A stretch of 64,000 nucleotides of DNA from Bacteroidales bacterium. GTDB lineage: Bacteria; Bacteroidota; Bacteroidia; Bacteroidales; JAADJA01. The position numbers and the translations under genes were made by a program. Below the pieces are notes generated by a model. It had not been told where the DNA came from. It made no database searches and worked only from the letters and a program-made list of their open reading frames with translations. Shown in pieces: positions 1 to 64,000 of this stretch. How positions within the stretch are numbered: position 1 is the stretch's first letter; the number at the start of each line of letters is the position of its first letter. The stretch spans positions 41,833-105,832 of the forward strand of contig JAWKKM010000018.1 in assembly GCA_041393255.1 (NCBI GenBank), written 5' to 3'.

Positions 1-2391
1 GCAATGGTTATTGGAAAAATAACAACACCCATTCAATTGGGTGGAGCAGTAGCACTGCCTCAAACTTAAAAATTGAATATAGTATTGATAAAGGGTTAAA
101 TTGGAGTACCATTACATCGTCAACACCAAATGATGGCAGTTTTGATTGGTTGGTACCCGGTGTAGAATCTGACAGTGCAATGATAAAAATTACGGATTTG
201 GTCAATCCGTCAATCATGGATACAGTCTCATTCAGAATAGGAACAACCACTCACATCACTGACCTTGAGGCTTATCTATGGCCTACTGGACATTAGCTGA
301 ATCACCATACATCATAGAGGGGAAGCTATTCTTCCTGCAGACTCCACCTTGATAATTGAACCGGGAGTAGAGGTACGATTTAAAACAGGAACTGATTTTA
401 ACTATGATGGTGGTGTTGACTGCGGTTTTATGAGGGTAAATGGCAAACTATTGGCCCGGGGTACAGCCTCCCAGATGATCACCTTTACACGAGATGGAAA
501 TGCTGGTAACTGGGGTGTAATCTATTTTGAGGAAGCCAATGATTCAAGTATTATTTCTTTTGCCAATGTGCAATACGCTAATAAAATTGACAATTTAATT
601 CCATATCATATATATAATGATTGTCTAGGTGCCATTACTTTGTACCAAACTAATGGAAGTATTGTAAATAGCATTGTTTCTGAAAATATTATGCATGGTG
701 TTCAATGCAAAACTGAATCTCCATTTGTTGACAATAGTTCACCAAATGTAATAGGTAATTTAATTTTTAATAACGCGGTTGGAATATCAATCTGGAATTC
801 TTCACCTGTTATAGTTAATAATACAATCGCTAGTAACTCTGAGTATGGCATATACACACACATGAGAAATTTAAATATATGGTTTTACAATAATATTATT
901 TATGATAATGACCAATTCTACTATATATATACTGGAGGACATACACAGAATTTACAGTTTATGAATAATAGTTTGCAAGGTTCTAGTATAAATCTACCTA
1001 GTCAAATAATTCTTCTTGGTGATAATGTTTTTAATACAAATCCTCTATTTGTTGATCTTGATAACTTCAATTTTCAATTGAACCACAATTCACATTGCAT
1101 CAATACCGGGACCCCAGACACTACAGGACTTGGATTACCTGATCTTGATTTGGAAGGTAATTCGAGGATAACCTATAATCAAATAGACATTGGAGCCTAT
1201 GAGTTTAATGGTAGTGACTTTTTATATATCACCGCTCCTTCACCTAATGGTTATTGGAAAAATAACAACACCCATTCAATTGGGTGGAGCAGTAGCACTG
1301 CCTCAAACTTAAAAATTGAATATAGTATTGATAAAGGGTTAAATTGGAGTACCATTACATCATCAACACCAAATGATGGCAGTTTTGATTGGTTGGTACC
1401 CGGTGTAGAATCTGACAGTGCAATGATAAAAATTACGGATTTGGTCAATCCGTCAATCATGGATACAGTCTCATTCAGAATAGGAACAACCACTCACATC
1501 ACTGACCTTGAGCTTATCTATGGCACCTGGACATTAGCTGAATCACCATACATCATAGAGGGGGAAGCTATTCTTCCTGCAGACTCCACCTTGATAATTG
1601 AACCGGGAGTAGAGGTACGATTTAAAACAGGAACTGATTTTAACTATGATGGTGGTGTTGACTGCGGTTTTATGAGGGTAAATGGCAAACTATTGGCCCA
1701 GGGTACAGCCTCCCAGATGATCACCTTTACACGAGATGGAAATGCTGGTAACTGGGGTGTAATCTATTTTGAGGAAGCCAATGATTCAAGTATTATTTCA
1801 TTTGCCAATGTGCAATTTGCAAATAAACTGGAAAATATTTTTCCATCTGGTTATTATAATGACTGCTTTGGAGCGATTACTTTTTATAAGAATAGCGCAA
1901 GTGTTGAAAATTCAATAATATGCAATAACTTAAATGATGGTGTTCATATTGATGATTATGATGTCGACTATCAAAACAAAATAAAAGGAAACTTACTTCA
2001 TAATAATAAAAATGGAATATCTGTTTGGTTTGCTTCACCTTTGATTACCAATAATACAATTGTCTATAACACTGAGTATGCTTTTTATAGTCGTTTCTGG
2101 GCGGCTCCATTTATACGCAATACAATAACATGGGACAATGCTGATTTCATATACATTAGTACAGGAGGTCATACTCAAGTTAATACTTTTGAGTATTGCC
2201 TAATTCAGGTAAATGAATCTAGCCTGCCAACACAAGTCGTCAATTCAGAAGGTAACGTTTTTATGATCAACCCATTGTTCGAAAATCCTACAAATGATGA
2301 TTTTAGTATAAACTACACCTCCCCCTGCCGCAATGCAGGCACACCAGATACAACCGGATTAAACCTTCCCATGTACGACCTTGCCAGGTAA
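1..2391 (+). CDS. Right-handed parallel beta-helix (PbH1) repeat surface protein, 5'-partial, at least two ~414-aa modules; frame broken at ~270-345
   Basis: ORF 349..2391 (680 aa). An upstream fragment starting at nt 3 in another frame translates to the same NGYWKNNNTHSIGWSS...HITDLE text as the second module. Repeated NN(T/A)I..N..YG(I/F)Y turns, an Asp-box-like SIDKGLNW, and DL(E/A)GN.RI..IDxGAYE motifs typical of beta-helix proteins. Confidence 0.7.
3..574. repeat. Intragenic direct repeat, copy 1 (near-identical to 1246..1816)
   Basis: Aligned by eye. Same sequence as 1246..1816 apart from a few substitutions (e.g. nt 118 g/a) and three 1-nt indels clustered at ~271-330. Period ~1243 nt. 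The window edge truncates the left end. Confidence 0.9.
1246..1816. repeat. Intragenic direct repeat, copy 2
   Basis: See copy 1. Beyond ~1816 (versus ~574) the two modules stay similar only at protein level. Confidence 0.9.
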
Positions 2392-2414
2392 CAACCGTAT
2401 CCTGGCAGATACCA

Positions 2415-4800
2415 TTGATATGGGTGCCTATGAAGCCTTATTCCATTGAAAGTGGTTTGGTAGGCCATTATCCATTCAATGGCAACGCCAATGATGAAAG
2501 CGGTCTTGGCAACCATGGGGTAGTAAGCGGGGCAAGCCTGATTACGGACCGCTTTGGATACACCGATGCTGCCTACCAATTTGATGGAATTGATGATATC
2601 ATTACCATAACAGATGATCCAAGTTTAAATTCACCCGAGTTTACCGTCTCAGCATGGTTTTATCAGGAAGGAGAAGGAGGTTATCCAAGGATTGTGGATA
2701 AATTTAAATATTTATCAGAAGAAGGCTATGGCCTCGTGCTTAATGATGCCAACGACCAGCTTCGGGCAGAGCTGTATGACAATACAGGTACACACCAAAC
2801 CATTGAATCAGGCAGCAGTATACCTTCCAATTCGTGGGTCCATGGTGCCTGCACCTTTGATGGGGAAATACTTTCGGTTTATGTGGACGGCATGCTGGCT
2901 GATCAATTAGCTGTAAATACTCCCCTGCAACAAAGCAGCAAGGATATCACCATTGGCAATGGAAACGATGAAACCCAGGATCATCCATTTACCGGAATCA
3001 TTGATGATGTACGTATCTACAATCGTTCATTAATTGAAGAGGAAGTTTACGCTATGTATAATAGCTGTACCTTTAAACTTAACCTGCCTGATACCATCAT
3101 GACCTGCCACGAGGATTCGGTTTTATTGGAACCCGGTGCAGGATTTGTGAGGTACCTCTGGAGCACCGGCGATACCACATCAACTTTGTATGCAAGAGAA
3201 ACCGGCACTTATTATGTGGATGTGACGGATAGTAATGGTTGTACCGCAACTGATTCAACTTATATAAATCTGATTAACGTTTTTATTGAGCAGGAGGATT
3301 TGGACATTGTGTATGGGGATAGTGTTACATTAACACTTGGCTCAAGTTCATTTATTGAGGATGGATTGGTTGGCTATTGGCCATTGAATGGGAATGCAGA
3401 TGATGAAAGTATAGTCGGAAATCATGGAGTAGTAAATGGAAGTATACTTGCAACCGATAGATTTGGAAATGGTAATAGCTGCTATTATTTTGATGGTCAA
3501 AATGATTACATTGAAATACCAAGCAATATAAAAGATTTAGGTGTTTCCAATGAATACACAATTTCTTTTTGGGTTTATTGTGAGAGCGGTTCGGGACATT
3601 TTATGCTTCTTGAAGATGAATCACAATATTACAATGGAGGCAGTTACTTCGGATTAAAACCTCAGGATAATCAGGTTTCTTTCCAGATAACAACGAGCAC
3701 TGGAAGAACAGCAAACGACAACATTGATGTCCCTGCTTTTGCAGGTTCATGGAGTTTTCTTCTCTATCGTTTACACTGGCAGTCAGATTGAACTTAAAAT
3801 GAACTTAAATACTGTTTATTCATTTGCAAAAACAGGAAACATCTCAAATGGAAATAGAAACCTTCGAATTGGATATCCAACAGGAGAACAGTATTTTAAT
3901 GGTTATTTTGATGAATTAATGATTTATAACCGTGCCTTAAACAACAATGAGTTGGAGTTTATATATTATGATTTGCTCGGAAATTATTCATATTTATGGT
4001 CTACCGGCGACACAACCACCTCAATCACAGTTTCACCAGAACAATCCACAACATATACAGTTGAAATATCGGATGGTGTTAACTGGTGTACAGATACTGT
4101 TCATGTTCGGGTGCTTCATGAAATTGAAGTGGACATGAAAGTATACCTTCAAGGTCCTTACCTCGGAACGGGTATGATTCAATTCCTGAACTTGTTTGGA
4201 TTTATTCCAAAAGAACAACCATACAGTGGTTCACCCTGGAACTATTCAGGTATTGACACAGTTTCACAAATACCGAATACTGACATTATCGATTGGGTAC
4301 TTGTAGAATTAAGAAATTCAACTGATGGCCTATATGGTGCAACAGAAAATATGCGTGCAAGTAGAAAAGCAGCTTTTATGAATAAGAACGGGTTTATAGT
4401 CGATACATCTGGAAACAATTATTTGAAAATGTTGGTTGAGGATACAACACTCCTTTACCCAATGATTTACCACCGCAATCACCTGCCAATTTTTTCATCA
4501 AGTGAATTTATCCTAGTAAACGGTGTTTATACCTACGATTTCACAACAGGGCCGGAAAAAGTTTACGGAGGAGCAACAACATGTACCGAATTAAGTCCTG
4601 GTGTATGGGGAATGATTGGTGGCAATGCCCTACCCGATAACCAGATTGATAACCTGGATAAAAACGAAGCATGGCTACTTGAAATGGGAAGCAATGGATA
4701 CTACAATGGAGACCTAAATATGAATGGGACTGTTGAAAATACGGATAAACAAAACATTTGGGCACCAAATGCAGGAAAAGGAAGTAAGGTTCCGGAATAA
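2415..4800 (+). CDS. LamG / concanavalin A-like lectin domain repeat protein (ORFs 2415..3791 and 3724..4800 joined by a 1-nt shift)
   Basis: LVG(H/Y)(Y/W)P(F/L)NGNA(N/D)DES..GNHGVV.G....DRFG......FDG.(D/N)D.I occurs twice (aa from 2460 and 3360), the typical LamG_3 N-terminus. YLWSTGDTT(S/T) repeat occurs at ~3160 and ~3995. The two ORFs join if the T4 run at 3755-3758 is read as T3 (..GSWSFFSIVYTGSQIEL..). Probably continuous with the preceding beta-helix ORF (see findings). Confidence 0.7.
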
Positions 4801-4865
4801 TAAATTATATTAAAGAAACATCTTCGCAAATAATCGTCTTAATTGAAGGACAAGATTCCAGATTG

Positions 4866-4894
4866 CAACCCCGCATATTGCGGGGTTGTTTTTT
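4866..4894 (+). terminator. Rho-independent terminator
   Basis: Perfect 10-bp stem caaccccgca/tgcggggttg with a 3-nt loop, followed by T6. Lies 66 nt after the stop at 4800. Confidence 0.8.
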
Positions 4895-4982
4895 CGTACA
4901 AAAAACATGGTCATTTTGAAAGCTTGCTATTAAGAAAGGCAAATTTCATTAATTAATTTGCATTCAGAATAACAATTGATAT

Positions 4983-4990
4983 TACCTTTG
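4983..4990 (+). promoter_or_regulatory. Bacteroidota -7 promoter box (TAnnTTTG)
   Basis: tacctttg, 20 nt upstream of the ATG at 5010. Matches the TAnnTTTG consensus of Bacteroidota primary-sigma promoters. Confidence 0.45.
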
Positions 4991-5009
4991 CAAAAAATCA
5001 AACGAACTA

Positions 5010-6257
5010 ATGGACCGAAAAGCATTGCTGGAAGTGATATACGACCAGAAAAACATGCGCTGGAGCAGCGATTATTTATCGCGTGCAGCGTCTTTAAATT
5101 TAACAACCGGTAATCAAATAGAAGTGATATCCGGAATCAGGAGAAGCGGAAAATCAACCGTACTGAATGAAATACGCTTCATGAATGAGGAAAAGGATTA
5201 TTACATGAATTTTGACGATGACCGCTTGCTCCATTTCAAAGTTGATGATTTTCAGTTGTTGTACGAGCTTTTCATTGAGCTTTTTGGGGAGCAAAAAACC
5301 TTCTATTTCGATGAAATACAAAACATCGAAGGCTGGGAGCGTTTTGTCAGAAGGCTGCATGATTACGGCAATAAAATATACATCACCGGATCCAATGCAA
5401 GGCTGCTGAGTTATGAACTGGGAACCCATCTCACAGGTAGGTATACCGCCAATGAGTTGTTCCCGTTTTCATTTCACGAATATCTGAAAACCAACAAAAT
5501 AACTGTTAGCGAAGATATTATTTTCACTACGGCAGGCAAGGCAACATTGAAAAAGCATTTTTTTGAATACATGGCAAACGGAGGCTTCCCTGAGTATTTG
5601 AAAAATAAAAGCACAGAATATTTAAAATCGCTTTACGAGAGCATTCTGTATCGAGATGTACTGGTACGCAATAAGCTGGTCAGCGAAAATGAGATGCGGG
5701 AGCTGGTTTTCTTCCTGTCGAGCAACCTGGCCAGGCCGGTGACCTTTAACAGTCTCTCAAAATCGATCGGGGTGAAGAATGCCAGCACGGTTAAAAATTA
5801 TCTTCAATTTTTAGAAAATTCTTATCTCATTTTTCAGATTGGTAAATTTGATTACTCGGTCAGAAAGCAAATGTTCAATCCGAAGAAAGTCTATTTCATA
5901 GATAATGCGCTTGTTTCGCGCATGGGTTTTCATTTTTCGGAAGATAAAGGAAGGTTTTTAGAAAACATGGTTTTTTTAGAGCTGAAGCGAAGAGGATTTG
6001 AAGTTTTCTATCATAAGGGACAAAAAGAATGTGATTTTATTTTAAGGGAAGGCAAAAAAATAACATCTGCCATCCAGGTTTCCGTTTCGTTGAATGATAC
6101 AAAAACAAGAGAGAGGGAAATTACGGGAGTAAGGGAAGCTATGGACGCTTACCAGTTAACTGCTGGATTAATTTTAACAGAAGATGGCGAGGAAACAATA
6201 ACAACAAATAATGGAACCGTTGATGTCCTGCCGGTTTGGAAATGGTTGTTGACGTAA
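5010..6257 (+). CDS. AAA+ ATPase (AAA_14 N-terminal domain plus DUF4143 C-terminal domain family)
   Basis: Intact 415-aa ORF. Walker A GIRRSGKST, Walker B-like FYFDEIQ, and a C-terminal ..KVYFIDN(A/G)L.. segment characteristic of the ATP-binding DUF4143 family. Confidence 0.8.
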   Translation: MDRKALLEVIYDQKNMRWSSDYLSRAASLNLTTGNQIEVISGIRRSGKSTVLNEIRFMNEEKDYYMNFDDDRLLHFKVDDFQLLYELFIELFGEQKTFYFDEIQNIEGWERFVRRLHDYGNKIYITGSNARLLSYELGTHLTGRYTANELFPFSFHEYLKTNKITVSEDIIFTTAGKATLKKHFFEYMANGGFPEYLKNKSTEYLKSLYESILYRDVLVRNKLVSENEMRELVFFLSSNLARPVTFNSLSKSIGVKNASTVKNYLQFLENSYLIFQIGKFDYSVRKQMFNPKKVYFIDNALVSRMGFHFSEDKGRFLENMVFLELKRRGFEVFYHKGQKECDFILREGKKITSAIQVSVSLNDTKTREREITGVREAMDAYQLTAGLILTEDGEETITTNNGTVDVLPVWKWLLT

Positions 6258-6633
6258 ATGTTGCCTATCAAAGAAAAGTCCATCACTGATTGTCAGCGAC
6301 GGGTATTATAGCCTGATCATCCATCAATTTTTCACTTTTGTATTGCCAGGATAAAATGGGTTAAGTATAAGGCTGCCTTATTATCCCCTTTTAGTCCTTT
6401 CTATTTTTTTTAATTATTTCGAAATATAATTGGCTTACATAGTCGATTAAATTGCGTCAGATTCAACAAAGAAAAATCATAAATTTCTAACTGATTCCGA
6501 GCTCAATTGGAGGGATTACAGGGGTTTTATTCTCCACTTTTTTGTTGATAATAAAAATATTTTATCACTAATAATCCGCTGCTCTGAGTCGGGGTCGTTC
6601 AATTTTTATTCCGGCAGGATCGATTTTTCTTAA

Positions 6634-6663
6634 CCATGACATTTTAGAGAGGTGCTGTATTCA
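6634..6663 (+). promoter_or_regulatory. Promoter-like motif copy a (ccATGACAtttt-N12-TATTCA)
   Basis: ATGACA at 6636-6641, 16-nt spacer, TATTCA at 6658-6663. One of four copies of the same motif. Confidence 0.45.
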
Positions 6664-6688
6664 TTCATAAAATTAACAATACAGCACA

Positions 6689-6841
6689 ATGGAAAACATC
6701 ATCAACATCCTGATAAATTTCGCCTCACAAACAGCAATCTTAAATTTAGCCAATAAACTGAGTTTTGTCTATTCAAGCGTTTTACTAAAAGTGATGAACA
6801 ATCAACAGGCTGCATTTCAAATACTGGATGTTTTTTTATAA
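6689..6841 (+). CDS. Hypothetical small protein (50 aa)
   Basis: ATG 25 nt after motif a. ORF MENIINILINFASQTAILNL...DVFL translated by hand (below the ORF-track cutoff). No homology evidence. Confidence 0.2.
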   Translation: MENIINILINFASQTAILNLANKLSFVYSSVLLKVMNNQQAAFQILDVFL

Positions 6842-6859
6842 AAAAATAATTTTATCAAA

Positions 6860-6889
6860 CTATGACATTTTCAAGTACCAGGGTATAAA
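6860..6889 (+). promoter_or_regulatory. Promoter-like motif copy b (ctATGACAtttt-N12-TATAAA)
   Basis: ATGACA at 6862-6867, 16-nt spacer, TATAAA at 6884-6889. Confidence 0.5.
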
Positions 6890-6915
6890 TAGAAAAACGA
6901 CAAAACAACAATAAT

Positions 6916-7083
6916 ATGAAAACAACAGAGATACAATCGATTCCGGCAATGGGTTTTAAAAAGAGACATTTTTTCCTGATCATGGGGATTATTGCTATCA
7001 TTCTTTTACAATCATGCGAAAATTTTCATAAAAAACAACAGGTATATTCGAATGATTTCCAATTGACATTATGCAATGCGTGA
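6916..7083 (+). CDS. Hypothetical small lipoprotein (55 aa)
   Basis: Hand translation MKTTEIQSIPAMGFKKRHFFLIMGIIAIILLQSCENFHKK... has a hydrophobic segment ending in lipobox-like LLQSC. Preceded by motif b and followed by the terminator at 7153. Confidence 0.4.
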   Translation: MKTTEIQSIPAMGFKKRHFFLIMGIIAIILLQSCENFHKKQQVYSNDFQLTLCNA

Positions 7084-7152
7084 CCAGATTATTGCCATGA
7101 AAAAATATTAAGCACAGGAAAAGAAGAAAATAAACCAGAATTTTTGTGCCCG

Positions 7153-7183
7153 GGAGACGCTTATTATGAGCGTCTCTTTTTTT
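7153..7183 (+). terminator. Rho-independent terminator
   Basis: 8-bp stem gagacgct/agcgtctc, 7-nt loop, T8 run at 7176-7183. Confidence 0.75.
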
Positions 7184-7241
7184 TGAAAGTAAACATAACC
7201 ATATCAGCATTTCAATAATTAAATAATAAAAATCAATTACA

Positions 7242-7271
7242 CCATGACATTTTCATTCTCATGGGTATTTA
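7242..7271 (+). promoter_or_regulatory. Promoter-like motif copy c (ccATGACAtttt-N12-TATTTA)
   Basis: ATGACA at 7244-7249, 16-nt spacer, TATTTA at 7266-7271. Confidence 0.5.
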
Positions 7272-7306
7272 TTCCTGAAAAATGTTTAACGTAAAAATCT
7301 TATATT

Positions 7307-7933
7307 ATGAAAACAAAAGTACAATTATCCGTAATTGCCATTTTAATAGCAATGCAAGCCATTTCGCAATCTGACCTGAAAAATTACAGTGGAACAGCCA
7401 AAGTTCATTACAATGATGGAAGGGTTTCTAAGGTAAATCTCAAAACCATTAATGATTCTCTTTACTACACCCAACTTGACGCTTATGGCTGGCAAAGACA
7501 AATTTCAATTGATATTCGAAAGGTTGAAAAAATAGAAATTCCGAAGTTCAACCCTACTTCCTTTTTCATTGGTGGTGCGGCAGGCGCGGCAGTAGGAGTT
7601 GCTACAATATTAATTGTTGAGTCAAATTATGAAAGAACCAGACAGGGGTCTCCTCCTGATGAGATTCCATGGCATTGCGATGGATATGAGTCAGTTAATG
7701 AGTATGATAACGGGAATCTTGTTAAGAGTGAATATAAAATGACAATGGCCTTTGCACCAAAGTTCTTAATGTTTGCAGGTTCTACAGGGCTCGGGCTACT
7801 TATTGGTAGTGCTATAAAAAAATGGGTGCCATTTTACCCAATTGATGATAAAACTAAAATTGGATTTAAATGCGGAGTGGGTGTTAATAGATATACCGGA
7901 AATATGGAAATCCAACTATCTTATAATTTTTAA
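7307..7933 (+). CDS. Hypothetical secreted/membrane protein (208 aa)
   Basis: Intact ORF with an N-terminal signal peptide (MKTKVQLSVIAILIAMQAISQS) and two Gly/Ala-rich hydrophobic segments. Flanked by motif c and the terminator at 7971. Confidence 0.6.
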   Translation: MKTKVQLSVIAILIAMQAISQSDLKNYSGTAKVHYNDGRVSKVNLKTINDSLYYTQLDAYGWQRQISIDIRKVEKIEIPKFNPTSFFIGGAAGAAVGVATILIVESNYERTRQGSPPDEIPWHCDGYESVNEYDNGNLVKSEYKMTMAFAPKFLMFAGSTGLGLLIGSAIKKWVPFYPIDDKTKIGFKCGVGVNRYTGNMEIQLSYNF

Positions 7934-7970
7934 AATGAAAAGTGTCCATCCAGGCCTATAATTTCCAAAA

Positions 7971-7999
7971 AACCGGAGGCTTTTAGCTTCCGGTTTTTT
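7971..7999 (+). terminator. Rho-independent terminator
   Basis: 10-bp stem aaccggaggc/gcttccggtt (one G-U pair) followed by T6. Confidence 0.75.
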
Positions 8000-8016
8000 A
8001 CTTTTTTCATAACTGA

Positions 8017-8046
8017 CCATGACATTTTAATATTAGCCGGTATTTA
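8017..8046 (+). promoter_or_regulatory. Promoter-like motif copy d (ccATGACAtttt-N12-TATTTA)
   Basis: ATGACA at 8019-8024, 16-nt spacer, TATTTA at 8041-8046. Confidence 0.5.
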
Positions 8047-8079
8047 TAATTATTAATGTTTAACCTAAATTTTAATACG

Positions 8080-8532
8080 ATGAAAAATTTAAAAATCAAA
8101 ACAGTAGGTCTATTATTAATTTCAATTATGGTAATGATTTTTACTGGTTGCAGTAAAGATGACGACAACAATGTACAACCAAATGAAGCTTCACCTGATT
8201 TGAAATTCATTGGAAGCTGGAGCGGTACAACAAGTCAGAATAAATCAATTAGCTTTTCGATAGAAAATATTGATGGAAAAGCAATAGTGACTTCTTACAC
8301 ACTACAGGCACATGTTTCAGGAGGTGGCTGGAGTGCATCAGAGACAAAATGGGGAACAATAAATGCCCAGGTTTCAAATGGTAGCTTTTCATATGCCTCA
8401 GGGAGCATTGAATTATCCGGAGTGTTTTCCGGATCAGGTAGTGTTTCCGGCAAATTTAAAACTATTTCACAAGGACCTCCAGGTTATGGGGATGGAACTG
8501 CTTCAGGTTCCTATACGGCTGATAATCTCTAA
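8080..8532 (+). CDS. Hypothetical lipoprotein (150 aa from the internal ATG; ORF track starts at 8056)
   Basis: MKNLKIKTVGLLLISIMVMIFTGCSKDDD is a signal peptide with a lipobox Cys. The mature part is Gly/Ser-rich. Confidence 0.6.
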   Translation: MKNLKIKTVGLLLISIMVMIFTGCSKDDDNNVQPNEASPDLKFIGSWSGTTSQNKSISFSIENIDGKAIVTSYTLQAHVSGGGWSASETKWGTINAQVSNGSFSYASGSIELSGVFSGSGSVSGKFKTISQGPPGYGDGTASGSYTADNL

Positions 8533-8588
8533 TCAATATTATTCCTCGCAAAGAAAATTGTTATTTGAGAATATTCAGAGTAGTAAAA

Positions 8589-8609
8589 AGGCGTTATTTT
8601 CTAACGCCT
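8589..8609. terminator. Possible bidirectional terminator hairpin between convergent genes
   Basis: 8-bp stem aggcgtta/taacgcct flanked by A4 upstream and TTT downstream. Overlaps the last codons of the minus-strand CHAT gene. Confidence 0.35.
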
Positions 8610-10888
8610 TTTCGCTTGTAAATAAATAGCCCTATTCCTAACAAGAATATAATCAATAACGAAATAGTGAATGATATACCTATTGAATAATCACTTTCCA
8701 TGGGTGAACTATCGCCGATCAAAACATAACCTGCCCAATAGCGAGGATGAATTTTTTCAGGATTTTTTGTATTGGCAAGATAATCCAATTTTGCTGATCG
8801 AAGGGCTTCATCTTTTGGTTTACCAACCTTTAAATAACCGTAAAAACTGCTCATAAGTTCAGCGCTTGATTGGTCATCTACACTCCAAAGGGTCATCACG
8901 ATACTGGGAACACCTGTATATAGGAATCCACGAGCCAGGCTCATCACCCCCTCGCTTTTATGAATTTTCCCCATTCCGGTATTACAAGCACTTAAAACCA
9001 CTAATTGAGCATTGATTTGTTTTTCAAATAATTCATAAGTGTGCACTTCACCATCGTAAAGCGAATCTTCAGGGCTCTTCTGAAAAAGCAATTTAGAGTA
9101 GGAGGGATTTTCATCATCAATAATTCCATGGCTGGCAATATGGATAATATTGTAGTCACCTGATGATACCCAAAACCTCTTTTCAGTGGCTGTACTGTCA
9201 AAATAAATATCAGTATTATATAGCTTTGATATGGCTTTTACTTCATTGCTGGCTCCTGCAAGCTCCATTTCGTCAATTCCCCTTTCGCGTAAAAGACTTA
9301 ATGTGCTTTGGTCATATTGGGCAGTCAGTTCCTTGGAGAAAGGAGCAAAAGCCAGGGCCTCACGATTATTTGCATCAGAACCCCTATTCTTTGAATAACC
9401 ATAGAGTGTAGCTGAATACGCATATGAAATCGGATGCTTTTTAATGAGCCAGGGTAAATCAGAATAATCCGTACCCTGAGTCGGTATTTGTTGTGAAATT
9501 AAGGCTTCAACCGGAATATACCCAATTTCTTTGTCAGGAATTATGATAAGCTCCTTATCGCTAATTTGATTTTCTAAAGGTTGAATTAATACCAGGTACA
9601 ATTTGTGGGATATATCTAAATAATTTCTCCAATCGGTTGAATCCAATTGTCTTTTTATGTTCAAATCCCTGAATTCATTGATTAATAAAACAAATGTGCT
9701 ATCAATTGAAATTTTGCTGAACATTGAATTTTGTTTCGCAACTGTAAAAACAAATAAAGTTGTATCACCCAATGCGTATTCTATCAGAATTTGTTTTTCG
9801 GATAAATTGGCTCTTAGTTCTGATAATGATATTACGCTTGTATTGTATTTCAAATCATAATAATCACTGTAATTGTTTTCAAGCATTTCCTTAAAGCGAT
9901 TGTATTCCATTTTAAGGTCAAACAGTTCGTTTTCAAGGCTGGATAACTCAAGACTGTCAAAAGCATCTATGTTTTGAAGTTTATCCAAAATATTATCTTC
10001 AACCAGGTTTATCTTTTGCCTGAGTTGCCTTTCATGTATTTTATTTTCTTCAGGTATACTTTCACCAGCTAAAGCCAGTATTTCCATTATACTCTCAAAC
10101 AACAATTGTGATTTTCCACTTTCAGCTATTGAAAAAGCGCTTTCAAGGTTTTTGTTCCCAAACAATTCAAAATGAAGAGAAAGTGCACCGCTATAGATAT
10201 CAGAAAAATCATTGTAAAGCCTTAGCCTGGTTACTTCATTTTTATAATCTCGTGTAATAAAAGGGATATTATTTATACAAGAAAGATATAAATTATAGGA
10301 CTCTTCCAAATCTTTATAATCTAATGAGTTATAAATATATCTCTTGTAAAAAGCCTTCGCTTTGCCTTTAATTAGGTCAATAAAGGTTTTGTCCAACAAT
10401 ACTTTATTTGTTGTTATGTCTGGAATACTGAAAATATCTTCCGAATCAAAACCGGGTGCAATGGCAATTAATCCCTTATGATAGGATTCAATTGCTTCAT
10501 TAAAAGCTTCTTCTTTACGGTAAATATCTCCCATATGCAAATAGCACATTGCAATTTGATTGTGATTGCTGCCATAATATTCGGAATAAATTTTTGCAGC
10601 TTCCGAAAAGTAATTAATTGCTTCAACATTATTATTCATTAATTTATAAACCATTCCAGAATGGTAATAATAAGAAGCAATATCAGGATGTGATGAAGAA
10701 TACTTTTCCAACCTTTTTGCCAAACACAAATCCAAATAATAAAAGGCTGAATCAAAATTATTTAGCCTGGACCAGGCAATTCCCATATTTAATAAATGGC
10801 TTGTATTGCTTTTATTGATTCTTTCTGCCTGATTGAAATATACCAACGCTTCTTCGTTCCTTCCGAGGTTAATTAAAGCTGCGCCCAT
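8594..10888 (-). CDS. TPR repeat plus CHAT (caspase-like) domain protein with a C-terminal transmembrane anchor
   Basis: 764-aa ORF. N-terminal TPR-like repeats. The C-terminal CHAT signature has a His/Cys dyad context (..IIHIASHG.. and ..LVVLSACNTG..). Terminal hydrophobic helix ISFTISLLIIFLLGIGLFIY. The gene continues upstream in other frames (next feature). Confidence 0.8.
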   Translation of the reverse strand: MGAALINLGRNEEALVYFNQAERINKSNTSHLLNMGIAWSRLNNFDSAFYYLDLCLAKRLEKYSSSHPDIASYYYHSGMVYKLMNNNVEAINYFSEAAKIYSEYYGSNHNQIAMCYLHMGDIYRKEEAFNEAIESYHKGLIAIAPGFDSEDIFSIPDITTNKVLLDKTFIDLIKGKAKAFYKRYIYNSLDYKDLEESYNLYLSCINNIPFITRDYKNEVTRLRLYNDFSDIYSGALSLHFELFGNKNLESAFSIAESGKSQLLFESIMEILALAGESIPEENKIHERQLRQKINLVEDNILDKLQNIDAFDSLELSSLENELFDLKMEYNRFKEMLENNYSDYYDLKYNTSVISLSELRANLSEKQILIEYALGDTTLFVFTVAKQNSMFSKISIDSTFVLLINEFRDLNIKRQLDSTDWRNYLDISHKLYLVLIQPLENQISDKELIIIPDKEIGYIPVEALISQQIPTQGTDYSDLPWLIKKHPISYAYSATLYGYSKNRGSDANNREALAFAPFSKELTAQYDQSTLSLLRERGIDEMELAGASNEVKAISKLYNTDIYFDSTATEKRFWVSSGDYNIIHIASHGIIDDENPSYSKLLFQKSPEDSLYDGEVHTYELFEKQINAQLVVLSACNTGMGKIHKSEGVMSLARGFLYTGVPSIVMTLWSVDDQSSAELMSSFYGYLKVGKPKDEALRSAKLDYLANTKNPEKIHPRYWAGYVLIGDSSPMESDYSIGISFTISLLIIFLLGIGLFIYKRKGVRK

Positions 10889-12131
10889 ATTCCCAAAGGC
10901 AAGACCAACATAAATGTGCTCTTCACCGTAGGCTTCCAGGTAAATTGTCGCAGCTTTTTTGTAGTTCTCTAAGGCCTGCGCAAAATCACTTTATACACAC
11001 ATACTGCCCATATTTAAGTAGGAATTTCCTATAGCCGGGCTGTTTTCTGGCATATCTCTCAATCGAATATTTAAAGCGCTTTTATAATATTTTGCCGAAG
11101 AATCGAAATCCATTAATTCTCCATACACAACTCCCAGATTTTCACGTGAATGCGCAGAATTAATGTGCATATATCCCACGCCGAATCATACAGATGTATA
11201 TTTTTTTTATAATAGTCAATTAGTTTTTTAAAAAATCACCTTGAATTATAAATTATCCCCAGTAAATTATAGGATTGGCCCTCATAAAAAGCACTGTGTA
11301 TGCCCCTTGCTTATTCGAATGTTCTCATTGATATAAAAAAGGGCAGAATCCTGCATATTTGAATTCATATAATGTACCGCCAAACTTTCATAAAGTTCTT
11401 GAATGATATTATATGAAACAGAGTCATATCTTCTTGTAAAGAAAGAGCCCTCATCAAGTAAATTTTTGAAGAGTCAACTTTGAATAAAAGGCTATACACT
11501 TGCCGATCTGAATATTCCCCTTTAATAAGTTCTTCATAATATTGATTTGTATTTGAGTCATAAAATTCCAGGTTTGTTCGAAAACACTTTATTGCATCAT
11601 TATATTTTGCCAATTCCTTATATGACAGGCCCTTTCGATCCAATACGATACTATAAAGTTGTTGATAGGCAAGACCATTCAGTTCCAATATGGATAAAGA
11701 AGAATCATAATAAATTATTGACTCCTGATAATCACCTTTATTATAATTGATTTTTCCCTCATTTGAATACCACATGGCCAAATTTCTATCAGTACGTGAA
11801 AGGTTCTTGAAAATAAACTCCTTTGTACCAATTTGAGAATGACGAGCTTTATCAAGTGAATCATATTCAATCAATATTCTGGTGATTTCATTTTGAAATA
11901 TGCGCTGCTATCCATATTTCCATTTTTGTTACAACTCAATATGAGCATTTGATAATAATACAATAAACTGTCAACATTATCTTCCCTTTTCATAAAACTT
12001 GGCTAATTCAAGGAATTGGTTGTGCTCATTAAGATGTTTTTGAGAGTATAAATTGATAAGAAGAAACAAGATGAAATGGTTATGAAGAACCAGGACAGTA
12101 GTTGTTTATTTATCCTAAGCTTGATTGTCAT
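10889..12131 (-). pseudogene. N-terminal TPR region of the TPR-CHAT gene, split into several frames
   Basis: ORFs 10991..11179 and 11365..11874 are TPR-like (..NLGVVYGELMDFDSSAKYYKSALNI..). A putative start ATG at 12129-12131 gives MTIKLRINKQLLSWFFITISSCFFLSIY (signal anchor). At least four frame changes are needed to join these to 8594..10888. Confidence 0.5.
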
Positions 12132-12204
12132 TCGATTTTGAATATTTGAAAGTATCATCAACCCTAAATCATTGGTATAAAGTAAAAAATTATATATAAG
12201 AATA

Positions 12205-13242
12205 ACGCGTTGTGCGGTTTAATTAGCCAGCGCATATTTTAAATGATTTAATGGTTTATCGTTCTTTAAATTCATGAATTGGTAGCAAAGTAACCCCTGT
12301 AATCTTAGACAGGATACGGACTGACAATCCAAGCAATGTCTTAGCATACAGGTAAAGCTTTTGAGCATAAACTGATCGCACAATTGTGCAAACAATGTTT
12401 CACCTCGTTTCCTGACTTTTCTGAAGGTTACAGAGTATGGTTTGTAGTCTTTTTGGTTAGCTCACGGAGTTTGCAGATTTACCTGACATGAAGTAAATAA
12501 GTCCAGTTGATGGCAGATAAATATCCTTTATCGGCAAGTAGTGTGCAAGTTGTTAAGCCTGATTGTTTTACCTCTGTCAAATAATGAACATCATGTACAC
12601 TTGCCTTGGTCAGGTCCATGCTGTGAAAGATGCCTCTTGGACCGAAGTAAGTGCAGTTTGTAACCATAAAAGTAGTTTTGCTTACGGCTGAATATCCTTT
12701 ATCAGGAGCTGTTTCAAAGGTCTCTTTGCATACTTTACTTTGTTTTTCCCGGCGTAGTTTTTGCAAACGGGGATGGGGATCGAGTCCAATAACATAAACA
12801 TTTTCTCCATCATTGAGCCTGGAAGCAATTGTTTGGTTGAGTTGCTCAATCAAAGGATACAACCTTTTCTGCTTTGGGTTAAAATTGCTGCGATCAATTA
12901 AGTTGGGAAAGTCTTTGGTATGATCGCTTTTGAGCCTTACCCCAATAGTAGTTTTCACTATCAATACTAATGGTTTCTGTAATAGCCAAAGCAATAATCT
13001 GACAGTCAGACATCTTTTGGTTTATTACGGTAGATGAAAAATTGTCAAACGAATCAATACGATTTATAAATATGGATTTGGTGATGTTAAAAAACTTGTC
13101 GAAATTTGATTTTAAGTTATGCATAATAGAAGTATAATTGTGGTGATTTTTACTTCTAAGATATTGAATATCTGTATTATGCATAGCTTTTTTACTATTT
13201 TGTTTCAACATTCTTTTTAACATTTCAAACCGCACAAGACGT
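12205..13242 (-). mobile_element. IS982-family insertion sequence (1038 bp) with 8-bp target site duplication
   Basis: Terminal inverted repeats ACGCGTTGTGCGGTTT (12205-12220) and the reverse complement of AAACCGCACAAGACGT (13227-13242), 14/16 identical. Flanked by direct repeats TAAGAATA at 12197-12204 and 13243-13250. Transposase fragments 12894..13235 and 12479..12994 carry IS982-type text (..KMSDCQIIALAI..IDSENY.., ..FPNLIDRSNFN.., ..DKGYSA..F.V...DLTKASVHDVHYL..LLADKGY). The reading frame is broken at least twice. Confidence 0.85.
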
Positions 13243-14411
13243 TAAGAATAGTATTAATTAAACTGGCGATTCTGTCTGGTATAAAATGTTAATCAACAAT
13301 GGATGGATATAAATTATTAATAATAAAAAGCAAAGGAAGGGTTTACATATTCTAATAAATAATCCATACAATATATTATCAACCCTTTAATAGATCCAAG
13401 ATTTCCTATACTTCATCCCCAAAAACCCCACCCTTTAGACAATAAGTCAAGAATTAGAACAAATTTATTCGCTTCAGTTTGGTCGTTTCAATCAAACCTT
13501 ATATTTTAGACGATTCAAACTAAGAACAGCCATTCTGTGAGGTTGCCAAGATTTCTAAACAATAAAAATTATCTTAAACAAGGGAGGTTATAATGAAGAA
13601 AATTCTATTACTCAATTTGTTCCTTTATTTACAGCAGTATTACTCACCGCCCAAAACAATCCACCGGTAGCAGTTTCGATACCGTAACCATTATGGCAGA
13701 AGACTGGGTTGACATTGAAGTACTGCTAAATGATTATGATCCGGATGGTGACAATATTGAAATTAATAATGTAAAGAATCCTAAACACGGTGATCGAGAA
13801 TATAATGACACATTAGCCCAATACCGTTCAGATTATTACATAGGCCCTGATTCCATGGAATACAGGATTAAAGACGACGGAGATCCCACTGAACGTTCTG
13901 AATACACTTATATTTATATCAATGTTCTGGAAAATCCGACTTACCTTGCTGAGAATGATAGCATTGTAACAATTTTCAGAATGCCAATTGAATGAAGTTG
14001 ATAATGATATCGATCCAAACGGTGATGAAATGGAAATCCTGGAAATTACGCGATACCCCTACTTTGGTGATGTCTACATCAATTCCGATTCCACCTGGTA
14101 TATACTTCAGATACCTACTTTTTGGGGGAAGATTATAGGGAATATACAGTAATTGAGAAAATACATCAAATCAGTACTTTTTCAAATAAGGCTTCTCGTT
14201 AAGATCACCGTAAATGAAAATCCAGACATACCGGTTGCTAATGAAGATGAAGCCTTCAACAATTACATTTGAACCTATGGATATTTGTCTTACAAATGAT
14301 TCAGATCCAAATGGGGGATGAATTGATGGTGGAAGATGCGATGTTTCTATAAATAGTGTTGTAGAAGTTGTATCCGACTCGGTTGTTCGATATTATTCAA
14401 AATATTTTATT

Positions 14412-15321
14412 GAAGTTGTTTAAAGTTGACGTAATAAAATAACGCAAAAAGCTAATATATTCAATGCTTTCCAATGAATTTTGTTTGTTTCAAAAACGGA
14501 TCAAAATAGCCTTAAATGCATCCAGCCAAGCATTGGTCCTTTCCACAACAAACCTGCATTTGTAGAGTAAACTGTCAAAAAGGTGTTCACTTTCACTACC
14601 GTTTCTTTTATTTTTATCAATATTATCTATTATATCATTCCTGTACAGAAAGCACGAAAGCTCTCTATATCAAACCCTGCATCGGCATTCAGGAATAGCC
14701 AGTTCATCCTTACGTTTGAAGAACGCAGGTTTTCAAACATATTCTCCACGAACTCTTCCACTGGATACGCATCATTATGTTCTCCTGAAATAGCTTCACT
14801 GCAGGCCAGCGGGATACCCTGCTATCTGTCAGCACAAGCATGTTAAGCTGGTCTTCGCCTTTTTCCTGCCTTGGTAGCCTACTGCCTGTCCGCCCTTTGA
14901 TGGGGTGTGTGCCATCAAGCTGAACACTTGATAAATCAAGTAGATCCCGATATGCCCCTTCCAGAATATGTCCTGCAGGCTCTTTCCTAACTACCATCTT
15001 TTGACCACTTCGAAAGTGATGATAGACACTTGCCCAACCATACTTACCCCTAAAAAATTGCTTCATTGGGAGCTGTCTCCATTGACATCCTGTTTTTAAC
15101 CGGTAAAATTGCTTCAACCACTTGATAACACTTAACCTTGTGTTTTTTCGACCGTTTCCAAATTTCAAATGTGGGCAAATCTCTTTTTTTATTGTACTTT
15201 TACTTAACACGTTTTTTTTTGAACGAATGATACAACTTATTGAAATCCAATTTTTCTGTATCATTCGTTCTTTTAAACATTCGTGTTTAATATCTCTCAT
15301 TTTTTAACTTTTAACAACTTC
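14412..15321 (-). mobile_element. IS5-like insertion sequence, copy A (910 bp), TSD ATT
   Basis: Terminal inverted repeats GAAGTTGTTTAAAGTT / AACTTTTAACAACTTC. Direct ATT at 14409-14411 and 15322-15324. Transposase fragments carry ..LKTGCQWRQLP.., ..LDGTH..K.. and a C-terminal ..ERTNAWL.AFK..L.RFE.. text (seen best in copies B and C), typical of DDE IS5-family (DUF4096-type N-terminus). The frame is broken. Confidence 0.85.
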
Positions 15322-16318
15322 ATTGGGGTTGACACAATACAATATAGAATTAAAGAAAAAACACCAATAATGCTTATGTTTCGGATTGGGCATATATCAT
15401 TGTAAACGTTGATACAAACCCAGATATTCCAGTGGTAATAAGCGATACTGCATCTACATTGGCTTTTGAAACAGTAGAGTTTAATGCCCTCATGAATGAT
15501 TATGACCTCAGGGAGAACCCATTGAAATATGGCAAACACAAATGGGATCAAATCTGGCAGAGATAATTTTTAATGATAGTAATTATCTTATTTACCCTTA
15601 CTGCCTAAAATCGGTTACTATAACATTTAGATACAGAATTAGGGGAAATAAATGATACAACCATCTATTCCAACTGGACAACAGTTGCAACAAATATAGA
15701 TGCTAATCCTGCTCGCATTCCCAGGCGGTTGATGACTACGGTTCAACAACTGCAGGGATTCCAATAACAATTAATTTGATTGAAAATGACATTAATCCGA
15801 TAAATGATACAATCATTGCTGAGGTTATTGGTGATCCACACGGTATTATTGAAATGTTACCCGACAGTATGGTTCGGTATATCCCTGGCTTCAATTTTGA
15901 GGGAATTGACAGTATTGAATACCAAATCAAAAATAGAAATACACCTTCTTTTCCTTACAGTTATGGCTACCTAATTGTTGAAGTGCAATCAAACCAATCC
16001 TATGCAGTACTGGATGCGAACAATATTTCTGCTGGGATAAACTCATATGGTTATTTATTCAACAATATGGATTATGTTCCTGGATATGGTTTTTCAAATC
16101 GCAAACTTAGTTTTGAAGCCCCAGCTGGAAGCGGAATTCATAGTGTTTATTCTTCAACTTTATGGGTTGGTGGATTAAATCAGCAATCACCTACCGACTC
16201 ATTGCATTTTGCGGGTGAAAGATACAGACAGGTGGGGGATGATTATTGGGCAGGGCCTATTTCAAATTCTTATGACGAGGCTTACGATTTAAAATGGAGA
16301 AGATTATGGTAAATCAAT

Positions 16319-17719
16319 GTGAATGAAATAAACCATCATATAAACCATTATCAAGAGCCGGGCTATGAGCCAATTGATGTAATTCAAAACTGGCCGGGGA
16401 ATGGAGACGTAAGCGCAGGTCAGCTAAGTAATATGGCTCCCTTCTATGATCAAAATGAAAATGGAATCTACGAACCCATGGAAGGTGATTATCCTCTCAT
16501 CAGGGGGACTAAGGCTATTTTCTTCATTTTCAATGATGACAGGGATATTCATACAGAAACAGAGGGTAAAAAACTGGGTATTGAAGTGCATGGTATGGCC
16601 TATAGTTTTCACGAGCCCGCTGATTCTGCATTGTGGAATTCAGTTTTTGTACACTACGATATATACAATCGATCTGGCAATACCTACTCAGATACATACA
16701 TTGGAAACTTTACTGATTTTGACATTGGCAATCCCAATAATGATTATGTTCTTTGCGATGTTCAAAGAGGAGCCTTCATTGGTTATAACGGAACAGATTA
16801 TGACCCGGATGAAGATGAAACCTTAGGGTATCATGAGAACTTACCTGCTCTTGCAGTAGTTCTGGTGGGCGGAGCCTATATGGACAATGATCAACAGGAT
16901 AACCCCTTAGGTGGATGCGACGAAAGTATTAATGGTTTAAACTTTGGCAATGGAATAACTGATGATGAGCGATATGGATTAACCAGGCTTATTTCCTCTC
17001 AAAATAATAATAGTGCTATAGGTGATCCTAATATTGCACCCGAATATTACAATTACCTAAAGGGAATATGGAAAGATAATACAAACTTGATGTATGGCGG
17101 AAATGGCCACATGATTTGGGGCGCAGTTGGCCCGGAATGTAACTTTATGTTTCCAGGTGACTCAGATCCATGTAACTGGGGTACAGGAGGAGCTTTACCG
17201 AACGGAGGTTATAACCAGGGCGATCTGTTCTGGACTACTGAAGAAGCTGGTAATCCACCCTATGACATTCGTGGAATAAGTGTTTCCGGACCAGTTACCT
17301 TTGAGCCAGGGGACAAACAGGAAATTGACCTGGTATTTGCATTTGCACGGAATTACGCAAAAGCTGATCCTGTTGATATCCTTTTAGAAAGAATAGACGA
17401 TATAAAAGGGTTGGTTGTTGAAAATGGCATAACGGAGTTGCCCGAAACATTGGGAGTAAATCAAACAAGGGTAAATAACATTCAAATTATGGTTTATCCC
17501 AATCCTGTAAAAAATGATATTTTGCATGTTAAATGCAAAAATATTGATCAGGAGATTGATTATTCAATTGTTGATGTTTCTGGTTTAATAACTGGAAGTG
17601 GCACTTTTAATCCTGCCTACCAAAACAGTATTGACTTGAGTGATCTTTCAGCAGGACTGTATATTATTCGATTCACATCTGATAACATTTCTGAATTCGT
17701 TAAGTTTATTAAGCAATAA
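16319..17719 (+). CDS. C-terminal portion of the adhesin-like protein, T9SS type A C-terminal sorting domain
   Basis: 466-aa ORF. The last ~80 aa (..VYPNPVKNDILHVKC....LSAGLYIIRFTSDNISEFVKFIKQ) match the Por/T9SS CTD pattern. Confidence 0.7.
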   Translation: MNEINHHINHYQEPGYEPIDVIQNWPGNGDVSAGQLSNMAPFYDQNENGIYEPMEGDYPLIRGTKAIFFIFNDDRDIHTETEGKKLGIEVHGMAYSFHEPADSALWNSVFVHYDIYNRSGNTYSDTYIGNFTDFDIGNPNNDYVLCDVQRGAFIGYNGTDYDPDEDETLGYHENLPALAVVLVGGAYMDNDQQDNPLGGCDESINGLNFGNGITDDERYGLTRLISSQNNNSAIGDPNIAPEYYNYLKGIWKDNTNLMYGGNGHMIWGAVGPECNFMFPGDSDPCNWGTGGALPNGGYNQGDLFWTTEEAGNPPYDIRGISVSGPVTFEPGDKQEIDLVFAFARNYAKADPVDILLERIDDIKGLVVENGITELPETLGVNQTRVNNIQIMVYPNPVKNDILHVKCKNIDQEIDYSIVDVSGLITGSGTFNPAYQNSIDLSDLSAGLYIIRFTSDNISEFVKFIKQ

Positions 17720-17896
17720 GTTTGTTCACAGAAAAAATAATTTATTGATTCAAAGCTAGGAATTATCCTGGCTTTATTTGTATATGAAACAATTGCATAT
17801 CAAATTCTACGACGATGAGTCTACTGATTAATTATTAAAAAAATACCGAAGATCTATGTATGAAAAAAATATGGGGATATTGAAACAGAATAAAAG

Positions 17897-17967
17897 TTGT
17901 CCCACCAGGACTCGAACCTAGACTGACTGAACCAAAATCAGTAGTGCTACCATTACACCATGGGACA
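17897..17967 (-). tRNA. tRNA-Gln (anticodon UUG)
   Basis: The reverse complement folds as a cloverleaf by hand: acceptor TGTCCCA/TGGGACA, anticodon arm ACTGA-TTTTGGT-TCAGT (anticodon TTG), T arm CTAGG-TTCGAGT-CCTGG. 71 nt, CCA not encoded. Confidence 0.9.
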
Positions 17968-18169
17968 ATCCTAAACTTTTAAAAGAACATTGACTTTTGA
18001 GGCCGGCAAAATTAAACATTTTTTTTATTCATCCAAATGAAAATTTAATTTTTGAAAAATCTCTCAAAGTACTGATGTTAATTTTCGTTAATAATCTTAA
18101 ACAAAATCCTTATCTTGATTTGAAATTGTTTATTTTCGCCGTCTAAAAATCTGATAAAGATTCATTTCC

Positions 18170-21100
18170 ATGGAATTATTTAAAAAATTTAATCTTATTA
18201 CCGGTTGGATAGTTTTTGCTATTTCATCATTGGTGTACATTTTAACAGTTGAACCCACGGCGAGTTGGTGGGATTGCGGTGAATACATAGCTACTGCATA
18301 CAAATTGCAAGTCGGACACCCTCCGGGAGCACCGCTGTTTCAAATGATTGGGAGGTTCTTCTCCCTCTTTGCTTTTGGCGATGTTTCAAAAGTAGCACTC
18401 ATGGTCAATCTTATGTCGGCATTGAGTAGCAGTTTCACCATTTTGTTCCTGTATTGGACCATCACTCACCTGGCTAAGAAAATTGCGGATCAGGCAGGTG
18501 AAATGACAAATGGAAAAATGTACGCTATACTTGGAAGTGGTGTAGTTGGAGCATTGGCTTATACCTTCTCCGATTCTTTCTGGTTTTCAGCCGTTGAAGG
18601 TGAGGTTTATGCTATGTCTTCCTTATTTACAGCCATTGTTTTCTGGGCCATTTTAAAATGGGAGAATGAAGCCGATGGCAAACATGCTACTCGCTGGATA
18701 TTGCTCATTGCATTCCTCATCGGATTGTCCATTGGTGTGCACTTACTTAACCTGCTTGCTATACCTGCCATCGCCTTTGTATATTATTTCAAAAAATTCA
18801 AACCAACCTTAAAAGGGATCATTTATACTTTCATTATTTCCATTTTATTACTTGGTATTATTATGAACGGTATTATCCCCTGGATAGTTAAGCTTTCCAG
18901 TTTGTTTGAGCTGACTTTTGTAAACTCCTTCGGACTTCCGTTTAACACAGGAACTGCCTTTTATTTTATTGTTTTAATCGGATTGATTGTTTGGGGACTC
19001 CATTACACTATAAAAAAACAAAAGGTACTTGCGAATACCCTTATTCTCATGTTTACCTTTATTCTCATTGGTTACTCTTCATTTTTCATGATCATCATCC
19101 GTTCAAGCTCAAATCCACCCATTGACGAAAACAGCCCGGAAGATGCCATCAGCCTTCTTTCCTACCTGGCACGAGAACAATATGGCGACTGGCCGATACT
19201 TCAGGGTCAGTATTATAATGCTCCTACAGTTGATTTAAAAGATGGAAACCCGGTTTATGTTAAAGATATTAAGAAGGGAAAATATGTTATCACCGATGAC
19301 AAAAAGGGACTATCCCTGTTTACGACCCCAGGTTTACAACATTGTTCCCACGTATGTGGAGCAACCAGAAATCATCCCACATTCAAATGTATAAACAATA
19401 TGGGAAAGTAAAAGGTATTCCGATTGAGGTGGAAAATGATGATGGAACCAGCGATGTTAAGATAAGGCCCACATTTAGTGAAAACCTTAGATTTTTCTTT
19501 ACCTATCAGGTTGGCCATATGTATTTCAGGTATTTCATGTGGAATTTCTCTGGCCGACAAAATGATATTGAAAGCCAGGGAGAATTGGAGAACGGCAACT
19601 GGCTTACGGGTTTCAATTGGTTCGACGAAAATATACTTGGACTTGGGCCACAGAGTGATCTGCCCGATAGTATGCAAAACCCGGCACACAATAAGTTTTA
19701 CATGTTGCCATTCCTTCTTGGGCTCATTGGTTTCTTTTACCACCTTAATACCGACAAAAAGGATACTTTGGTTGTGGCTTTGCTTTTCCTGATGACAGGT
19801 TTAGCGATAGTTGTTTACCTGAACCAATACCCCTATCAACCCCGTGAGCGTGATTATGCCTATGCCGGATCCTTCTATGCTTTTGCAATTTGGATTGGAT
19901 TGGGTGTAATGGCAATTCATAACTCCTTAAGTAAAAAAGTTGATTCCAAAGTAGCGGCTATCATAGTTACTGTAGCCTCATTAATATTAGTTCCCGGCAT
20001 TATGGCCAGCGAAGGCTGGGATGACCACAGCCGTGCCGGGAAATATGCTGCAAGGGATTTTGCAGCCAATTACCTTAATTCGTGCGAACCCAATGCCATT
20101 TTGTTTACCAATGGCGATAACGACACATTCCCCTTATGGTATGCACAGGAAGTGGAAGGGATCAGGACGGATGTAAGGGTAGTAAATTTCATGCTTGCTT
20201 CAGGCCACTGGTATATTCATCAAATGATGAACCAGGCTTATGAATCAGCTCCATTACCTTTTACCCTCAACTACGATCAATATCAAAATGGAGTTAACAA
20301 TGCCGTTGTATTCTACAATACAAATCTTCAGGGCAGTGCTGAATTAAAACAGGTAATTGATTTTATTGCAAGTGAAAACGAACGTACCAAGCTAACGCTT
20401 CAAAGCGGAGAGAAGATAAATTTCTCACCTACCAAAAGTTTTAAAATAACAATAGATTCCGCTGATGTAGTTAACAAAGGTGCAGTTCCGATGCGAATGG
20501 TTGATAAAATTGTTCCTTCCATTGAGTGGGATGTCAGGCAAAACTACATGTATAAAAATGACCTCATGTTATTGGACATCATTGCCACAAACAACTGGGA
20601 GCGCCCGATTTATTTTGCCAACCCAAGCAGTATGAATAAGGTTTTGGCAGTCGAAGAATATTGTCACCTTGAGGGATTTGTTTACAGGTTCATGCCTGTT
20701 AAGGCCGAAAATTTTATTTCAGGTGTTGGTGGCGTTGACGAAGAAGCGTGTTATGATATTTTCATGAACAAATGCAGTTGGGGAAATTTAAGCGATCCAA
20801 AAGTGTATGTTGATCGCGAGAGCAAACGAAATTCGATCATTCCAAAACAAAATTTCATGCGTTCTGCTGAGGCTTTGGTAGCCAAAGGTGAAAATGAAAG
20901 AGCTATTGAATTGCTTGACAGGTGTTTGGAAAACTTCCCCGACAGTAAAATTACCTTCGATATGTATATGATTCCTTTTGCCGAAGTATATTACGATGCA
21001 GGTGCAATTGATCAAGGAAATGCGATCTCGGAACGGGTGTTTGAAATTTACGATCAAAACCTGAATTACTACAACAGGTTAAACGATAAACAATTCAACT

Positions 21101-21234
21101 ATTTCGAGACGGACTATAACCAGGCTCTTGGTGTGATACAGCGTTTATCCATGATCACAAAACTGAACCAGCAAGATGAATTACACACCAAAATTGATAG
21201 CGCATTTCAATTGCATGTTCAGAATATGAAATAG
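18170..21234 (+). CDS. DUF2723 / TMEM260-like GT-C fold membrane glycosyltransferase family protein (one frameshift at ~19301-19308)
   Basis: N-terminal ..WWDCGEYIATAYKLQVGHPPGAPLF.. motif and multiple TM helices. ORFs 18170..19411 and 19342..21234 join as ..ITDDKKGTIPVYDPRFTTLFPRMW.. if the A5/G3 run at 19301-19308 is changed by 1 nt. Confidence 0.75.
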
Positions 21235-21270
21235 GTAATTTGAAATAGAATTGCCTGGTATCGGGATTTA

Positions 21271-22095
21271 TTAATTCTTTTTCTCAACCTTCGCAGACTT
21301 TGTTGCATTAATCAACAAAACAATTCCTGCAATAATAAAGGGGATGCTAAGTATTTGTCCCATATTCAAAGCCATTCCCGCTTCAAAATCGACCTGCGGC
21401 TCTTTGATAAATTCAATCAGGAATCGTGATGTAAAGAGGATGATGAGAAAGATGCCAAAAATAATGCCATTCTTTAGCTTTGTCCATTTTTTAAGGTATA
21501 GGGAATAGATCAAAACAAAAAGCAATAAATAAGAAAAACCTTCATAAATCTGGGTCGGATGTTTTGGCAGGGTTTCGCCCCAGCGCACAAAAATAAAACC
21601 CCATGGCAGCTCGGTTACATTTCCGTAAATCTCAGAGTTCATCAGGTTACCCATGCGGATGAAGAAACCGGCAAGGGCAACAACAATGACAATTCTGTCC
21701 AAAGTCCATAAATATGATTTGTTAGCCTTTTTCGTAAAGAAATACAAAGCAATCAGAATTCCAATAGCAGCCCCATGGCTCGCCAATCCCCCTTCCCAAA
21801 CTTTCAATATCCGGAACGGATTGCTCAGGTAGTACTCCGGTTCGTAAAAAAGGCAATGTCCGAGACGCGCTCCGATTACTGTTCCAAGAACCATGTAAGT
21901 GGTGATAGAGTCGAGTAGCTTGGGGGCGATTTTTTCACGCTTGAACATATCACCAATAATAAAATATCCAAAAACAAACCCGAGCGCAAAGAGCAGCCCA
22001 TACCAACGAATGGCAAAACCACCAATATTGAAAATTTCAGGATCAACATCCCAAACTATGAAGTTTAATATCATTGTGTTTTTATTTGTTGGCAA
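21271..22095 (-). CDS. lgt: Prolipoprotein diacylglyceryl transferase
   Basis: Intact 274-aa ORF with ..IRWYGLLFALGF.., ..GGLASHGAAIG.. and ..HPTQIYE.. motifs. Confidence 0.9.
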   Translation of the reverse strand: MPTNKNTMILNFIVWDVDPEIFNIGGFAIRWYGLLFALGFVFGYFIIGDMFKREKIAPKLLDSITTYMVLGTVIGARLGHCLFYEPEYYLSNPFRILKVWEGGLASHGAAIGILIALYFFTKKANKSYLWTLDRIVIVVALAGFFIRMGNLMNSEIYGNVTELPWGFIFVRWGETLPKHPTQIYEGFSYLLLFVLIYSLYLKKWTKLKNGIIFGIFLIILFTSRFLIEFIKEPQVDFEAGMALNMGQILSIPFIIAGIVLLINATKSAKVEKKN

Positions 22096-22204
22096 ATATA
22101 AAAAATTAAAAGCCCTGAAAAATTTAAAATCAGATTGCTTTTAACATACAAATAGAATTATCTATAGAATTTATAAGCTTCTTGCCTTAAGTGGTTCACA
22201 AAGA

Positions 22205-23326
22205 TCAAATCCTTGATAAAAGACTTTCGATCCCTGCTTTTAACATTTCATGGGAAAATTCCATTTTAAGAGGCTGACAACTTTTCACTTCCTCCATTGC
22301 TTTAGAGATGTTCAGATCATTTTGTTCCATTTTAAAGCACATATTTCTTTGGCGAAAATATTCAGCAAGGTATTCTTGTTCCGTCTGCCCGGGAGTTGGA
22401 ATAAAGATAGCCTTTTTGCCAAAAACAGCCAGGTCCATAATTGTTGAGTAGCCGGGCCGTGAAATGACAATGTCAGAAACCTGCAACAGTTTTTTTAAAG
22501 AAGCTGTATCGAGGTGAGAATAAAACCTGATTCGATCTGACAATTCCATCTCCTCCTCCTGATCGGGCTTACCACCCAAAACAACGCCCCTGTATTTTGT
22601 CTTCTTCAATTGAGCAATCAAGACTTGCTCAAGAATGGTCCGCTGTGGTTCAGGCCCTGAAAGCATAACTGTGAAATCATAGTCATTCCGGTTATCCATG
22701 CTTATTGTCGAATCTGCATGATAAAACCTTGACAGCGGCCCGATAAAGAAAGAATCAGTTTGCAATTCGTATTTGTGCGACAAATCACCGGATAGATTGG
22801 TTTCACCTGCAAAATCAGGTATCCAACAGGTTGAGTATTTTGAAATGTATTTTTTGTTGATGGAATGCAACATGGGCTCTAAAAATTTCAAACCGGCAGG
22901 GGCTTTGATCATAACCTGATGAGTTATGTAAACAGAAGGGACCAGCTTAGAATACAAACCAAAACGGTTATCGGATATCACTGCATCAATATTGTGATCA
23001 GTTATCATCTTATCCAATTGTAAATGCTCTTTTTTTATATCCCTGATAATCCCCGGAGCTGCAAACAGCATTTTCAATACCATGCTTCCCTTTTCAGGAT
23101 AAGAAAAATTATATCCCGGAAACCTCACAAACTGAAGATGCGGGAATTCTTGCTGTAAAAATGAAAACGGACGATTGTCAGTTGCAACGATAACCTTTGC
23201 GCCCTGATTCACCAACGCATGAATAATCGGTACACAGCGGGTCGCATGTCCAATCCCCCAATCCAATGGGCAAAGCAGTATAGTTGGTTCTTTTTTCAAT
23301 TGATGCAAATATCCTGAAACCTGCAA
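22205..23326 (-). CDS. Glycosyltransferase (MurG-like / GT28 C-terminal domain family)
   Basis: Intact 373-aa ORF. N-terminal ..LDWGIGHATRCVPII..L...GA.V..A.. and C-terminal ..SRPGYSTIMD......K..IFIPTPGQTEQEYLA.. Confidence 0.6.
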   Translation of the reverse strand: MQVSGYLHQLKKEPTILLCPLDWGIGHATRCVPIIHALVNQGAKVIVATDNRPFSFLQQEFPHLQFVRFPGYNFSYPEKGSMVLKMLFAAPGIIRDIKKEHLQLDKMITDHNIDAVISDNRFGLYSKLVPSVYITHQVMIKAPAGLKFLEPMLHSINKKYISKYSTCWIPDFAGETNLSGDLSHKYELQTDSFFIGPLSRFYHADSTISMDNRNDYDFTVMLSGPEPQRTILEQVLIAQLKKTKYRGVVLGGKPDQEEEMELSDRIRFYSHLDTASLKKLLQVSDIVISRPGYSTIMDLAVFGKKAIFIPTPGQTEQEYLAEYFRQRNMCFKMEQNDLNISKAMEEVKSCQPLKMEFSHEMLKAGIESLLSRI

Positions 23327-23451
23327 ATCAGGATTAATGATGTTTAAACCCTGACTGCTAAATTAATTTATTTGATGGAATCATTGCTAAAATTAAATTT
23401 TGCTGCGGATGCCAATATTTATTTTATTTTTGAATATCAAAACTGTGAACG

Positions 23452-24543
23452 TTGCTCATTTATCAAATTGGAATAACGCTGATACCCGGAATTGGAGACA
23501 TCAATGGAAAAAACTGATTTCTTATTGCGGTGGCGCAGAAGGAGTTTTTAAAGAATCGAAAAAGAATTTGTTGAAAATACCTTGGTATCGGAAACTCCAC
23601 AGTCCAATCCATTCTTTCCCAAAAAATTTTAGAAAGGGCTGAATCAGAAATTAAATTCATTGAAAAATTTGGGATTACCCGCTTTATTTTTTACCGACAA
23701 ATCGTACCCTCAGCGATTAAAACATTGCGAGGACGGACCGTTAATGATTTATTACAAAGGAAATGCAAATTTGAATGAAGAGCGGATTGTGGGCATCGTG
23801 GGTACACGAAGGGCAACGGAATATGGCAAAGAGATGTGCGATAAAATTGTTGAAGGCCTCTCTGATTTAGGCGTTTTAGTTGCTAGTGGGCTGGCTTATG
23901 GAATTGATACCCATGCACACAAAGCAGCCTTAAGCAACAACCTCCCAACCATTGGGGTTCTGGCACACGGCCTCGACCGGATCTATCCTTACGCCAATAG
24001 ATCGTTGGCTGAAAAAATGTTACAAAACGGAGGATTGCTTACGGATTTTAAAAGTGCAACCAACCCTGACCGGGAAAACTTTCCCAAACGAAACCGGATC
24101 ATAGCCGGAATGTCAGATGCACTTATCGTTATCGAATCAGCAGCAAAAGGAGGAGCCTTTGATTACTGCCAACATTGCAAATTCGTACAACAGGGATGTT
24201 TTTGCAATTCCCGGGAAAATCGGGGATAAATATTCTGAAGGATGCAATTTCCTGATAAAAACCAACAAAGCAGCACTTGCCCAATCGGCAGAAGATATAA
24301 AATACATTATGCGATGGGAATTGATTTCAAATAAAGAATCAAAGCAGAAAAAACTGTTCATTGAACTGTCGGCTGAAGAAGAGATAATAATGACCATCTT
24401 AAAAGAAAATGGTAGAAAGTGGAATTGATTACATCGTTCACAAATCCAATTTATCCAACAGCAAAGTTGCTTCTATTCTTCTCAACCTTGAATTTGAGGG
24501 ATTGGTCAAAAGCCTCCCGGGGAAAATATATAAGATACTTTAA
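23452..24543 (+). pseudogene. dprA: DNA processing protein DprA, reading frame interrupted about five times
   Basis: Pieces in three frames read ..LIYQIGITLIPGIGDINGKKLISYCGGAEGVFKE.., ..PGIGNSTVQSILSQKILERAESEIKFIEK.., ORF 23660..24229 (..IVGTRRATEYGK.., ..SGLAYGIDT.AH..AL..), ORF 24117..24428 (..VFAIPG.I.D..S.GCN.LIK...A.L..) and a C-terminal ..SKVASILLNLEFEGLVKSLPGKIYKIL. One junction is the A6 run at 23508-23513. Confidence 0.75.
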
Positions 24544-24583
24544 TCCCTATTCCTTATTGATCCGCTTGAACTCTTCATTCAAT

Positions 24584-25231
24584 TCAAAAGCCTTTGTAAT
24601 AAAGCAATATTACAATTACAAAGGCACCAATGCTCAAGAAAATTAACAAACGAAAATCCTCCGTAATAAAGCAAAAATTGTATAAGGCATGAAAAAAGGA
24701 TGCCCCGAACAATCCAGTCATGGAATCCACAAATTTATTTTCACGGGATTTAGCTATCCCTACAAAAAAACCAAGAATGACTGCAAAAAACAGATTTGCA
24801 GGAACAACTGATATTGCATACCGGAAATCCACTTCGGTGTAATAGGGCAAAATCATATAAAGTACATTCCCTACAAAAGCAAAACCCATGGAAAGCATTA
24901 CACTGTATACAATACTATCCAGGGGCCCGTTAAAACTATCCCGGGGGAAAATATGATACCTTAAGAGCAAATACTTTCCTAGTTCAGAACCAAATCCCAT
25001 AACAAAAAAGGAATAGAAAATAATTCTTCTTATATTCTTGAAATCATCGAGTCCATATCGTTGGGCTATTATTTGAAATATCAGCACGACAACAATGCTA
25101 AGCATCCCCAAAACAAAAGCTGTTATAAGTCCGGGATAACGTTTTCTGCCCCGTTTCGACCAAACCAACCATACAATAAGAGCGGCAATTAACGGCCCGA
25201 GCAGTAAAGATATTAGGTAATTAATTATCAT
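24584..25231 (-). CDS. PrsW-family-like intramembrane protease / multi-pass membrane protein
   Basis: Intact 215-aa ORF with 6-7 TM segments, a ..GFGSELGKYLL.. (E-x-x-K-like) motif and a ..FFHALYNF.. (HxxxN) motif. Confidence 0.5.
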   Translation of the reverse strand: MIINYLISLLLGPLIAALIVWLVWSKRGRKRYPGLITAFVLGMLSIVVVLIFQIIAQRYGLDDFKNIRRIIFYSFFVMGFGSELGKYLLLRYHIFPRDSFNGPLDSIVYSVMLSMGFAFVGNVLYMILPYYTEVDFRYAISVVPANLFFAVILGFFVGIAKSRENKFVDSMTGLFGASFFHALYNFCFITEDFRLLIFLSIGAFVIVILLYYKGF

Positions 25232-25330
25232 TGTTTTGAATATTTAGTTAAACAAATATACAAATTGATTTACAAATTCAAAATTTTCAGTGAGATTCTT
25301 TCTCAGTGAGCGCGGAAACCTGACTGCAAG

Positions 25331-26467
25331 CTATTCCTTCTGCCCATTCCTTTTGCTGTAAATTTCGGTTTGCCGCTGAATGGATTCAATGTGAACTATT
25401 TCCAGCAGACGCTGGAGAAATTCTTTGTTCAATCCGCTGTCAACGCCTGATTTCAAACGATCCTCAACAATGTTGCGCCACCTTTTTAATTGAAGAATCG
25501 TTATGTTGTTTGCACTTTTATAATTGCCAATTTCATCAACCAGCTCCATTCTGCGCGACAAAATATTTATTAACTCGGCATCAATCTTGTCAATTTCCGT
25601 CCTGAGCTCCTCCAGTTTGCTTTCAAAATCAATATTTCCTTCCCTCCGGCGAATGATCAGGGAACGGATCATTTCACTTAAGAAAGCAGGTGTAACCTGC
25701 TGATTCCGGTCAGTCAATGCTTCTTCCGGATGGATGTGCGATTCGATCATCAATCCGTTCATTTCAAGGTCAAGCGCTTTTTGAGAAACATCCTTGAGCA
25801 TGGTTCTGTTGCCACAAATATGGCTTGGGTCGCAAATTACAGGCAGGTTCGGAATCAGGCGCTTCAGTTCAATAGGGATCTCCCACATGGGAGCATTTCT
25901 ATACAAGGACTTTTCGAAAAAATAAAATCCCCGATGGATGGCAGCCAGGCGGCGGATACCGGAATGATAAATCCGCTCAATTGCACCAATCCATAAGTTC
26001 AGGTCGGGATTAACCGGATTCTTAACCATAACCGGAATATCAACTCCTTCAAGGGTTGTTGCCAGTTCTTGTAACGAAAACGGGTTTACTACAGTCCTTG
26101 CTCCAATCCATAACACATCAACCCCATGTTTTAATGCCAATTCTATGTGGCCGGGGTTTGCAATTTCAACAGCCGTTAGTAATCCGGTCAAAGGCTTTAC
26201 TTTTTTGAGCCATACAAGCCCTTCTTCTCCTACCCCTTCGAACAAACCGGGGCGTGTCCTAGGCTTCCAGATTCCGGCCCTGAATATTTTCACATTGGGA
26301 ATTTTGCTCACTTCAAGGGCTGTCGAAATCAATTGCTCCTCCGATTCAGCGCTGCATGGCCCACTGATAATAAATGGGGCTGTTTTTATATCCAGCCATT
26401 CCTGCAATGGAACTATGTTGATTAAGCTACTCATATCCGGCTGCGAAATTACTGATTTTAAGTACAA
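25331..26467 (-). CDS. Bifunctional 3-deoxy-7-phosphoheptulonate (DAHP) synthase / chorismate mutase type II
   Basis: Intact 378-aa ORF. The N-terminus (..FIISGPCSAESEEQ.., ..DPSH..G.R) is a type I-beta DAHP/KDO8P-synthase fold. The C-terminus (..LRTEIDKIDAELINILSRRMELVDEIGNYK..) is an AroQ chorismate mutase. Confidence 0.85.
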   Translation of the reverse strand: MYLKSVISQPDMSSLINIVPLQEWLDIKTAPFIISGPCSAESEEQLISTALEVSKIPNVKIFRAGIWKPRTRPGLFEGVGEEGLVWLKKVKPLTGLLTAVEIANPGHIELALKHGVDVLWIGARTVVNPFSLQELATTLEGVDIPVMVKNPVNPDLNLWIGAIERIYHSGIRRLAAIHRGFYFFEKSLYRNAPMWEIPIELKRLIPNLPVICDPSHICGNRTMLKDVSQKALDLEMNGLMIESHIHPEEALTDRNQQVTPAFLSEMIRSLIIRRREGNIDFESKLEELRTEIDKIDAELINILSRRMELVDEIGNYKSANNITILQLKRWRNIVEDRLKSGVDSGLNKEFLQRLLEIVHIESIQRQTEIYSKRNGQKE

Positions 26468-26531
26468 AATAATTGAACAATTTCAAAATCAATATTTAAC
26501 TTATTCTTAATCTCTTAATTAAAAAAGTACC

Positions 26532-26539
26532 TAATTTTG
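26532..26539 (+). promoter_or_regulatory. Bacteroidota -7 promoter box (TAnnTTTG)
   Basis: taattttg, 26 nt upstream of the asnS ATG. Confidence 0.45.
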
Positions 26540-26564
26540 CACACCTTCAAATATCAGGATATTT

Positions 26565-28007
26565 ATGAAACGGATAAAAATTAAAGACATTCTGCATTCC
26601 GCAGAATACGGAAAGGAAATTATTGTTAAAGGCTGGGTTAGAACCAAGCGGGCGAGCAAGAATGTTGCTTTTATTGCACTTAATGATGGCTCAACCATTC
26701 ACAATATTCAGGTCGTTGCCGATTTTAATACCATCAGGGAAGAAACATTACAAACAATTCATACGGGAGCTTCTTTATCCATTTCAGGAACCCTTATTGA
26801 ATCACCGGGTAGTGGACAAAACGTAGAGCTAAATGCAAGAGCAATTGAAGTTCTGGGAACAGCCGATCCGGAGGAGTATCCGCTTCAACCCAAAAAGCAT
26901 TCCCTTGAGTTTCTGCGCGAAAAGGCCCATTTGCGTTTTCGGACCAATACCTTTTCAGCCATTGCAAGGGTAAGACACGCGATGATTTTCGCAGTTCATA
27001 AATTTTTTAACGATAAAGGATTTTTCAATATTCATACACCCATCATTACCGGTTCGGATGCTGAGGGAGCGGGTGAAATGTTCAGGGTATCTGTACTGGA
27101 TGCTAAAAATCCACCTCTCAATGAAGACGGGACTATCAATTACAAAGAAGACTTTTTTGGGAAGGAAACCAATTTAACGGTTTCCGGGCAACTGGAGGCA
27201 GAACTTGCTGCTTTGGCATTATCAGAAGTTTATACCTTCGGTCCAACCTTCAGGGCCGAGAACTCAAATACATCAAGGCACCTTGCCGAATTTTGGATGA
27301 TCGAACCGGAAATGGCATTTTACGACATCAATGATGATATGGACCTGGCTGAGGAAATGTTGAAATACCTGATCAAATATGCCATTGACAATTGTAAGGA
27401 CGACCTGGAATTTTTATCGAGAAGGCAAATTGAAGAAGATAAAAACAAAAAGGAACAAGATCGTTCCCCAATGGAACTCATGGAAAAATTACTTTTTGTC
27501 TTAAACAATGAGTTTGAACGAATCACGTATACGGATGCCATTAACATTTTAAAAGATTCAAATTATAACAAAAAGAAAAAGTTTCAATACCTGATCAATG
27601 AATGGGGTGCCGACCTGCAATCGGAACATGAGCGGTACCTTGTTGAAAAGCATTTCAATAAACCTGTGATTGTAACAGGCTATCCGAAAGAGATAAAGGC
27701 TTTTTATATGAAAGTTAATGAGGATGGTAAAACGGTCAGGGCCATGGATGTCCTTTTTCCACAAATAGGAGAAATAATAGGAGGGTCGCAGAGAGAAGAA
27801 AATTATAACACCCTTTTGAAACGAATGCACGAAATGAACGTACCAGAAAAAGATCTTTGGTGGTATCTCGAAACCAGAAAATTTGGTACGGTCCCACACA
27901 GTGGATTTGGCCTGGGCTTCGAACGAATGATACAGTTTATTACCGGAATGGGGAATATCAGGGATGTTATCCCTTTTCCAAGGACACCACAGAACGCTGA
28001 ATTTTAA
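26565..28007 (+). CDS. asnS: Asparagine--tRNA ligase
   Basis: Intact 480-aa ORF with class II aaRS motifs, ..[21 protein letters not shown].. and ..GGSQREE....[10 protein letters not shown].. Confidence 0.92.
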
Positions 28008-28104
28008 TGTTAATAAAGTAAATGATCATTATTCTTTTTTTTCAATAATATTTCTGATATTTGTTGAATGACAATTAAAAAGGTAGATAATAAATAGAAT
28101 TTGC

Positions 28105-29592
28105 ATGCTACATCAACGATTACAACAAAAACTTCTACAAAAGCTTTCTCCACAGCAAATTCTGCTCATGAAGTTGTTGCAAATTCCTACGATTGCCCTT
28201 GAACAGAGAATAAAACAAGAAATTGAAGAAAACCCTGCCCTTGACGAAACGGATGATCTGGAAGAAGCAGCTGAACTGGAAATGGAATACGATGCTCCAT
28301 TGGATTCGGATGAGAAAGATGCTGATGTCGAAGAAGAGTACGATTCCAAAAGCAATGATGAAGAATTTGACCTTGATGATTACCTTGATGATGACGATAC
28401 ACCCTCCTACAAGTTAAACTCCAACAATTCAAGTTCCGATGATGAGCGATATGAAGTCCCATTTGTTTCTGGTACAAGCTTTCAGGAGTTGCTCCTGTCG
28501 CAATTAGGCTTGCGTAGTTTGAATGAGAAACAGCTCTTGATTGCAGCCTATATTATTGGAAACCTCGATGATTCGGGATACCTTAACAGGGATGTGGGTG
28601 CGATGGTAGACGATCTGGCATTTTCGCAAAACATACAGGCTACCAAAGATGAGATACTTGAAATGCTTTACCTGATCCAGGAATTTGAACCTCCCGGTGT
28701 TGGTGGCCGAAACCTGCAGGAATGCCTTTTGATTCAATTGAGAAAAAAGGAGAACCAGTCCAAAGCCATCGAACTTGCTATGCATATCCTCGATCGTTAT
28801 TTTAACGAGTTCACAAAGAAGCATTACGAAAAGATAATTAAAAAAGCCAGGATATCCGAGGAGGAGTTAAAAGAAGCCATCGAAGAGATTTTAAAATTAA
28901 ACCCCAAGCCCGGAAATTCGTTAAGCGAAACCACTAAAACGAATCACTACATTCTTCCTGATTTCCTCATTTATAATAATAACGGGGATTTGGAATTGCA
29001 ACTCAACTCAAAAAACACACCTGAATTGAGGCTCAACCGCACCTATGTTGACATGCTCGAAACCTATTCGCACAGCAAAAACAAGAGTAAACACAAAGAT
29101 GCGATTACCTTCGTTAAGCAAAAAATAGATTCGGCCAAATGGTTTATTGATGCCATTAAACAGCGACAAAACACATTGGAGATCACCATGCAGGCCATTA
29201 TGGAATACCAGCGGGAATATTTCCTGACCGGTGATGAAACCCGGCTCAGGCCGATGATCCTGAAAGACATTGCCGAAATCGTCAACCTTGATATTTCAAC
29301 CATCTCAAGGGTGGCCAATAGCAAGTATGTTCAAACCCCGTTCGGCACATTTTTGCTTAAAAGTTTCTTTTCCGAATCCATGCAAAATGAAAACGGTGAA
29401 GAAGTTTCAACCCGGGAAATTAAGAAAATATTATCCGATTGCATTGATGTTGAAGACAAGTCGAAACCGGTTACGGATGAACAGCTTACAAAAATCCTAA
29501 AGGAAAAAGGCTACAACATTGCACGCCGGACGGTTGCCAAATACCGTGAGCAATTGAACATTCCGGTCGCACGCTTACGAAAAGAGCTTTAA
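28105..29592 (+). CDS. rpoN: RNA polymerase sigma-54 factor
   Basis: Intact 495-aa ORF. N-terminal Q/L-rich region I (LQQKLLQKLSPQQ), an acidic linker, and the C-terminal RpoN box ..ARRTVAKYRE.L.IP.. Confidence 0.92.
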   Translation: MLHQRLQQKLLQKLSPQQILLMKLLQIPTIALEQRIKQEIEENPALDETDDLEEAAELEMEYDAPLDSDEKDADVEEEYDSKSNDEEFDLDDYLDDDDTPSYKLNSNNSSSDDERYEVPFVSGTSFQELLLSQLGLRSLNEKQLLIAAYIIGNLDDSGYLNRDVGAMVDDLAFSQNIQATKDEILEMLYLIQEFEPPGVGGRNLQECLLIQLRKKENQSKAIELAMHILDRYFNEFTKKHYEKIIKKARISEEELKEAIEEILKLNPKPGNSLSETTKTNHYILPDFLIYNNNGDLELQLNSKNTPELRLNRTYVDMLETYSHSKNKSKHKDAITFVKQKIDSAKWFIDAIKQRQNTLEITMQAIMEYQREYFLTGDETRLRPMILKDIAEIVNLDISTISRVANSKYVQTPFGTFLLKSFFSESMQNENGEEVSTREIKKILSDCIDVEDKSKPVTDEQLTKILKEKGYNIARRTVAKYREQLNIPVARLRKEL

Positions 29593-29652
29593 CCCTAATC
29601 CTGTGGGAAACACTTCTTGTTTATTACCAAATTGTGAATACAGATCATTTAT

Positions 29653-30261
29653 ATGGAATTAAAAATTGCCAAAATCGTTTCAGTTCTATTCCATCCTCTA
29701 TTAATCCCGGCATACACAACCCTGTTGCTTTTCAACCTGAATAGTTACATTGCCTTTCAGATTCCTTATCAAGCCAAATTGTTAATTCTGGGCATGATTG
29801 TGATAACTACTTTCTTTTTCCCGGTTTTATTTATACTCATAATGAAAAGGCGGGGTATGATCAAATCCCTGCAAATGGAAAACCGGGAAGAACGCCTTTA
29901 TCCATTCATCATAACAGCCATCTTTTATTTTCTTACCTATCAGATGATCCGTCAGTTGCAAATACCGGATGTTTATAAATTATTCATATTGGGTTCGGCT
30001 ATTTTAGTCCTGCTTTCGATGGGGATAAACTTTTTTATGAAGATCAGCATACACATGGTAGGCATTGGCGGAATGCTGGGTGCGCTGATTGGGCTTTCGC
30101 TTCACATCAACCTGAACATGGTCTATAGCATTATTCTGATTATTGTCATTTCCGGAATTGTTGGATTTTCAAGGTTAAAACTGGATGCCCATAAACCCTT
30201 ACAGGTTTATTCCGGTTTTTTAATGGGAGTTGCAGTAATGAGCCTGGTATTGTTATTTTAA
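29653..30261 (+). CDS. Multi-pass membrane protein, weak PAP2-like motif
   Basis: Intact 202-aa ORF with ~6 TM helices. ..SRLKLDAHKPLQV..G resembles PAP2 motif 3 (SRxxxxxHxxxD) only loosely. Confidence 0.35.
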   Translation: MELKIAKIVSVLFHPLLIPAYTTLLLFNLNSYIAFQIPYQAKLLILGMIVITTFFFPVLFILIMKRRGMIKSLQMENREERLYPFIITAIFYFLTYQMIRQLQIPDVYKLFILGSAILVLLSMGINFFMKISIHMVGIGGMLGALIGLSLHINLNMVYSIILIIVISGIVGFSRLKLDAHKPLQVYSGFLMGVAVMSLVLLF

Positions 30262-30264
30262 ACC

Positions 30265-30939
30265 CTAAAATGGGATAACAGTAATTCCAATACTTATGGG
30301 ATACATTTGCGGGCCGTTACCAAAAAGGAACAAGGAAGAAAGTTGATAATATCCCCAAAGGTTCAGCCACTTATATCCAATCCTTGCAGTAAAGCCATAC
30401 CTGTTTTTTTCGATATGCTCAATTCTTGCCTTTTTATAAATCACTTTGTAATAGTTGCCACCAATAAAATCATCACCCTTGTATTTGGTATGGGCTTTAA
30501 TCAAAAAACCAAATTTAAAACCCAGGGCAAACCTGAATTCACTTTTCGATTTAAAGCGAAGTTCAACAGGAATATCAAAATAAGTAGCAACAAATTTGGA
30601 TTTATTATAGGCCAGGTCAGGCATTGTATCGGTGATTTGAATAAAATAGGTTTGGTCGCCCTGGGTCCTGAGAAATGACTCATTGAGCATATTATGAACG
30701 CCAATTCCGATACCGGGCGAAAAACTGAAATTACTTTTCCCCAGCATATAATTGTAAGAACCAAATACATTTACACCGGGATTGATGGTTTTTGGGCTCA
30801 CGCCTTCAGGAACATCCTGCCATATATCCGTAAAAACGTCAAGGCCAAAAGTGAATTTGCGTTTTGTATCTTCATTGACTACCTGGGCAAATGTGTTAAT
30901 AACAAGGATACTTAATACGAATACAAGAAATTTCTTCAT
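30265..30939 (-). CDS. Outer membrane beta-barrel (porin family) protein
   Basis: Signal peptide MKKFLVFVLSILVINTFAQ, alternating amphipathic beta-strand pattern, C-terminal aromatic residue (..ITVIPF). Confidence 0.65.
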   Translation of the reverse strand: MKKFLVFVLSILVINTFAQVVNEDTKRKFTFGLDVFTDIWQDVPEGVSPKTINPGVNVFGSYNYMLGKSNFSFSPGIGIGVHNMLNESFLRTQGDQTYFIQITDTMPDLAYNKSKFVATYFDIPVELRFKSKSEFRFALGFKFGFLIKAHTKYKGDDFIGGNYYKVIYKKARIEHIEKNRYGFTARIGYKWLNLWGYYQLSSLFLFGNGPQMYPISIGITVIPF

Positions 30940-31001
30940 CGGTCTGTTTTTTCAATTTGTTACAAAGATATAACAATAATAACCTTTGTGAGGCAAAAAT
31001 A

Positions 31002-31928
31002 TTACATCCACTTTTTCCTTTTGAAAAGGGTATACATTAAAGCAACAATAAATACCATGGTTCCGATCACGATCCAAAACGACCTTGGATCTTCCTGAAA
31101 AGGAAGGTTTACATTCATCCCGTAAAGGCCGGTTAAAAAGGTTAGCGGGAGCAGTATGGATGAAATCAGGGTAAGAATTTTAATAATTTCGTTGGTCCGG
31201 TTGGCCTGCAACGAATCGAACGTTTGCGACAGGCCTTCAATCAGTTCTGCATAATCCTCTGTTAAGTCCCACATCTGTTTGTAGTAGTCGAGGATGTTGC
31301 CCCAGTAATCTTCCATATTATCGGCATAACCTTCGATCTGGCCACTTTCAAACTTGCCGAACAAAGGCAGTTGTGGTTTAAACATTGTATTCAACAGGAT
31401 TATGTTTTTGCGGATCACCGAAATGCTCTCAATGGTACGTTCGGCCTTAATTTCGAACAAGGACCGGTTCACCGAATCCACTTCATCACCTATTTTCCGG
31501 ATGATGATCTGCGTGGCTTTCATCAATTTCTCGAGGATGGAATATAGTAGTGCATCGCTGGTACCAACCTCGAAATCTTCGGTACGGGCTTCCTGCTCCT
31601 TTCCCTCCCTGAACATTTCATTAACAACCCAATGCGATTTACCGATAGTGATAATGTAATCTTCGCCCCAAAAGATTTTCACCTCGCGGATCCTGAGAAA
31701 TTTATTTTTCTGGTCGAAGTATGGAAAATGGAGGATGATAAAATAGTAATCATCATAAATATCAACCTTTGGGCGCTGATTAAGGTCACTTTTACAGTCT
31801 TCAATATCAAGGGGGTGGAAATGGAAATTGTCTCTTAAATAGTTCAGGTTCTCATCAGAAGGGTTTGAAATATGATGCCATCTTAGCGTTCCGATTTTAA
31901 TTGTTTCAATCATATGCCCTCCTTTCAA
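31002..31928 (-). CDS. corA: Magnesium/cobalt transporter CorA
   Basis: Intact ORF with the ..LTGLYGMNVNLPF.. (GMN) motif and two C-terminal TM helices. The true start may be the internal Met (MIETIKIG..). Confidence 0.88.
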   Translation of the reverse strand: MKGGHMIETIKIGTLRWHHISNPSDENLNYLRDNFHFHPLDIEDCKSDLNQRPKVDIYDDYYFIILHFPYFDQKNKFLRIREVKIFWGEDYIITIGKSHWVVNEMFREGKEQEARTEDFEVGTSDALLYSILEKLMKATQIIIRKIGDEVDSVNRSLFEIKAERTIESISVIRKNIILLNTMFKPQLPLFGKFESGQIEGYADNMEDYWGNILDYYKQMWDLTEDYAELIEGLSQTFDSLQANRTNEIIKILTLISSILLPLTFLTGLYGMNVNLPFQEDPRSFWIVIGTMVFIVALMYTLFKRKKWM

Positions 31929-32180
31929 ATTAATTTTTACATCCCTGAATTATTTTTTATTACTATGATAAATTCAAACTGCAACAACTTTGTATAAAGA
32001 TCCTGTGTTTTCAAAAAATGAGCGACAAAGATATAAAATTAAAGCGAAAAGCATACATAAAGTTTGAAGCTACACCTAAAACATCAGCACCGAAACTCAA
32101 AGCAAATACCTACTGATTCGCCCTAAACAATTCATCTGTCTATTTTTCCAGAATTTTATAACGACTAAAATGATATAATT

Positions 32181-32210
32181 AAAAAAAGGGCTGACCCATC
32201 GGATCAGCCC
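32181..32210 (-). terminator. Rho-independent terminator (A7 / hairpin / T4, potentially bidirectional)
   Basis: Stem gggctga..tcagccc. On the minus strand it is followed by T7. Lies 24 nt downstream of the stop at 32234. Confidence 0.75.
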
Positions 32211-32233
32211 TTTTATAATAGAAAAAAAACTTT

Positions 32234-34077
32234 CTATTCAACAATCATTTTGCGGGTTACTTTTGAATCCCCTGAATTAACAGTGTAGAAATATACTCCG
32301 GATGTAAGTTCTGAGCCATCAATGGTAAATTCAACTTTTCCTGTTGAATATGGTTTTTCAGCAATTCTGTGAACAACCTGCCCCATCAGGTTAGTTACTT
32401 CAAAACTTAAGGTTGCTGGCTCATCAAGCATAACAAAAACGGTAGAAGCTCCTGAGAATGGGTTTGGATAATTCTGCGAAACATTCTCATTCCTAACAAT
32501 TTTAGTTTGATTTATTGAATTAATGATATCAGGCTTATAAACAGACATTACCCTAGTATAATTATCACCTGCAGGATCCTCATCACCTTGAATATGTAGT
32601 CCTGGTTCAGTATCTGCCTGATATGTGAAATAAATATAGTCATCTGAAGTAGGGGACACTGAAGGTACAATACACTCATCGAAAATATATATCAAATCAC
32701 CGGTCATATCATAGAAAGTTCCCCATGAAGTACCAGCGTCAGGTGATGTACGTATCCAAACATGGCGATAGTTTTGCGAACCATTGTCATAACCTTCTGT
32801 AACCGAAAGTAAAAGCCAAGAATAATTGATCCTGATCATCAACGATCAGTTGCACCATACTAGATAATCCAAGGTAATAGGTTCCCCAATCGTCCAACAA
32901 ATCGAGTTCCCCGTTATTATTCAAATCTTGTGACCAGGCGATTAAGTTATAATCCTCCACAAGTTCAGTGCCCGCCTCACCATAAGGATTTAAAGCATCC
33001 ACGTTATTTGAAAATGCCGGCATATCTTCATTCCAGTATCCAACGCCATCAACGCCTGGAAACCAGTAAGGGCCTGCTCCGTCATCATAAGCCCTGTTGA
33101 TACCAAAAACAATATGGATTTTTCCTGAATTGTCAAATGCTAAGTCATGAGATCCATCAACACAGTAAAAAGTATCGGTATTACCTCCTGCGTTCAGAGG
33201 ATATGGATTTTCCCATACAACTGTTTTCGTCCAGTTATCACCGTCATCTTCTGACTTCATCAATGTAGGTCAGTCCATGAATCACCCACCAAAAAAGCAA
33301 GTTTACCATCTTTAGGCTCAGCAAATTCGTAAACATCACCACCAATATTTGTATAATAGGTAGGCCCCAATTCTTCAAAGAAATGGTTTTCAATATCTAC
33401 AGTTGCTCCACCATCTTGCGAACGGGAATATAACAATGCATTTTCCTGGCCTAAGAGGGAATTAAAACCCAAGTACAAGATATCACATGCAATACATTGT
33501 TACTTGAACCAGTAGAAATCACTCGTACTGATCAAATCAACTGCTCCAACAGTCCTCCCAATATATTTACATTCCAATCACCTACTCCCTTTTCTTCCCT
33601 TGTACCAACCCAAATTCCGTCATAATAGTATGATTAGCTATAACCTCTCCATTATCACCCCAATCTGTGTATGATGGCCATCCACATTTTTCATCTTCAA
33701 TTCTTTCCGATGGTGCAGGACCCCAACTATTTCCATCAAAAGTATTATATCCCGTACCTCTATCATTCCAAGTTCCGGTAGTATAACCCATTGTCCATGT
33801 AGCACCTATAAATCCATCATCAAACTTATAAATCCTATTTTGAGTTGATGAATTTGTTTGCAAATCGTACATCGTTCCTCCAATTTCATCTTCTGAAAGA
33901 AAACTTTTTGTACTTTATCACGGGAACTAATTCATTAGATGTATTACCAATGTCCTTAATTGGCTTAATATTTTTCATGGCAATGTCCCTTTTACTTTCC
34001 GGAAGTACAGCCCTGCTTTGCGCAAAGTTATTGAGCCCAAAAGTGATCAATAACGTAAATAGTAAGATTGTTTTCAT
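32234..34077 (-). pseudogene. BNR/Asp-box repeat (sialidase-like beta-propeller) protein with T9SS C-terminal sorting domain, paralog 1, split into 5 frames
   Basis: Fragments 33886..34077 (signal peptide MKTILLFTLLITFGLNNFAQ), 33582..33872, 33260..33478, 32787..33263 and 32234..32842. Asp-box motifs S.D.G.(T/S)W (SRSQDGGATV, KSEDDGDNWTKT, RTSPDAGTSWG). CTD ..NYPNPFSG...GVYFYTVNSGDSKVTRKMIVE. Confidence 0.7.
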
Positions 34078-34377
34078 ACAAAGTATTTTTTTAATTAAAC
34101 GATAAATATGATTTATATTAAATATATTTTTAGAATAAGAATTTACAAAAGTAAAGAATTAATTTTCTTGTCCAAATAACAATTAAAATCTTTGCAAGAT
34201 AAAATAACTAATTATAAAAAACAAATCTTAAAAAGTTAATGGTAACATTCTACAAGTTATTGGGAAAATAAAATTCATGATGTTTAAAAACTTAACTATC
34301 TTTGAATAATCATTTGAAGGAAATTGAATAAATTGTAAACACCAAAACTAAAGTTATTAACTTAAAAAATTAATCCT

Positions 34378-34771
34378 ATGAAAAATTTATTTATTCTTTT
34401 TTAGCACAATTTCATTAATTATTTGTTTATCTATAAATTCTGTATCTGAAACTCCTCCTCCTCAAACTTTCTTTGTTGAGGCATTTCTTTATAACAATGA
34501 TAATCCATCCCCAGGAGTAACTATTACATGTACATTTTATATATATGACTGGGCACATCAATTGGTTGAAACAATACCAGTTCAACTCAGTTATACTGGA
34601 GATGATACTTATGTTTTTAACTCAGGGTATGATTATCACACTACTGATACATTCAATTACAATTTATATGGTTATGATCCAAATGAAGACAGAGAAGTTT
34701 TTTCAATTGGTGGCGGAAACAGCACAAATTGGGGCCTTGAGATAAGTAGACCATGGAATGTACCTAAGTAA
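34378..34771 (+). CDS. Small secreted hypothetical protein (~130 aa) with one frameshift in a T6 run
   Basis: ATG at 34378 gives MKNLFILF. After a 1-nt correction in the T6 run at 34397-34402 the text continues as ..STISLIICLSINSVSETPPPQ.. into ORF 34562..34771. Confidence 0.4.
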
Positions 34772-34832
34772 TTCATATTAATTTACTCATTTTCCTTCAT
34801 GATTTTTGAACTTCTCTTGTTAGTTAATTAAT

Positions 34833-35717
34833 GAAGTTGTTTAAAGTTGACGTAATAAAATAACGCAAAAAGCTAATAAATTCAATCCTTTCCAATGAAT
34901 TTTATTTGTTTCAAAACGGATCAAAATAGCTTTAAAAGCATCTAGCCATGCATTGGTCCGTTCCACAACAAACCTGCATTTGTACAGTAAACTGTCAAAA
35001 AGGTGCTCACTTTCACAGCCGTTTCTTTTATTTTTATCAATATTATCTATTATATCATTCCTGTAACAGAAAGCACGAAAGTTCTCTACGTCAAACCCTG
35101 CATCGGCATTTAAGAACAACCAGTCTGTTCTTATGTTTGAGGATCGTAGGTCTTGAAGCATTTTGTCCACGGACTGCTCAAGTTGATATGCATCATTATG
35201 GTTTCCTAAAACATTCACTACTAGTAATGGGATACCCTGATTATCTGTTAGGATAAGCATGTTGCTAGAATCTTACTTTTTTCCTGCCTTGGTAGCCCAC
35301 TGCCTGTCCGCCCCTTTTGGTGGGTGTATGTGTGCCATCAAGCTAGACACTTGACATGTCCAGCAAATCCTTGTACTTTTCCAGAACATACTTCCAAACT
35401 TGTTCCCAGCTACCATCTTTGCACCATTTCTGAAAGTGATAATAAACGCTCTGCCAATGGTATTTACCTGAAAAATTGTTTCATGGGCAGTTGCCTCCAT
35501 TAACATCCTGTTTTTAGCCGATATAGTATCGATTCTACCACTTGATATACTTTAACCTTGGTATTGTCCATCGAATTTCCGAACTTTAAATGTGGACAAA
35601 TCTCTTTTTTATTATACTTTTGTTCAACATGAAGTTTTTGAACGAATGATGCAACTTATTGAAATCCAATTTCTGTGTATCGTTCGTTCTTTTTAACATT
35701 CAACTTTTGACAACTTC
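34833..35717 (-). mobile_element. IS5-like insertion sequence, copy B (885 bp), TSD AAT
   Basis: Same terminal repeats as copy A (GAAGTTGTTTAAAGTT ... AACTTTTGACAACTTC). Direct AAT at 34830-34832 and 35718-35720. ORF 34841..35260 holds the DDE C-terminal part (..LTDNQGIPL.., ..NADAGFD.., ..ERTNAWLDAFKAILIRFE..). The frame is broken upstream. Confidence 0.85.
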
Positions 35718-35754
35718 AATGTTAAAATTTAATTTAATCACATTTCCAACACAA

Positions 35755-35906
35755 AAAGTTGTCAAAAGTTAAAAGTAAATGACTAAATTCTGAAAAATGA
35801 TTTCCAATTCTCCCCTCTCAGAGAGGGGAAACAGGGTGTGTCAATATAAAATTTAATCATTTTTCAGTAACTAAGTGTTTCAATGTTTTAACTTTTTGAC
35901 AACTTC
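35755..35906. mobile_element. MITE-like non-autonomous derivative of the IS5-like element (~152 bp)
   Basis: Both ends resemble the transposase-proximal IS end: left aAAGTTGTCAAAAGTTaaaag, right (reverse complement) GAAGTTGTCAAAAAGTTaaaac. Internal arms ctgaaaaatgatt / aatcatttttcag, and a central palindrome tcccctctc-a-gagagggga at 35811-35829. No coding capacity. Confidence 0.6.
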
Positions 35907-36040
35907 ACAGAATAAAACTTAATAAGTGCTATACAAAAGACCGAAATTCTGACAATTTTTAACAAACTTGTAAAACAGACCGCTTTTTTTAAAAAGGCTA
36001 ATTAGCTAATAATTAAGTTATGACCTGTTTATCAGAAGAA

Positions 36041-37921
36041 TTAATCCACGATCATTTTCCTCGTGATTTCTTTGCCATTGGCATTCACCGTATAAAAATA
36101 CACCCCCGCATCAAGGGCTGAGGCATCCATTGTAATGAACCGGATTCCTGCATTTACCATCACAGGTTCAGTTTCGTAAACCAACTGCCCCACCAGGTTG
36201 TGAACTTTCAACCCCAGGCTTGCTTTTTCTCCCAATTCTTTTACTTTTGTTAATTCCTTTACCGGGTTGGGATAATTCTGAAACACCTCAAAAAGACCGG
36301 CTCTGCAAGCTTGTCAGCAATACCTGTGATTTCATCTTTGAAAACTTCCATAACAACCATGTTGTTGTCACCGTAAAGATCTTCATCGCCTGCCACTGCC
36401 ATTCCCGGTTCGCTATCAATCTGGCAAATTAAATAAATGCTATTTGGCTCGGTATTTTCAGCACAGGAAGGAAAAGCAAATTCATCAAAGATATGGATCA
36501 GGTCATCGGACAAATCGGTAAACGGGCCCCATGATAATCCACCGTCAGTTGAAACCCTCGACCATAAGTGCCGGTAATTCTGACTGCCATTGTCATAGGT
36601 TTCCGTAAGCGACGTAAAGAAAACATAAAGCTGGTTTTGATCGCCCATAACCAATTGAACCATGCTCGACAGCCCCATATAATATTTCCCGAGATTCTCA
36701 AGTCCATCGCCTACAAAAGTGATCTCGCCGTCTCCGTCAACATCCTGGGTCCAGCCAATAAGATTATAGTCTTCGATCATTTCCGATCCGGGGTCATCAT
36801 AAATACTAAAGGCTTCCATATTGTTTGAAAATGCAGGCATTGTCTCATTCCAGTAGCCTACTCCATCAATATAAGGAAACCAAAAGTTCCATTTCCATCC
36901 GAATGGGCTCTGTTGATTCCAAATACCAAATGAGCCATTCCATTCATGTCGAGTTCCACATCAAAGGAGCCATCCATGCAAAAGAAAGTATCTGTAACCT
37001 CATTGAACCACATGGGATAGGGATGTTCCCAGATCAGTGTTTTGTCCCATGTATCACCACCATCTGTTGATTTCATCAGGACACAATTATAGAACGGGTC
37101 TCCCAAGCGAATGCCAGGGTGTTGTTCCTGGGAGTAGCCCAATCGTAGGTATCTCCATTGAACATTGTATAATAATCCGAACCCATTCCTTCAATAATTT
37201 CGCTGTCAATTTCCCAGGTTTCAGCGCCATCGCTGGAACGGGAATAAACCAGTATTCGCTCAAGGCCTGCATAAACAGTCCCGCCATTGCCGGTTGGGCG
37301 AGTAACCGAAAGCATATGTACGACGGATTCGATCCGCTCCGGTTGTAATTATGCGGGGCCAAACCAATCCCTCACCTCCGGGTGAAGGGCCGACATACAG
37401 GGTTTCACTCAGTCACCTGACCCTTTGTTCAATCGTTTGTTGATAAGCAAACCATCATCGGCACCTCCGGAAATATGGGCAACATTGATTTCGCCATTCT
37501 CGCCCAGGGGTGCATAGGAGGGCCAACCGCTTCGCTGGCTTTCCAATCGTTCAACAGGATCATCACCCCAACTATCCCCATCATAATAGTTATAGCCCGT
37601 TCCGCGATCACTGAAAGTCGGGTCACTGTATCCGATCGTGCAGGTTGCTCCCATTGTTCCATCATCGTATTTGTAAATCCGGTTTTGATTGGTTGAATTG
37701 GTTTGCTGATCATAACGGGTAAGGCCCACATGAGTTTCGAGGGGAACAAGCCCGGGATACCTATAAATGGTATTTTGAAATTGTGTGGTGTTTGCCTGCT
37801 TGAAGGATTGGTCCTTCTTAACGGCTAAATTTCGAAGTTTCTCAGGAACCATTGCCCTTTTCTGGGCAACTAATGCCATACCAATACATATGGCTAAACT
37901 AAAAAGTAGTAGTCTTTTCAT
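36041..37921 (-). pseudogene. BNR/Asp-box repeat protein with T9SS C-terminal sorting domain, paralog 2, split into several frames
   Basis: Fragments 37409..37921 (signal peptide MKRLLLFSLAICIGMALVAQ), 37076..37315, 36858..37142, 36259..36840 and 36041..36286. Asp-boxes SRSSDGAETWEI, KSTDGGDTWDKT, RVSTDGGLSWGPF. CTD ..NYPNPVKE...GVYFYTVNANGKEITRKMIVD. Roughly 50-55 percent identical to paralog 1 over the aligned N-terminal stretch, by eye. Confidence 0.7.
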
Positions 37922-38262
37922 GATTTAAATTATTTGGTTATTAAAAAATTAAAATACGCTGCATATGCGTTTTTCAAAAATAGTTCATGAAAGAGCTTAA
38001 GTCAAGGGAAAAAAAGTTATCGGTTGAGTCAAATCAGGAAACGGTTAAGCCAAATTTTACAAAGAGATAAATTGGATACTAATTCCAGTGCTCGGGTGTG
38101 TTTTGGCAATATAAAAGTACACAATTATGAATTGTTACAGATTCACAGATTTCAAACTACCCTTTTAGTATGTTCAATGAATATTTATTTTTAATCGGAA
38201 ATCCGGGAATCTGAGGCAAATATCTGGTTCCTGCTTATCAGGGGCAGGGAAAGTCATCCCAC

Positions 38263-38291
38263 AAAAAAAGGCCGGTCTAATCAGACCAGCC
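38263..38291 (-). terminator. Rho-independent terminator downstream of susD-like gene
   Basis: On the minus strand: 9-bp stem ggctggtct/agaccggcc (one G-U pair), 4-nt loop, then T7. Confidence 0.75.
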
Positions 38292-38314
38292 TTTAATAAA
38301 ATTCAAATTAAATT

Positions 38315-39788
38315 TTAGTTATCCCACCATACTTTCTGGAATATATCAACTCCGGAAGGAGTATTAGGATTATACGTTACAGGATCGGTTGCATAAGGAT
38401 ACCTGCGTGGAAATACAGATGAAGAAGACTCAGGATTTGGCGTAAGACCAATAACATTATCCGTTCTTCTGAAATCCACAAAAGTCTCGGTTTGATATCC
38501 CAAGGCAAGGTATTTCTGCATCATGATCTCTTTAAATAAATCAGCACCAGAACCCCATGTAGTTTCAAGGTTATCCAGCCAGGCCTGATCCATTACACCA
38601 TATTGAGCAAGAGAGGCAGCAACGGCTGCTTTTAAAGTAGCTTTAACAGCTGCTTCAGCAACTCCTGTTTGAAATTCACACTCAGCCTTAATAAATAATA
38701 CTTCGGCAAATGTTATAATGGGTGTAGGTGTATTACTTGCAGCAATAGCAGGACCTGGTAAACTAGATCCGTTAATAGGCTCACCGGCTGGGCATCCAAA
38801 ATAATCACCTGGCAAATAAGTGATATCATTATACACTAAAGTATCTTCTAAAGGCGAGACATATTGTGGTAAACGAGGATCACCTAACTCCTTTAACTTT
38901 TCAACAAAAAAGTATCCCATCACAGCATCACCAGCCCTGTCTTCCTGGAATAACCATGCTGGATTACCATTGGTATAGTCATTGGTATTGTAGTAATACA
39001 TCATGTTTTCATCATTGCTGGAGATAGCATTATTTAAGTAAGATAAAGCTTCTGTAAAAGCACCATTATCCCTTTTTGACAAATGCAATGCATAACGAGA
39101 CTTTCAAAGAATAAGCTGCCTTTTCCCATAAGGAAATTGCAAGTGGATTCTCAATTTCTCCTCCATAAATGATATCACCATCAAGAGGGAATAATCCTAC
39201 ATCTTTACCTAAGTTATCAATTGCTCCATCCAATAAACTTTGAATAGTAACATAGATATCCTGCTGTGAATCAAAAGCAGGTTTAATATTGGCTGTTCCT
39301 TGTAAGGCATCTGAATAGGGAATATCTCCCCAAACATCTGTAGCTGCACCCAAAACAATAGCCTGAAGTATATCGGCTACTCCATCCATATGAGGAGATG
39401 TACCTGCTGAAAGATCATGTAATTGCTTAATGTCCATAAGCGCATCTGCATATACATCACCCCAAAGGTTGTTTACATCGCCGGCACGAAGAATGTATGA
39501 ACCTTCCGATTGAGATTGACGGGCAACACCTGTATAATATTGCATCCAAATAGCCTGCGTTCTTGCCATGTCGTTTCCGCCAACAATATTAAACCCAACC
39601 CTGGCCTGAATAACAGGCATAATAAGATCCATGGATACTGCCGCAGGGGCATCCGGATCAATGTTGATGTCTGTGTCTATCCATTTTTCGCAGGAGCTAA
39701 ATACCATCGCTGTCAAAATGAATATTCCTAATTTATATATAATTCTGTTTTTCATAATGAATATAGTTTTAATGTTTTTCAATTTCAT
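38315..39788 (-). CDS. SusD/RagB family nutrient-binding outer membrane lipoprotein (one frameshift at ~39102)
   Basis: N-terminus MKNRIIYKLGIFILTAMVFSSC (lipobox). Sits immediately downstream of the SusC-like gene (4-nt gap). The ORFs join as ..AAYSLKSRYALHLSKRDNG.. if the T3 run at 39102-39104 is T2. The C-terminus ..VWWDN is typical. Confidence 0.75.
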
Positions 39789-39792
39789 CAGT

Positions 39793-42700
39793 TTATAAAC
39801 CTAACCTGATACCAACAGTATATGATTTGGTCCCCGGCATGTTGAAGTAATCCATACCTTGTGCATTAGATGCACCGGCCAAACTGGTTTCAGGGTCAAT
39901 TCCAGTATAAGGAGTACTTATCCAAAGATTCTTGGCAGTAAAGTAAAACTCTAAGCCTCTGATGAAGGTTTTGTCTAACATTTTTGTGAAATTATAAGAA
40001 AGTGTAAGGTCTCTCAGTCTAACCCAGTTAGCATCTTCAATATAATCAACAGTTGGTCCGGTAAATCCACTACCTTCTCCATTTGTTCTCCAGTCCTGAT
40101 CAAGTTTAACAACAATATCATTAGTTGAACCATCTGATTGTTTAACCCCTTCAAAAGTATAGTTATCTTCACGTGTTTCGGTATCAGCATGCGCTCCGAA
40201 ATAGTAGAGCGCTCCCATAGTACCATTCCACATCTGGCCACCCTGCTTGATATCAAATAATAGATATAAGGAGAAATCCATAAAAGTAAATGTAGTATTG
40301 ATACCCATTTTCCAATCAGGATTAACTTTTCCTAAAACGGAGAAATTATAGTCACCAATCGGTTTACCATAACCAGGACTATCTGGATCACTATCATCAA
40401 TAATGACATTTCCATTATCATCCCTTAACCAGTCGTATCCATAAATGGTACGGTATTCCTCACCGGCAACCGCGCGGATTTGAGGATCGGTAAACCCACC
40501 AAGGAAGATAGCATCTACATTCTCATATAATTCAGTAACAGGATTCTTAAACTGTGTAAAGTTAGCTCCGATATCCCAGCGGATTTTTTCTGTTTTAACA
40601 GCTGTTGCATAAAGATCAATTTCAATACCCTTTGATTCCATTTTTGCAGCATTGATAAACATATCGCTAAATCCGGAAGAAGGATCGATACTAACAGGAA
40701 GTAAAAGATCTTTACTTTGGCTATTAAAGTATGTAAATCCTAAACCAATACGATTCTGGATGAATTTCAGGTCAAAACCAACTTCAAAAGTAGTTGTGGT
40801 TTCAGGCTTGAGTTCATCAGAACCAACCAGATTACTATAAGAAAAAGCATTGTAACCCATGGTTGGGAACATCACACCGTGAGGCTGAACCCATCCGTCA
40901 GATACCCAGACCCCGGGATCAGCAGCTTGCCTGTAGTAAGTCAATGTATTGTAAGGTGTTGCATCAGAAGCTACTTTTGCATAGGAAACCCTGATTTTAC
41001 CATATGGCAATATCTCGTTATCGCTTAAACCTGGTAACTCAGTAAATATAAAACTACCATTGATAGAAGGATAGAAGAATGAATTATTTTCGGCTGGTAA
41101 GGTTGTTGACCAGTCATTCCTGCCGGTAGTATTGATATATACCATACTTCTCCATGAGAATCCAATATCATAAAACAAACCAGCCCTTCTAACCTTTGAA
41201 GTAGCTTCCCGTGTTGAATTGGTGCTGGTATTATTTAAGTTATAATATTCAGGAATCGCAAGACCATTAGCTTTACCTTCAACCCAGTTAGTAAATAATT
41301 GAGTCATGTTCCAACCCAGGGTAGCAGTGAAACTCAAATCTTCATTAAAGTTCTTGGTAATGTTAGCCAACAGGTCAGAGTTGATATCGCGTTTCAGGAA
41401 GTTCCTGGCCATTACATAACCACCCGGTTCATTTCTTGATCCGATAGCAAAATAGTTCTTGACTTTCGTACTATAATTGTCAACACCAAGCCTATAGCTA
41501 AATGATAACCATTCAGTCGCCCTTATATTGAAATTAATATTTCCAATTAACCTGTTGGTTTCATCATTGTAAAGGTTTTTGTTAGCAGTCCAGTATGGAT
41601 TGTCATAACCACCTCCATTACGATAAGTCCTTTGTGAACCATCAGCCAGTTCATATCCGGCTGAGTTGTCGAATGATGGAGGGGTTCTTAATAAACCAAG
41701 CATAACACCCGAAGTATTGGAACCTTGCTGAATCCTGTCACCAACGGTAACAACATAATTGGCAGAACCACCAATGGTAAACCAGTCGTTAACTTTACTT
41801 GTTCCTCTGACTGTAAAAGTATTTCTTTGAAGTTTATTGTTTGGCACAATGCCTTCGCTTCTCATATCTCCGATTGAAGAATAGAAATTTGTATTTTCAT
41901 TTCCACCAATAAAACTGATAAAGTTATTCCAGGTAACACCTGTTTGGAAGAAGTCATACTGATCGTAAGCATCAACACCAGAACCGGGAACCAATGCACC
42001 GTCAACATCATACTCAGGATTAGTCCAAACAGCTGGATCTTTCGACCAGCTTGATTGATCCAGTCTTGGGCCCCAAGACCAGGAGTCACCTGAATACCAA
42101 TCACCATCCGCACCCTGTCCATATTTAGTGTTCAGCTTAGGCACATTACTGATTTGATCAAAAGTAACTGATGAATTGAAGTTAACAGCAACTTTTCTGC
42201 CTTCAGTAGCAGAACCTTTTTTGGTTTCGATGATAATAACACCGTTTGCACCGCGCATACCATAGAGAGCAGTAGCAGCACCGCCTTTTAGAATACTCAT
42301 ACTGGCAATGTCATCGGGGTTTAAGTCTAACGCCCTGTTTGAACGTGCAACACCGGCAACATCTCCACCGCCCCAATCGCTATCTGAATATCCATCGTCA
42401 TCTGGTGCCACAGTATTATCAATAGGCACCCCATCAACCACAAACAATGGTTGGTTATCACCAATGATTGATGTGGCACCACGAACGGTAATGTAAGTCG
42501 GGGCACCTGCTGCGCCACTGGCGCTGATAACATCAACACCTGAGGCCCTGCCTGCCAATGCATTAATAACATCATTGTTGGCTGATTTATTAATTTCAGC
42601 GTTGGACACCTCAGAAACACCATAACCCAGCGCTTTGGATTCACGCTCGATACCAAGGGCCGTTACAACTACTCCTTCAATATTGAGCATGTCGTTTTCC

Positions 42701-42986
42701 ATTGAAATGTCAATGGTAGATTGGTCTCCAATCTCAACTTCCTGAGATATCATTCCGATAAATGTAAACACCAGCTTTTTAGCTGTTGCCGGAACAGACA
42801 ACTCATAATAACCATCGAGATTGGTCACAGTTCCAATAGTTGTTCCATCAACAACTACCTGAACACCAGGGATGGGCTGGCCGTCATCTGCACTTCTGAC
42901 AGTTCCAGAAATATCCCTGTTTTGAGCTTGTACAACTTGCATTCCTATGAAACACAAAATGCAATGAAAAGGGTAAATTTCCTCAT
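39793..42986 (-). CDS. SusC/RagA family TonB-dependent outer membrane receptor (frameshift in signal peptide at ~42956)
   Basis: ATG at 42984-42986 gives MRKFTLFIAF. With T4 read as T5 at 42956-42959 it continues LCFIGMQVVQAQ. Carboxypeptidase-regulatory-like domain (DISGTVRSADDGQPIPGVQVVVDGTTIGTVTNLDGYYEL), plug (..ILKGGAATALYGMRGANGVIII..) and a long beta-barrel. Confidence 0.88.
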
Positions 42987-43247
42987 AACATAAAGAATTT
43001 AGGTTAGTAAATATGAATCAATAAAAAAATTTTAATTAATAAATCGTTAAACAACCCGCTTTTTCTATTAAAAGCACTGCAAAATAGTAATAACTTATAT
43101 ACAAAGAAATAAAAAATTTATATTAAATTAACAATAAATTCTTAATAACTTAATATCTAACATTGTATGAATTCTATTTAAAATCAATCAATCCAGAACT
43201 CGAAATATTTCATAAACAATAGAACAAATATAGTGAAATTAATTATG

Positions 43248-43631
43248 TTACTGATTTATTTTTCCAATAAACGCAAGAAAAAGCAATACCAAAACAGTCA
43301 TAATTGACAAATTGATGTAACTTCCAAAGCCAATAAGAAGTGGTAATCCCGCAATTAATGATGCACTCAGTATGTACAAAATCAAACCGATTCGCTTTAA
43401 ACGCCAAATTAACAAAACACCAAAGAAAGAGAGTATATAGAGCAAAAAACCTATACTGCAAAAGAGCAGTACTTCCCGTTTCGTATACTGCACAGGGCTT
43501 ATGAAATCATTCGCTACATGAGTAACCCAGCCAATAAACAAAATTCCAAAAAACAAGATCACTGCGAAAACAGTAGAGTAAACAAAAACCGAAACACAAA
43601 GGATTGATAACAAGAATGGCCTTTCATGCAT
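43248..43631 (-). CDS. Small multi-pass membrane protein (127 aa)
   Basis: Four hydrophobic helices. Paralogous to the next gene (..LLIWRLKRIGLILYILSA.. versus ..MWKLRKIGFHLYTVAH..). Confidence 0.5.
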   Translation of the reverse strand: MHERPFLLSILCVSVFVYSTVFAVILFFGILFIGWVTHVANDFISPVQYTKREVLLFCSIGFLLYILSFFGVLLIWRLKRIGLILYILSASLIAGLPLLIGFGSYINLSIMTVLVLLFLAFIGKINQ

Positions 43632-43686
43632 ACTTTTTCCCGGGTTTCGTTAATTTCTTCCATACATTAATTAATAAAGATAATTC

Positions 43687-43963
43687 TCATGACATCAACT
43701 TCAGATTTGAAGCATAAGCTCCCACAAATATAGCTGTAACAATTAATCCAATAAACGAAAAGGGATAGGATTTTATAAATACAACCGGCATTATCAGGAT
43801 AAACAAGTGAGCAACTGTATACAAATGAAATCCAATTTTGCGCAATTTCCACATATTGAATGCTCCCACCAGTGAAATGGTATAAAGAATAAATCCCGTT
43901 AAAAGAATCTTTTGCCACCTGAAAGTATGGTTTCCATTTCGGGCAATATTTCAGTGAATTCAT
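43687..43963 (-). CDS. Small membrane protein, paralog of 43248..43631, one frameshift near 43870
   Basis: The C-terminal part is ORF 43687..43869. The N-terminal part lies in the frame of ORF 43667..43963. Confidence 0.35.
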
Positions 43964-44133
43964 CCTTCAATTGAAGAATCTCATTATATGATAAGTAGAT
44001 AAACAAATTGGAAAAGAAGCCAACCCACTGCCAACAAAGGTTAGAATACACAAAAGTTTTAGAAGTTCGGGCCTTTTTATTGGCTGGCCGGTTCTATTTT
44101 CAAAATTATCATTTAGCATACAAGGATCATAAT

Positions 44134-44195
44134 ATTATCACGGATTCACAATTGTGCTATTACAAGTTACAATGCATTAGCGAATCCGTGATAAT
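44134..44195. repeat. Perfect 14-bp inverted repeat (attatcacggattc / gaatccgtgataat) with 34-nt spacer
   Basis: Read directly. Arms at 44134-44147 and 44182-44195, just downstream of the ammonia-lyase stop (44219). No adjacent T run. Confidence 0.7.
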
Positions 44196-44218
44196 AATTT
44201 ATTAGAATTTGGAGAACA

Positions 44219-45745
44219 CTACTCCAGAGAACCTACTTCCTTTTCAACTTCTTCAAGGATTTCACAGGACTCTATTAATGCTTTCATTTTGTTGTGGTCA
44301 TCAAACAAGGGCCGGTCAATGTCAAGAAATTCAACGTGCCTGCGAACCACTTCTTTAGCTTTGGCAACACCTTTACCAAAATTATATTCCCTAAAATCCA
44401 ATGCCTGGGCCGCAGCCATTATCTCTATTCCCAAAATTCCATAAGCATTGTCAAGTATCTGGAAGTTCTTGATGGCAGTATTCATTCCCATTGAGACAAA
44501 AATCTTCCTGGTCGGCTGCTGCCGGAATGGATTGTATGGAAGCCGGAGTTGACAATATGCGTTGTTCGACGATCATCATGTCAATTGTATACTGGCTCAG
44601 CATAAGGCCTGAAAACATGCCTGCACCTTTTTGTTAAAAATGCCGGAAGCCCAACACTCAATGCAGGGTTGTTCAAGCGGTTCATCCTTCTTTCCGACAT
44701 CACACTTACCATGGTGATGGCAGCTCCTGCCATATCCATAGGCAGGGAAACGGGTGTGCCCTGGAAATTGGCTCCCGAGAGGCTGTAAATTTTCATCCGG
44801 GAAAAAAACCGGGTTATCGCCTACTCCATTCAATTCAATCTCCACTTGAGAGCGGGCATAAGCCAGTGCATCATGAGCAGAGCCAATCACTTGCGGTGAC
44901 GATCGCATGGAATAGGCATCCTGGACTTTATGAGGTACCCGGCCCTCTTTCAGATCGCCACCCTGAACCAATTTATTAATGGCATTGGCACTTCGGATAG
45001 CTCCCTTAAACCCACGTACTTCGTGCAGTTTTGATGTATAAGGTTTCATATTTGCTTTCAGTGCTTCAAGCGACATGGCAGCTCCAATCTCAGCCTGCTT
45101 AAGCCATCGGTTGGCATCGTAAATAAATAAAGCACTCATTGCGGTTAGGACATTGGAACCATTGATGGTAGCCAGTCCATCCCTTGCCTGCAATCCGGGG
45201 ATTTCGATACCCGCTTTGTCCATGGCTTCCTTTCCGGTATAAAGCTCACCTTTATAGTAAGCCCTTCCTTCACCCATCATGAGCAAGGCAATTTGCGACA
45301 TCGGTGCCAAATCTCCGGAAGCACCTACAGAGCCTTTGCGGCAAACCCAGGGGGTAACTCCCTTATTCAGCATTTCAACCAGAGTCAGGGTTATTTCCGG
45401 ACGAACACCCGAATTGCCGTGAGCGTGAACATTGACCCTGCCCAGCATGGCACCACGGACATGGTCTAACGGCATGGGCTCACCAATACCGGCTGCATGG
45501 TTATAAATTAAATACTTTTGAAAATCCTTTACCTGATCATCGTTCAGAACAACTTCTGAAAACTCGCCAATGCCGGTATTAACTCCATACATGATCTCTC
45601 CGGCCTGGATTTTTCTTTCGAGCATGGCCCTGCATTTTTTTATTCTTTCCAATGCATCGGGATGCAGTTCGACTTTTTCATTTTTACGGGCTACATTTAC
45701 TACATCTTCAATGGTCATACCCGCACCTTTTACTATATATGTCAT
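44219..45745 (-). CDS. MIO-dependent aromatic amino acid/histidine ammonia-lyase family protein (divergent paralog; at least 3 frameshifts in the 3' third)
   Basis: ORF 44597..45745 has ..GSVGASGDLAPMS.. (the Ala-Ser-Gly MIO triad), ..YNHAAGIG.., ..INGSN.., ..QDAYS.R..PQV.G... Fragments 44581..44796 (..SGANFQGTPV...) and 44219..44491 (..AAQALDFRE..) complete the fold. Confidence 0.75.
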
Positions 45746-45888
45746 ACTAATTTTTGATTTTAGATTTACGATTCTTGATTTTTAATTGTGGATCTTAGAT
45801 CTTTAGAAATAAGATTAATTAACCAGGGGAAATTAACAGAGTGAAGTGCGGTTGATCTTAATTTTAAATTTTAAATGCCAATTAACCA

Positions 45889-45896
45889 TATCTTTG
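45889..45896 (+). promoter_or_regulatory. Bacteroidota -7 promoter box (TAnnTTTG)
   Basis: tatctttg upstream of the thioredoxin-like ORF. Confidence 0.4.
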
Positions 45897-45933
45897 CTTA
45901 CTTATTCGGGGTAAAAGTATAAAATTTTACCAA

Positions 45934-46302
45934 GTGGGAAAATTATTTGTGATTTACTTAACAGATAAATTTATGAGAGATATTTTAAATTTGGAAGGAT
46001 TGGTTCAAACCATTGGACATGAACCAGCTATTCTGGTTTATTTTTACAATGATGATTGTCCGCCCTGCATAAGTTTACGTCCAAAGGTGGAAGGATTGAT
46101 CCATGAAACCTTCCCAAAGATGCAATTGGCTTGGGTAAATTCAAAAAATCATCCTGAAATACCTGCCCATTTTGGTGTATTTGCCAATCCTACTATCCTC
46201 ATTTTTTTCGAAGGAAAAGAATTCAAACGATTTAGCAAATATGTTTCGGTTAGTGAACTGGAACAGGCAATTGAAAGGTATTACAATCTGATTTTCAATT
46301 AA
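45934..46302 (+). CDS. Thioredoxin-like protein (CPPC active site)
   Basis: ..VYFYNDDCPPCISLRPK.. is a CxxC motif in a thioredoxin-fold context. The start is uncertain (GTG at 45934 or the internal ATG at 45973). Confidence 0.65.
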   Translation: MGKLFVIYLTDKFMRDILNLEGLVQTIGHEPAILVYFYNDDCPPCISLRPKVEGLIHETFPKMQLAWVNSKNHPEIPAHFGVFANPTILIFFEGKEFKRFSKYVSVSELEQAIERYYNLIFN

Positions 46303-46410
46303 CAAGTTCACTCTTCTTTTTTGAGCAATGCATAATAATTTGTTACTATTTAAGTGACTAAAATTTAGAATGACTAAAGTTTAAGAAGTCATTATTTATG
46401 AAGGGTCGCT

Positions 46411-47933
46411 TTATAATTGGTATTTATCGGGGTCTTCGTTTGGCAATACAAGCCTGACCTCTCTTAAATAATCGATGGAGGCTTGAATATCCTTATACAT
46501 GATCTGGTCTTCATCAATAAAAGAAACCTTTGTCCTATAGCCTTTTAGAAATTCCTCAAGGAAAGGCGAGGTTTTGGATGGCCTCCTGAATTCAAGTGCC
46601 TGAGCTGCATTGAACAGTTCTATCGCCAATATGCGCTCCAGGTTTTCCAACACCTTAAAAGCTTTTGTGGCCGAGTTTGCTCCATACTAACATGATCCTC
46701 CTGTCCTTTGAGGATTCAATAGAGTCGATGGAGGAAGGGTGTGCATAAATACTTGTTCTGGTTTACGATGGAAGCCGCAGTGTATTGCGGTATCATGAAA
46801 CCGGAATTCAATCCTGGGTTTGCAACCAAAAAAGGCGGCAATTTTCTGGCGCCCGATAATAATTGATACGTCCTTCTTTCTGAAATGTTCCCCAACTCGG
46901 CCATAGCAATACTCAGGTTATCCAATGCCAATGCCAGGGGCTGTCCATGGAAATTACCCGCTGAAATGATCAAATCTTCATCCGGAAAAATAGTTGGATT
47001 ATCAGTTACCGAGTTTATTTCTTTTCGAAAAACATATGCCACATAATTAATGGAATCTTTAGAAGCACCATGAACCTGCGGTATGCACCTGAATGAATAG
47101 GGATCCTGCACATGTTCTTTGTATTGATGGATCAATTCACTTCCTTCCAGAATATTATTTATCCGCTCTGCTGTTTTCATCTGGCCTTTGTGTGGACGAA
47201 CTACCTGAATTAATTTATGAAAAGGTTCGATCCGGCCATCAAATGCATCCAGCGAAATGGCCCCGATTACATCTGCCAAACGGGAAAGTTTGAAAACCCT
47301 CAGGCAATTGTAAACGCCGTATGCACTCATAAACTGGGTACCATTCAACAATGCCAGCCCTGCCTTTGATTTCAATTCAATGGGTTTCCAGTTCAATTTC
47401 TTCAGGATGGAGCCAGCCTCAGCTTTTTTACCTTTATAATACACCTCACCCAGGCCCAGCAACGGAAGTGACAAATGTGCTAGAGGGGCAAGGTCGCCGG
47501 AAGCACCCAGAGAACCCAACTGATAAACAACGGGAATGATATCATGATTGTAAAAATCAACCAGGCGTTGAACCGTCTCAAGTTGAACTCCCGAATGTCC
47601 GTACGACAAGGACTGGACTTTCAACATCAGCATCAGCTTGACAATCTCCTGAGGAACTTCATCTCCCACCCCACAGGCATGCGACATCACAAGGTTCTTT
47701 TGCAAAGTGCTTAAATCCTCCTTTGAAATGGTATGGTTATACAATGCGCCAAAGCCGGTATTGATCCCATAAATGGGTTCCGTTTGCGATTCCATTTTCC
47801 GATCAAGGTAATTGCGGCACTTTACAATGTTTTGTTTGGATTCATCCGATAGCTCAATCTTTTTCTTTTGCTTAATGATCTGATCAATATCTTCAAAGTT
47901 GAGCAATTCGGAGCTGATGAAATGAGTTGCCAT
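46411..47933 (-). CDS. hutH: Histidine ammonia-lyase (three 1-nt frame changes clustered at ~46650-46720)
   Basis: ..NLVMSHACGVGD.. (the Ser-His selectivity pair of HAL), ..GSLGASGDLAPLAHL.., ..LLNGTQ.., ..VQDPYSFRCIPQVHGA.., ..NFHGQP.., then in other frames ..SSIDSIESSKDQEDHVSMG.. and ..AAQALEFR... Confidence 0.85.
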
Positions 47934-47937
47934 TGTA

Positions 47938-49344
47938 CTAAGCTTTTAATTGTGTGATAAAGTTATCCAGGTTTTGATAGGTATTCTGCTGTCCTGCATC
48001 CATATCTTTCACGGTAAGGGTGCCGCTGTTCATTTCATTTTCGCCAATCAGGACGACATAAGGGATGTTCTTATTATTGGCATACGTCATTTGCTTTTTT
48101 CATTTTTGCAGAATCTGGAAACAGTTCACTGTTGATACCTGCCTTTCGCAAATCAGAACTAATTTCCTGCAATATCTTTGTTCTTTTTCACCAAAATTGA
48201 CAAACATCACTTTGGTCGTAGAACCCGAATCTTCAGAAAACAGGTTTAACTCAGACAACACGTCATAAATCCGGTCAGCACCAAAGGAGACACCTACTCC
48301 CGAAACATCTTTCAACCCAAAAATACCGGTCAGGTCATCGTAACGGCCACCACCGCAAATACTACCAATTTTCACATCTTTTGCAACAACTTCGAAAATT
48401 GCACCGGTATAATAATTCAATCCACGGGCGAGGGTGAGGTCAAGTTCAACTTCAGAACTCAGGTTCATTTCATTTACAATGTCAAACACTTCCGAAATTT
48501 CTTCTATTCCTTTTTTACCGGTTTCTGTATCTTTCAAAATATCACCCAGGAAGTTGATTTTTTTATCCGTGCTGCCGTCAAACGCCAGTATCTCTTTCAG
48601 CTTTTGAATGCCCGTATTGGAAATGCCTGCATTCTCCAACTCAACAGCAACCTTTTCAATACCGATTTTATCGAGTTTATCAATGGCCACAGTAATGCCG
48701 ACAAATTTTTCTGTTTCATCAATGTATTCGGCTATTCCATAAAGGACTTTCCGGTTATTGATTTTAATAATATTGTTGATCTTTAAACGATCGAAAACTT
48801 CGCTGATGATCTGAACCAGTTCTACTTCATTTAAAAGTGAACTGCTACCGATTACATCCACATCGCATTGAAAAAACTCGCGGTACCGGCCTTTCTGGGG
48901 TTTATCGGCCCGCCAGACGGGTTGAATCTGGTAACGTTTGAAAGGGAACGTAATATCGTTGAGATGCTGCACTACATAACGGGCAAAGGGTACGGTGAGA
49001 TCGTATCGCAATCCCTTCTCAGAAATAAACCCGGATATTTCACCACTTTTTGGATTTTGGAGTTTCTCATTTGGAATTTTATCAAGATAATCCCCTGAAT
49101 TTAGGATTTTGAACAGGAGCTTGTCCCCTTCTTCGCCGTACTTTCCCAAAAGGGTCGAAAGGTTTTCCATGGCAGGGGTCTCGATGGGCAAATAACCGTA
49201 AAGCTGAAATACCGATTGGATGGTGTTGAAAATAAAGTTACGCCTGACCATTTCAACCGGCGAAAAATCGCGAGTCCCTTTGGGAATAGAGGGTTTTTGT
49301 GCCATTATTAGTTTCTTAAAATTTACATCAATACTAAGCTGCAA
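47938..49344 (-). CDS. hisS: Histidine--tRNA ligase (frameshifts in the anticodon-binding domain, ~48060-48190)
   Basis: ORF 48100..49344 has ..PKGTRDF.P.., ..[23 protein letters not shown].. and ..GGGRYD.L... The C-terminal domain (..[30 protein letters not shown]..) reads in other frames down to the stop at 47938-47940. Confidence 0.88.
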
Positions 49345-49363
49345 AAGTAAAAGAAATTCTTAT

Positions 49364-49843
49364 TCAGGAAAGGGTAATGCTGAGTTGATAAAGGATATTG
49401 TTAATGTACTCCAGACAGCCGGATTCATCCTCCTTGGGGGCCCAGGGGGCAAAGTTTTTATCATTGATGGGGCTGAAAGGGCCGTTCTTTATGTCAATAC
49501 CGACTGAATCGGGGGCAAGGCAAAATACAGTGTGGTAGATACGGGGTTCTATTTCGATAGAGAAATTATTGGTTGTAGGGTCAAGAATTATGTGATCGGT
49601 TATAATTCCTCTATCATCAAACTGGAGGATTAAAAAGCGGCCCGTAAAAGCGACAAATATTTCGCGTTTATCGGGTGATTGGTGCTTGTGCGGCCTGACG
49701 TAGGTGCCGGGTTGCATGGCGATGTAAATGCTTTGGAGCAAGTCGTCGGGGCTGGTGTTGAAAAAATGATGGAAGCGTTTGCGCGGAGCAGTTGTGGATG
49801 CCTCCACTATTTTATTGAAATGGTTGTTATCGAATTTATCCAT
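49364..49843 (-). CDS. WbuC-family cupin fold metalloprotein
   Basis: Intact 159-aa ORF with ..RKRFHHFFN.S.DD.LQ....A.QPGTYVRPHKH....K.E... resembling the WbuC cupin family. Confidence 0.6.
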   Translation of the reverse strand: MDKFDNNHFNKIVEASTTAPRKRFHHFFNTSPDDLLQSIYIAMQPGTYVRPHKHQSPDKREIFVAFTGRFLILQFDDRGIITDHIILDPTTNNFSIEIEPRIYHTVFCLAPDSVGIDIKNGPFSPINDKNFAPWAPKEDESGCLEYINNILYQLSITLS

Positions 49844-50105
49844 GTTTTGTTGTCAATTAATAGATGCTTAAAAACGAACTAAATAGAAAAGACAAATTAA
49901 GGGATAAAACTTAAACCAATGAATTATTTTCTGTTTAGATGAAAATTATTGAATGCTATGAGTTATAAAAATTGGGGGATTTACTGCAAATGAAATTATT
50001 TGTTCGTTCTCATCGCAAACTCTTAACAGCCAGAGGATAAATAGTAAAAGCTGAGATCAAAGTTAATCCCAGCTTTACATATAGTCTTTTCGCTTTTGTA
50101 AATTC

Positions 50106-50663
50106 TTATTTATTTACAGGTGCTCCGCTGTCTTCAAGTTTTTTTTCCGGTAATGAAGTAGCTGCAGCTGCTTCAACTTTTCCTTTAATCTGTAACCGGA
50201 CGGGAGATTGCTTTGCATTTGAATATACAGTAATACTTTTGTTTATTGTTCCTACCTTTTTGGTGTTGTAACTGACAACTATAACTTCAGATTCACCAGG
50301 TAATACAGGCTGCCTTGGCCATGCTGGAATGGTGCAGCCTCAACTCGCCCTTACGTTGGAAAGAATCAGCGGTTCTTTCCCGTCATTGGTAAATGTAAAC
50401 TCACACTTACCATCATCATCCTGAGTTAAGGTACCATAATCATGAACCATTTTATCAAATGTGATAACGGGTGCATTTGGATTATCGGCCTGTGAATTGG
50501 TTTGGCTTGCCTCAAGTGCCTTCTCTTTGTCCATTTTCTCTTGTACCATTTTGTTTTGCTCAACGGTATTCGATTGGGGATTCGTTTTCTTATTTTCTAC
50601 CTGGGCACTGACAGAAAATACGGTAAAACAAAATAAGAGAATTGTTAAAATTACTTTGTTCAT
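50106..50663 (-). CDS. DUF1573 domain protein (one frameshift near 50340)
   Basis: Signal peptide MNKVILTILLFCFTVFSVSAQ. ..FTFTNDGKEPLILSNVRAS then continues in another frame as CGCTIPAWPRQPVLPGESEVIVVSYNTKKVG..ITVYSNA.., the DUF1573 signature. Confidence 0.65.
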
Positions 50664-50687
50664 CTTTAAATCCGTTTAATTAATACT

Positions 50688-52249
50688 TTATTTCGAACAA
50701 ATGTATCTGTAAAATGAATCAAACCAATACTGTAACATATTTTTACAATTTGTAAATGAAATGTAAATGCTACACCGACATGGGTTTTGCAATTCATCCG
50801 CACCGCCGGCCATTAAGGCCAGGGCAATGTCAGTTTTACCGAATACGGCCGAAAGGATCAGCGGACTGGAGCCACCAGAAGGTTCTGCTTTATCCAAAAC
50901 CGATCCCGCTGGAATGTTTTGTTTGACAGGCTTCCAAATTATCCTCAATAACAGCCATGTGAAGCCCGACCCTGGGAGCTGTGGATATTATTGGAGGATT
51001 TTCCGTTTACCAAAGCATTAATAATTGAATTTGCCTGTGCAGTATAAATTGCTAATGTTAGAAGCAGAGCTGCAAAAGGAATTGCAAGTGTTAATACCTT
51101 CATTGGAAATATTTTCCGTAAAGTTTTCCTATATGCAAAAACAAGTAAGTTGGAAATAATAAATGATACACATGCCAAAACAAAAAACTTAACAAATGCT
51201 GGCATCGAACAGTTTAACAAAAGAAGAGCTACAACCCCAATCACGATCATATAGATTATATAAACGAAATAGGAGTTTTATTAATTTCATCCATAACCCT
51301 GTTTCTTTTATTGAAACTAAAGCGGAAGGCATAAATAAAGATGTAGAGAAAGCTTAGCATTGAAAGCAGCAGGGAAACATAATAGATCACCCTGTCCATC
51401 AGTGCTGAAACAAAGAAAATATTTCTCCCAGGTTCAATCATATTGAAAAACAGGTTCAACGCAAATGCTGTAAAAACGCCTATTGAAGAGTGAGCAATAC
51501 ATTGGCCCATAGGTATAGTTTTTTATTCTTATTCTGGAAGAATCGAAAACTTTCAACTTATAGCATAAGGATCCCAATAGAAAAGCCATAAAATAAATTA
51601 GCAGCCTTTCCCTTTGAAAATGAAGCAGCGGTGAATGAAACCAACCCAGAAGGTCAAAACCTGAAATGATCATACTATAAACAGTACCGATAACTAAGGT
51701 AAATATTACACCGGCTTTCAAAAGAAATTTTTATGGATAGCATATTGGTTTTCAGCTTAATAAGATCCTTCAAAAATTTGAAACAAGAACAAAACAGGTA
51801 AAAACCACAACCAGTTCTGAACCCGGGTTATCTGCAAAAGAAAGCCCAATTTCCACCAGCCCTCTGAAACAAGTGGAAGTAGGAAAACCACTCCTCTTGA
51901 GAGGTAAGCCTCTGGAATAAAGAAAGATTGCTTTGTATGCAGGGATTAATGTAAAAACAGCGATCGTAAGGGAACCATAAGGCGGTTGAATTTGGATTTA
52001 ATAAATCCCCATACAGTTTTTCTTCTTCAATGAAATAGGAATTAAATAGCCCGAAATAAAAAACAAGATGAACATTACAAAAATATCAATGTACATGCGG
52101 ATCAGGCCGATGGAACTGTTTTTATCAGGGTCACTTACAATCCATGTGTTTTCCAAAATGGGTTCGTAAACGATTCCTGCGTGCAACACCACTACTAAGA
52201 AGATCAGGAAAGTCCTCAAATTGTCTAAAAAATAAATTCGTGTTTTCAT
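50688..52249 (-). pseudogene. Acyltransferase-3 family membrane protein, fragmented, followed by an ankyrin-repeat-like C-terminal segment
   Basis: Start MKTRIYFLDNLRTFLIFLVVVLHAG (typical acyltransferase_3 N-terminus) at 52249. TM-rich fragments 51434..51721, 51256..51510 and 50945..51250. Across two frames, 50690-51010 reads ..GLHMAVIEDNLEA-VKQNIPAGSVLDKAEPSGGSSPLILSAVFGKTDIALALMAGGAD.. (ankyrin-like). Confidence 0.5.
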
Positions 52250-52482
52250 TTTTATTATTGTTTTAAAATTTAACAAATGTTGATGAAGCAAGAATTTCTG
52301 TCAAACGTCGAGGGAAGGCTAAACACCTATGCAGCAATTACTATAAAGTTTGTAGCTGTGGTTGCAATTATGGCTCAACAGTATAAACTATGACGCAAGG
52401 GAGGAAAAAGTCTCAAAAACGGAGTAAAATTTTATTCGTATTTTGCATTGAATTTTCATGTTGAATATAACGACTTGTTGCA

Positions 52483-55109
52483 ATGCCCGAATCTCAACCC
52501 ATCGAAAACGATTTTTTAAAAAAGGCAAGAAATTTTATTGAGGAAAATATCACCAATGAGCAATTTGGTGTTTCTGAACTTGCAGATAAGATGAGCATGG
52601 AAACCGCTCCAACCTTCTTCGTAAAATAAAAAAAGTTAACACAATTATCAACAGTCAATTCATCAGTCAGGTTCGTTTGCAACAAGCTACAGAAATGTTG
52701 AGGAATCCTCATTGACTGTTTCTGAAATATCTTACAAAGTAGGAGTTTAGCCCTTCTTATTTTATCAAATGCTTCCGCGATTATTATGGATTTCCTCCCG
52801 GTGAAGCAGTGAAAAGAGATACAATTGAAAAGGAATACAATCCCATTGATCAAAAATCACACTCGCATCAGTTGGCGGCCATCATGTTTACCGACATCAG
52901 GGTTTCACGGCTTTGATGCAACAAGATGAAGAAAAAGCAATCGAATTCAGAAGCCGGCACAGGGAAATTTTTAATGCCTCCACCAAAAAATTCCGGGGTA
53001 AAATTCTACAATATTGGGGTGATGGCACATTAAGTACATTTTCGAGTGCCATTGATGCTGTGAAATGTGCTATAGAAATGCAATTGGCGTTCAGGGAGAA
53101 ACCTCAAATTCCGTTGCGTATTGGCATCCACACTGGCGATATCATTTTTACGGAAGACGACATCATCGGGGATGGTGTAAATGTTGCCTCCAGGATCGAA
53201 TCCCTTGCTGTTGCCGGAAGTGTTTTTATTTCAGAAAAGGTATATGATGAGGTTAAAAATCAGCCAGGGATCCGACCATCTCCTTGGGTGTTTTTGAGCT
53301 TAAAAATGTCAACAAGCCTTTGGAGATCTTTGCTGTTGCAAACCAAGGCCTTGTGGTGCCCGAAAAAAGCCAAATCACGCACAGCGAAAAATCAGGATCA
53401 AAGATAAATGGCAGGAAAACCTGAGAAGAAAGACCAGCGGATTAATTAAAATGGGCTATTTTGTTTTTAGCTACAACCCTTATTGGTTATCTCTGATCAA
53501 GCAATTCAACCCATCTTACGACCAGGCGGTTGCACAAACATCAATAGCTGTTTTACCTTTTATAAATGATAGCCAGGATTCAACCAATATCTATCTCATT
53601 AATGGGTTGATGGAGTCCACCTTGAATAACCTTCAAAAAATTAAAGATTTAAGAGTGATTAGCAGGACTTCAGTCGAAAAGTACGGGGACAACCCAATTA
53701 CAATGCCCCGAGATTGGGAGGGAACTGAACGTAAAATATATAGTAAGAGGCAGCGGTCAAAAATGGGCAACCAAATTTCACTGCATATTCAGTTGATCGA
53801 AGAACCTGCTGATAAACACTTATGGTCGGAGCAATACACCCGGGAAGCCAGGGATATATTTAATTTGCAGATGGAAGTGGCCAAAAACATAGCCGATAAA
53901 ATAAAAGTCATCGTCACCCCCGAAGAAGAAGAAAGGATAAACAAACCTCCCACCGAAAACCTGGTGGCATATGATTTTTCTTAAAGGCCGCGACCTGTTT
54001 TTTAACGGAAACCGTGAAAGCTTGGAAAAAGCCATTCCATATTTCAAAAAAGCCATTGAATACGACAACGAATTCGCCCTTGCCTATGCTGATATTGCCA
54101 TAGCGTATTACTATTTAGACATTTTTCTTGCCGACAAAAAGTATTCCGATTCAATCAATAACTATTCCGACAAAGCATTGCTGTTCAACCCGAAACTACC
54201 TCAGGCATTGATTGCGAAAGCATATTTCTACATGCACTACGCAGAATACGAACTTGCTATCCCTTACCTCGAAATGGCCCTTAAATACAATCCCAATTCA
54301 GCCCAGGTAATTAACACCTTAACCGATTTCTACACAAACTATATCCCCAATACCGAAAAATACCTCGAATATGCCCTGATGGGTATCCGGTTGGATATTG
54401 CATCACACGACTCCGTAACTGCCAGTTTCATCTATTTGCATGTAAGCAATGCCTTGATTCAAACAGGGTTTGTAATGGAGGCTCAGAACCTATATTAATC
54501 AATCGTTGGATTACAATCCCAACAATTTATACTCAGTTTATGTAAAGGCCTATATCCAATATGCCGGCAATAGAAACCTTCAGCTTTTGAAGAAACGCCT
54601 GGCCGAAGCCCTCACAAAGGATACGACCCGAATTGATATCATTCGGGAAATCGGCAAAACCTGTTATTTTATGCGCGATTATCAGGATTCGTATAAATAC
54701 TACAAACATTATTTACAGATCACAGATTCCTATGGCCTCGATGTTTACCCTGGCGAGGATGCGAAAATCGCGATTGTTTTGTCTAAGTGGGCCTGAAGAA
54801 GAATCTGAAGCGCTATTTGAAGATTATAAAACCTACGCCAAAAACGACAAATCCATTTACAAACACTTAAGCCTTGCGACTTATTATTCCTACAAGGGTG
54901 ATGCGCAAAGCGCAATCAAACGTTTAAAGGCTCTTTTCGAAGGAGGAAAATTATCATTTCTGGACCATCCTTTTTTTGAAATAGATCCTTTGATGGATGG
55001 CATTAAGGACCTTCCTGAGTTCAAAACAGAAATGAAAAACATTGAATCCAAATTCTGGAAAAAACACAATCAAATCAAAACTGAGCTGAGAGTGAAAGGA
55101 TTAATTTGA
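52483..55109 (+). pseudogene. AraC-type HTH / class III adenylate-guanylate cyclase / TM / TPR multidomain regulator, heavily frameshifted
   Basis: Hand translation across frames: ..FGVSELADKMSM.., ..QVRLQQATEMLRN...TVSEISYKVGF...YF.KCFRDYYGFPPGE.. (AraC HTH). ORF 52913..53407 plus upstream ..LAAIMFTDIRGFTALMQQDEE.., ..GDGTLSTF.., ..IGIHTGD....DD.IGDGVNVASRIESLA.. (cyclase). ORF 53451.. has ..SIAVLPFINDSQDS...LINGL.E..L..L.KI..L.VISRTS... The ORFs from 53971 to 55109 are TPR-like. Confidence 0.65.
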
Positions 55110-55373
55110 ACGATTACCAATATCTTGCATAGATTTTTCAATGCAAGCAATCAGCCTGTGACTATCTTTAATTCTTTCTAGAAATCTCAATATTTATATT
55201 TTATAAGGGTTGAGGGGCTAACATCCCAATATTCAAAGAATCAAAATATGGGAACTTCTATCGTAAGGATTTTATTAAACAATCTTCTTAAATAATTGTT
55301 AAAGGTTGTAAGGTTTGCCTTAAACAAGCAACTAACCCCAAAACACCATGTCAATAAATGAAAATAATATCAT

Positions 55374-56269
55374 GAAGTTGTTTAAAGTTGACGTAATAAA
55401 ATAACGCAAAAAGCTAATATATTCAATGCTTTCCAATGAATTTTGTTTGTTTCAAAACGGATCAAAATAGCCTTAAATGCATCCAGCCAAGCATTGGTCC
55501 TTTCCACAACAAACCTGTTTGTAGAGTAAACTGTCAAAAAGTGTTCACTTTCACTACCGTTTCTTTTTATTTTTATCAATATCTATTATATCATTCCTGT
55601 AACAGAAAGCACGAAAACTCTCTATATCAAACCCTGCATCGGCATTCAGGAATAGCCAGTCTGTCCTTATGTTTGAAGAACGCAGGCTTTCAAACATATT
55701 CTCCACGAACTCTTCGAAATCGATACGCATCATTATGTTCTCCTGAAATAGCTTCACTGCAGGCCAGTGGGATACCTGGCTATCTGTCAGCACAAGCATG
55801 TTGCTGGTCTTCGCCTTTCCTGCCTTGGTAGCCTACTGCCTGTCCGCCCCTTTTGATTAGGTGTGTGTGCCATAAAAATTTGAACACTTGATAAATCAAG
55901 TAGATCGATGCCTTTCAGAATATGTCTCCGAGCTCTTTCCCAACTACCATCTTTGCACACTTCTGAAAGTGATGATAGACACTTGCCCAACCATACTTAC
56001 TCTAAAGAATTGCTTCATTGGGAAGCTGTCTCCATTGACATCCTGTTTTAACCGGTATAAAATTGCTTCAACCACTTGATAACACTTAACTTTTGTGTTT
56101 TTTCGACCGTTCAAATTTCAAATGTGGGCAAATCTCTTTTTTATTGTACTTTTACTTAACACGTTTTTTGAACGAATGATACAACTTGTTGAAATCGAAT
56201 TTTTCTGTATCATTCGTTCTTTTAAACATTCGTGTTTTAATATCTCATTTTTTAACTTTTAACAACTTC
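55374..56269 (-). mobile_element. IS5-like insertion sequence, copy C (896 bp), TSD CAT
   Basis: Same termini as copy A. Direct CAT at 55371-55373 and 56270-56272. Transposase fragments 55382..55579, 55554..55799 and 55787..55990 lie in different frames. Confidence 0.85.
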
Positions 56270-56270
56270 C

Positions 56271-57057
56271 ATGAGAAAAACACTATACTTTTTATTGTTT
56301 GTTTTGTTTGGAGTTTCATTGCAAGCACAGACATTGCTCGATACAGCCCAGAATTTTACAGTGAAAGATCCTTATGGCAACACCCTCCACTTGTTTGACA
56401 TCCTGGATGAAGGTAAGATTGTCGTTATCGATTTCTTTTCCACAAGTTGAGGTTCTTGTCAGGCGTATGCGTCAGATCTGCAGGCGGCATACGAAGAATT
56501 TGGATACAACGATGGAAATGTATTTTTTCTCGGCATTGACAAGGAAATTCAATGAGGATGTAATTTATTACGATTTCTGTTTTTAACGTACATTTTGGGT
56601 ATCGGCGGTAAGGAGGCGGTAACGAGGTTCATTTAGCCTGGGAAGTGCAGGCAACACCTTCGCTGGTCATCATCAGGCCTGATAAGGTGATTGCCATGGC
56701 TCAGCCTACTTAATACCAATAATGTTGTTGACAGTGTTTTGATGGTTGGAGGCATTCAGCAAGCCTGTATGACTTCCATTGCGGAAAGAGAAACAGAGGA
56801 TTTCATGACCATTTCCCCACAATCCGGCTACCAATTTTGCCCGTATCAATTTAAACCTTGATAGAGAAAAAGAGCTGCAAATTAACATTATTAATCTTAC
56901 AGGCCATGTTGTTCAATCGTTTGAACCACAGCGTTACCCGGCAGGGAAATTTGTTTTAAAAGCAGATCTTACAGGCGAACAAAGCGGTTTTTATTTTGTA
57001 CAAGCCATTGAAAACAGGCAAGTGATAAAAACATCAAAACTGATTTTAACACGTTGA
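56271..57057 (+). pseudogene. TlpA/redoxin-like thiol-disulfide oxidoreductase with T9SS C-terminal sorting domain; in-frame TGA at the first active-site Cys position plus several frameshifts
   Basis: MRKTLYFLLFVLFGVSLQAQ (signal peptide) ..GKIVVIDFFSTS-TGA-GSCQ... Later text in other frames: ..NEDVIYYD.., ..EVQATPSLVIIRPDKVIAMAQP.., and the CTD ..ISPQSGYQF.. / ..INLNLDREKELQINIINLTGHVVQSF...GFYFVQAIENRQVIKTSKLILTR. Confidence 0.6.
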
Positions 57058-57123
57058 TTTTGGCAAAAATATTCTATCTTTTCGCCGGTGTTTAATAGAT
57101 TAGTGTATTTATTCCCTTCTATT

Positions 57124-57562
57124 TCATTTATATTTGAAGTTTTTCTTCCCATCTTGAATTTCAATCATTTCGATATTTTTCAATGGAATTGACTCGTCAT
57201 AAAAAGGAATGAACCTGGATTTAACTCCGTATAATACTGAATCACTTAGATAAATTCGATCAAAATAAAGTATTACTCTTTTCCCATTCGCTTCTGTAAT
57301 TCTTGTTTCAATTGACGGGCTATTTATTAATTCCACTAAATTGTTCTGCTTATCAAGACACTTAATAATTCTAATAGGATTCACCAAATATTTGTAAGAT
57401 TCTCCCATTGGACCAACAACATTTACAGTAGTGAATTTTGTGGAATCGATACCCCTGAATTGTTCTATAAGATTTGAAGTTGTAATGTAATAGGTTTTGC
57501 ATGAAGCAAGGAGAATGATTAACAAGAAAACGACCCAAATCGTAATTTTTATTTAATTTCAT
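57124..57562 (-). CDS. Hypothetical lipoprotein (frameshift in the T5/A5 run at 57546-57550 within the signal peptide)
   Basis: ORF 57124..57525 starts ..LIILLASCKTYY (lipobox). An upstream ATG at 57560-57562 (MKLNK..) joins after a 1-nt correction. Confidence 0.5.
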
Positions 57563-57616
57563 TCTTATGAATTTTCTCAAAAATAACAAAAATGATCACA
57601 AATTGTATGTCAAATA

Positions 57617-58192
57617 TTATCTAATAATTCCATTTATGCACATATATTTCAAATAATCCATCATCAGGGTTATTTCGAACGGGTCAATACCAAATTTGAG
57701 CAGGTACTTTTTGTCTTCATTAAAACTGATCAAAAAGGACTTCATGCTATTGTCTTCATGGGTCAACGACAATTTGTAGTTCTTCAATGCTTTCTGTCGG
57801 TTTCCAAGGCACCATTCTACATGTCCAAGATTCATGAAATCATGCTTATTGGTCACATTCACCATTAGGTTTTCATAGTGCTTTTTTGCACTTTCAAACT
57901 TCCCCATCACAAACAAGCACCAGGCAATGGGCCGTAGCACTTTTTTGTTTTCATCGGCCAAAAATTCCACCTTGAAGTAATATTCCAGTGCTTTCTCAAA
58001 ATTATTCAAGTCGAGATAAGAGTGGCCGATATAGGTTTGGATGTACATATTATCAGGTTCAAGCTTTTCTGCTTCAAGGTAATACTTTAGGGATTCTTCA
58101 AAATTCTTAAGATGGCGATTGCGAAACGAAACTTTTAGATTCCATGATCGGTTTGCATCATACAATTCCGCCTTTTGTAAAAGGCAATGCAT
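57617..58192 (-). CDS. TPR repeat protein (191 aa), possibly the C-terminal part of the upstream ORF
   Basis: TPR-like helices (..EESLKYYLEAEKLEPDNMYIQTYIGHSYLDLNNFEKALEYYFK..). The start overlaps the upstream stop as TGATG at 58190-58194. In this frame, TPR-like text (..RYCYQKLK..) continues ~40 nt upstream of the ATG. Confidence 0.6.
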   Translation of the reverse strand: MHCLLQKAELYDANRSWNLKVSFRNRHLKNFEESLKYYLEAEKLEPDNMYIQTYIGHSYLDLNNFEKALEYYFKVEFLADENKKVLRPIAWCLFVMGKFESAKKHYENLMVNVTNKHDFMNLGHVEWCLGNRQKALKNYKLSLTHEDNSMKSFLISFNEDKKYLLKFGIDPFEITLMMDYLKYMCINGIIR

Positions 58193-59847
58193 CAGGATAG
58201 TTTTGAGTTTTTGATAGCAATATCTATTTTCAAAATTTCAAGAGAATTATCGCCCTTTTCATGTAACGAAAGGAATAACCTAAGAGCGGCGCCAAAATGA
58301 TCTTTTTCGAAAAGAAACTCCGCGATATTTCTAAAAATCTGGTCATCCTGAACCACAATATCGAAAAACACACTTTTGCTGAAATCAAATTCTAAACCAA
58401 ACACATCAAGAAACTCGTATTTCTGTGGATGCAGTTTATAAAACCTATAGAGGTCGTGAATATACTGGGCATAGATACTTTTAACGCTGGCAGACTTATT
58501 GAGCAGGTCATCTTCTTCCTGCAACTCCTTGATCCCCTCAAGCTCGGCATTAAACATCTCCATCATCATACTCTTCTGCATATCGGGCATGTGTTGCAGG
58601 TTCAGACAAAACGAATACTTGTCGGAATTGCACATGAAAAAGGAACTGGCCAACCCGTTCAGGAACCGTCCGGAATCAAACGATTCTTTTTGTAGTATTT
58701 CGTTTATGATAAAGTTGTCTTTGTGAAAAGGCCGGAACCAATTAATAAGTTCATTAAAAAAGTCAAAATGTTTTAAGCGGGCGAATGCACTCATAAATAC
58801 GTCAGCGCCTTCCATTTGCATCTTCGAAATTTCCTGCAATTTATCAAGCAAATCGGGTGCATCTTCAAAAACCCTTTCCCAGTCAGGATTTTTATCCTCC
58901 ATAAAGTCTTGTGAAATAATGTTGTCAAGGTCCAGTTTGTCTTTCAAAATGGGCTGGTATTTCACCATTTCAGGGATGATCTCTTCTTCCAGTTTTTTGG
59001 TGATCTTCTCGGTTTCCTTCGATTTCAAAAACTGAATGGCAATGAGCTCAATCTCTTTTCCAATTTCCGGGACATCACTTAGCAATCCAATCTTAGCCAG
59101 GACCGATGGATAAAAATCCATCCTTGCATTGTAAATGTGCAAACAAAGAAAAAGCCCTACCAATGCACGTTGCCTTACCTGGCCGGTTTCCTCAATGGAA
59201 AAATCAACCAGCAACTCTATTTTTTTAGTGTCAAAACACCGGATCAAACTGATGGTCATGGCACTGATAACAATGGATTTTTCGAACCACGGAAAACTCT
59301 TCTGTTTCCAGATCTCTCGGATCATTTTTACATCCGACTCTTTGAATTTGTCGGTTAACCAAATCAAATTAAAAATACGGATAAGTACTTCCTGGTGTTT
59401 AAGGTATTCTTCCTTTTCATTCAAGGGGGTATCAAGGCTGCTTTTTAATAGTTCTGAAAGTTCATCGTCGAAAGCCAGGGTTTCAAACTTGTTTAAAACT
59501 TCCTCCTGAATTTGCTTTGATTCAAATTCAAGCCTCTTTTTCAAACGGTTAACATAAAGGTCGCTTTCGTTCATTAAGGCGTATTGCAGCGCAACATCCG
59601 AAAGTTCGAGGGTAGAAACCTGTAATCTCCGGTAGATTTTATCACGGTCAGGATCGACAATACCATCAATTGTGTATTTTAATAAATTTTCGTAGGTACT
59701 GTCCATCCTTTCAAACTCATTAAAGAAATCACCTTTACGTGATTTTAAGACCAAATCTTTAAGTATCTCAAATGCATCTTTCAGCTTATTATCAAGAACA
59801 AGATTTTCAATCTTCTTATAATTTCTTTCCAGTGTTTTTCTTATCAT
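58192..59847 (-). CDS. Hypothetical protein (551 aa), all-helical, no motif recognised
   Basis: Long intact ORF. Either translationally coupled to 57617..58192 or fused with it (a 1-nt change near 58235 would join them). Confidence 0.6.
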   Translation of the reverse strand: MIRKTLERNYKKIENLVLDNKLKDAFEILKDLVLKSRKGDFFNEFERMDSTYENLLKYTIDGIVDPDRDKIYRRLQVSTLELSDVALQYALMNESDLYVNRLKKRLEFESKQIQEEVLNKFETLAFDDELSELLKSSLDTPLNEKEEYLKHQEVLIRIFNLIWLTDKFKESDVKMIREIWKQKSFPWFEKSIVISAMTISLIRCFDTKKIELLVDFSIEETGQVRQRALVGLFLCLHIYNARMDFYPSVLAKIGLLSDVPEIGKEIELIAIQFLKSKETEKITKKLEEEIIPEMVKYQPILKDKLDLDNIISQDFMEDKNPDWERVFEDAPDLLDKLQEISKMQMEGADVFMSAFARLKHFDFFNELINWFRPFHKDNFIINEILQKESFDSGRFLNGLASSFFMCNSDKYSFCLNLQHMPDMQKSMMMEMFNAELEGIKELQEEDDLLNKSASVKSIYAQYIHDLYRFYKLHPQKYEFLDVFGLEFDFSKSVFFDIVVQDDQIFRNIAEFLFEKDHFGAALRLFLSLHEKGDNSLEILKIDIAIKNSKLS

Positions 59848-59881
59848 AATTCAAATATCCTATATATAAATAGCATAAATC

Positions 59882-60340
59882 CTACTCCGATTTTAAAATC
59901 TCAAACGTAATTGATTCGGTTATAACTACTGAATCGCTAACCATTACAAATTTTTTTGAATTGCCCGATAATCTATAATCTTTTTCTTTAACATACATGG
60001 ATGCAGAAAAGGAAGCTGTACTGCTTGCAATGGAAAGCAGGTAAGGGGATTGCAGCTGGCCGCTGATGGTGGCTGAATAGTAATTGGGTACATTTATAAA
60101 AACATTTAAATAATCAGGGGCCGTTTCCTCAATGTTTATGGTAGCAGGAAGATCATGAGTATATTCATTCAAACCCACATCATAATAATCGCAACTACCA
60201 CTATAATTGCCTACCCATGATGTTGCAGTGCAATCATAGCAATTTCCCCACCCCTCTGACGGGTCCGGTTCCTCTTCTTTATCACAGCTTGAGGCAAAAA
60301 AGAAGGAAATCGAGATAATAAAAAACAATTTGTATTTCAT
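59882..60340 (-). CDS. Hypothetical lipoprotein
   Basis: The internal Met gives MKYKLFFIISISFFFASSCDKEEE (lipobox). The ORF track extends to 60448, but that extension lacks signal-peptide features. Confidence 0.5.
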   Translation of the reverse strand: MKYKLFFIISISFFFASSCDKEEEPDPSEGWGNCYDCTATSWVGNYSGSCDYYDVGLNEYTHDLPATINIEETAPDYLNVFINVPNYYSATISGQLQSPYLLSIASSTASFSASMYVKEKDYRLSGNSKKFVMVSDSVVITESITFEILKSE

Positions 60341-60466
60341 ATTGCTTATATGCATTATTTTGTAATTTAGTATTCCGTCTGTCAAAGATAACAATATTGT
60401 CATTAAATATAAAAACGAACTTTTAATTTTAGCCATGAAAGGATTCATCTATTTATTAGAATTGTT

Positions 60467-60853
60467 GTGATAGCTTTACTCACAGGGATATTTTCGTCAT
60501 GTGTTGAGGATGATTTGGCAAATCCCCAAAGCGACCGGGACAAGTTTATTGGCGCATGGGATGTCAATGAAAACTGCCAACGCATATCCTACAGCGTAAC
60601 AATTGAAGCAGACCCCACCAACAGTGCACAAGTCATTCTTAAAAACTTCTGGCTAATCGGATACCAGGAAGAGCCACCTTATGCAATAGTCGCCGGTAAT
60701 AACATTGTTATTCCGAAGCAGTATATCGCTAACAATAAAGACATTGAAGTTACGGGAAGTGGAAACTATTCAGATGAAGAAATCACCTGGAACTTTACTG
60801 TGAACGATGGAGCGGATCTGTATACCTGTGATGCTTTTTATGAAAAACCCTGA
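60467..60853 (+). CDS. Hypothetical lipoprotein (lipocalin-like size)
   Basis: ..IALLTGIFSSCVEDD (lipobox). A possible true start at ATG 60435 (MKGFIYLL) lies in another frame. Confidence 0.5.
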   Translation: MIALLTGIFSSCVEDDLANPQSDRDKFIGAWDVNENCQRISYSVTIEADPTNSAQVILKNFWLIGYQEEPPYAIVAGNNIVIPKQYIANNKDIEVTGSGNYSDEEITWNFTVNDGADLYTCDAFYEKP

Positions 60854-61240
60854 TCATTCCTCCTCCTTAGCCTGGTCGGCATCGGTTTTCATTTTGCTTA
60901 AACGTGTAATTACATCCGCATAAATACCATCAAGAAAATCAAGGTCGTTTTGGTAATATTCGAAACTCCGGTTAAACTGTTCTCTTGTAATGCTATGCTT
61001 TTCAAGGATAGAATTATAAAGGTGGAATTTTTTATAATTAACGGTATCTTTATTATCCTTTTTTTTGCTTTCCGTATTTATTATCGCATCATATAACTCA
61101 AGGTCAACGATAATATCAACCATTTCTTCCCTCGAAAGCAAATCGTCAGGAGGTTTGCTGCGTTTATCAATACTTTGTGTACAGTTTGATAAAAAAACCG
61201 ACCAAAGTACAAACCCTATGAAAAGAATATTATTTTTCAA
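60854..61240 (-). CDS. DUF4296-like lipoprotein
   Basis: MKNNILFIGFVLWSVFLSNC (lipobox) followed by ..LLSREEMVDIIVDLELYDAI.., which resembles DUF4296. The TTG start overlaps the upstream stop by 4 nt. Confidence 0.45.
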   Translation of the reverse strand: MKNNILFIGFVLWSVFLSNCTQSIDKRSKPPDDLLSREEMVDIIVDLELYDAIINTESKKKDNKDTVNYKKFHLYNSILEKHSITREQFNRSFEYYQNDLDFLDGIYADVITRLSKMKTDADQAKEEE

Positions 61241-61890
61241 TCTTCAGGGGTATTGGCTAAACGGTATTCCTTATTGAGCCCTTCGAGTATTTGAGAAGTA
61301 ATATCAAAAGTATCTTTTGCCAAAAATATATTTCCGGCTGTATTATAACCCAAAATATAGTCGTAGTTATACACCTTGTTGAGACGTTCAAGGTAATTTC
61401 TGACACTATCTAACAAAACGACATTCATTTCAAATTCTTTTTGTTGCATCTCAGAAGCATATTGTTCCTGTAAGGCATAAAGGTCTTGCTGCTTGGCCAT
61501 TAATTGTTCATAAATAACCTGGGCGCTTTGCTCGGAGATGCTTTGCTTCTGAACCTGGTCCTGGAAATGAGCAGCATCTGTTTCAAAAGCCTTTTGTTTT
61601 GGGTAAAATCCGCATCTTTTCTTTTCGATTCACGCTCAAGATTCAGCACTCATCTCACTTTAACCAACTCATATAAAGCAAAACATCCGAATTTACAAAT
61701 ACAATTGCGTTTAGTCCCGATGCAACAATGGGCATATTTTGTATTTGCTTTTCAACTACAGGTTAAATCTTTATCGGTAAAATGCACAATAAATAAAACG
61801 ATGGTACCAACAAGGGCAACAATACTTAGAATCAAACCCAGGTCAAGTGATTTGCTTTTTTGTTTTCGGTTATTTCCATTTGCTATTCAT
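61237..61890 (-). CDS. OmpH/Skp-family periplasmic chaperone-like protein, N-terminal half frameshifted
   Basis: ORF 61237..61500 is a Q/E-rich coiled coil (..QEQYASEMQQKEFEMN..) ending ..ILEGLNKEY... Upstream frames read ..LDLGLILSIVALVGTIVLF.. (signal anchor) and ..IVFVNSDVLL... ATG at 61888-61890. Confidence 0.5.
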
Positions 61891-61899
61891 TTTTATGAT

Positions 61900-62760
61900 G
61901 AAGTTGTCAAAAGTTGAATGTTAAAAAGAACGAACGATACACAGAAATTGGATTTCAATAAGTTGTATCATTCGTTCAAAAACTTCATGTTGAACAAAAG
62001 TATAATAAAAAAGAGATTTGTCCACATTTAAAGTTCGGAAATTCGATATATCAAGTGGTAGAATCGATACTATATCGGCTAAAAACAGGATGCCAATGGA
62101 GCAACTGCCCATGAAACAATTTTCAGGGTAAAATACCATTGGCAGAGCGTTCCCATTATCACTTTCAGAAATGGTGCAAAGATGGTAGCTGGGAACAAGT
62201 TTGGAAGTATGTTCTGGAAAAGTACAAGGATTTGCTGGACATGTCAAGTGTTCAGGCGATGTACACATACACCCACCAAAAGGGGCGGACAGGCAGTGGG
62301 CTACCAAGGCAGGAAAAAAGCAAGACCAACAGCTGTCTTATCCTAACAGATAATCAGGGTATCCCATTGGCCTGTAGTGAAAGGCTGTTTCCAGGGAAAC
62401 CATAATGATGCATATCAACTTGAGCAGTCCGTGGACAAAATGCTTCCATTCTGATCCTCAAACATAAGAACAGACTGGTTGTTCTTAAATGCCGATGCAA
62501 GGGTTTGACGTGAAACTCTAGTGTCTTTCTGTTACGGAATGATATAATAGATAATATTGATAAAAATAAAAGAAACGGCTGTGAAAGTGAGCACCTTTTT
62601 GACAGTTTACTGTACAAATGCCTTTGTTGTGGAACGGACCCGATGCATGGCTAGATGCTTTAAAGCTATTTGATCCGTTTTGAAACAAATGAAATTCATT
62701 GGAAAGTTAAGATTTATTAGCTTTTTGCGTTATTTTATTACGTCAACTTTAAACAACTTC
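61900..62760 (+). mobile_element. IS5-like insertion sequence, copy D (861 bp), TSD GAT
   Basis: Termini GAAGTTGTCAAAAGTT ... AACTTTAAACAACTTC. Direct GAT at 61897-61899 and 62761-62763. Same subtype as copy B, with the transposase text in several frames. Confidence 0.85.
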
Positions 62761-62835
62761 GATAAAAAAGACCAAACAAAACCTGCTGGCCTTTCAAAGT
62801 TTTCGGCAAAAATAATTGATTTTTAAAACTTTTTG

Positions 62836-64000
62836 CTAATTCCCGAGGTCGGAAAGAAATTTAATTCGCATCATCCTGATTTCTTCTTCCGTGTATTCAT
62901 CATCACCAAGTTCTTCGAGCGCTGCTTCCACAGAATCTGTTTCTGCTTCTTTGAAATATTCATAAATTTCTTCCTGATGATATTCGTCAACATATTCGTT
63001 AATATAATAGTTGATGTTGTACAGTCCCGAAAACAATTCTTTCTGTTTCAGTCCAATAGCTCGCTTACTGTTAAATCCTTGGTAAAGCGATATCCTCAAG
63101 GGCAGTTTACGGTCAATACTTTGGATGATGTAAACCTTTAAGCCTGATTTATTCACCACTGATTTAACAACCATGTCATTGGGCCTCATTATCTCATTTT
63201 CTTCAACATATTGTTTAATGAAATCCAGAAAAGGCTTTCCATACTTTTTAGCCTTTCCTGCCCCAACTCCGGTTATTTGAAGTAGTTCTTCTTCCTTAAT
63301 GGGATACTGTATAGACATATCCTCCAGCGAGGGATCCTGAAAGATAACAAATGGCGGAAGATTTTCTTTCCGTGAGATATCCTTTCGCAGGTCTTTTAAA
63401 AGAGTGAACAGAGTCTGATCGGCAGTACTTGTCTTTGCTGCTCCACCTTCAAAGAAATCATCATCTTCATCCGGATTTTCGTAATCATGATCCTTCGTTA
63501 ACATAATGGAGAACGGTTTCTCAAGAAATTCCATTCCTTCTTTGGTAACTTTCAACAGCCCATAATTCTCAATATCCTTAACAATCAAATTATTGATAAG
63601 GGACTGCCTGATAACTGCATTCCAGAATTTATCGTCATAATCCATACCCCTTCCAAATGCTTTCAGCTTATTGTGTTTAAACGATTTGATAGTAGCAGAA
63701 TTTTTCCCAACTAAAATATTGATAATGTGATTGGACTTAAAAAGTTGTTTCACCTCCAGGATGGCTTCCAGAGCAATTGATACAAATTTCTTTCCCTCGA
63801 AGCGTTCCTTGGGATGAAGGCAATTGTCGCAAGCTCCGCAGTCGTCCTTTTCATACTCCTCCCCGAAATAATGAAGCAACTGTTTATGCCGGCACACTGA
63901 TGATTCAGCATAGGAAACGGTTTCCTGAAGCAGTTGTTTGGCAATTTCCTGCTCTGCTACCGGCTTTCCCTTCATAAACTTCTCTAGTTTCACAATATCA
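62836..64000 (-). CDS. recQ: ATP-dependent DNA helicase RecQ, C-terminal part (gene continues beyond the window)
   Basis: ..CRHKQLLHYFGEEYEKDDCGACDNCL.. (RecQ zinc-binding motif), an RQC region, an HRDC-like ..LFTLLKDLRKDISRKENLPPFVIFQD.SLEDM....P....EL..I.GVG..K..KYG..F, plus a ~110-aa acidic C-terminal extension. Confidence 0.85.
   Translation of the reverse strand, partial: DIVKLEKFMKGKPVAEQEIAKQLLQETVSYAESSVCRHKQLLHYFGEEYEKDDCGACDNCLHPKERFEGKKFVSIALEAILEVKQLFKSNHIINILVGKNSATIKSFKHNKLKAFGRGMDYDDKFWNAVIRQSLINNLIVKDIENYGLLKVTKEGMEFLEKPFSIMLTKDHDYENPDEDDDFFEGGAAKTSTADQTLFTLLKDLRKDISRKENLPPFVIFQDPSLEDMSIQYPIKEEELLQITGVGAGKAKKYGKPFLDFIKQYVEENEIMRPNDMVVKSVVNKSGLKVYIIQSIDRKLPLRISLYQGFNSKRAIGLKQKELFSGLYNINYYINEYVDEYHQEEIYEYFKEAETDSVEAALEELGDDEYTEEEIRMMRIKFLSDLGN

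Follow-up and report, generated by a model that had tools for sequence, protein, structure and literature searches.

A bipartite promoter-like motif before four small genes of a Bacteroidales contig is a candidate target of an alternative, possibly ECF-type, sigma factor

Four copies of the bipartite motif ACYATGACATTTT-N10-KGTATnnA lie in the same orientation before four consecutive small genes in the stretch of wastewater Bacteroidales DNA analysed here (64 kb, hereafter the window). We propose, at roughly even chances, that an alternative sigma factor of the sigma-70 family, most probably of the ECF type, reads the four sites as promoters and that the housekeeping sigma-A of Bacteroidota does not. 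Together they probably form a small lineage-restricted alternative-sigma regulon that drives tiny envelope proteins. The preliminary description of this DNA had raised an alternative, perhaps ECF-type, sigma as one possibility, and this would seem the most economical reading. The motif is specific in position and orientation, and the genes lack the sigma-A box. The sites are as follows.

6633 to 6663, + strand: promoter-like site P1, with ACCATGACATTTT (6633–6645), a 10-nt spacer and TGTATTCA (6656–6663)
6859 to 6889, + strand: promoter-like site P2, ACTATGACATTTT-N10-GGTATAAA, 18 nt past the u1 stop codon with no terminator between
7241 to 7271, + strand: promoter-like site P3, ACCATGACATTTT-N10-GGTATTTA, repeat family D1
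8016 to 8046, + strand: promoter-like site P4, ACCATGACATTTT-N10-GGTATTTA, repeat family D1

The full motif occurs in the window at these four positions (6633, 6859, 7241 and 8016), always on the + strand and always in intergenic DNA. The conserved block exceeds the 10-mer ATGACATTTT on which the preliminary description was built, although that 10-mer is indeed present in exactly four copies (6636, 6862, 7244 and 8019), on the + strand only; in shuffled sequence its mean count is 0.88, and four copies were reached in 1 of 100 shuffles. The bipartite pattern TGACA-N15-GTAT picks out the same four sites and no others against an expectation of 0.48, and the relaxed patterns ACATTTT-N10-12-GTAT and ACAnTTT-N10-12-GTAT, run over both strands of the window, find no site beyond them. 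In P1 to P4 respectively, TATTCA, TATAAA, TATTTA and TATTTA begin exactly 16 nt after ATGACA, as had been claimed, and the TAT box is separated from the ATG (6689, 6916, 7307 and 8080) by 25, 26, 35 and 33 nt, in keeping with the 25–35 nt first given. It is this confinement of a strand-specific motif of fixed geometry to four intergenic sites at 25–35 nt before ORF starts that argues first for an alternative sigma. An independent short-read assembly from the same sample (X1) matches 6653–7619, 7808–8029 and 8086–8773 without any difference. The genes that follow the sites, and a leader block found before two of them, are listed below.

6689 to 6841, + strand: u1, 50 aa, hydrophobic and helical without a signal peptide, with one true homologue known (P0003, 52% identity)
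6916 to 7083, + strand: u2, 55 aa, a small membrane protein or lipoprotein (LLQSC)
7281 to 7295, + strand: leader block AATGTTTAACnTAAA, copy 1, 15 nt, repeat family D8 (93% identity)
7307 to 7933, + strand: u3, an orphan of 208 aa carrying a signal peptide and two hydrophobic segments rich in Gly/Ala
8055 to 8069, + strand: leader block AATGTTTAACnTAAA, copy 2, in which the ATG at 8056 is an in-frame alternative start of u4
8080 to 8532, + strand: u4, a 150-aa orphan lipoprotein (lipobox FTGC), predicted to be all-beta

Three of the four products carry a signal peptide or lipobox, as reported before. Compared among themselves the four proteins are mutually unrelated, which disposes of paralogous gene duplication and with it of the suggestion that the units are simple recent duplicates of one another. 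Searches with Pfam, NCBIfam, PHROGs and PADLOC gave nothing meaningful for u1–u4, matching signal peptides only. In protein searches u3 matched nothing except itself and u4 proved an orphan; a profile search with u1 recovered the window protein and P0003 only, and P0005 and P0006, offered as u1 relatives by an all-against-all library, are repeat-inflated artefacts. Single-sequence AlphaFold models of u3 and u4 have pLDDT values of 40–47 (u3 40 with AF2). The differences between u1 and its orthologue fall 21/9/24 over the three codon positions, which supports u1 as a coding gene. The sole unit with RNA evidence is u4, for which the one metatranscriptome, available as assembled contigs, has a contig at 8090–8354 (depth 3) that lies inside the gene, gives no 5' end and could be DNA carry-over.

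A marine-sediment contig (L064) provides further insight, as it carries orthologues of u1 and u2 at about 50% protein identity. Its u1 orthologue is 52% identical in amino acids, 64% in nucleotides and 52% at third codon positions, and the boxes of P1 are kept there at 13 of 13 and 7 of 7 positions, with the rest of the spacer at 3 of 8. The u2 orthologue is reduced to 35 aa, retaining the N-terminus and TM helix alone; it is preceded by the variant site GTTACATTTT-N9-GGTAT, and a hairpin homologous to the post-u2 terminator is also present. The homology shared by the window and L064 sets in about 8 nt before the -35 block. Strain variants of L064 are free of substitutions in 3874–4016, which spans promoter and leader, and do differ in the coding part and the upstream DNA. 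A search for RNA runs of L064 found none. Taking the four window sites and the two of L064 together, the common core is aCcaTgACATTTT-N11-GTAT. The upstream block is 13 nt long with nine positions invariant across the six sites, including AC-A-TTTT in all six; GTA(T) is likewise invariant, the base before it being G or T and never C; and five sites have the same box spacing, which is reduced by 1 nt in the L064 u2 site.

Within the window the boxes are identical or nearly so, and the 10-nt spacers and flanks are unrelated, with identity at the random level. Because spacers, flanks and proteins are unrelated and the P1 boxes are kept in L064 despite 64% coding nucleotide identity, selection appears to act on the boxes and not on a whole cassette, and the six-site consensus would carry evidence of purifying selection. 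These patterns bear on the possibility that an ordinary promoter was copied before neighbouring genes as a locally propagated mobile promoter, so that the sites would share ancestry and have no special regulator. All four copies do lie within 1.4 kb, and P3 and P4 have extra blocks in common (tca.t.ac..ACC upstream, GGTATTTAT and the 15-nt leader block, which is found in units 3 and 4 only and begins 9–10 nt past the TAT box, close to where +1 is expected), which points to a duplication as the origin of P3 and P4. Drift after copying, however, predicts equal similarity of spacers and boxes, the boxes persist in the diverged orthologue, and a copied promoter would still need a sigma, with a sequence that does not fit sigma-A. 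We therefore think a mobile promoter very unlikely, and the recently amplified promoter cassette of the preliminary description does not survive the comparison. The alternative-sigma reading draws further support from the terminators, which bound units 2 to 4.

7152 to 7186, + strand: intrinsic terminator after u2, hairpin 7152–7178, -16.1 kcal/mol, z -3.6
7967 to 8005, + strand: intrinsic terminator after u3, hairpin 7967–7999, -20.7 kcal/mol, z -6.6
8586 to 8612, strand unassigned: hairpin terminator after u4, -15.6 kcal/mol, z -4.4, common to the convergent TPR-CHAT gene

The two hairpin-T-run terminators first noticed are those after units 2 and 3, to which unit 4 can now be added. No hairpin with a T run was found after unit 1, so that unit 1 probably reads through into unit 2, and the picture of four autonomous units holds for the ends of units 2, 3 and 4 and fails for that of unit 1.

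It is hardly probable that the sites are not promoters at all, and represent a repeat of chance or structural origin, for instance a recombination site, an integron attC, the border of an invertible promoter or an sRNA element. The GTTTAAC of the u3 and u4 leaders formally fits RYYYAAC, the integron inverse core. The shuffles, however, reject chance, and a repeat search found no inverted-repeat pair bracketing any of the four sites, which also excludes an invertible (phase-variable) promoter. The hairpins after the ORFs are plain terminators with short perfect stems and T runs and not attC sites, GTTTAAC stands before the ORF and not after it, and every unit is preceded by a promoter-like site of its own, so an integron cassette array is rejected as well. 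Rfam gave no match to the array region. The position and orientation of the sites relative to ORF starts, and their conservation in the orthologue, fit a promoter.

The housekeeping genes of the window have TAnnTTTG boxes, of which those at 4983, 26532 and 45889 were named earlier and are present; the Sir2 gene adjoining the L064 module also has one. The array genes lack it, as had been stated: no TAnnTTTG occurs on the + strand in 6200–8700, none lies within 150 nt upstream of u1–u4, and TTTG is missing in all six sites, which excludes reading the motif as a sigma-A box. This absence from the array, while housekeeping genes and Sir2 carry the box, again points to an alternative sigma. It could instead be supposed that sigma-A reads these promoters through a weak, non-canonical -7 box and depends on an activator bound to ACCATGACATTTT at -35 (class II), the shared block being the activator's operator. 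Such an arrangement, which we regard as unlikely, would account for the length of the upstream block and its nine invariant positions; ATGnCAT is a short palindrome, TATTTATT has TA..T.T in common with TAnnTTTG, and no alternative sigma gene is found nearby among the ORFs scanned in the window. Set against these points, the conserved G/K before TAT at a fixed distance (10 nt; 9 nt in the L064 u2 site) is to be expected if one sigma makes a single bipartite contact, the L064 variant GTTACATTTT breaks the palindrome and retains ACATTTT, each promoter has a single copy of the motif with no dyad or repeat, and the sigma-A TTTG is missing from every site.

ECF regulons usually contain an autoregulated sigma gene, and the cognate sigma is often adjacent, usually with an anti-sigma. 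The array lies between AAA_14/DUF4143 and TPR-CHAT genes, the neighbours previously named. The ECF sigma/anti-sigma genes whose presence the preliminary description had made a check on its reading did not turn up: a scan of the 64-kb window that covered nearly all ORFs of at least 120 aa (a few of 120–240 aa were left out) and the small ORFs around the array found no sigma-70-family (Sigma70_r2/r4), ECF or anti-sigma gene, rpoN (28105–29592) being the only sigma gene, and its presence in the window is coincidental to the motif. This result counts against the ECF reading.

Exported and membrane proteins are a typical output of ECF sigmas, and the array products being of this kind is one reason for favouring that class. 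The ECF promoters of the sigma-W/V/M/X type in Bacillus subtilis have tGAAACnTTTt, a spacer and CGTA or CGTC, a T tract that immediately follows the -35 core being documented for a subset of ECF groups (PMC5758882). The core AC-A-TTTT with xGTA found here matches this layout, and such a T tract follows the core in six of six sites. As ECF sigmas require near-consensus promoters (PMC7776599), four nearly identical sites with a fixed short spacer are also as expected.

GGGTAT also looks like the -10 of promoters read by sigma-B/F-type (group 3) factors, and this likeness leaves the sigma class uncertain. A group-3 sigma would take ATGACA or TGACAT as -35 and GGGTAT as -10 with a 12–13 nt spacer; the hexamers of that class typically lie 12–14 nt apart, and GGGTAT (u2, u3), CGGTAT (u4) and CTGTAT (u1) all resemble its -10. 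We nevertheless consider this quite unlikely, since the -35 block is unlike GTTTAA and, to our knowledge, no regulatory role of group-3 sigmas has been established in Bacteroidota. The promoter map of Flavobacterium psychrophilum has sigma-A, sigma-54 and ECF-type classes only (PMC9723704), and the T tract adjoining the -35 is an ECF feature (PMC5758882).

If an ECF-type sigma does read these sites, its domain 4 would bind the block (C)nnT-n-ACA, the adjoining TTTT tract would shape the spacer, and domain 2 would bind KGTAT, which begins 10 nt downstream of the T tract. The start of transcription would lie about 6–9 nt past TATnnA and give leaders of about 20–30 nt, and the active sigma would yield four short transcripts (u1 through into u2, u2, u3 and u4) encoding tiny exported or membrane proteins. 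The core of the system may be a P-u1-P-u2-terminator module, portable and about 560 bp long, which is present also in a marine-sediment Bacteroidota and to which u3 and u4 would be lineage-specific additions that gained the same type of promoter.

Scans with the exact pattern extended the search to public data. Among 185,579 species genomes the strict motif gave 35 single matches, every one of them within conserved coding DNA (of Nitrososphaeraceae and of a flavobacterium, for instance) and none in promoter context, and of 43 single matches in JGI metagenomes L064 alone is genuine, so that a wider regulon is not demonstrated. A 15-letter version gave single chance matches only among the IMG/VR matches listed, and a u1 protein-pattern search of viral contigs had no match. 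The motif is thus rare in public data. More tentatively, and short of an even chance, aCcaTgACATTTT-N11-GTAT may represent a promoter class undescribed in Bacteroidota and read by a lineage-restricted sigma that departs from the AAC/CGT rule, travelling with the two-protein envelope module of about 560 bp in a wastewater and a marine-sediment/hydrothermal-vent lineage; neighbouring orphan genes would since have been recruited to this type of promoter.

Non-sigma-A promoter classes are poorly charted in Bacteroidota, and we know of a mere handful of ECF-type motifs mapped there, as against the number of ECF sigmas. These come to about 23 per genome (2257 in 99 genomes; PMC7671368), an abundance that also favours the ECF reading. 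The six-site consensus offers a handle for finding the cognate sigma and defining a small regulon of envelope micro-proteins, and the motif may find use in the engineering of Bacteroidota as a promoter part that is orthogonal and inducible. As the genes are orphans and the motif is rare, its practical importance is modest.

Among known systems, the classical sigma-70 promoter (TTGACA-N17-TATAAT) gave the motif its first label. ATGACA has five of the six letters of TTGACA and is followed after 16 nt by a TATnnA hexamer. The final T of the -10 hexamer is near-invariant in that class, whereas all four hexamers here end in A, the six sites conserve a G before TAT as well as the T tract and upstream letters, and a standard consensus scan lists none of the four; the sigma70-like label must therefore be given up. 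Bacteroidota are in any case without classical sigma-70 (PMC7366714). The sigma-A promoter (-33 TTTG/-7 TAnnTTTG) belongs to the same phylum but differs in conserved letters and in geometry, and a sigma-54 promoter (TGGCAC-N5-TTGCW) is excluded by blocks that lie 10 nt apart without GG and GC dinucleotides at a 12-nt distance. PM2 of Bacteroides thetaiotaomicron is, like our motif, a non-sigma-A class with elements near -10 and -30, is linked to weakly expressed genes and has been attributed to a proposed alternative sigma (PMC7366714); compared by description only, it is near-palindromic, which the motif here is not.

The layout of the motif most resembles that of ECF promoters, and two ECF classes can be compared with it. 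Mapped 5' ends underlie one of them, SM6 of F. psychrophilum (PMC9723704); the sites here were recognised from sequence. SM6, compared by its text description, has a CGT box at -10 in place of G/T-GTAT; it too is a minority Bacteroidota class distinct from TAnnTTTG, it is attributed to ECF sigmas, and its targets include envelope and secretion proteins. From the sigma-W/V/M/X promoters (PMC5758882) the motif differs in having GAC (five sites) or TAC (one) for AAC and G/T-GTA for CGTA, in a spacing 1 nt shorter than that of B. subtilis sigma-W (2 nt in L064 u2), and in belonging to Bacteroidota with no sigma/anti-sigma pair adjoining. The departures in letters and spacing speak against the ECF reading. 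The two are nonetheless alike in their bipartite build, their fixed short spacer and nearly identical members, in a -35 core of '..AC' with a single free base and then a tract of four Ts, in a -10 core of xGTA, and in their envelope or exported outputs.

Exactly four copies of the 10-mer ATGACATTTT are present in the 64-kb window (6636, 6862, 7244 and 8019), all on the + strand; in dinucleotide-preserving shuffles the mean is 0.88 copies, and 1 of 100 reached four. At every copy exactly 16 nt separate ATGACA from a TAT box (in order TATTCA, TATAAA, TATTTA and TATTTA), and an ORF starts 25, 26, 35 and 33 nt beyond that box respectively. The pattern TGACA-N15-GTAT recovers the same four places only, versus 0.48 expected, and relaxed forms of the motif gave no further site on either strand of the window. 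The aligned sites share the consensus ACYATGACATTTT-N10-KGTATnnA, while their 10-nt spacers and the DNA on either side are unrelated. The copies, geometry and downstream ORF starts of the preliminary description are thus confirmed by pattern counts, shuffles and alignment, and most of the region shows no difference in an independent short-read assembly of the same wastewater sample. We will refer to the sites as P1–P4 and to the genes behind them as u1–u4:

6689-6841, + strand: u1, 50 aa, hydrophobic and helical, without a signal peptide
6916-7083, + strand: u2, 55 aa, N-terminal TM helix with a lipobox-like LLQSC at its end
7307-7933, + strand: u3, 208 aa, signal peptide and two hydrophobic segments rich in Gly/Ala
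8080-8532, + strand: u4, 150-aa lipoprotein (FTGC), with an alternative start at 8056

Strong hairpin and T-run terminators lie 3' of u2, u3 and u4, but none was found after u1, whose stop is 18 nt ahead of the next motif, so that the likely transcripts are u1 (into u2), u2, u3 and u4. The earlier picture of four autonomous units therefore holds for the terminators of u2 and u3, to which u4 can be added, but not for u1, which likely reads into u2. The four proteins are not paralogues, as all pairwise E-values exceed 7, and searches of Pfam, NCBIfam, PHROGs and PADLOC returned nothing beyond signal-peptide noise. No homologue of u3 or u4 was found among 5.8 billion proteins, and single-sequence AlphaFold models are unusable (pLDDT 40-47). 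The RNA evidence is one depth-3 wastewater metatranscriptome contig inside u4 (8090-8354), which gives no 5' end, has coverage on par with the patchy coverage of adjacent genes and could be DNA carry-over.

As described previously, the array is flanked by an AAA_14/DUF4143 ATPase gene upstream (5010-6257, + strand) and a TPR-CHAT gene (within 8594-12161, - strand). The ATPase matches PDC-S01, a PADLOC candidate single-gene phage-defence family (E 3.7e-114). The TPR-CHAT gene encodes 764 aa with a C-terminal TM segment, and several short TPR ORFs precede it in other frames (10991-11179, 11365-11874 and 11871-11993); it is either a long TPR-CHAT gene that has been disrupted or an artefact of assembly indels. 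IS4/IS5-type transposase fragments adjoin it (12479-15300), and 14008-14674 has the top RNA contig depth of the window's first 20 kb (18-51). Single-base insertions or deletions distinguish metatranscriptome contigs from the window at 3753, 14492, 14644, 15291-15583 and 19300, and two of these sites coincide with frame changes of long ORFs (2415-3791/3724-4800 and 18170-19411/19342-21234). Homopolymer indel errors are probably present in the assembly, and several apparent frameshifts or pseudogenes may therefore be artefacts. Elsewhere, 44597-45745 and 46716-47933 (- strand) are a close pair of ORFs for HAL/PAL-type aromatic amino-acid lyases, the first truncated relative to the Pfam model; they may be a duplicated or split gene.

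Exact-pattern scans of 185,579 species genomes (35 matches) and of JGI metagenomes (43 matches) gave almost exclusively single matches within conserved coding regions, roughly at the number expected by chance. A third of the database matches trace to a chance fit of the strict motif to a coding segment, ACTATGACATTTTCTTCACCAAATGTATA[AG]A, conserved in a ~600-aa protein of many Nitrososphaeraceae and Nitrosopumilaceae genomes (loci L002, L009, L010, L026, L028 and L030 among them). The one genuine match is L064, a 4.3-kb marine-sediment contig, with near-identical DNA in marine-sediment and hydrothermal-vent runs; a search for RNA runs of L064 gave none. Here the motif precedes a 50-aa ORF with 52% identity to u1, followed by a 35-aa ORF with 49% identity to the N-terminal portion of u2 and, beyond it, by a homologous terminator. 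The u1 coding DNA is 64% identical, with 21 differences at first, 9 at second and 24 at third codon positions, indicating real coding sequence; when 1.84 billion representatives were searched with HMMER without filters, only these two true members of the u1 family were found, two extra matches being rejected as repeat artefacts. In the u1 promoter the -35 block is kept at 13/13 positions and GCTGTAT at 7/7, with 3/8 kept in the rest of the spacer, and homology extends no more than ~8 nt ahead of the -35 block. In front of its u2 orthologue L064 has a variant promoter, GTTACATTTT-N9-GGTAT, and the joint consensus of the six sites is aCcaTgACATTTT-N11-GTAT..aT. Strain variants of L064 carry substitutions in the u1 coding part and the promoter-upstream DNA and none across promoter and leader, although these data are fragmentary and of low weight. 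As the module there has a different context, adjoining a Sir2-like gene with a normal TACCTTTG box, P-u1-P-u2-terminator is a portable unit of ~560 bp, to which u3 and u4 were added specifically in the window's lineage.

L079, a strain variant of the marine-sediment module, has a ~170-bp insertion (~690-860) placed exactly in the interval from the u1 stop to the u2 promoter, with both promoters intact; its terminal inverted repeats (CCCGCATTATTCAT ... ATGAATTTTCCGGG) and duplicated TTAA make it look like a MITE. Upstream of the L064 u1 promoter (4160-4351, + strand) are short palindromic units with CCCGCATTGAA-like cores, whose very high contig depth in hydrothermal-vent metagenomes (up to 225) points to a REP- or MITE-like element that is common in that organism or community.

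The proposal of a recently amplified promoter cassette does not hold for the four sites taken together, since identical boxes enclose random spacers. Alike in the letters further upstream, in GGTATTTAT and in a leader block of 15 nt, AATGTTTAACnTAAA (7281-7295 and 8055-8069, ~10 nt past the TAT box), P3 and P4 probably arose from one another; since that duplication the three functional blocks would have been kept as the DNA between them drifted. Translation from the ATG of AATGTTTAACnTAAA would be nearly leaderless. This ATG shares the frame of u4; in the u3 leader it starts a 30-codon ORF that is out of frame with u3.

The window genome is that of a Bacteroidota (T9SS sorting domains, SusC/SusD genes) and, as noted before, has TAnnTTTG boxes ahead of housekeeping genes at 4983 (the TACCTTTG box of the ATPase gene), 26532 and 45889. 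The motif does not match a housekeeping sigma-A promoter, with no TAnnTTTG on the + strand across 6200-8700. The "sigma70-like" label cannot be kept, the likeness being superficial: all four -10 hexamers end in A rather than the near-invariant T, a conserved G precedes TAT, and a standard sigma-70 scan lists 0/4 sites. The geometry is wrong for sigma-54, and the rpoN gene (28105-29592, + strand), directly after asnS and unlinked to the array, is coincidental. Inverted repeats bracketing the sites, as in an invertible promoter, are absent, the hairpins are plain terminators rather than parts of an integron array, and the region has no Rfam match. A different possibility is that the upstream block may be an activator site at -35 acting with a weak sigma-A box, but the L064 u2 variant disrupts the ATGnCAT palindrome while retaining ACATTTT, and the conserved G ahead of TAT keeps a constant spacing to the upstream block.

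Judged from its sequence, the element is very probably a promoter; its motif type is seldom met in public data, and the proteins behind it are orphan micro-proteins. The best reading, to which we give about an even chance as stated, is recognition by an alternative sigma-70-family sigma, with ECF the preferred class. ECF outputs are typically exported or membrane products. The GGGTAT element also resembles sigma-B/F-type -10 elements. The suggested check for ECF sigma and anti-sigma genes found none, nor any other sigma-70-family gene, among the scanned ORFs of the window, which comprise nearly all of those of 120 aa or more (all but a few in the 120-240 aa range) and the small ones around the array. 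A PrsW-family intramembrane protease gene is present (24584-25231, - strand), unlinked to the array; in B. subtilis PrsW is the site-1 protease activating the ECF factor sigma-W.

Bacteroidota are rich in such factors, with 2257 ECF sigmas in 99 genomes (PMC7671368), and Flavobacterium psychrophilum has a mapped minority class of ECF-type promoters, marked by a CGT box (PMC9723704). The close likeness of the four sites beyond the hexamers would be expected because ECF sigmas melt DNA poorly and need near-consensus promoters (PMC7776599). The ECF layout tGAAACnTTTt ... CGTA, in which a T tract beside the -35 element modulates recognition (PMC5758882), is mirrored here by an invariant AC-A-TTTT followed at fixed distance by xGTA. 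The canonical letters are, however, matched only in part, as the sites have GAC or TAC for AAC and G/T-GT for CGT, and the spacer is 1-2 nt shorter than in B. subtilis ECF models.
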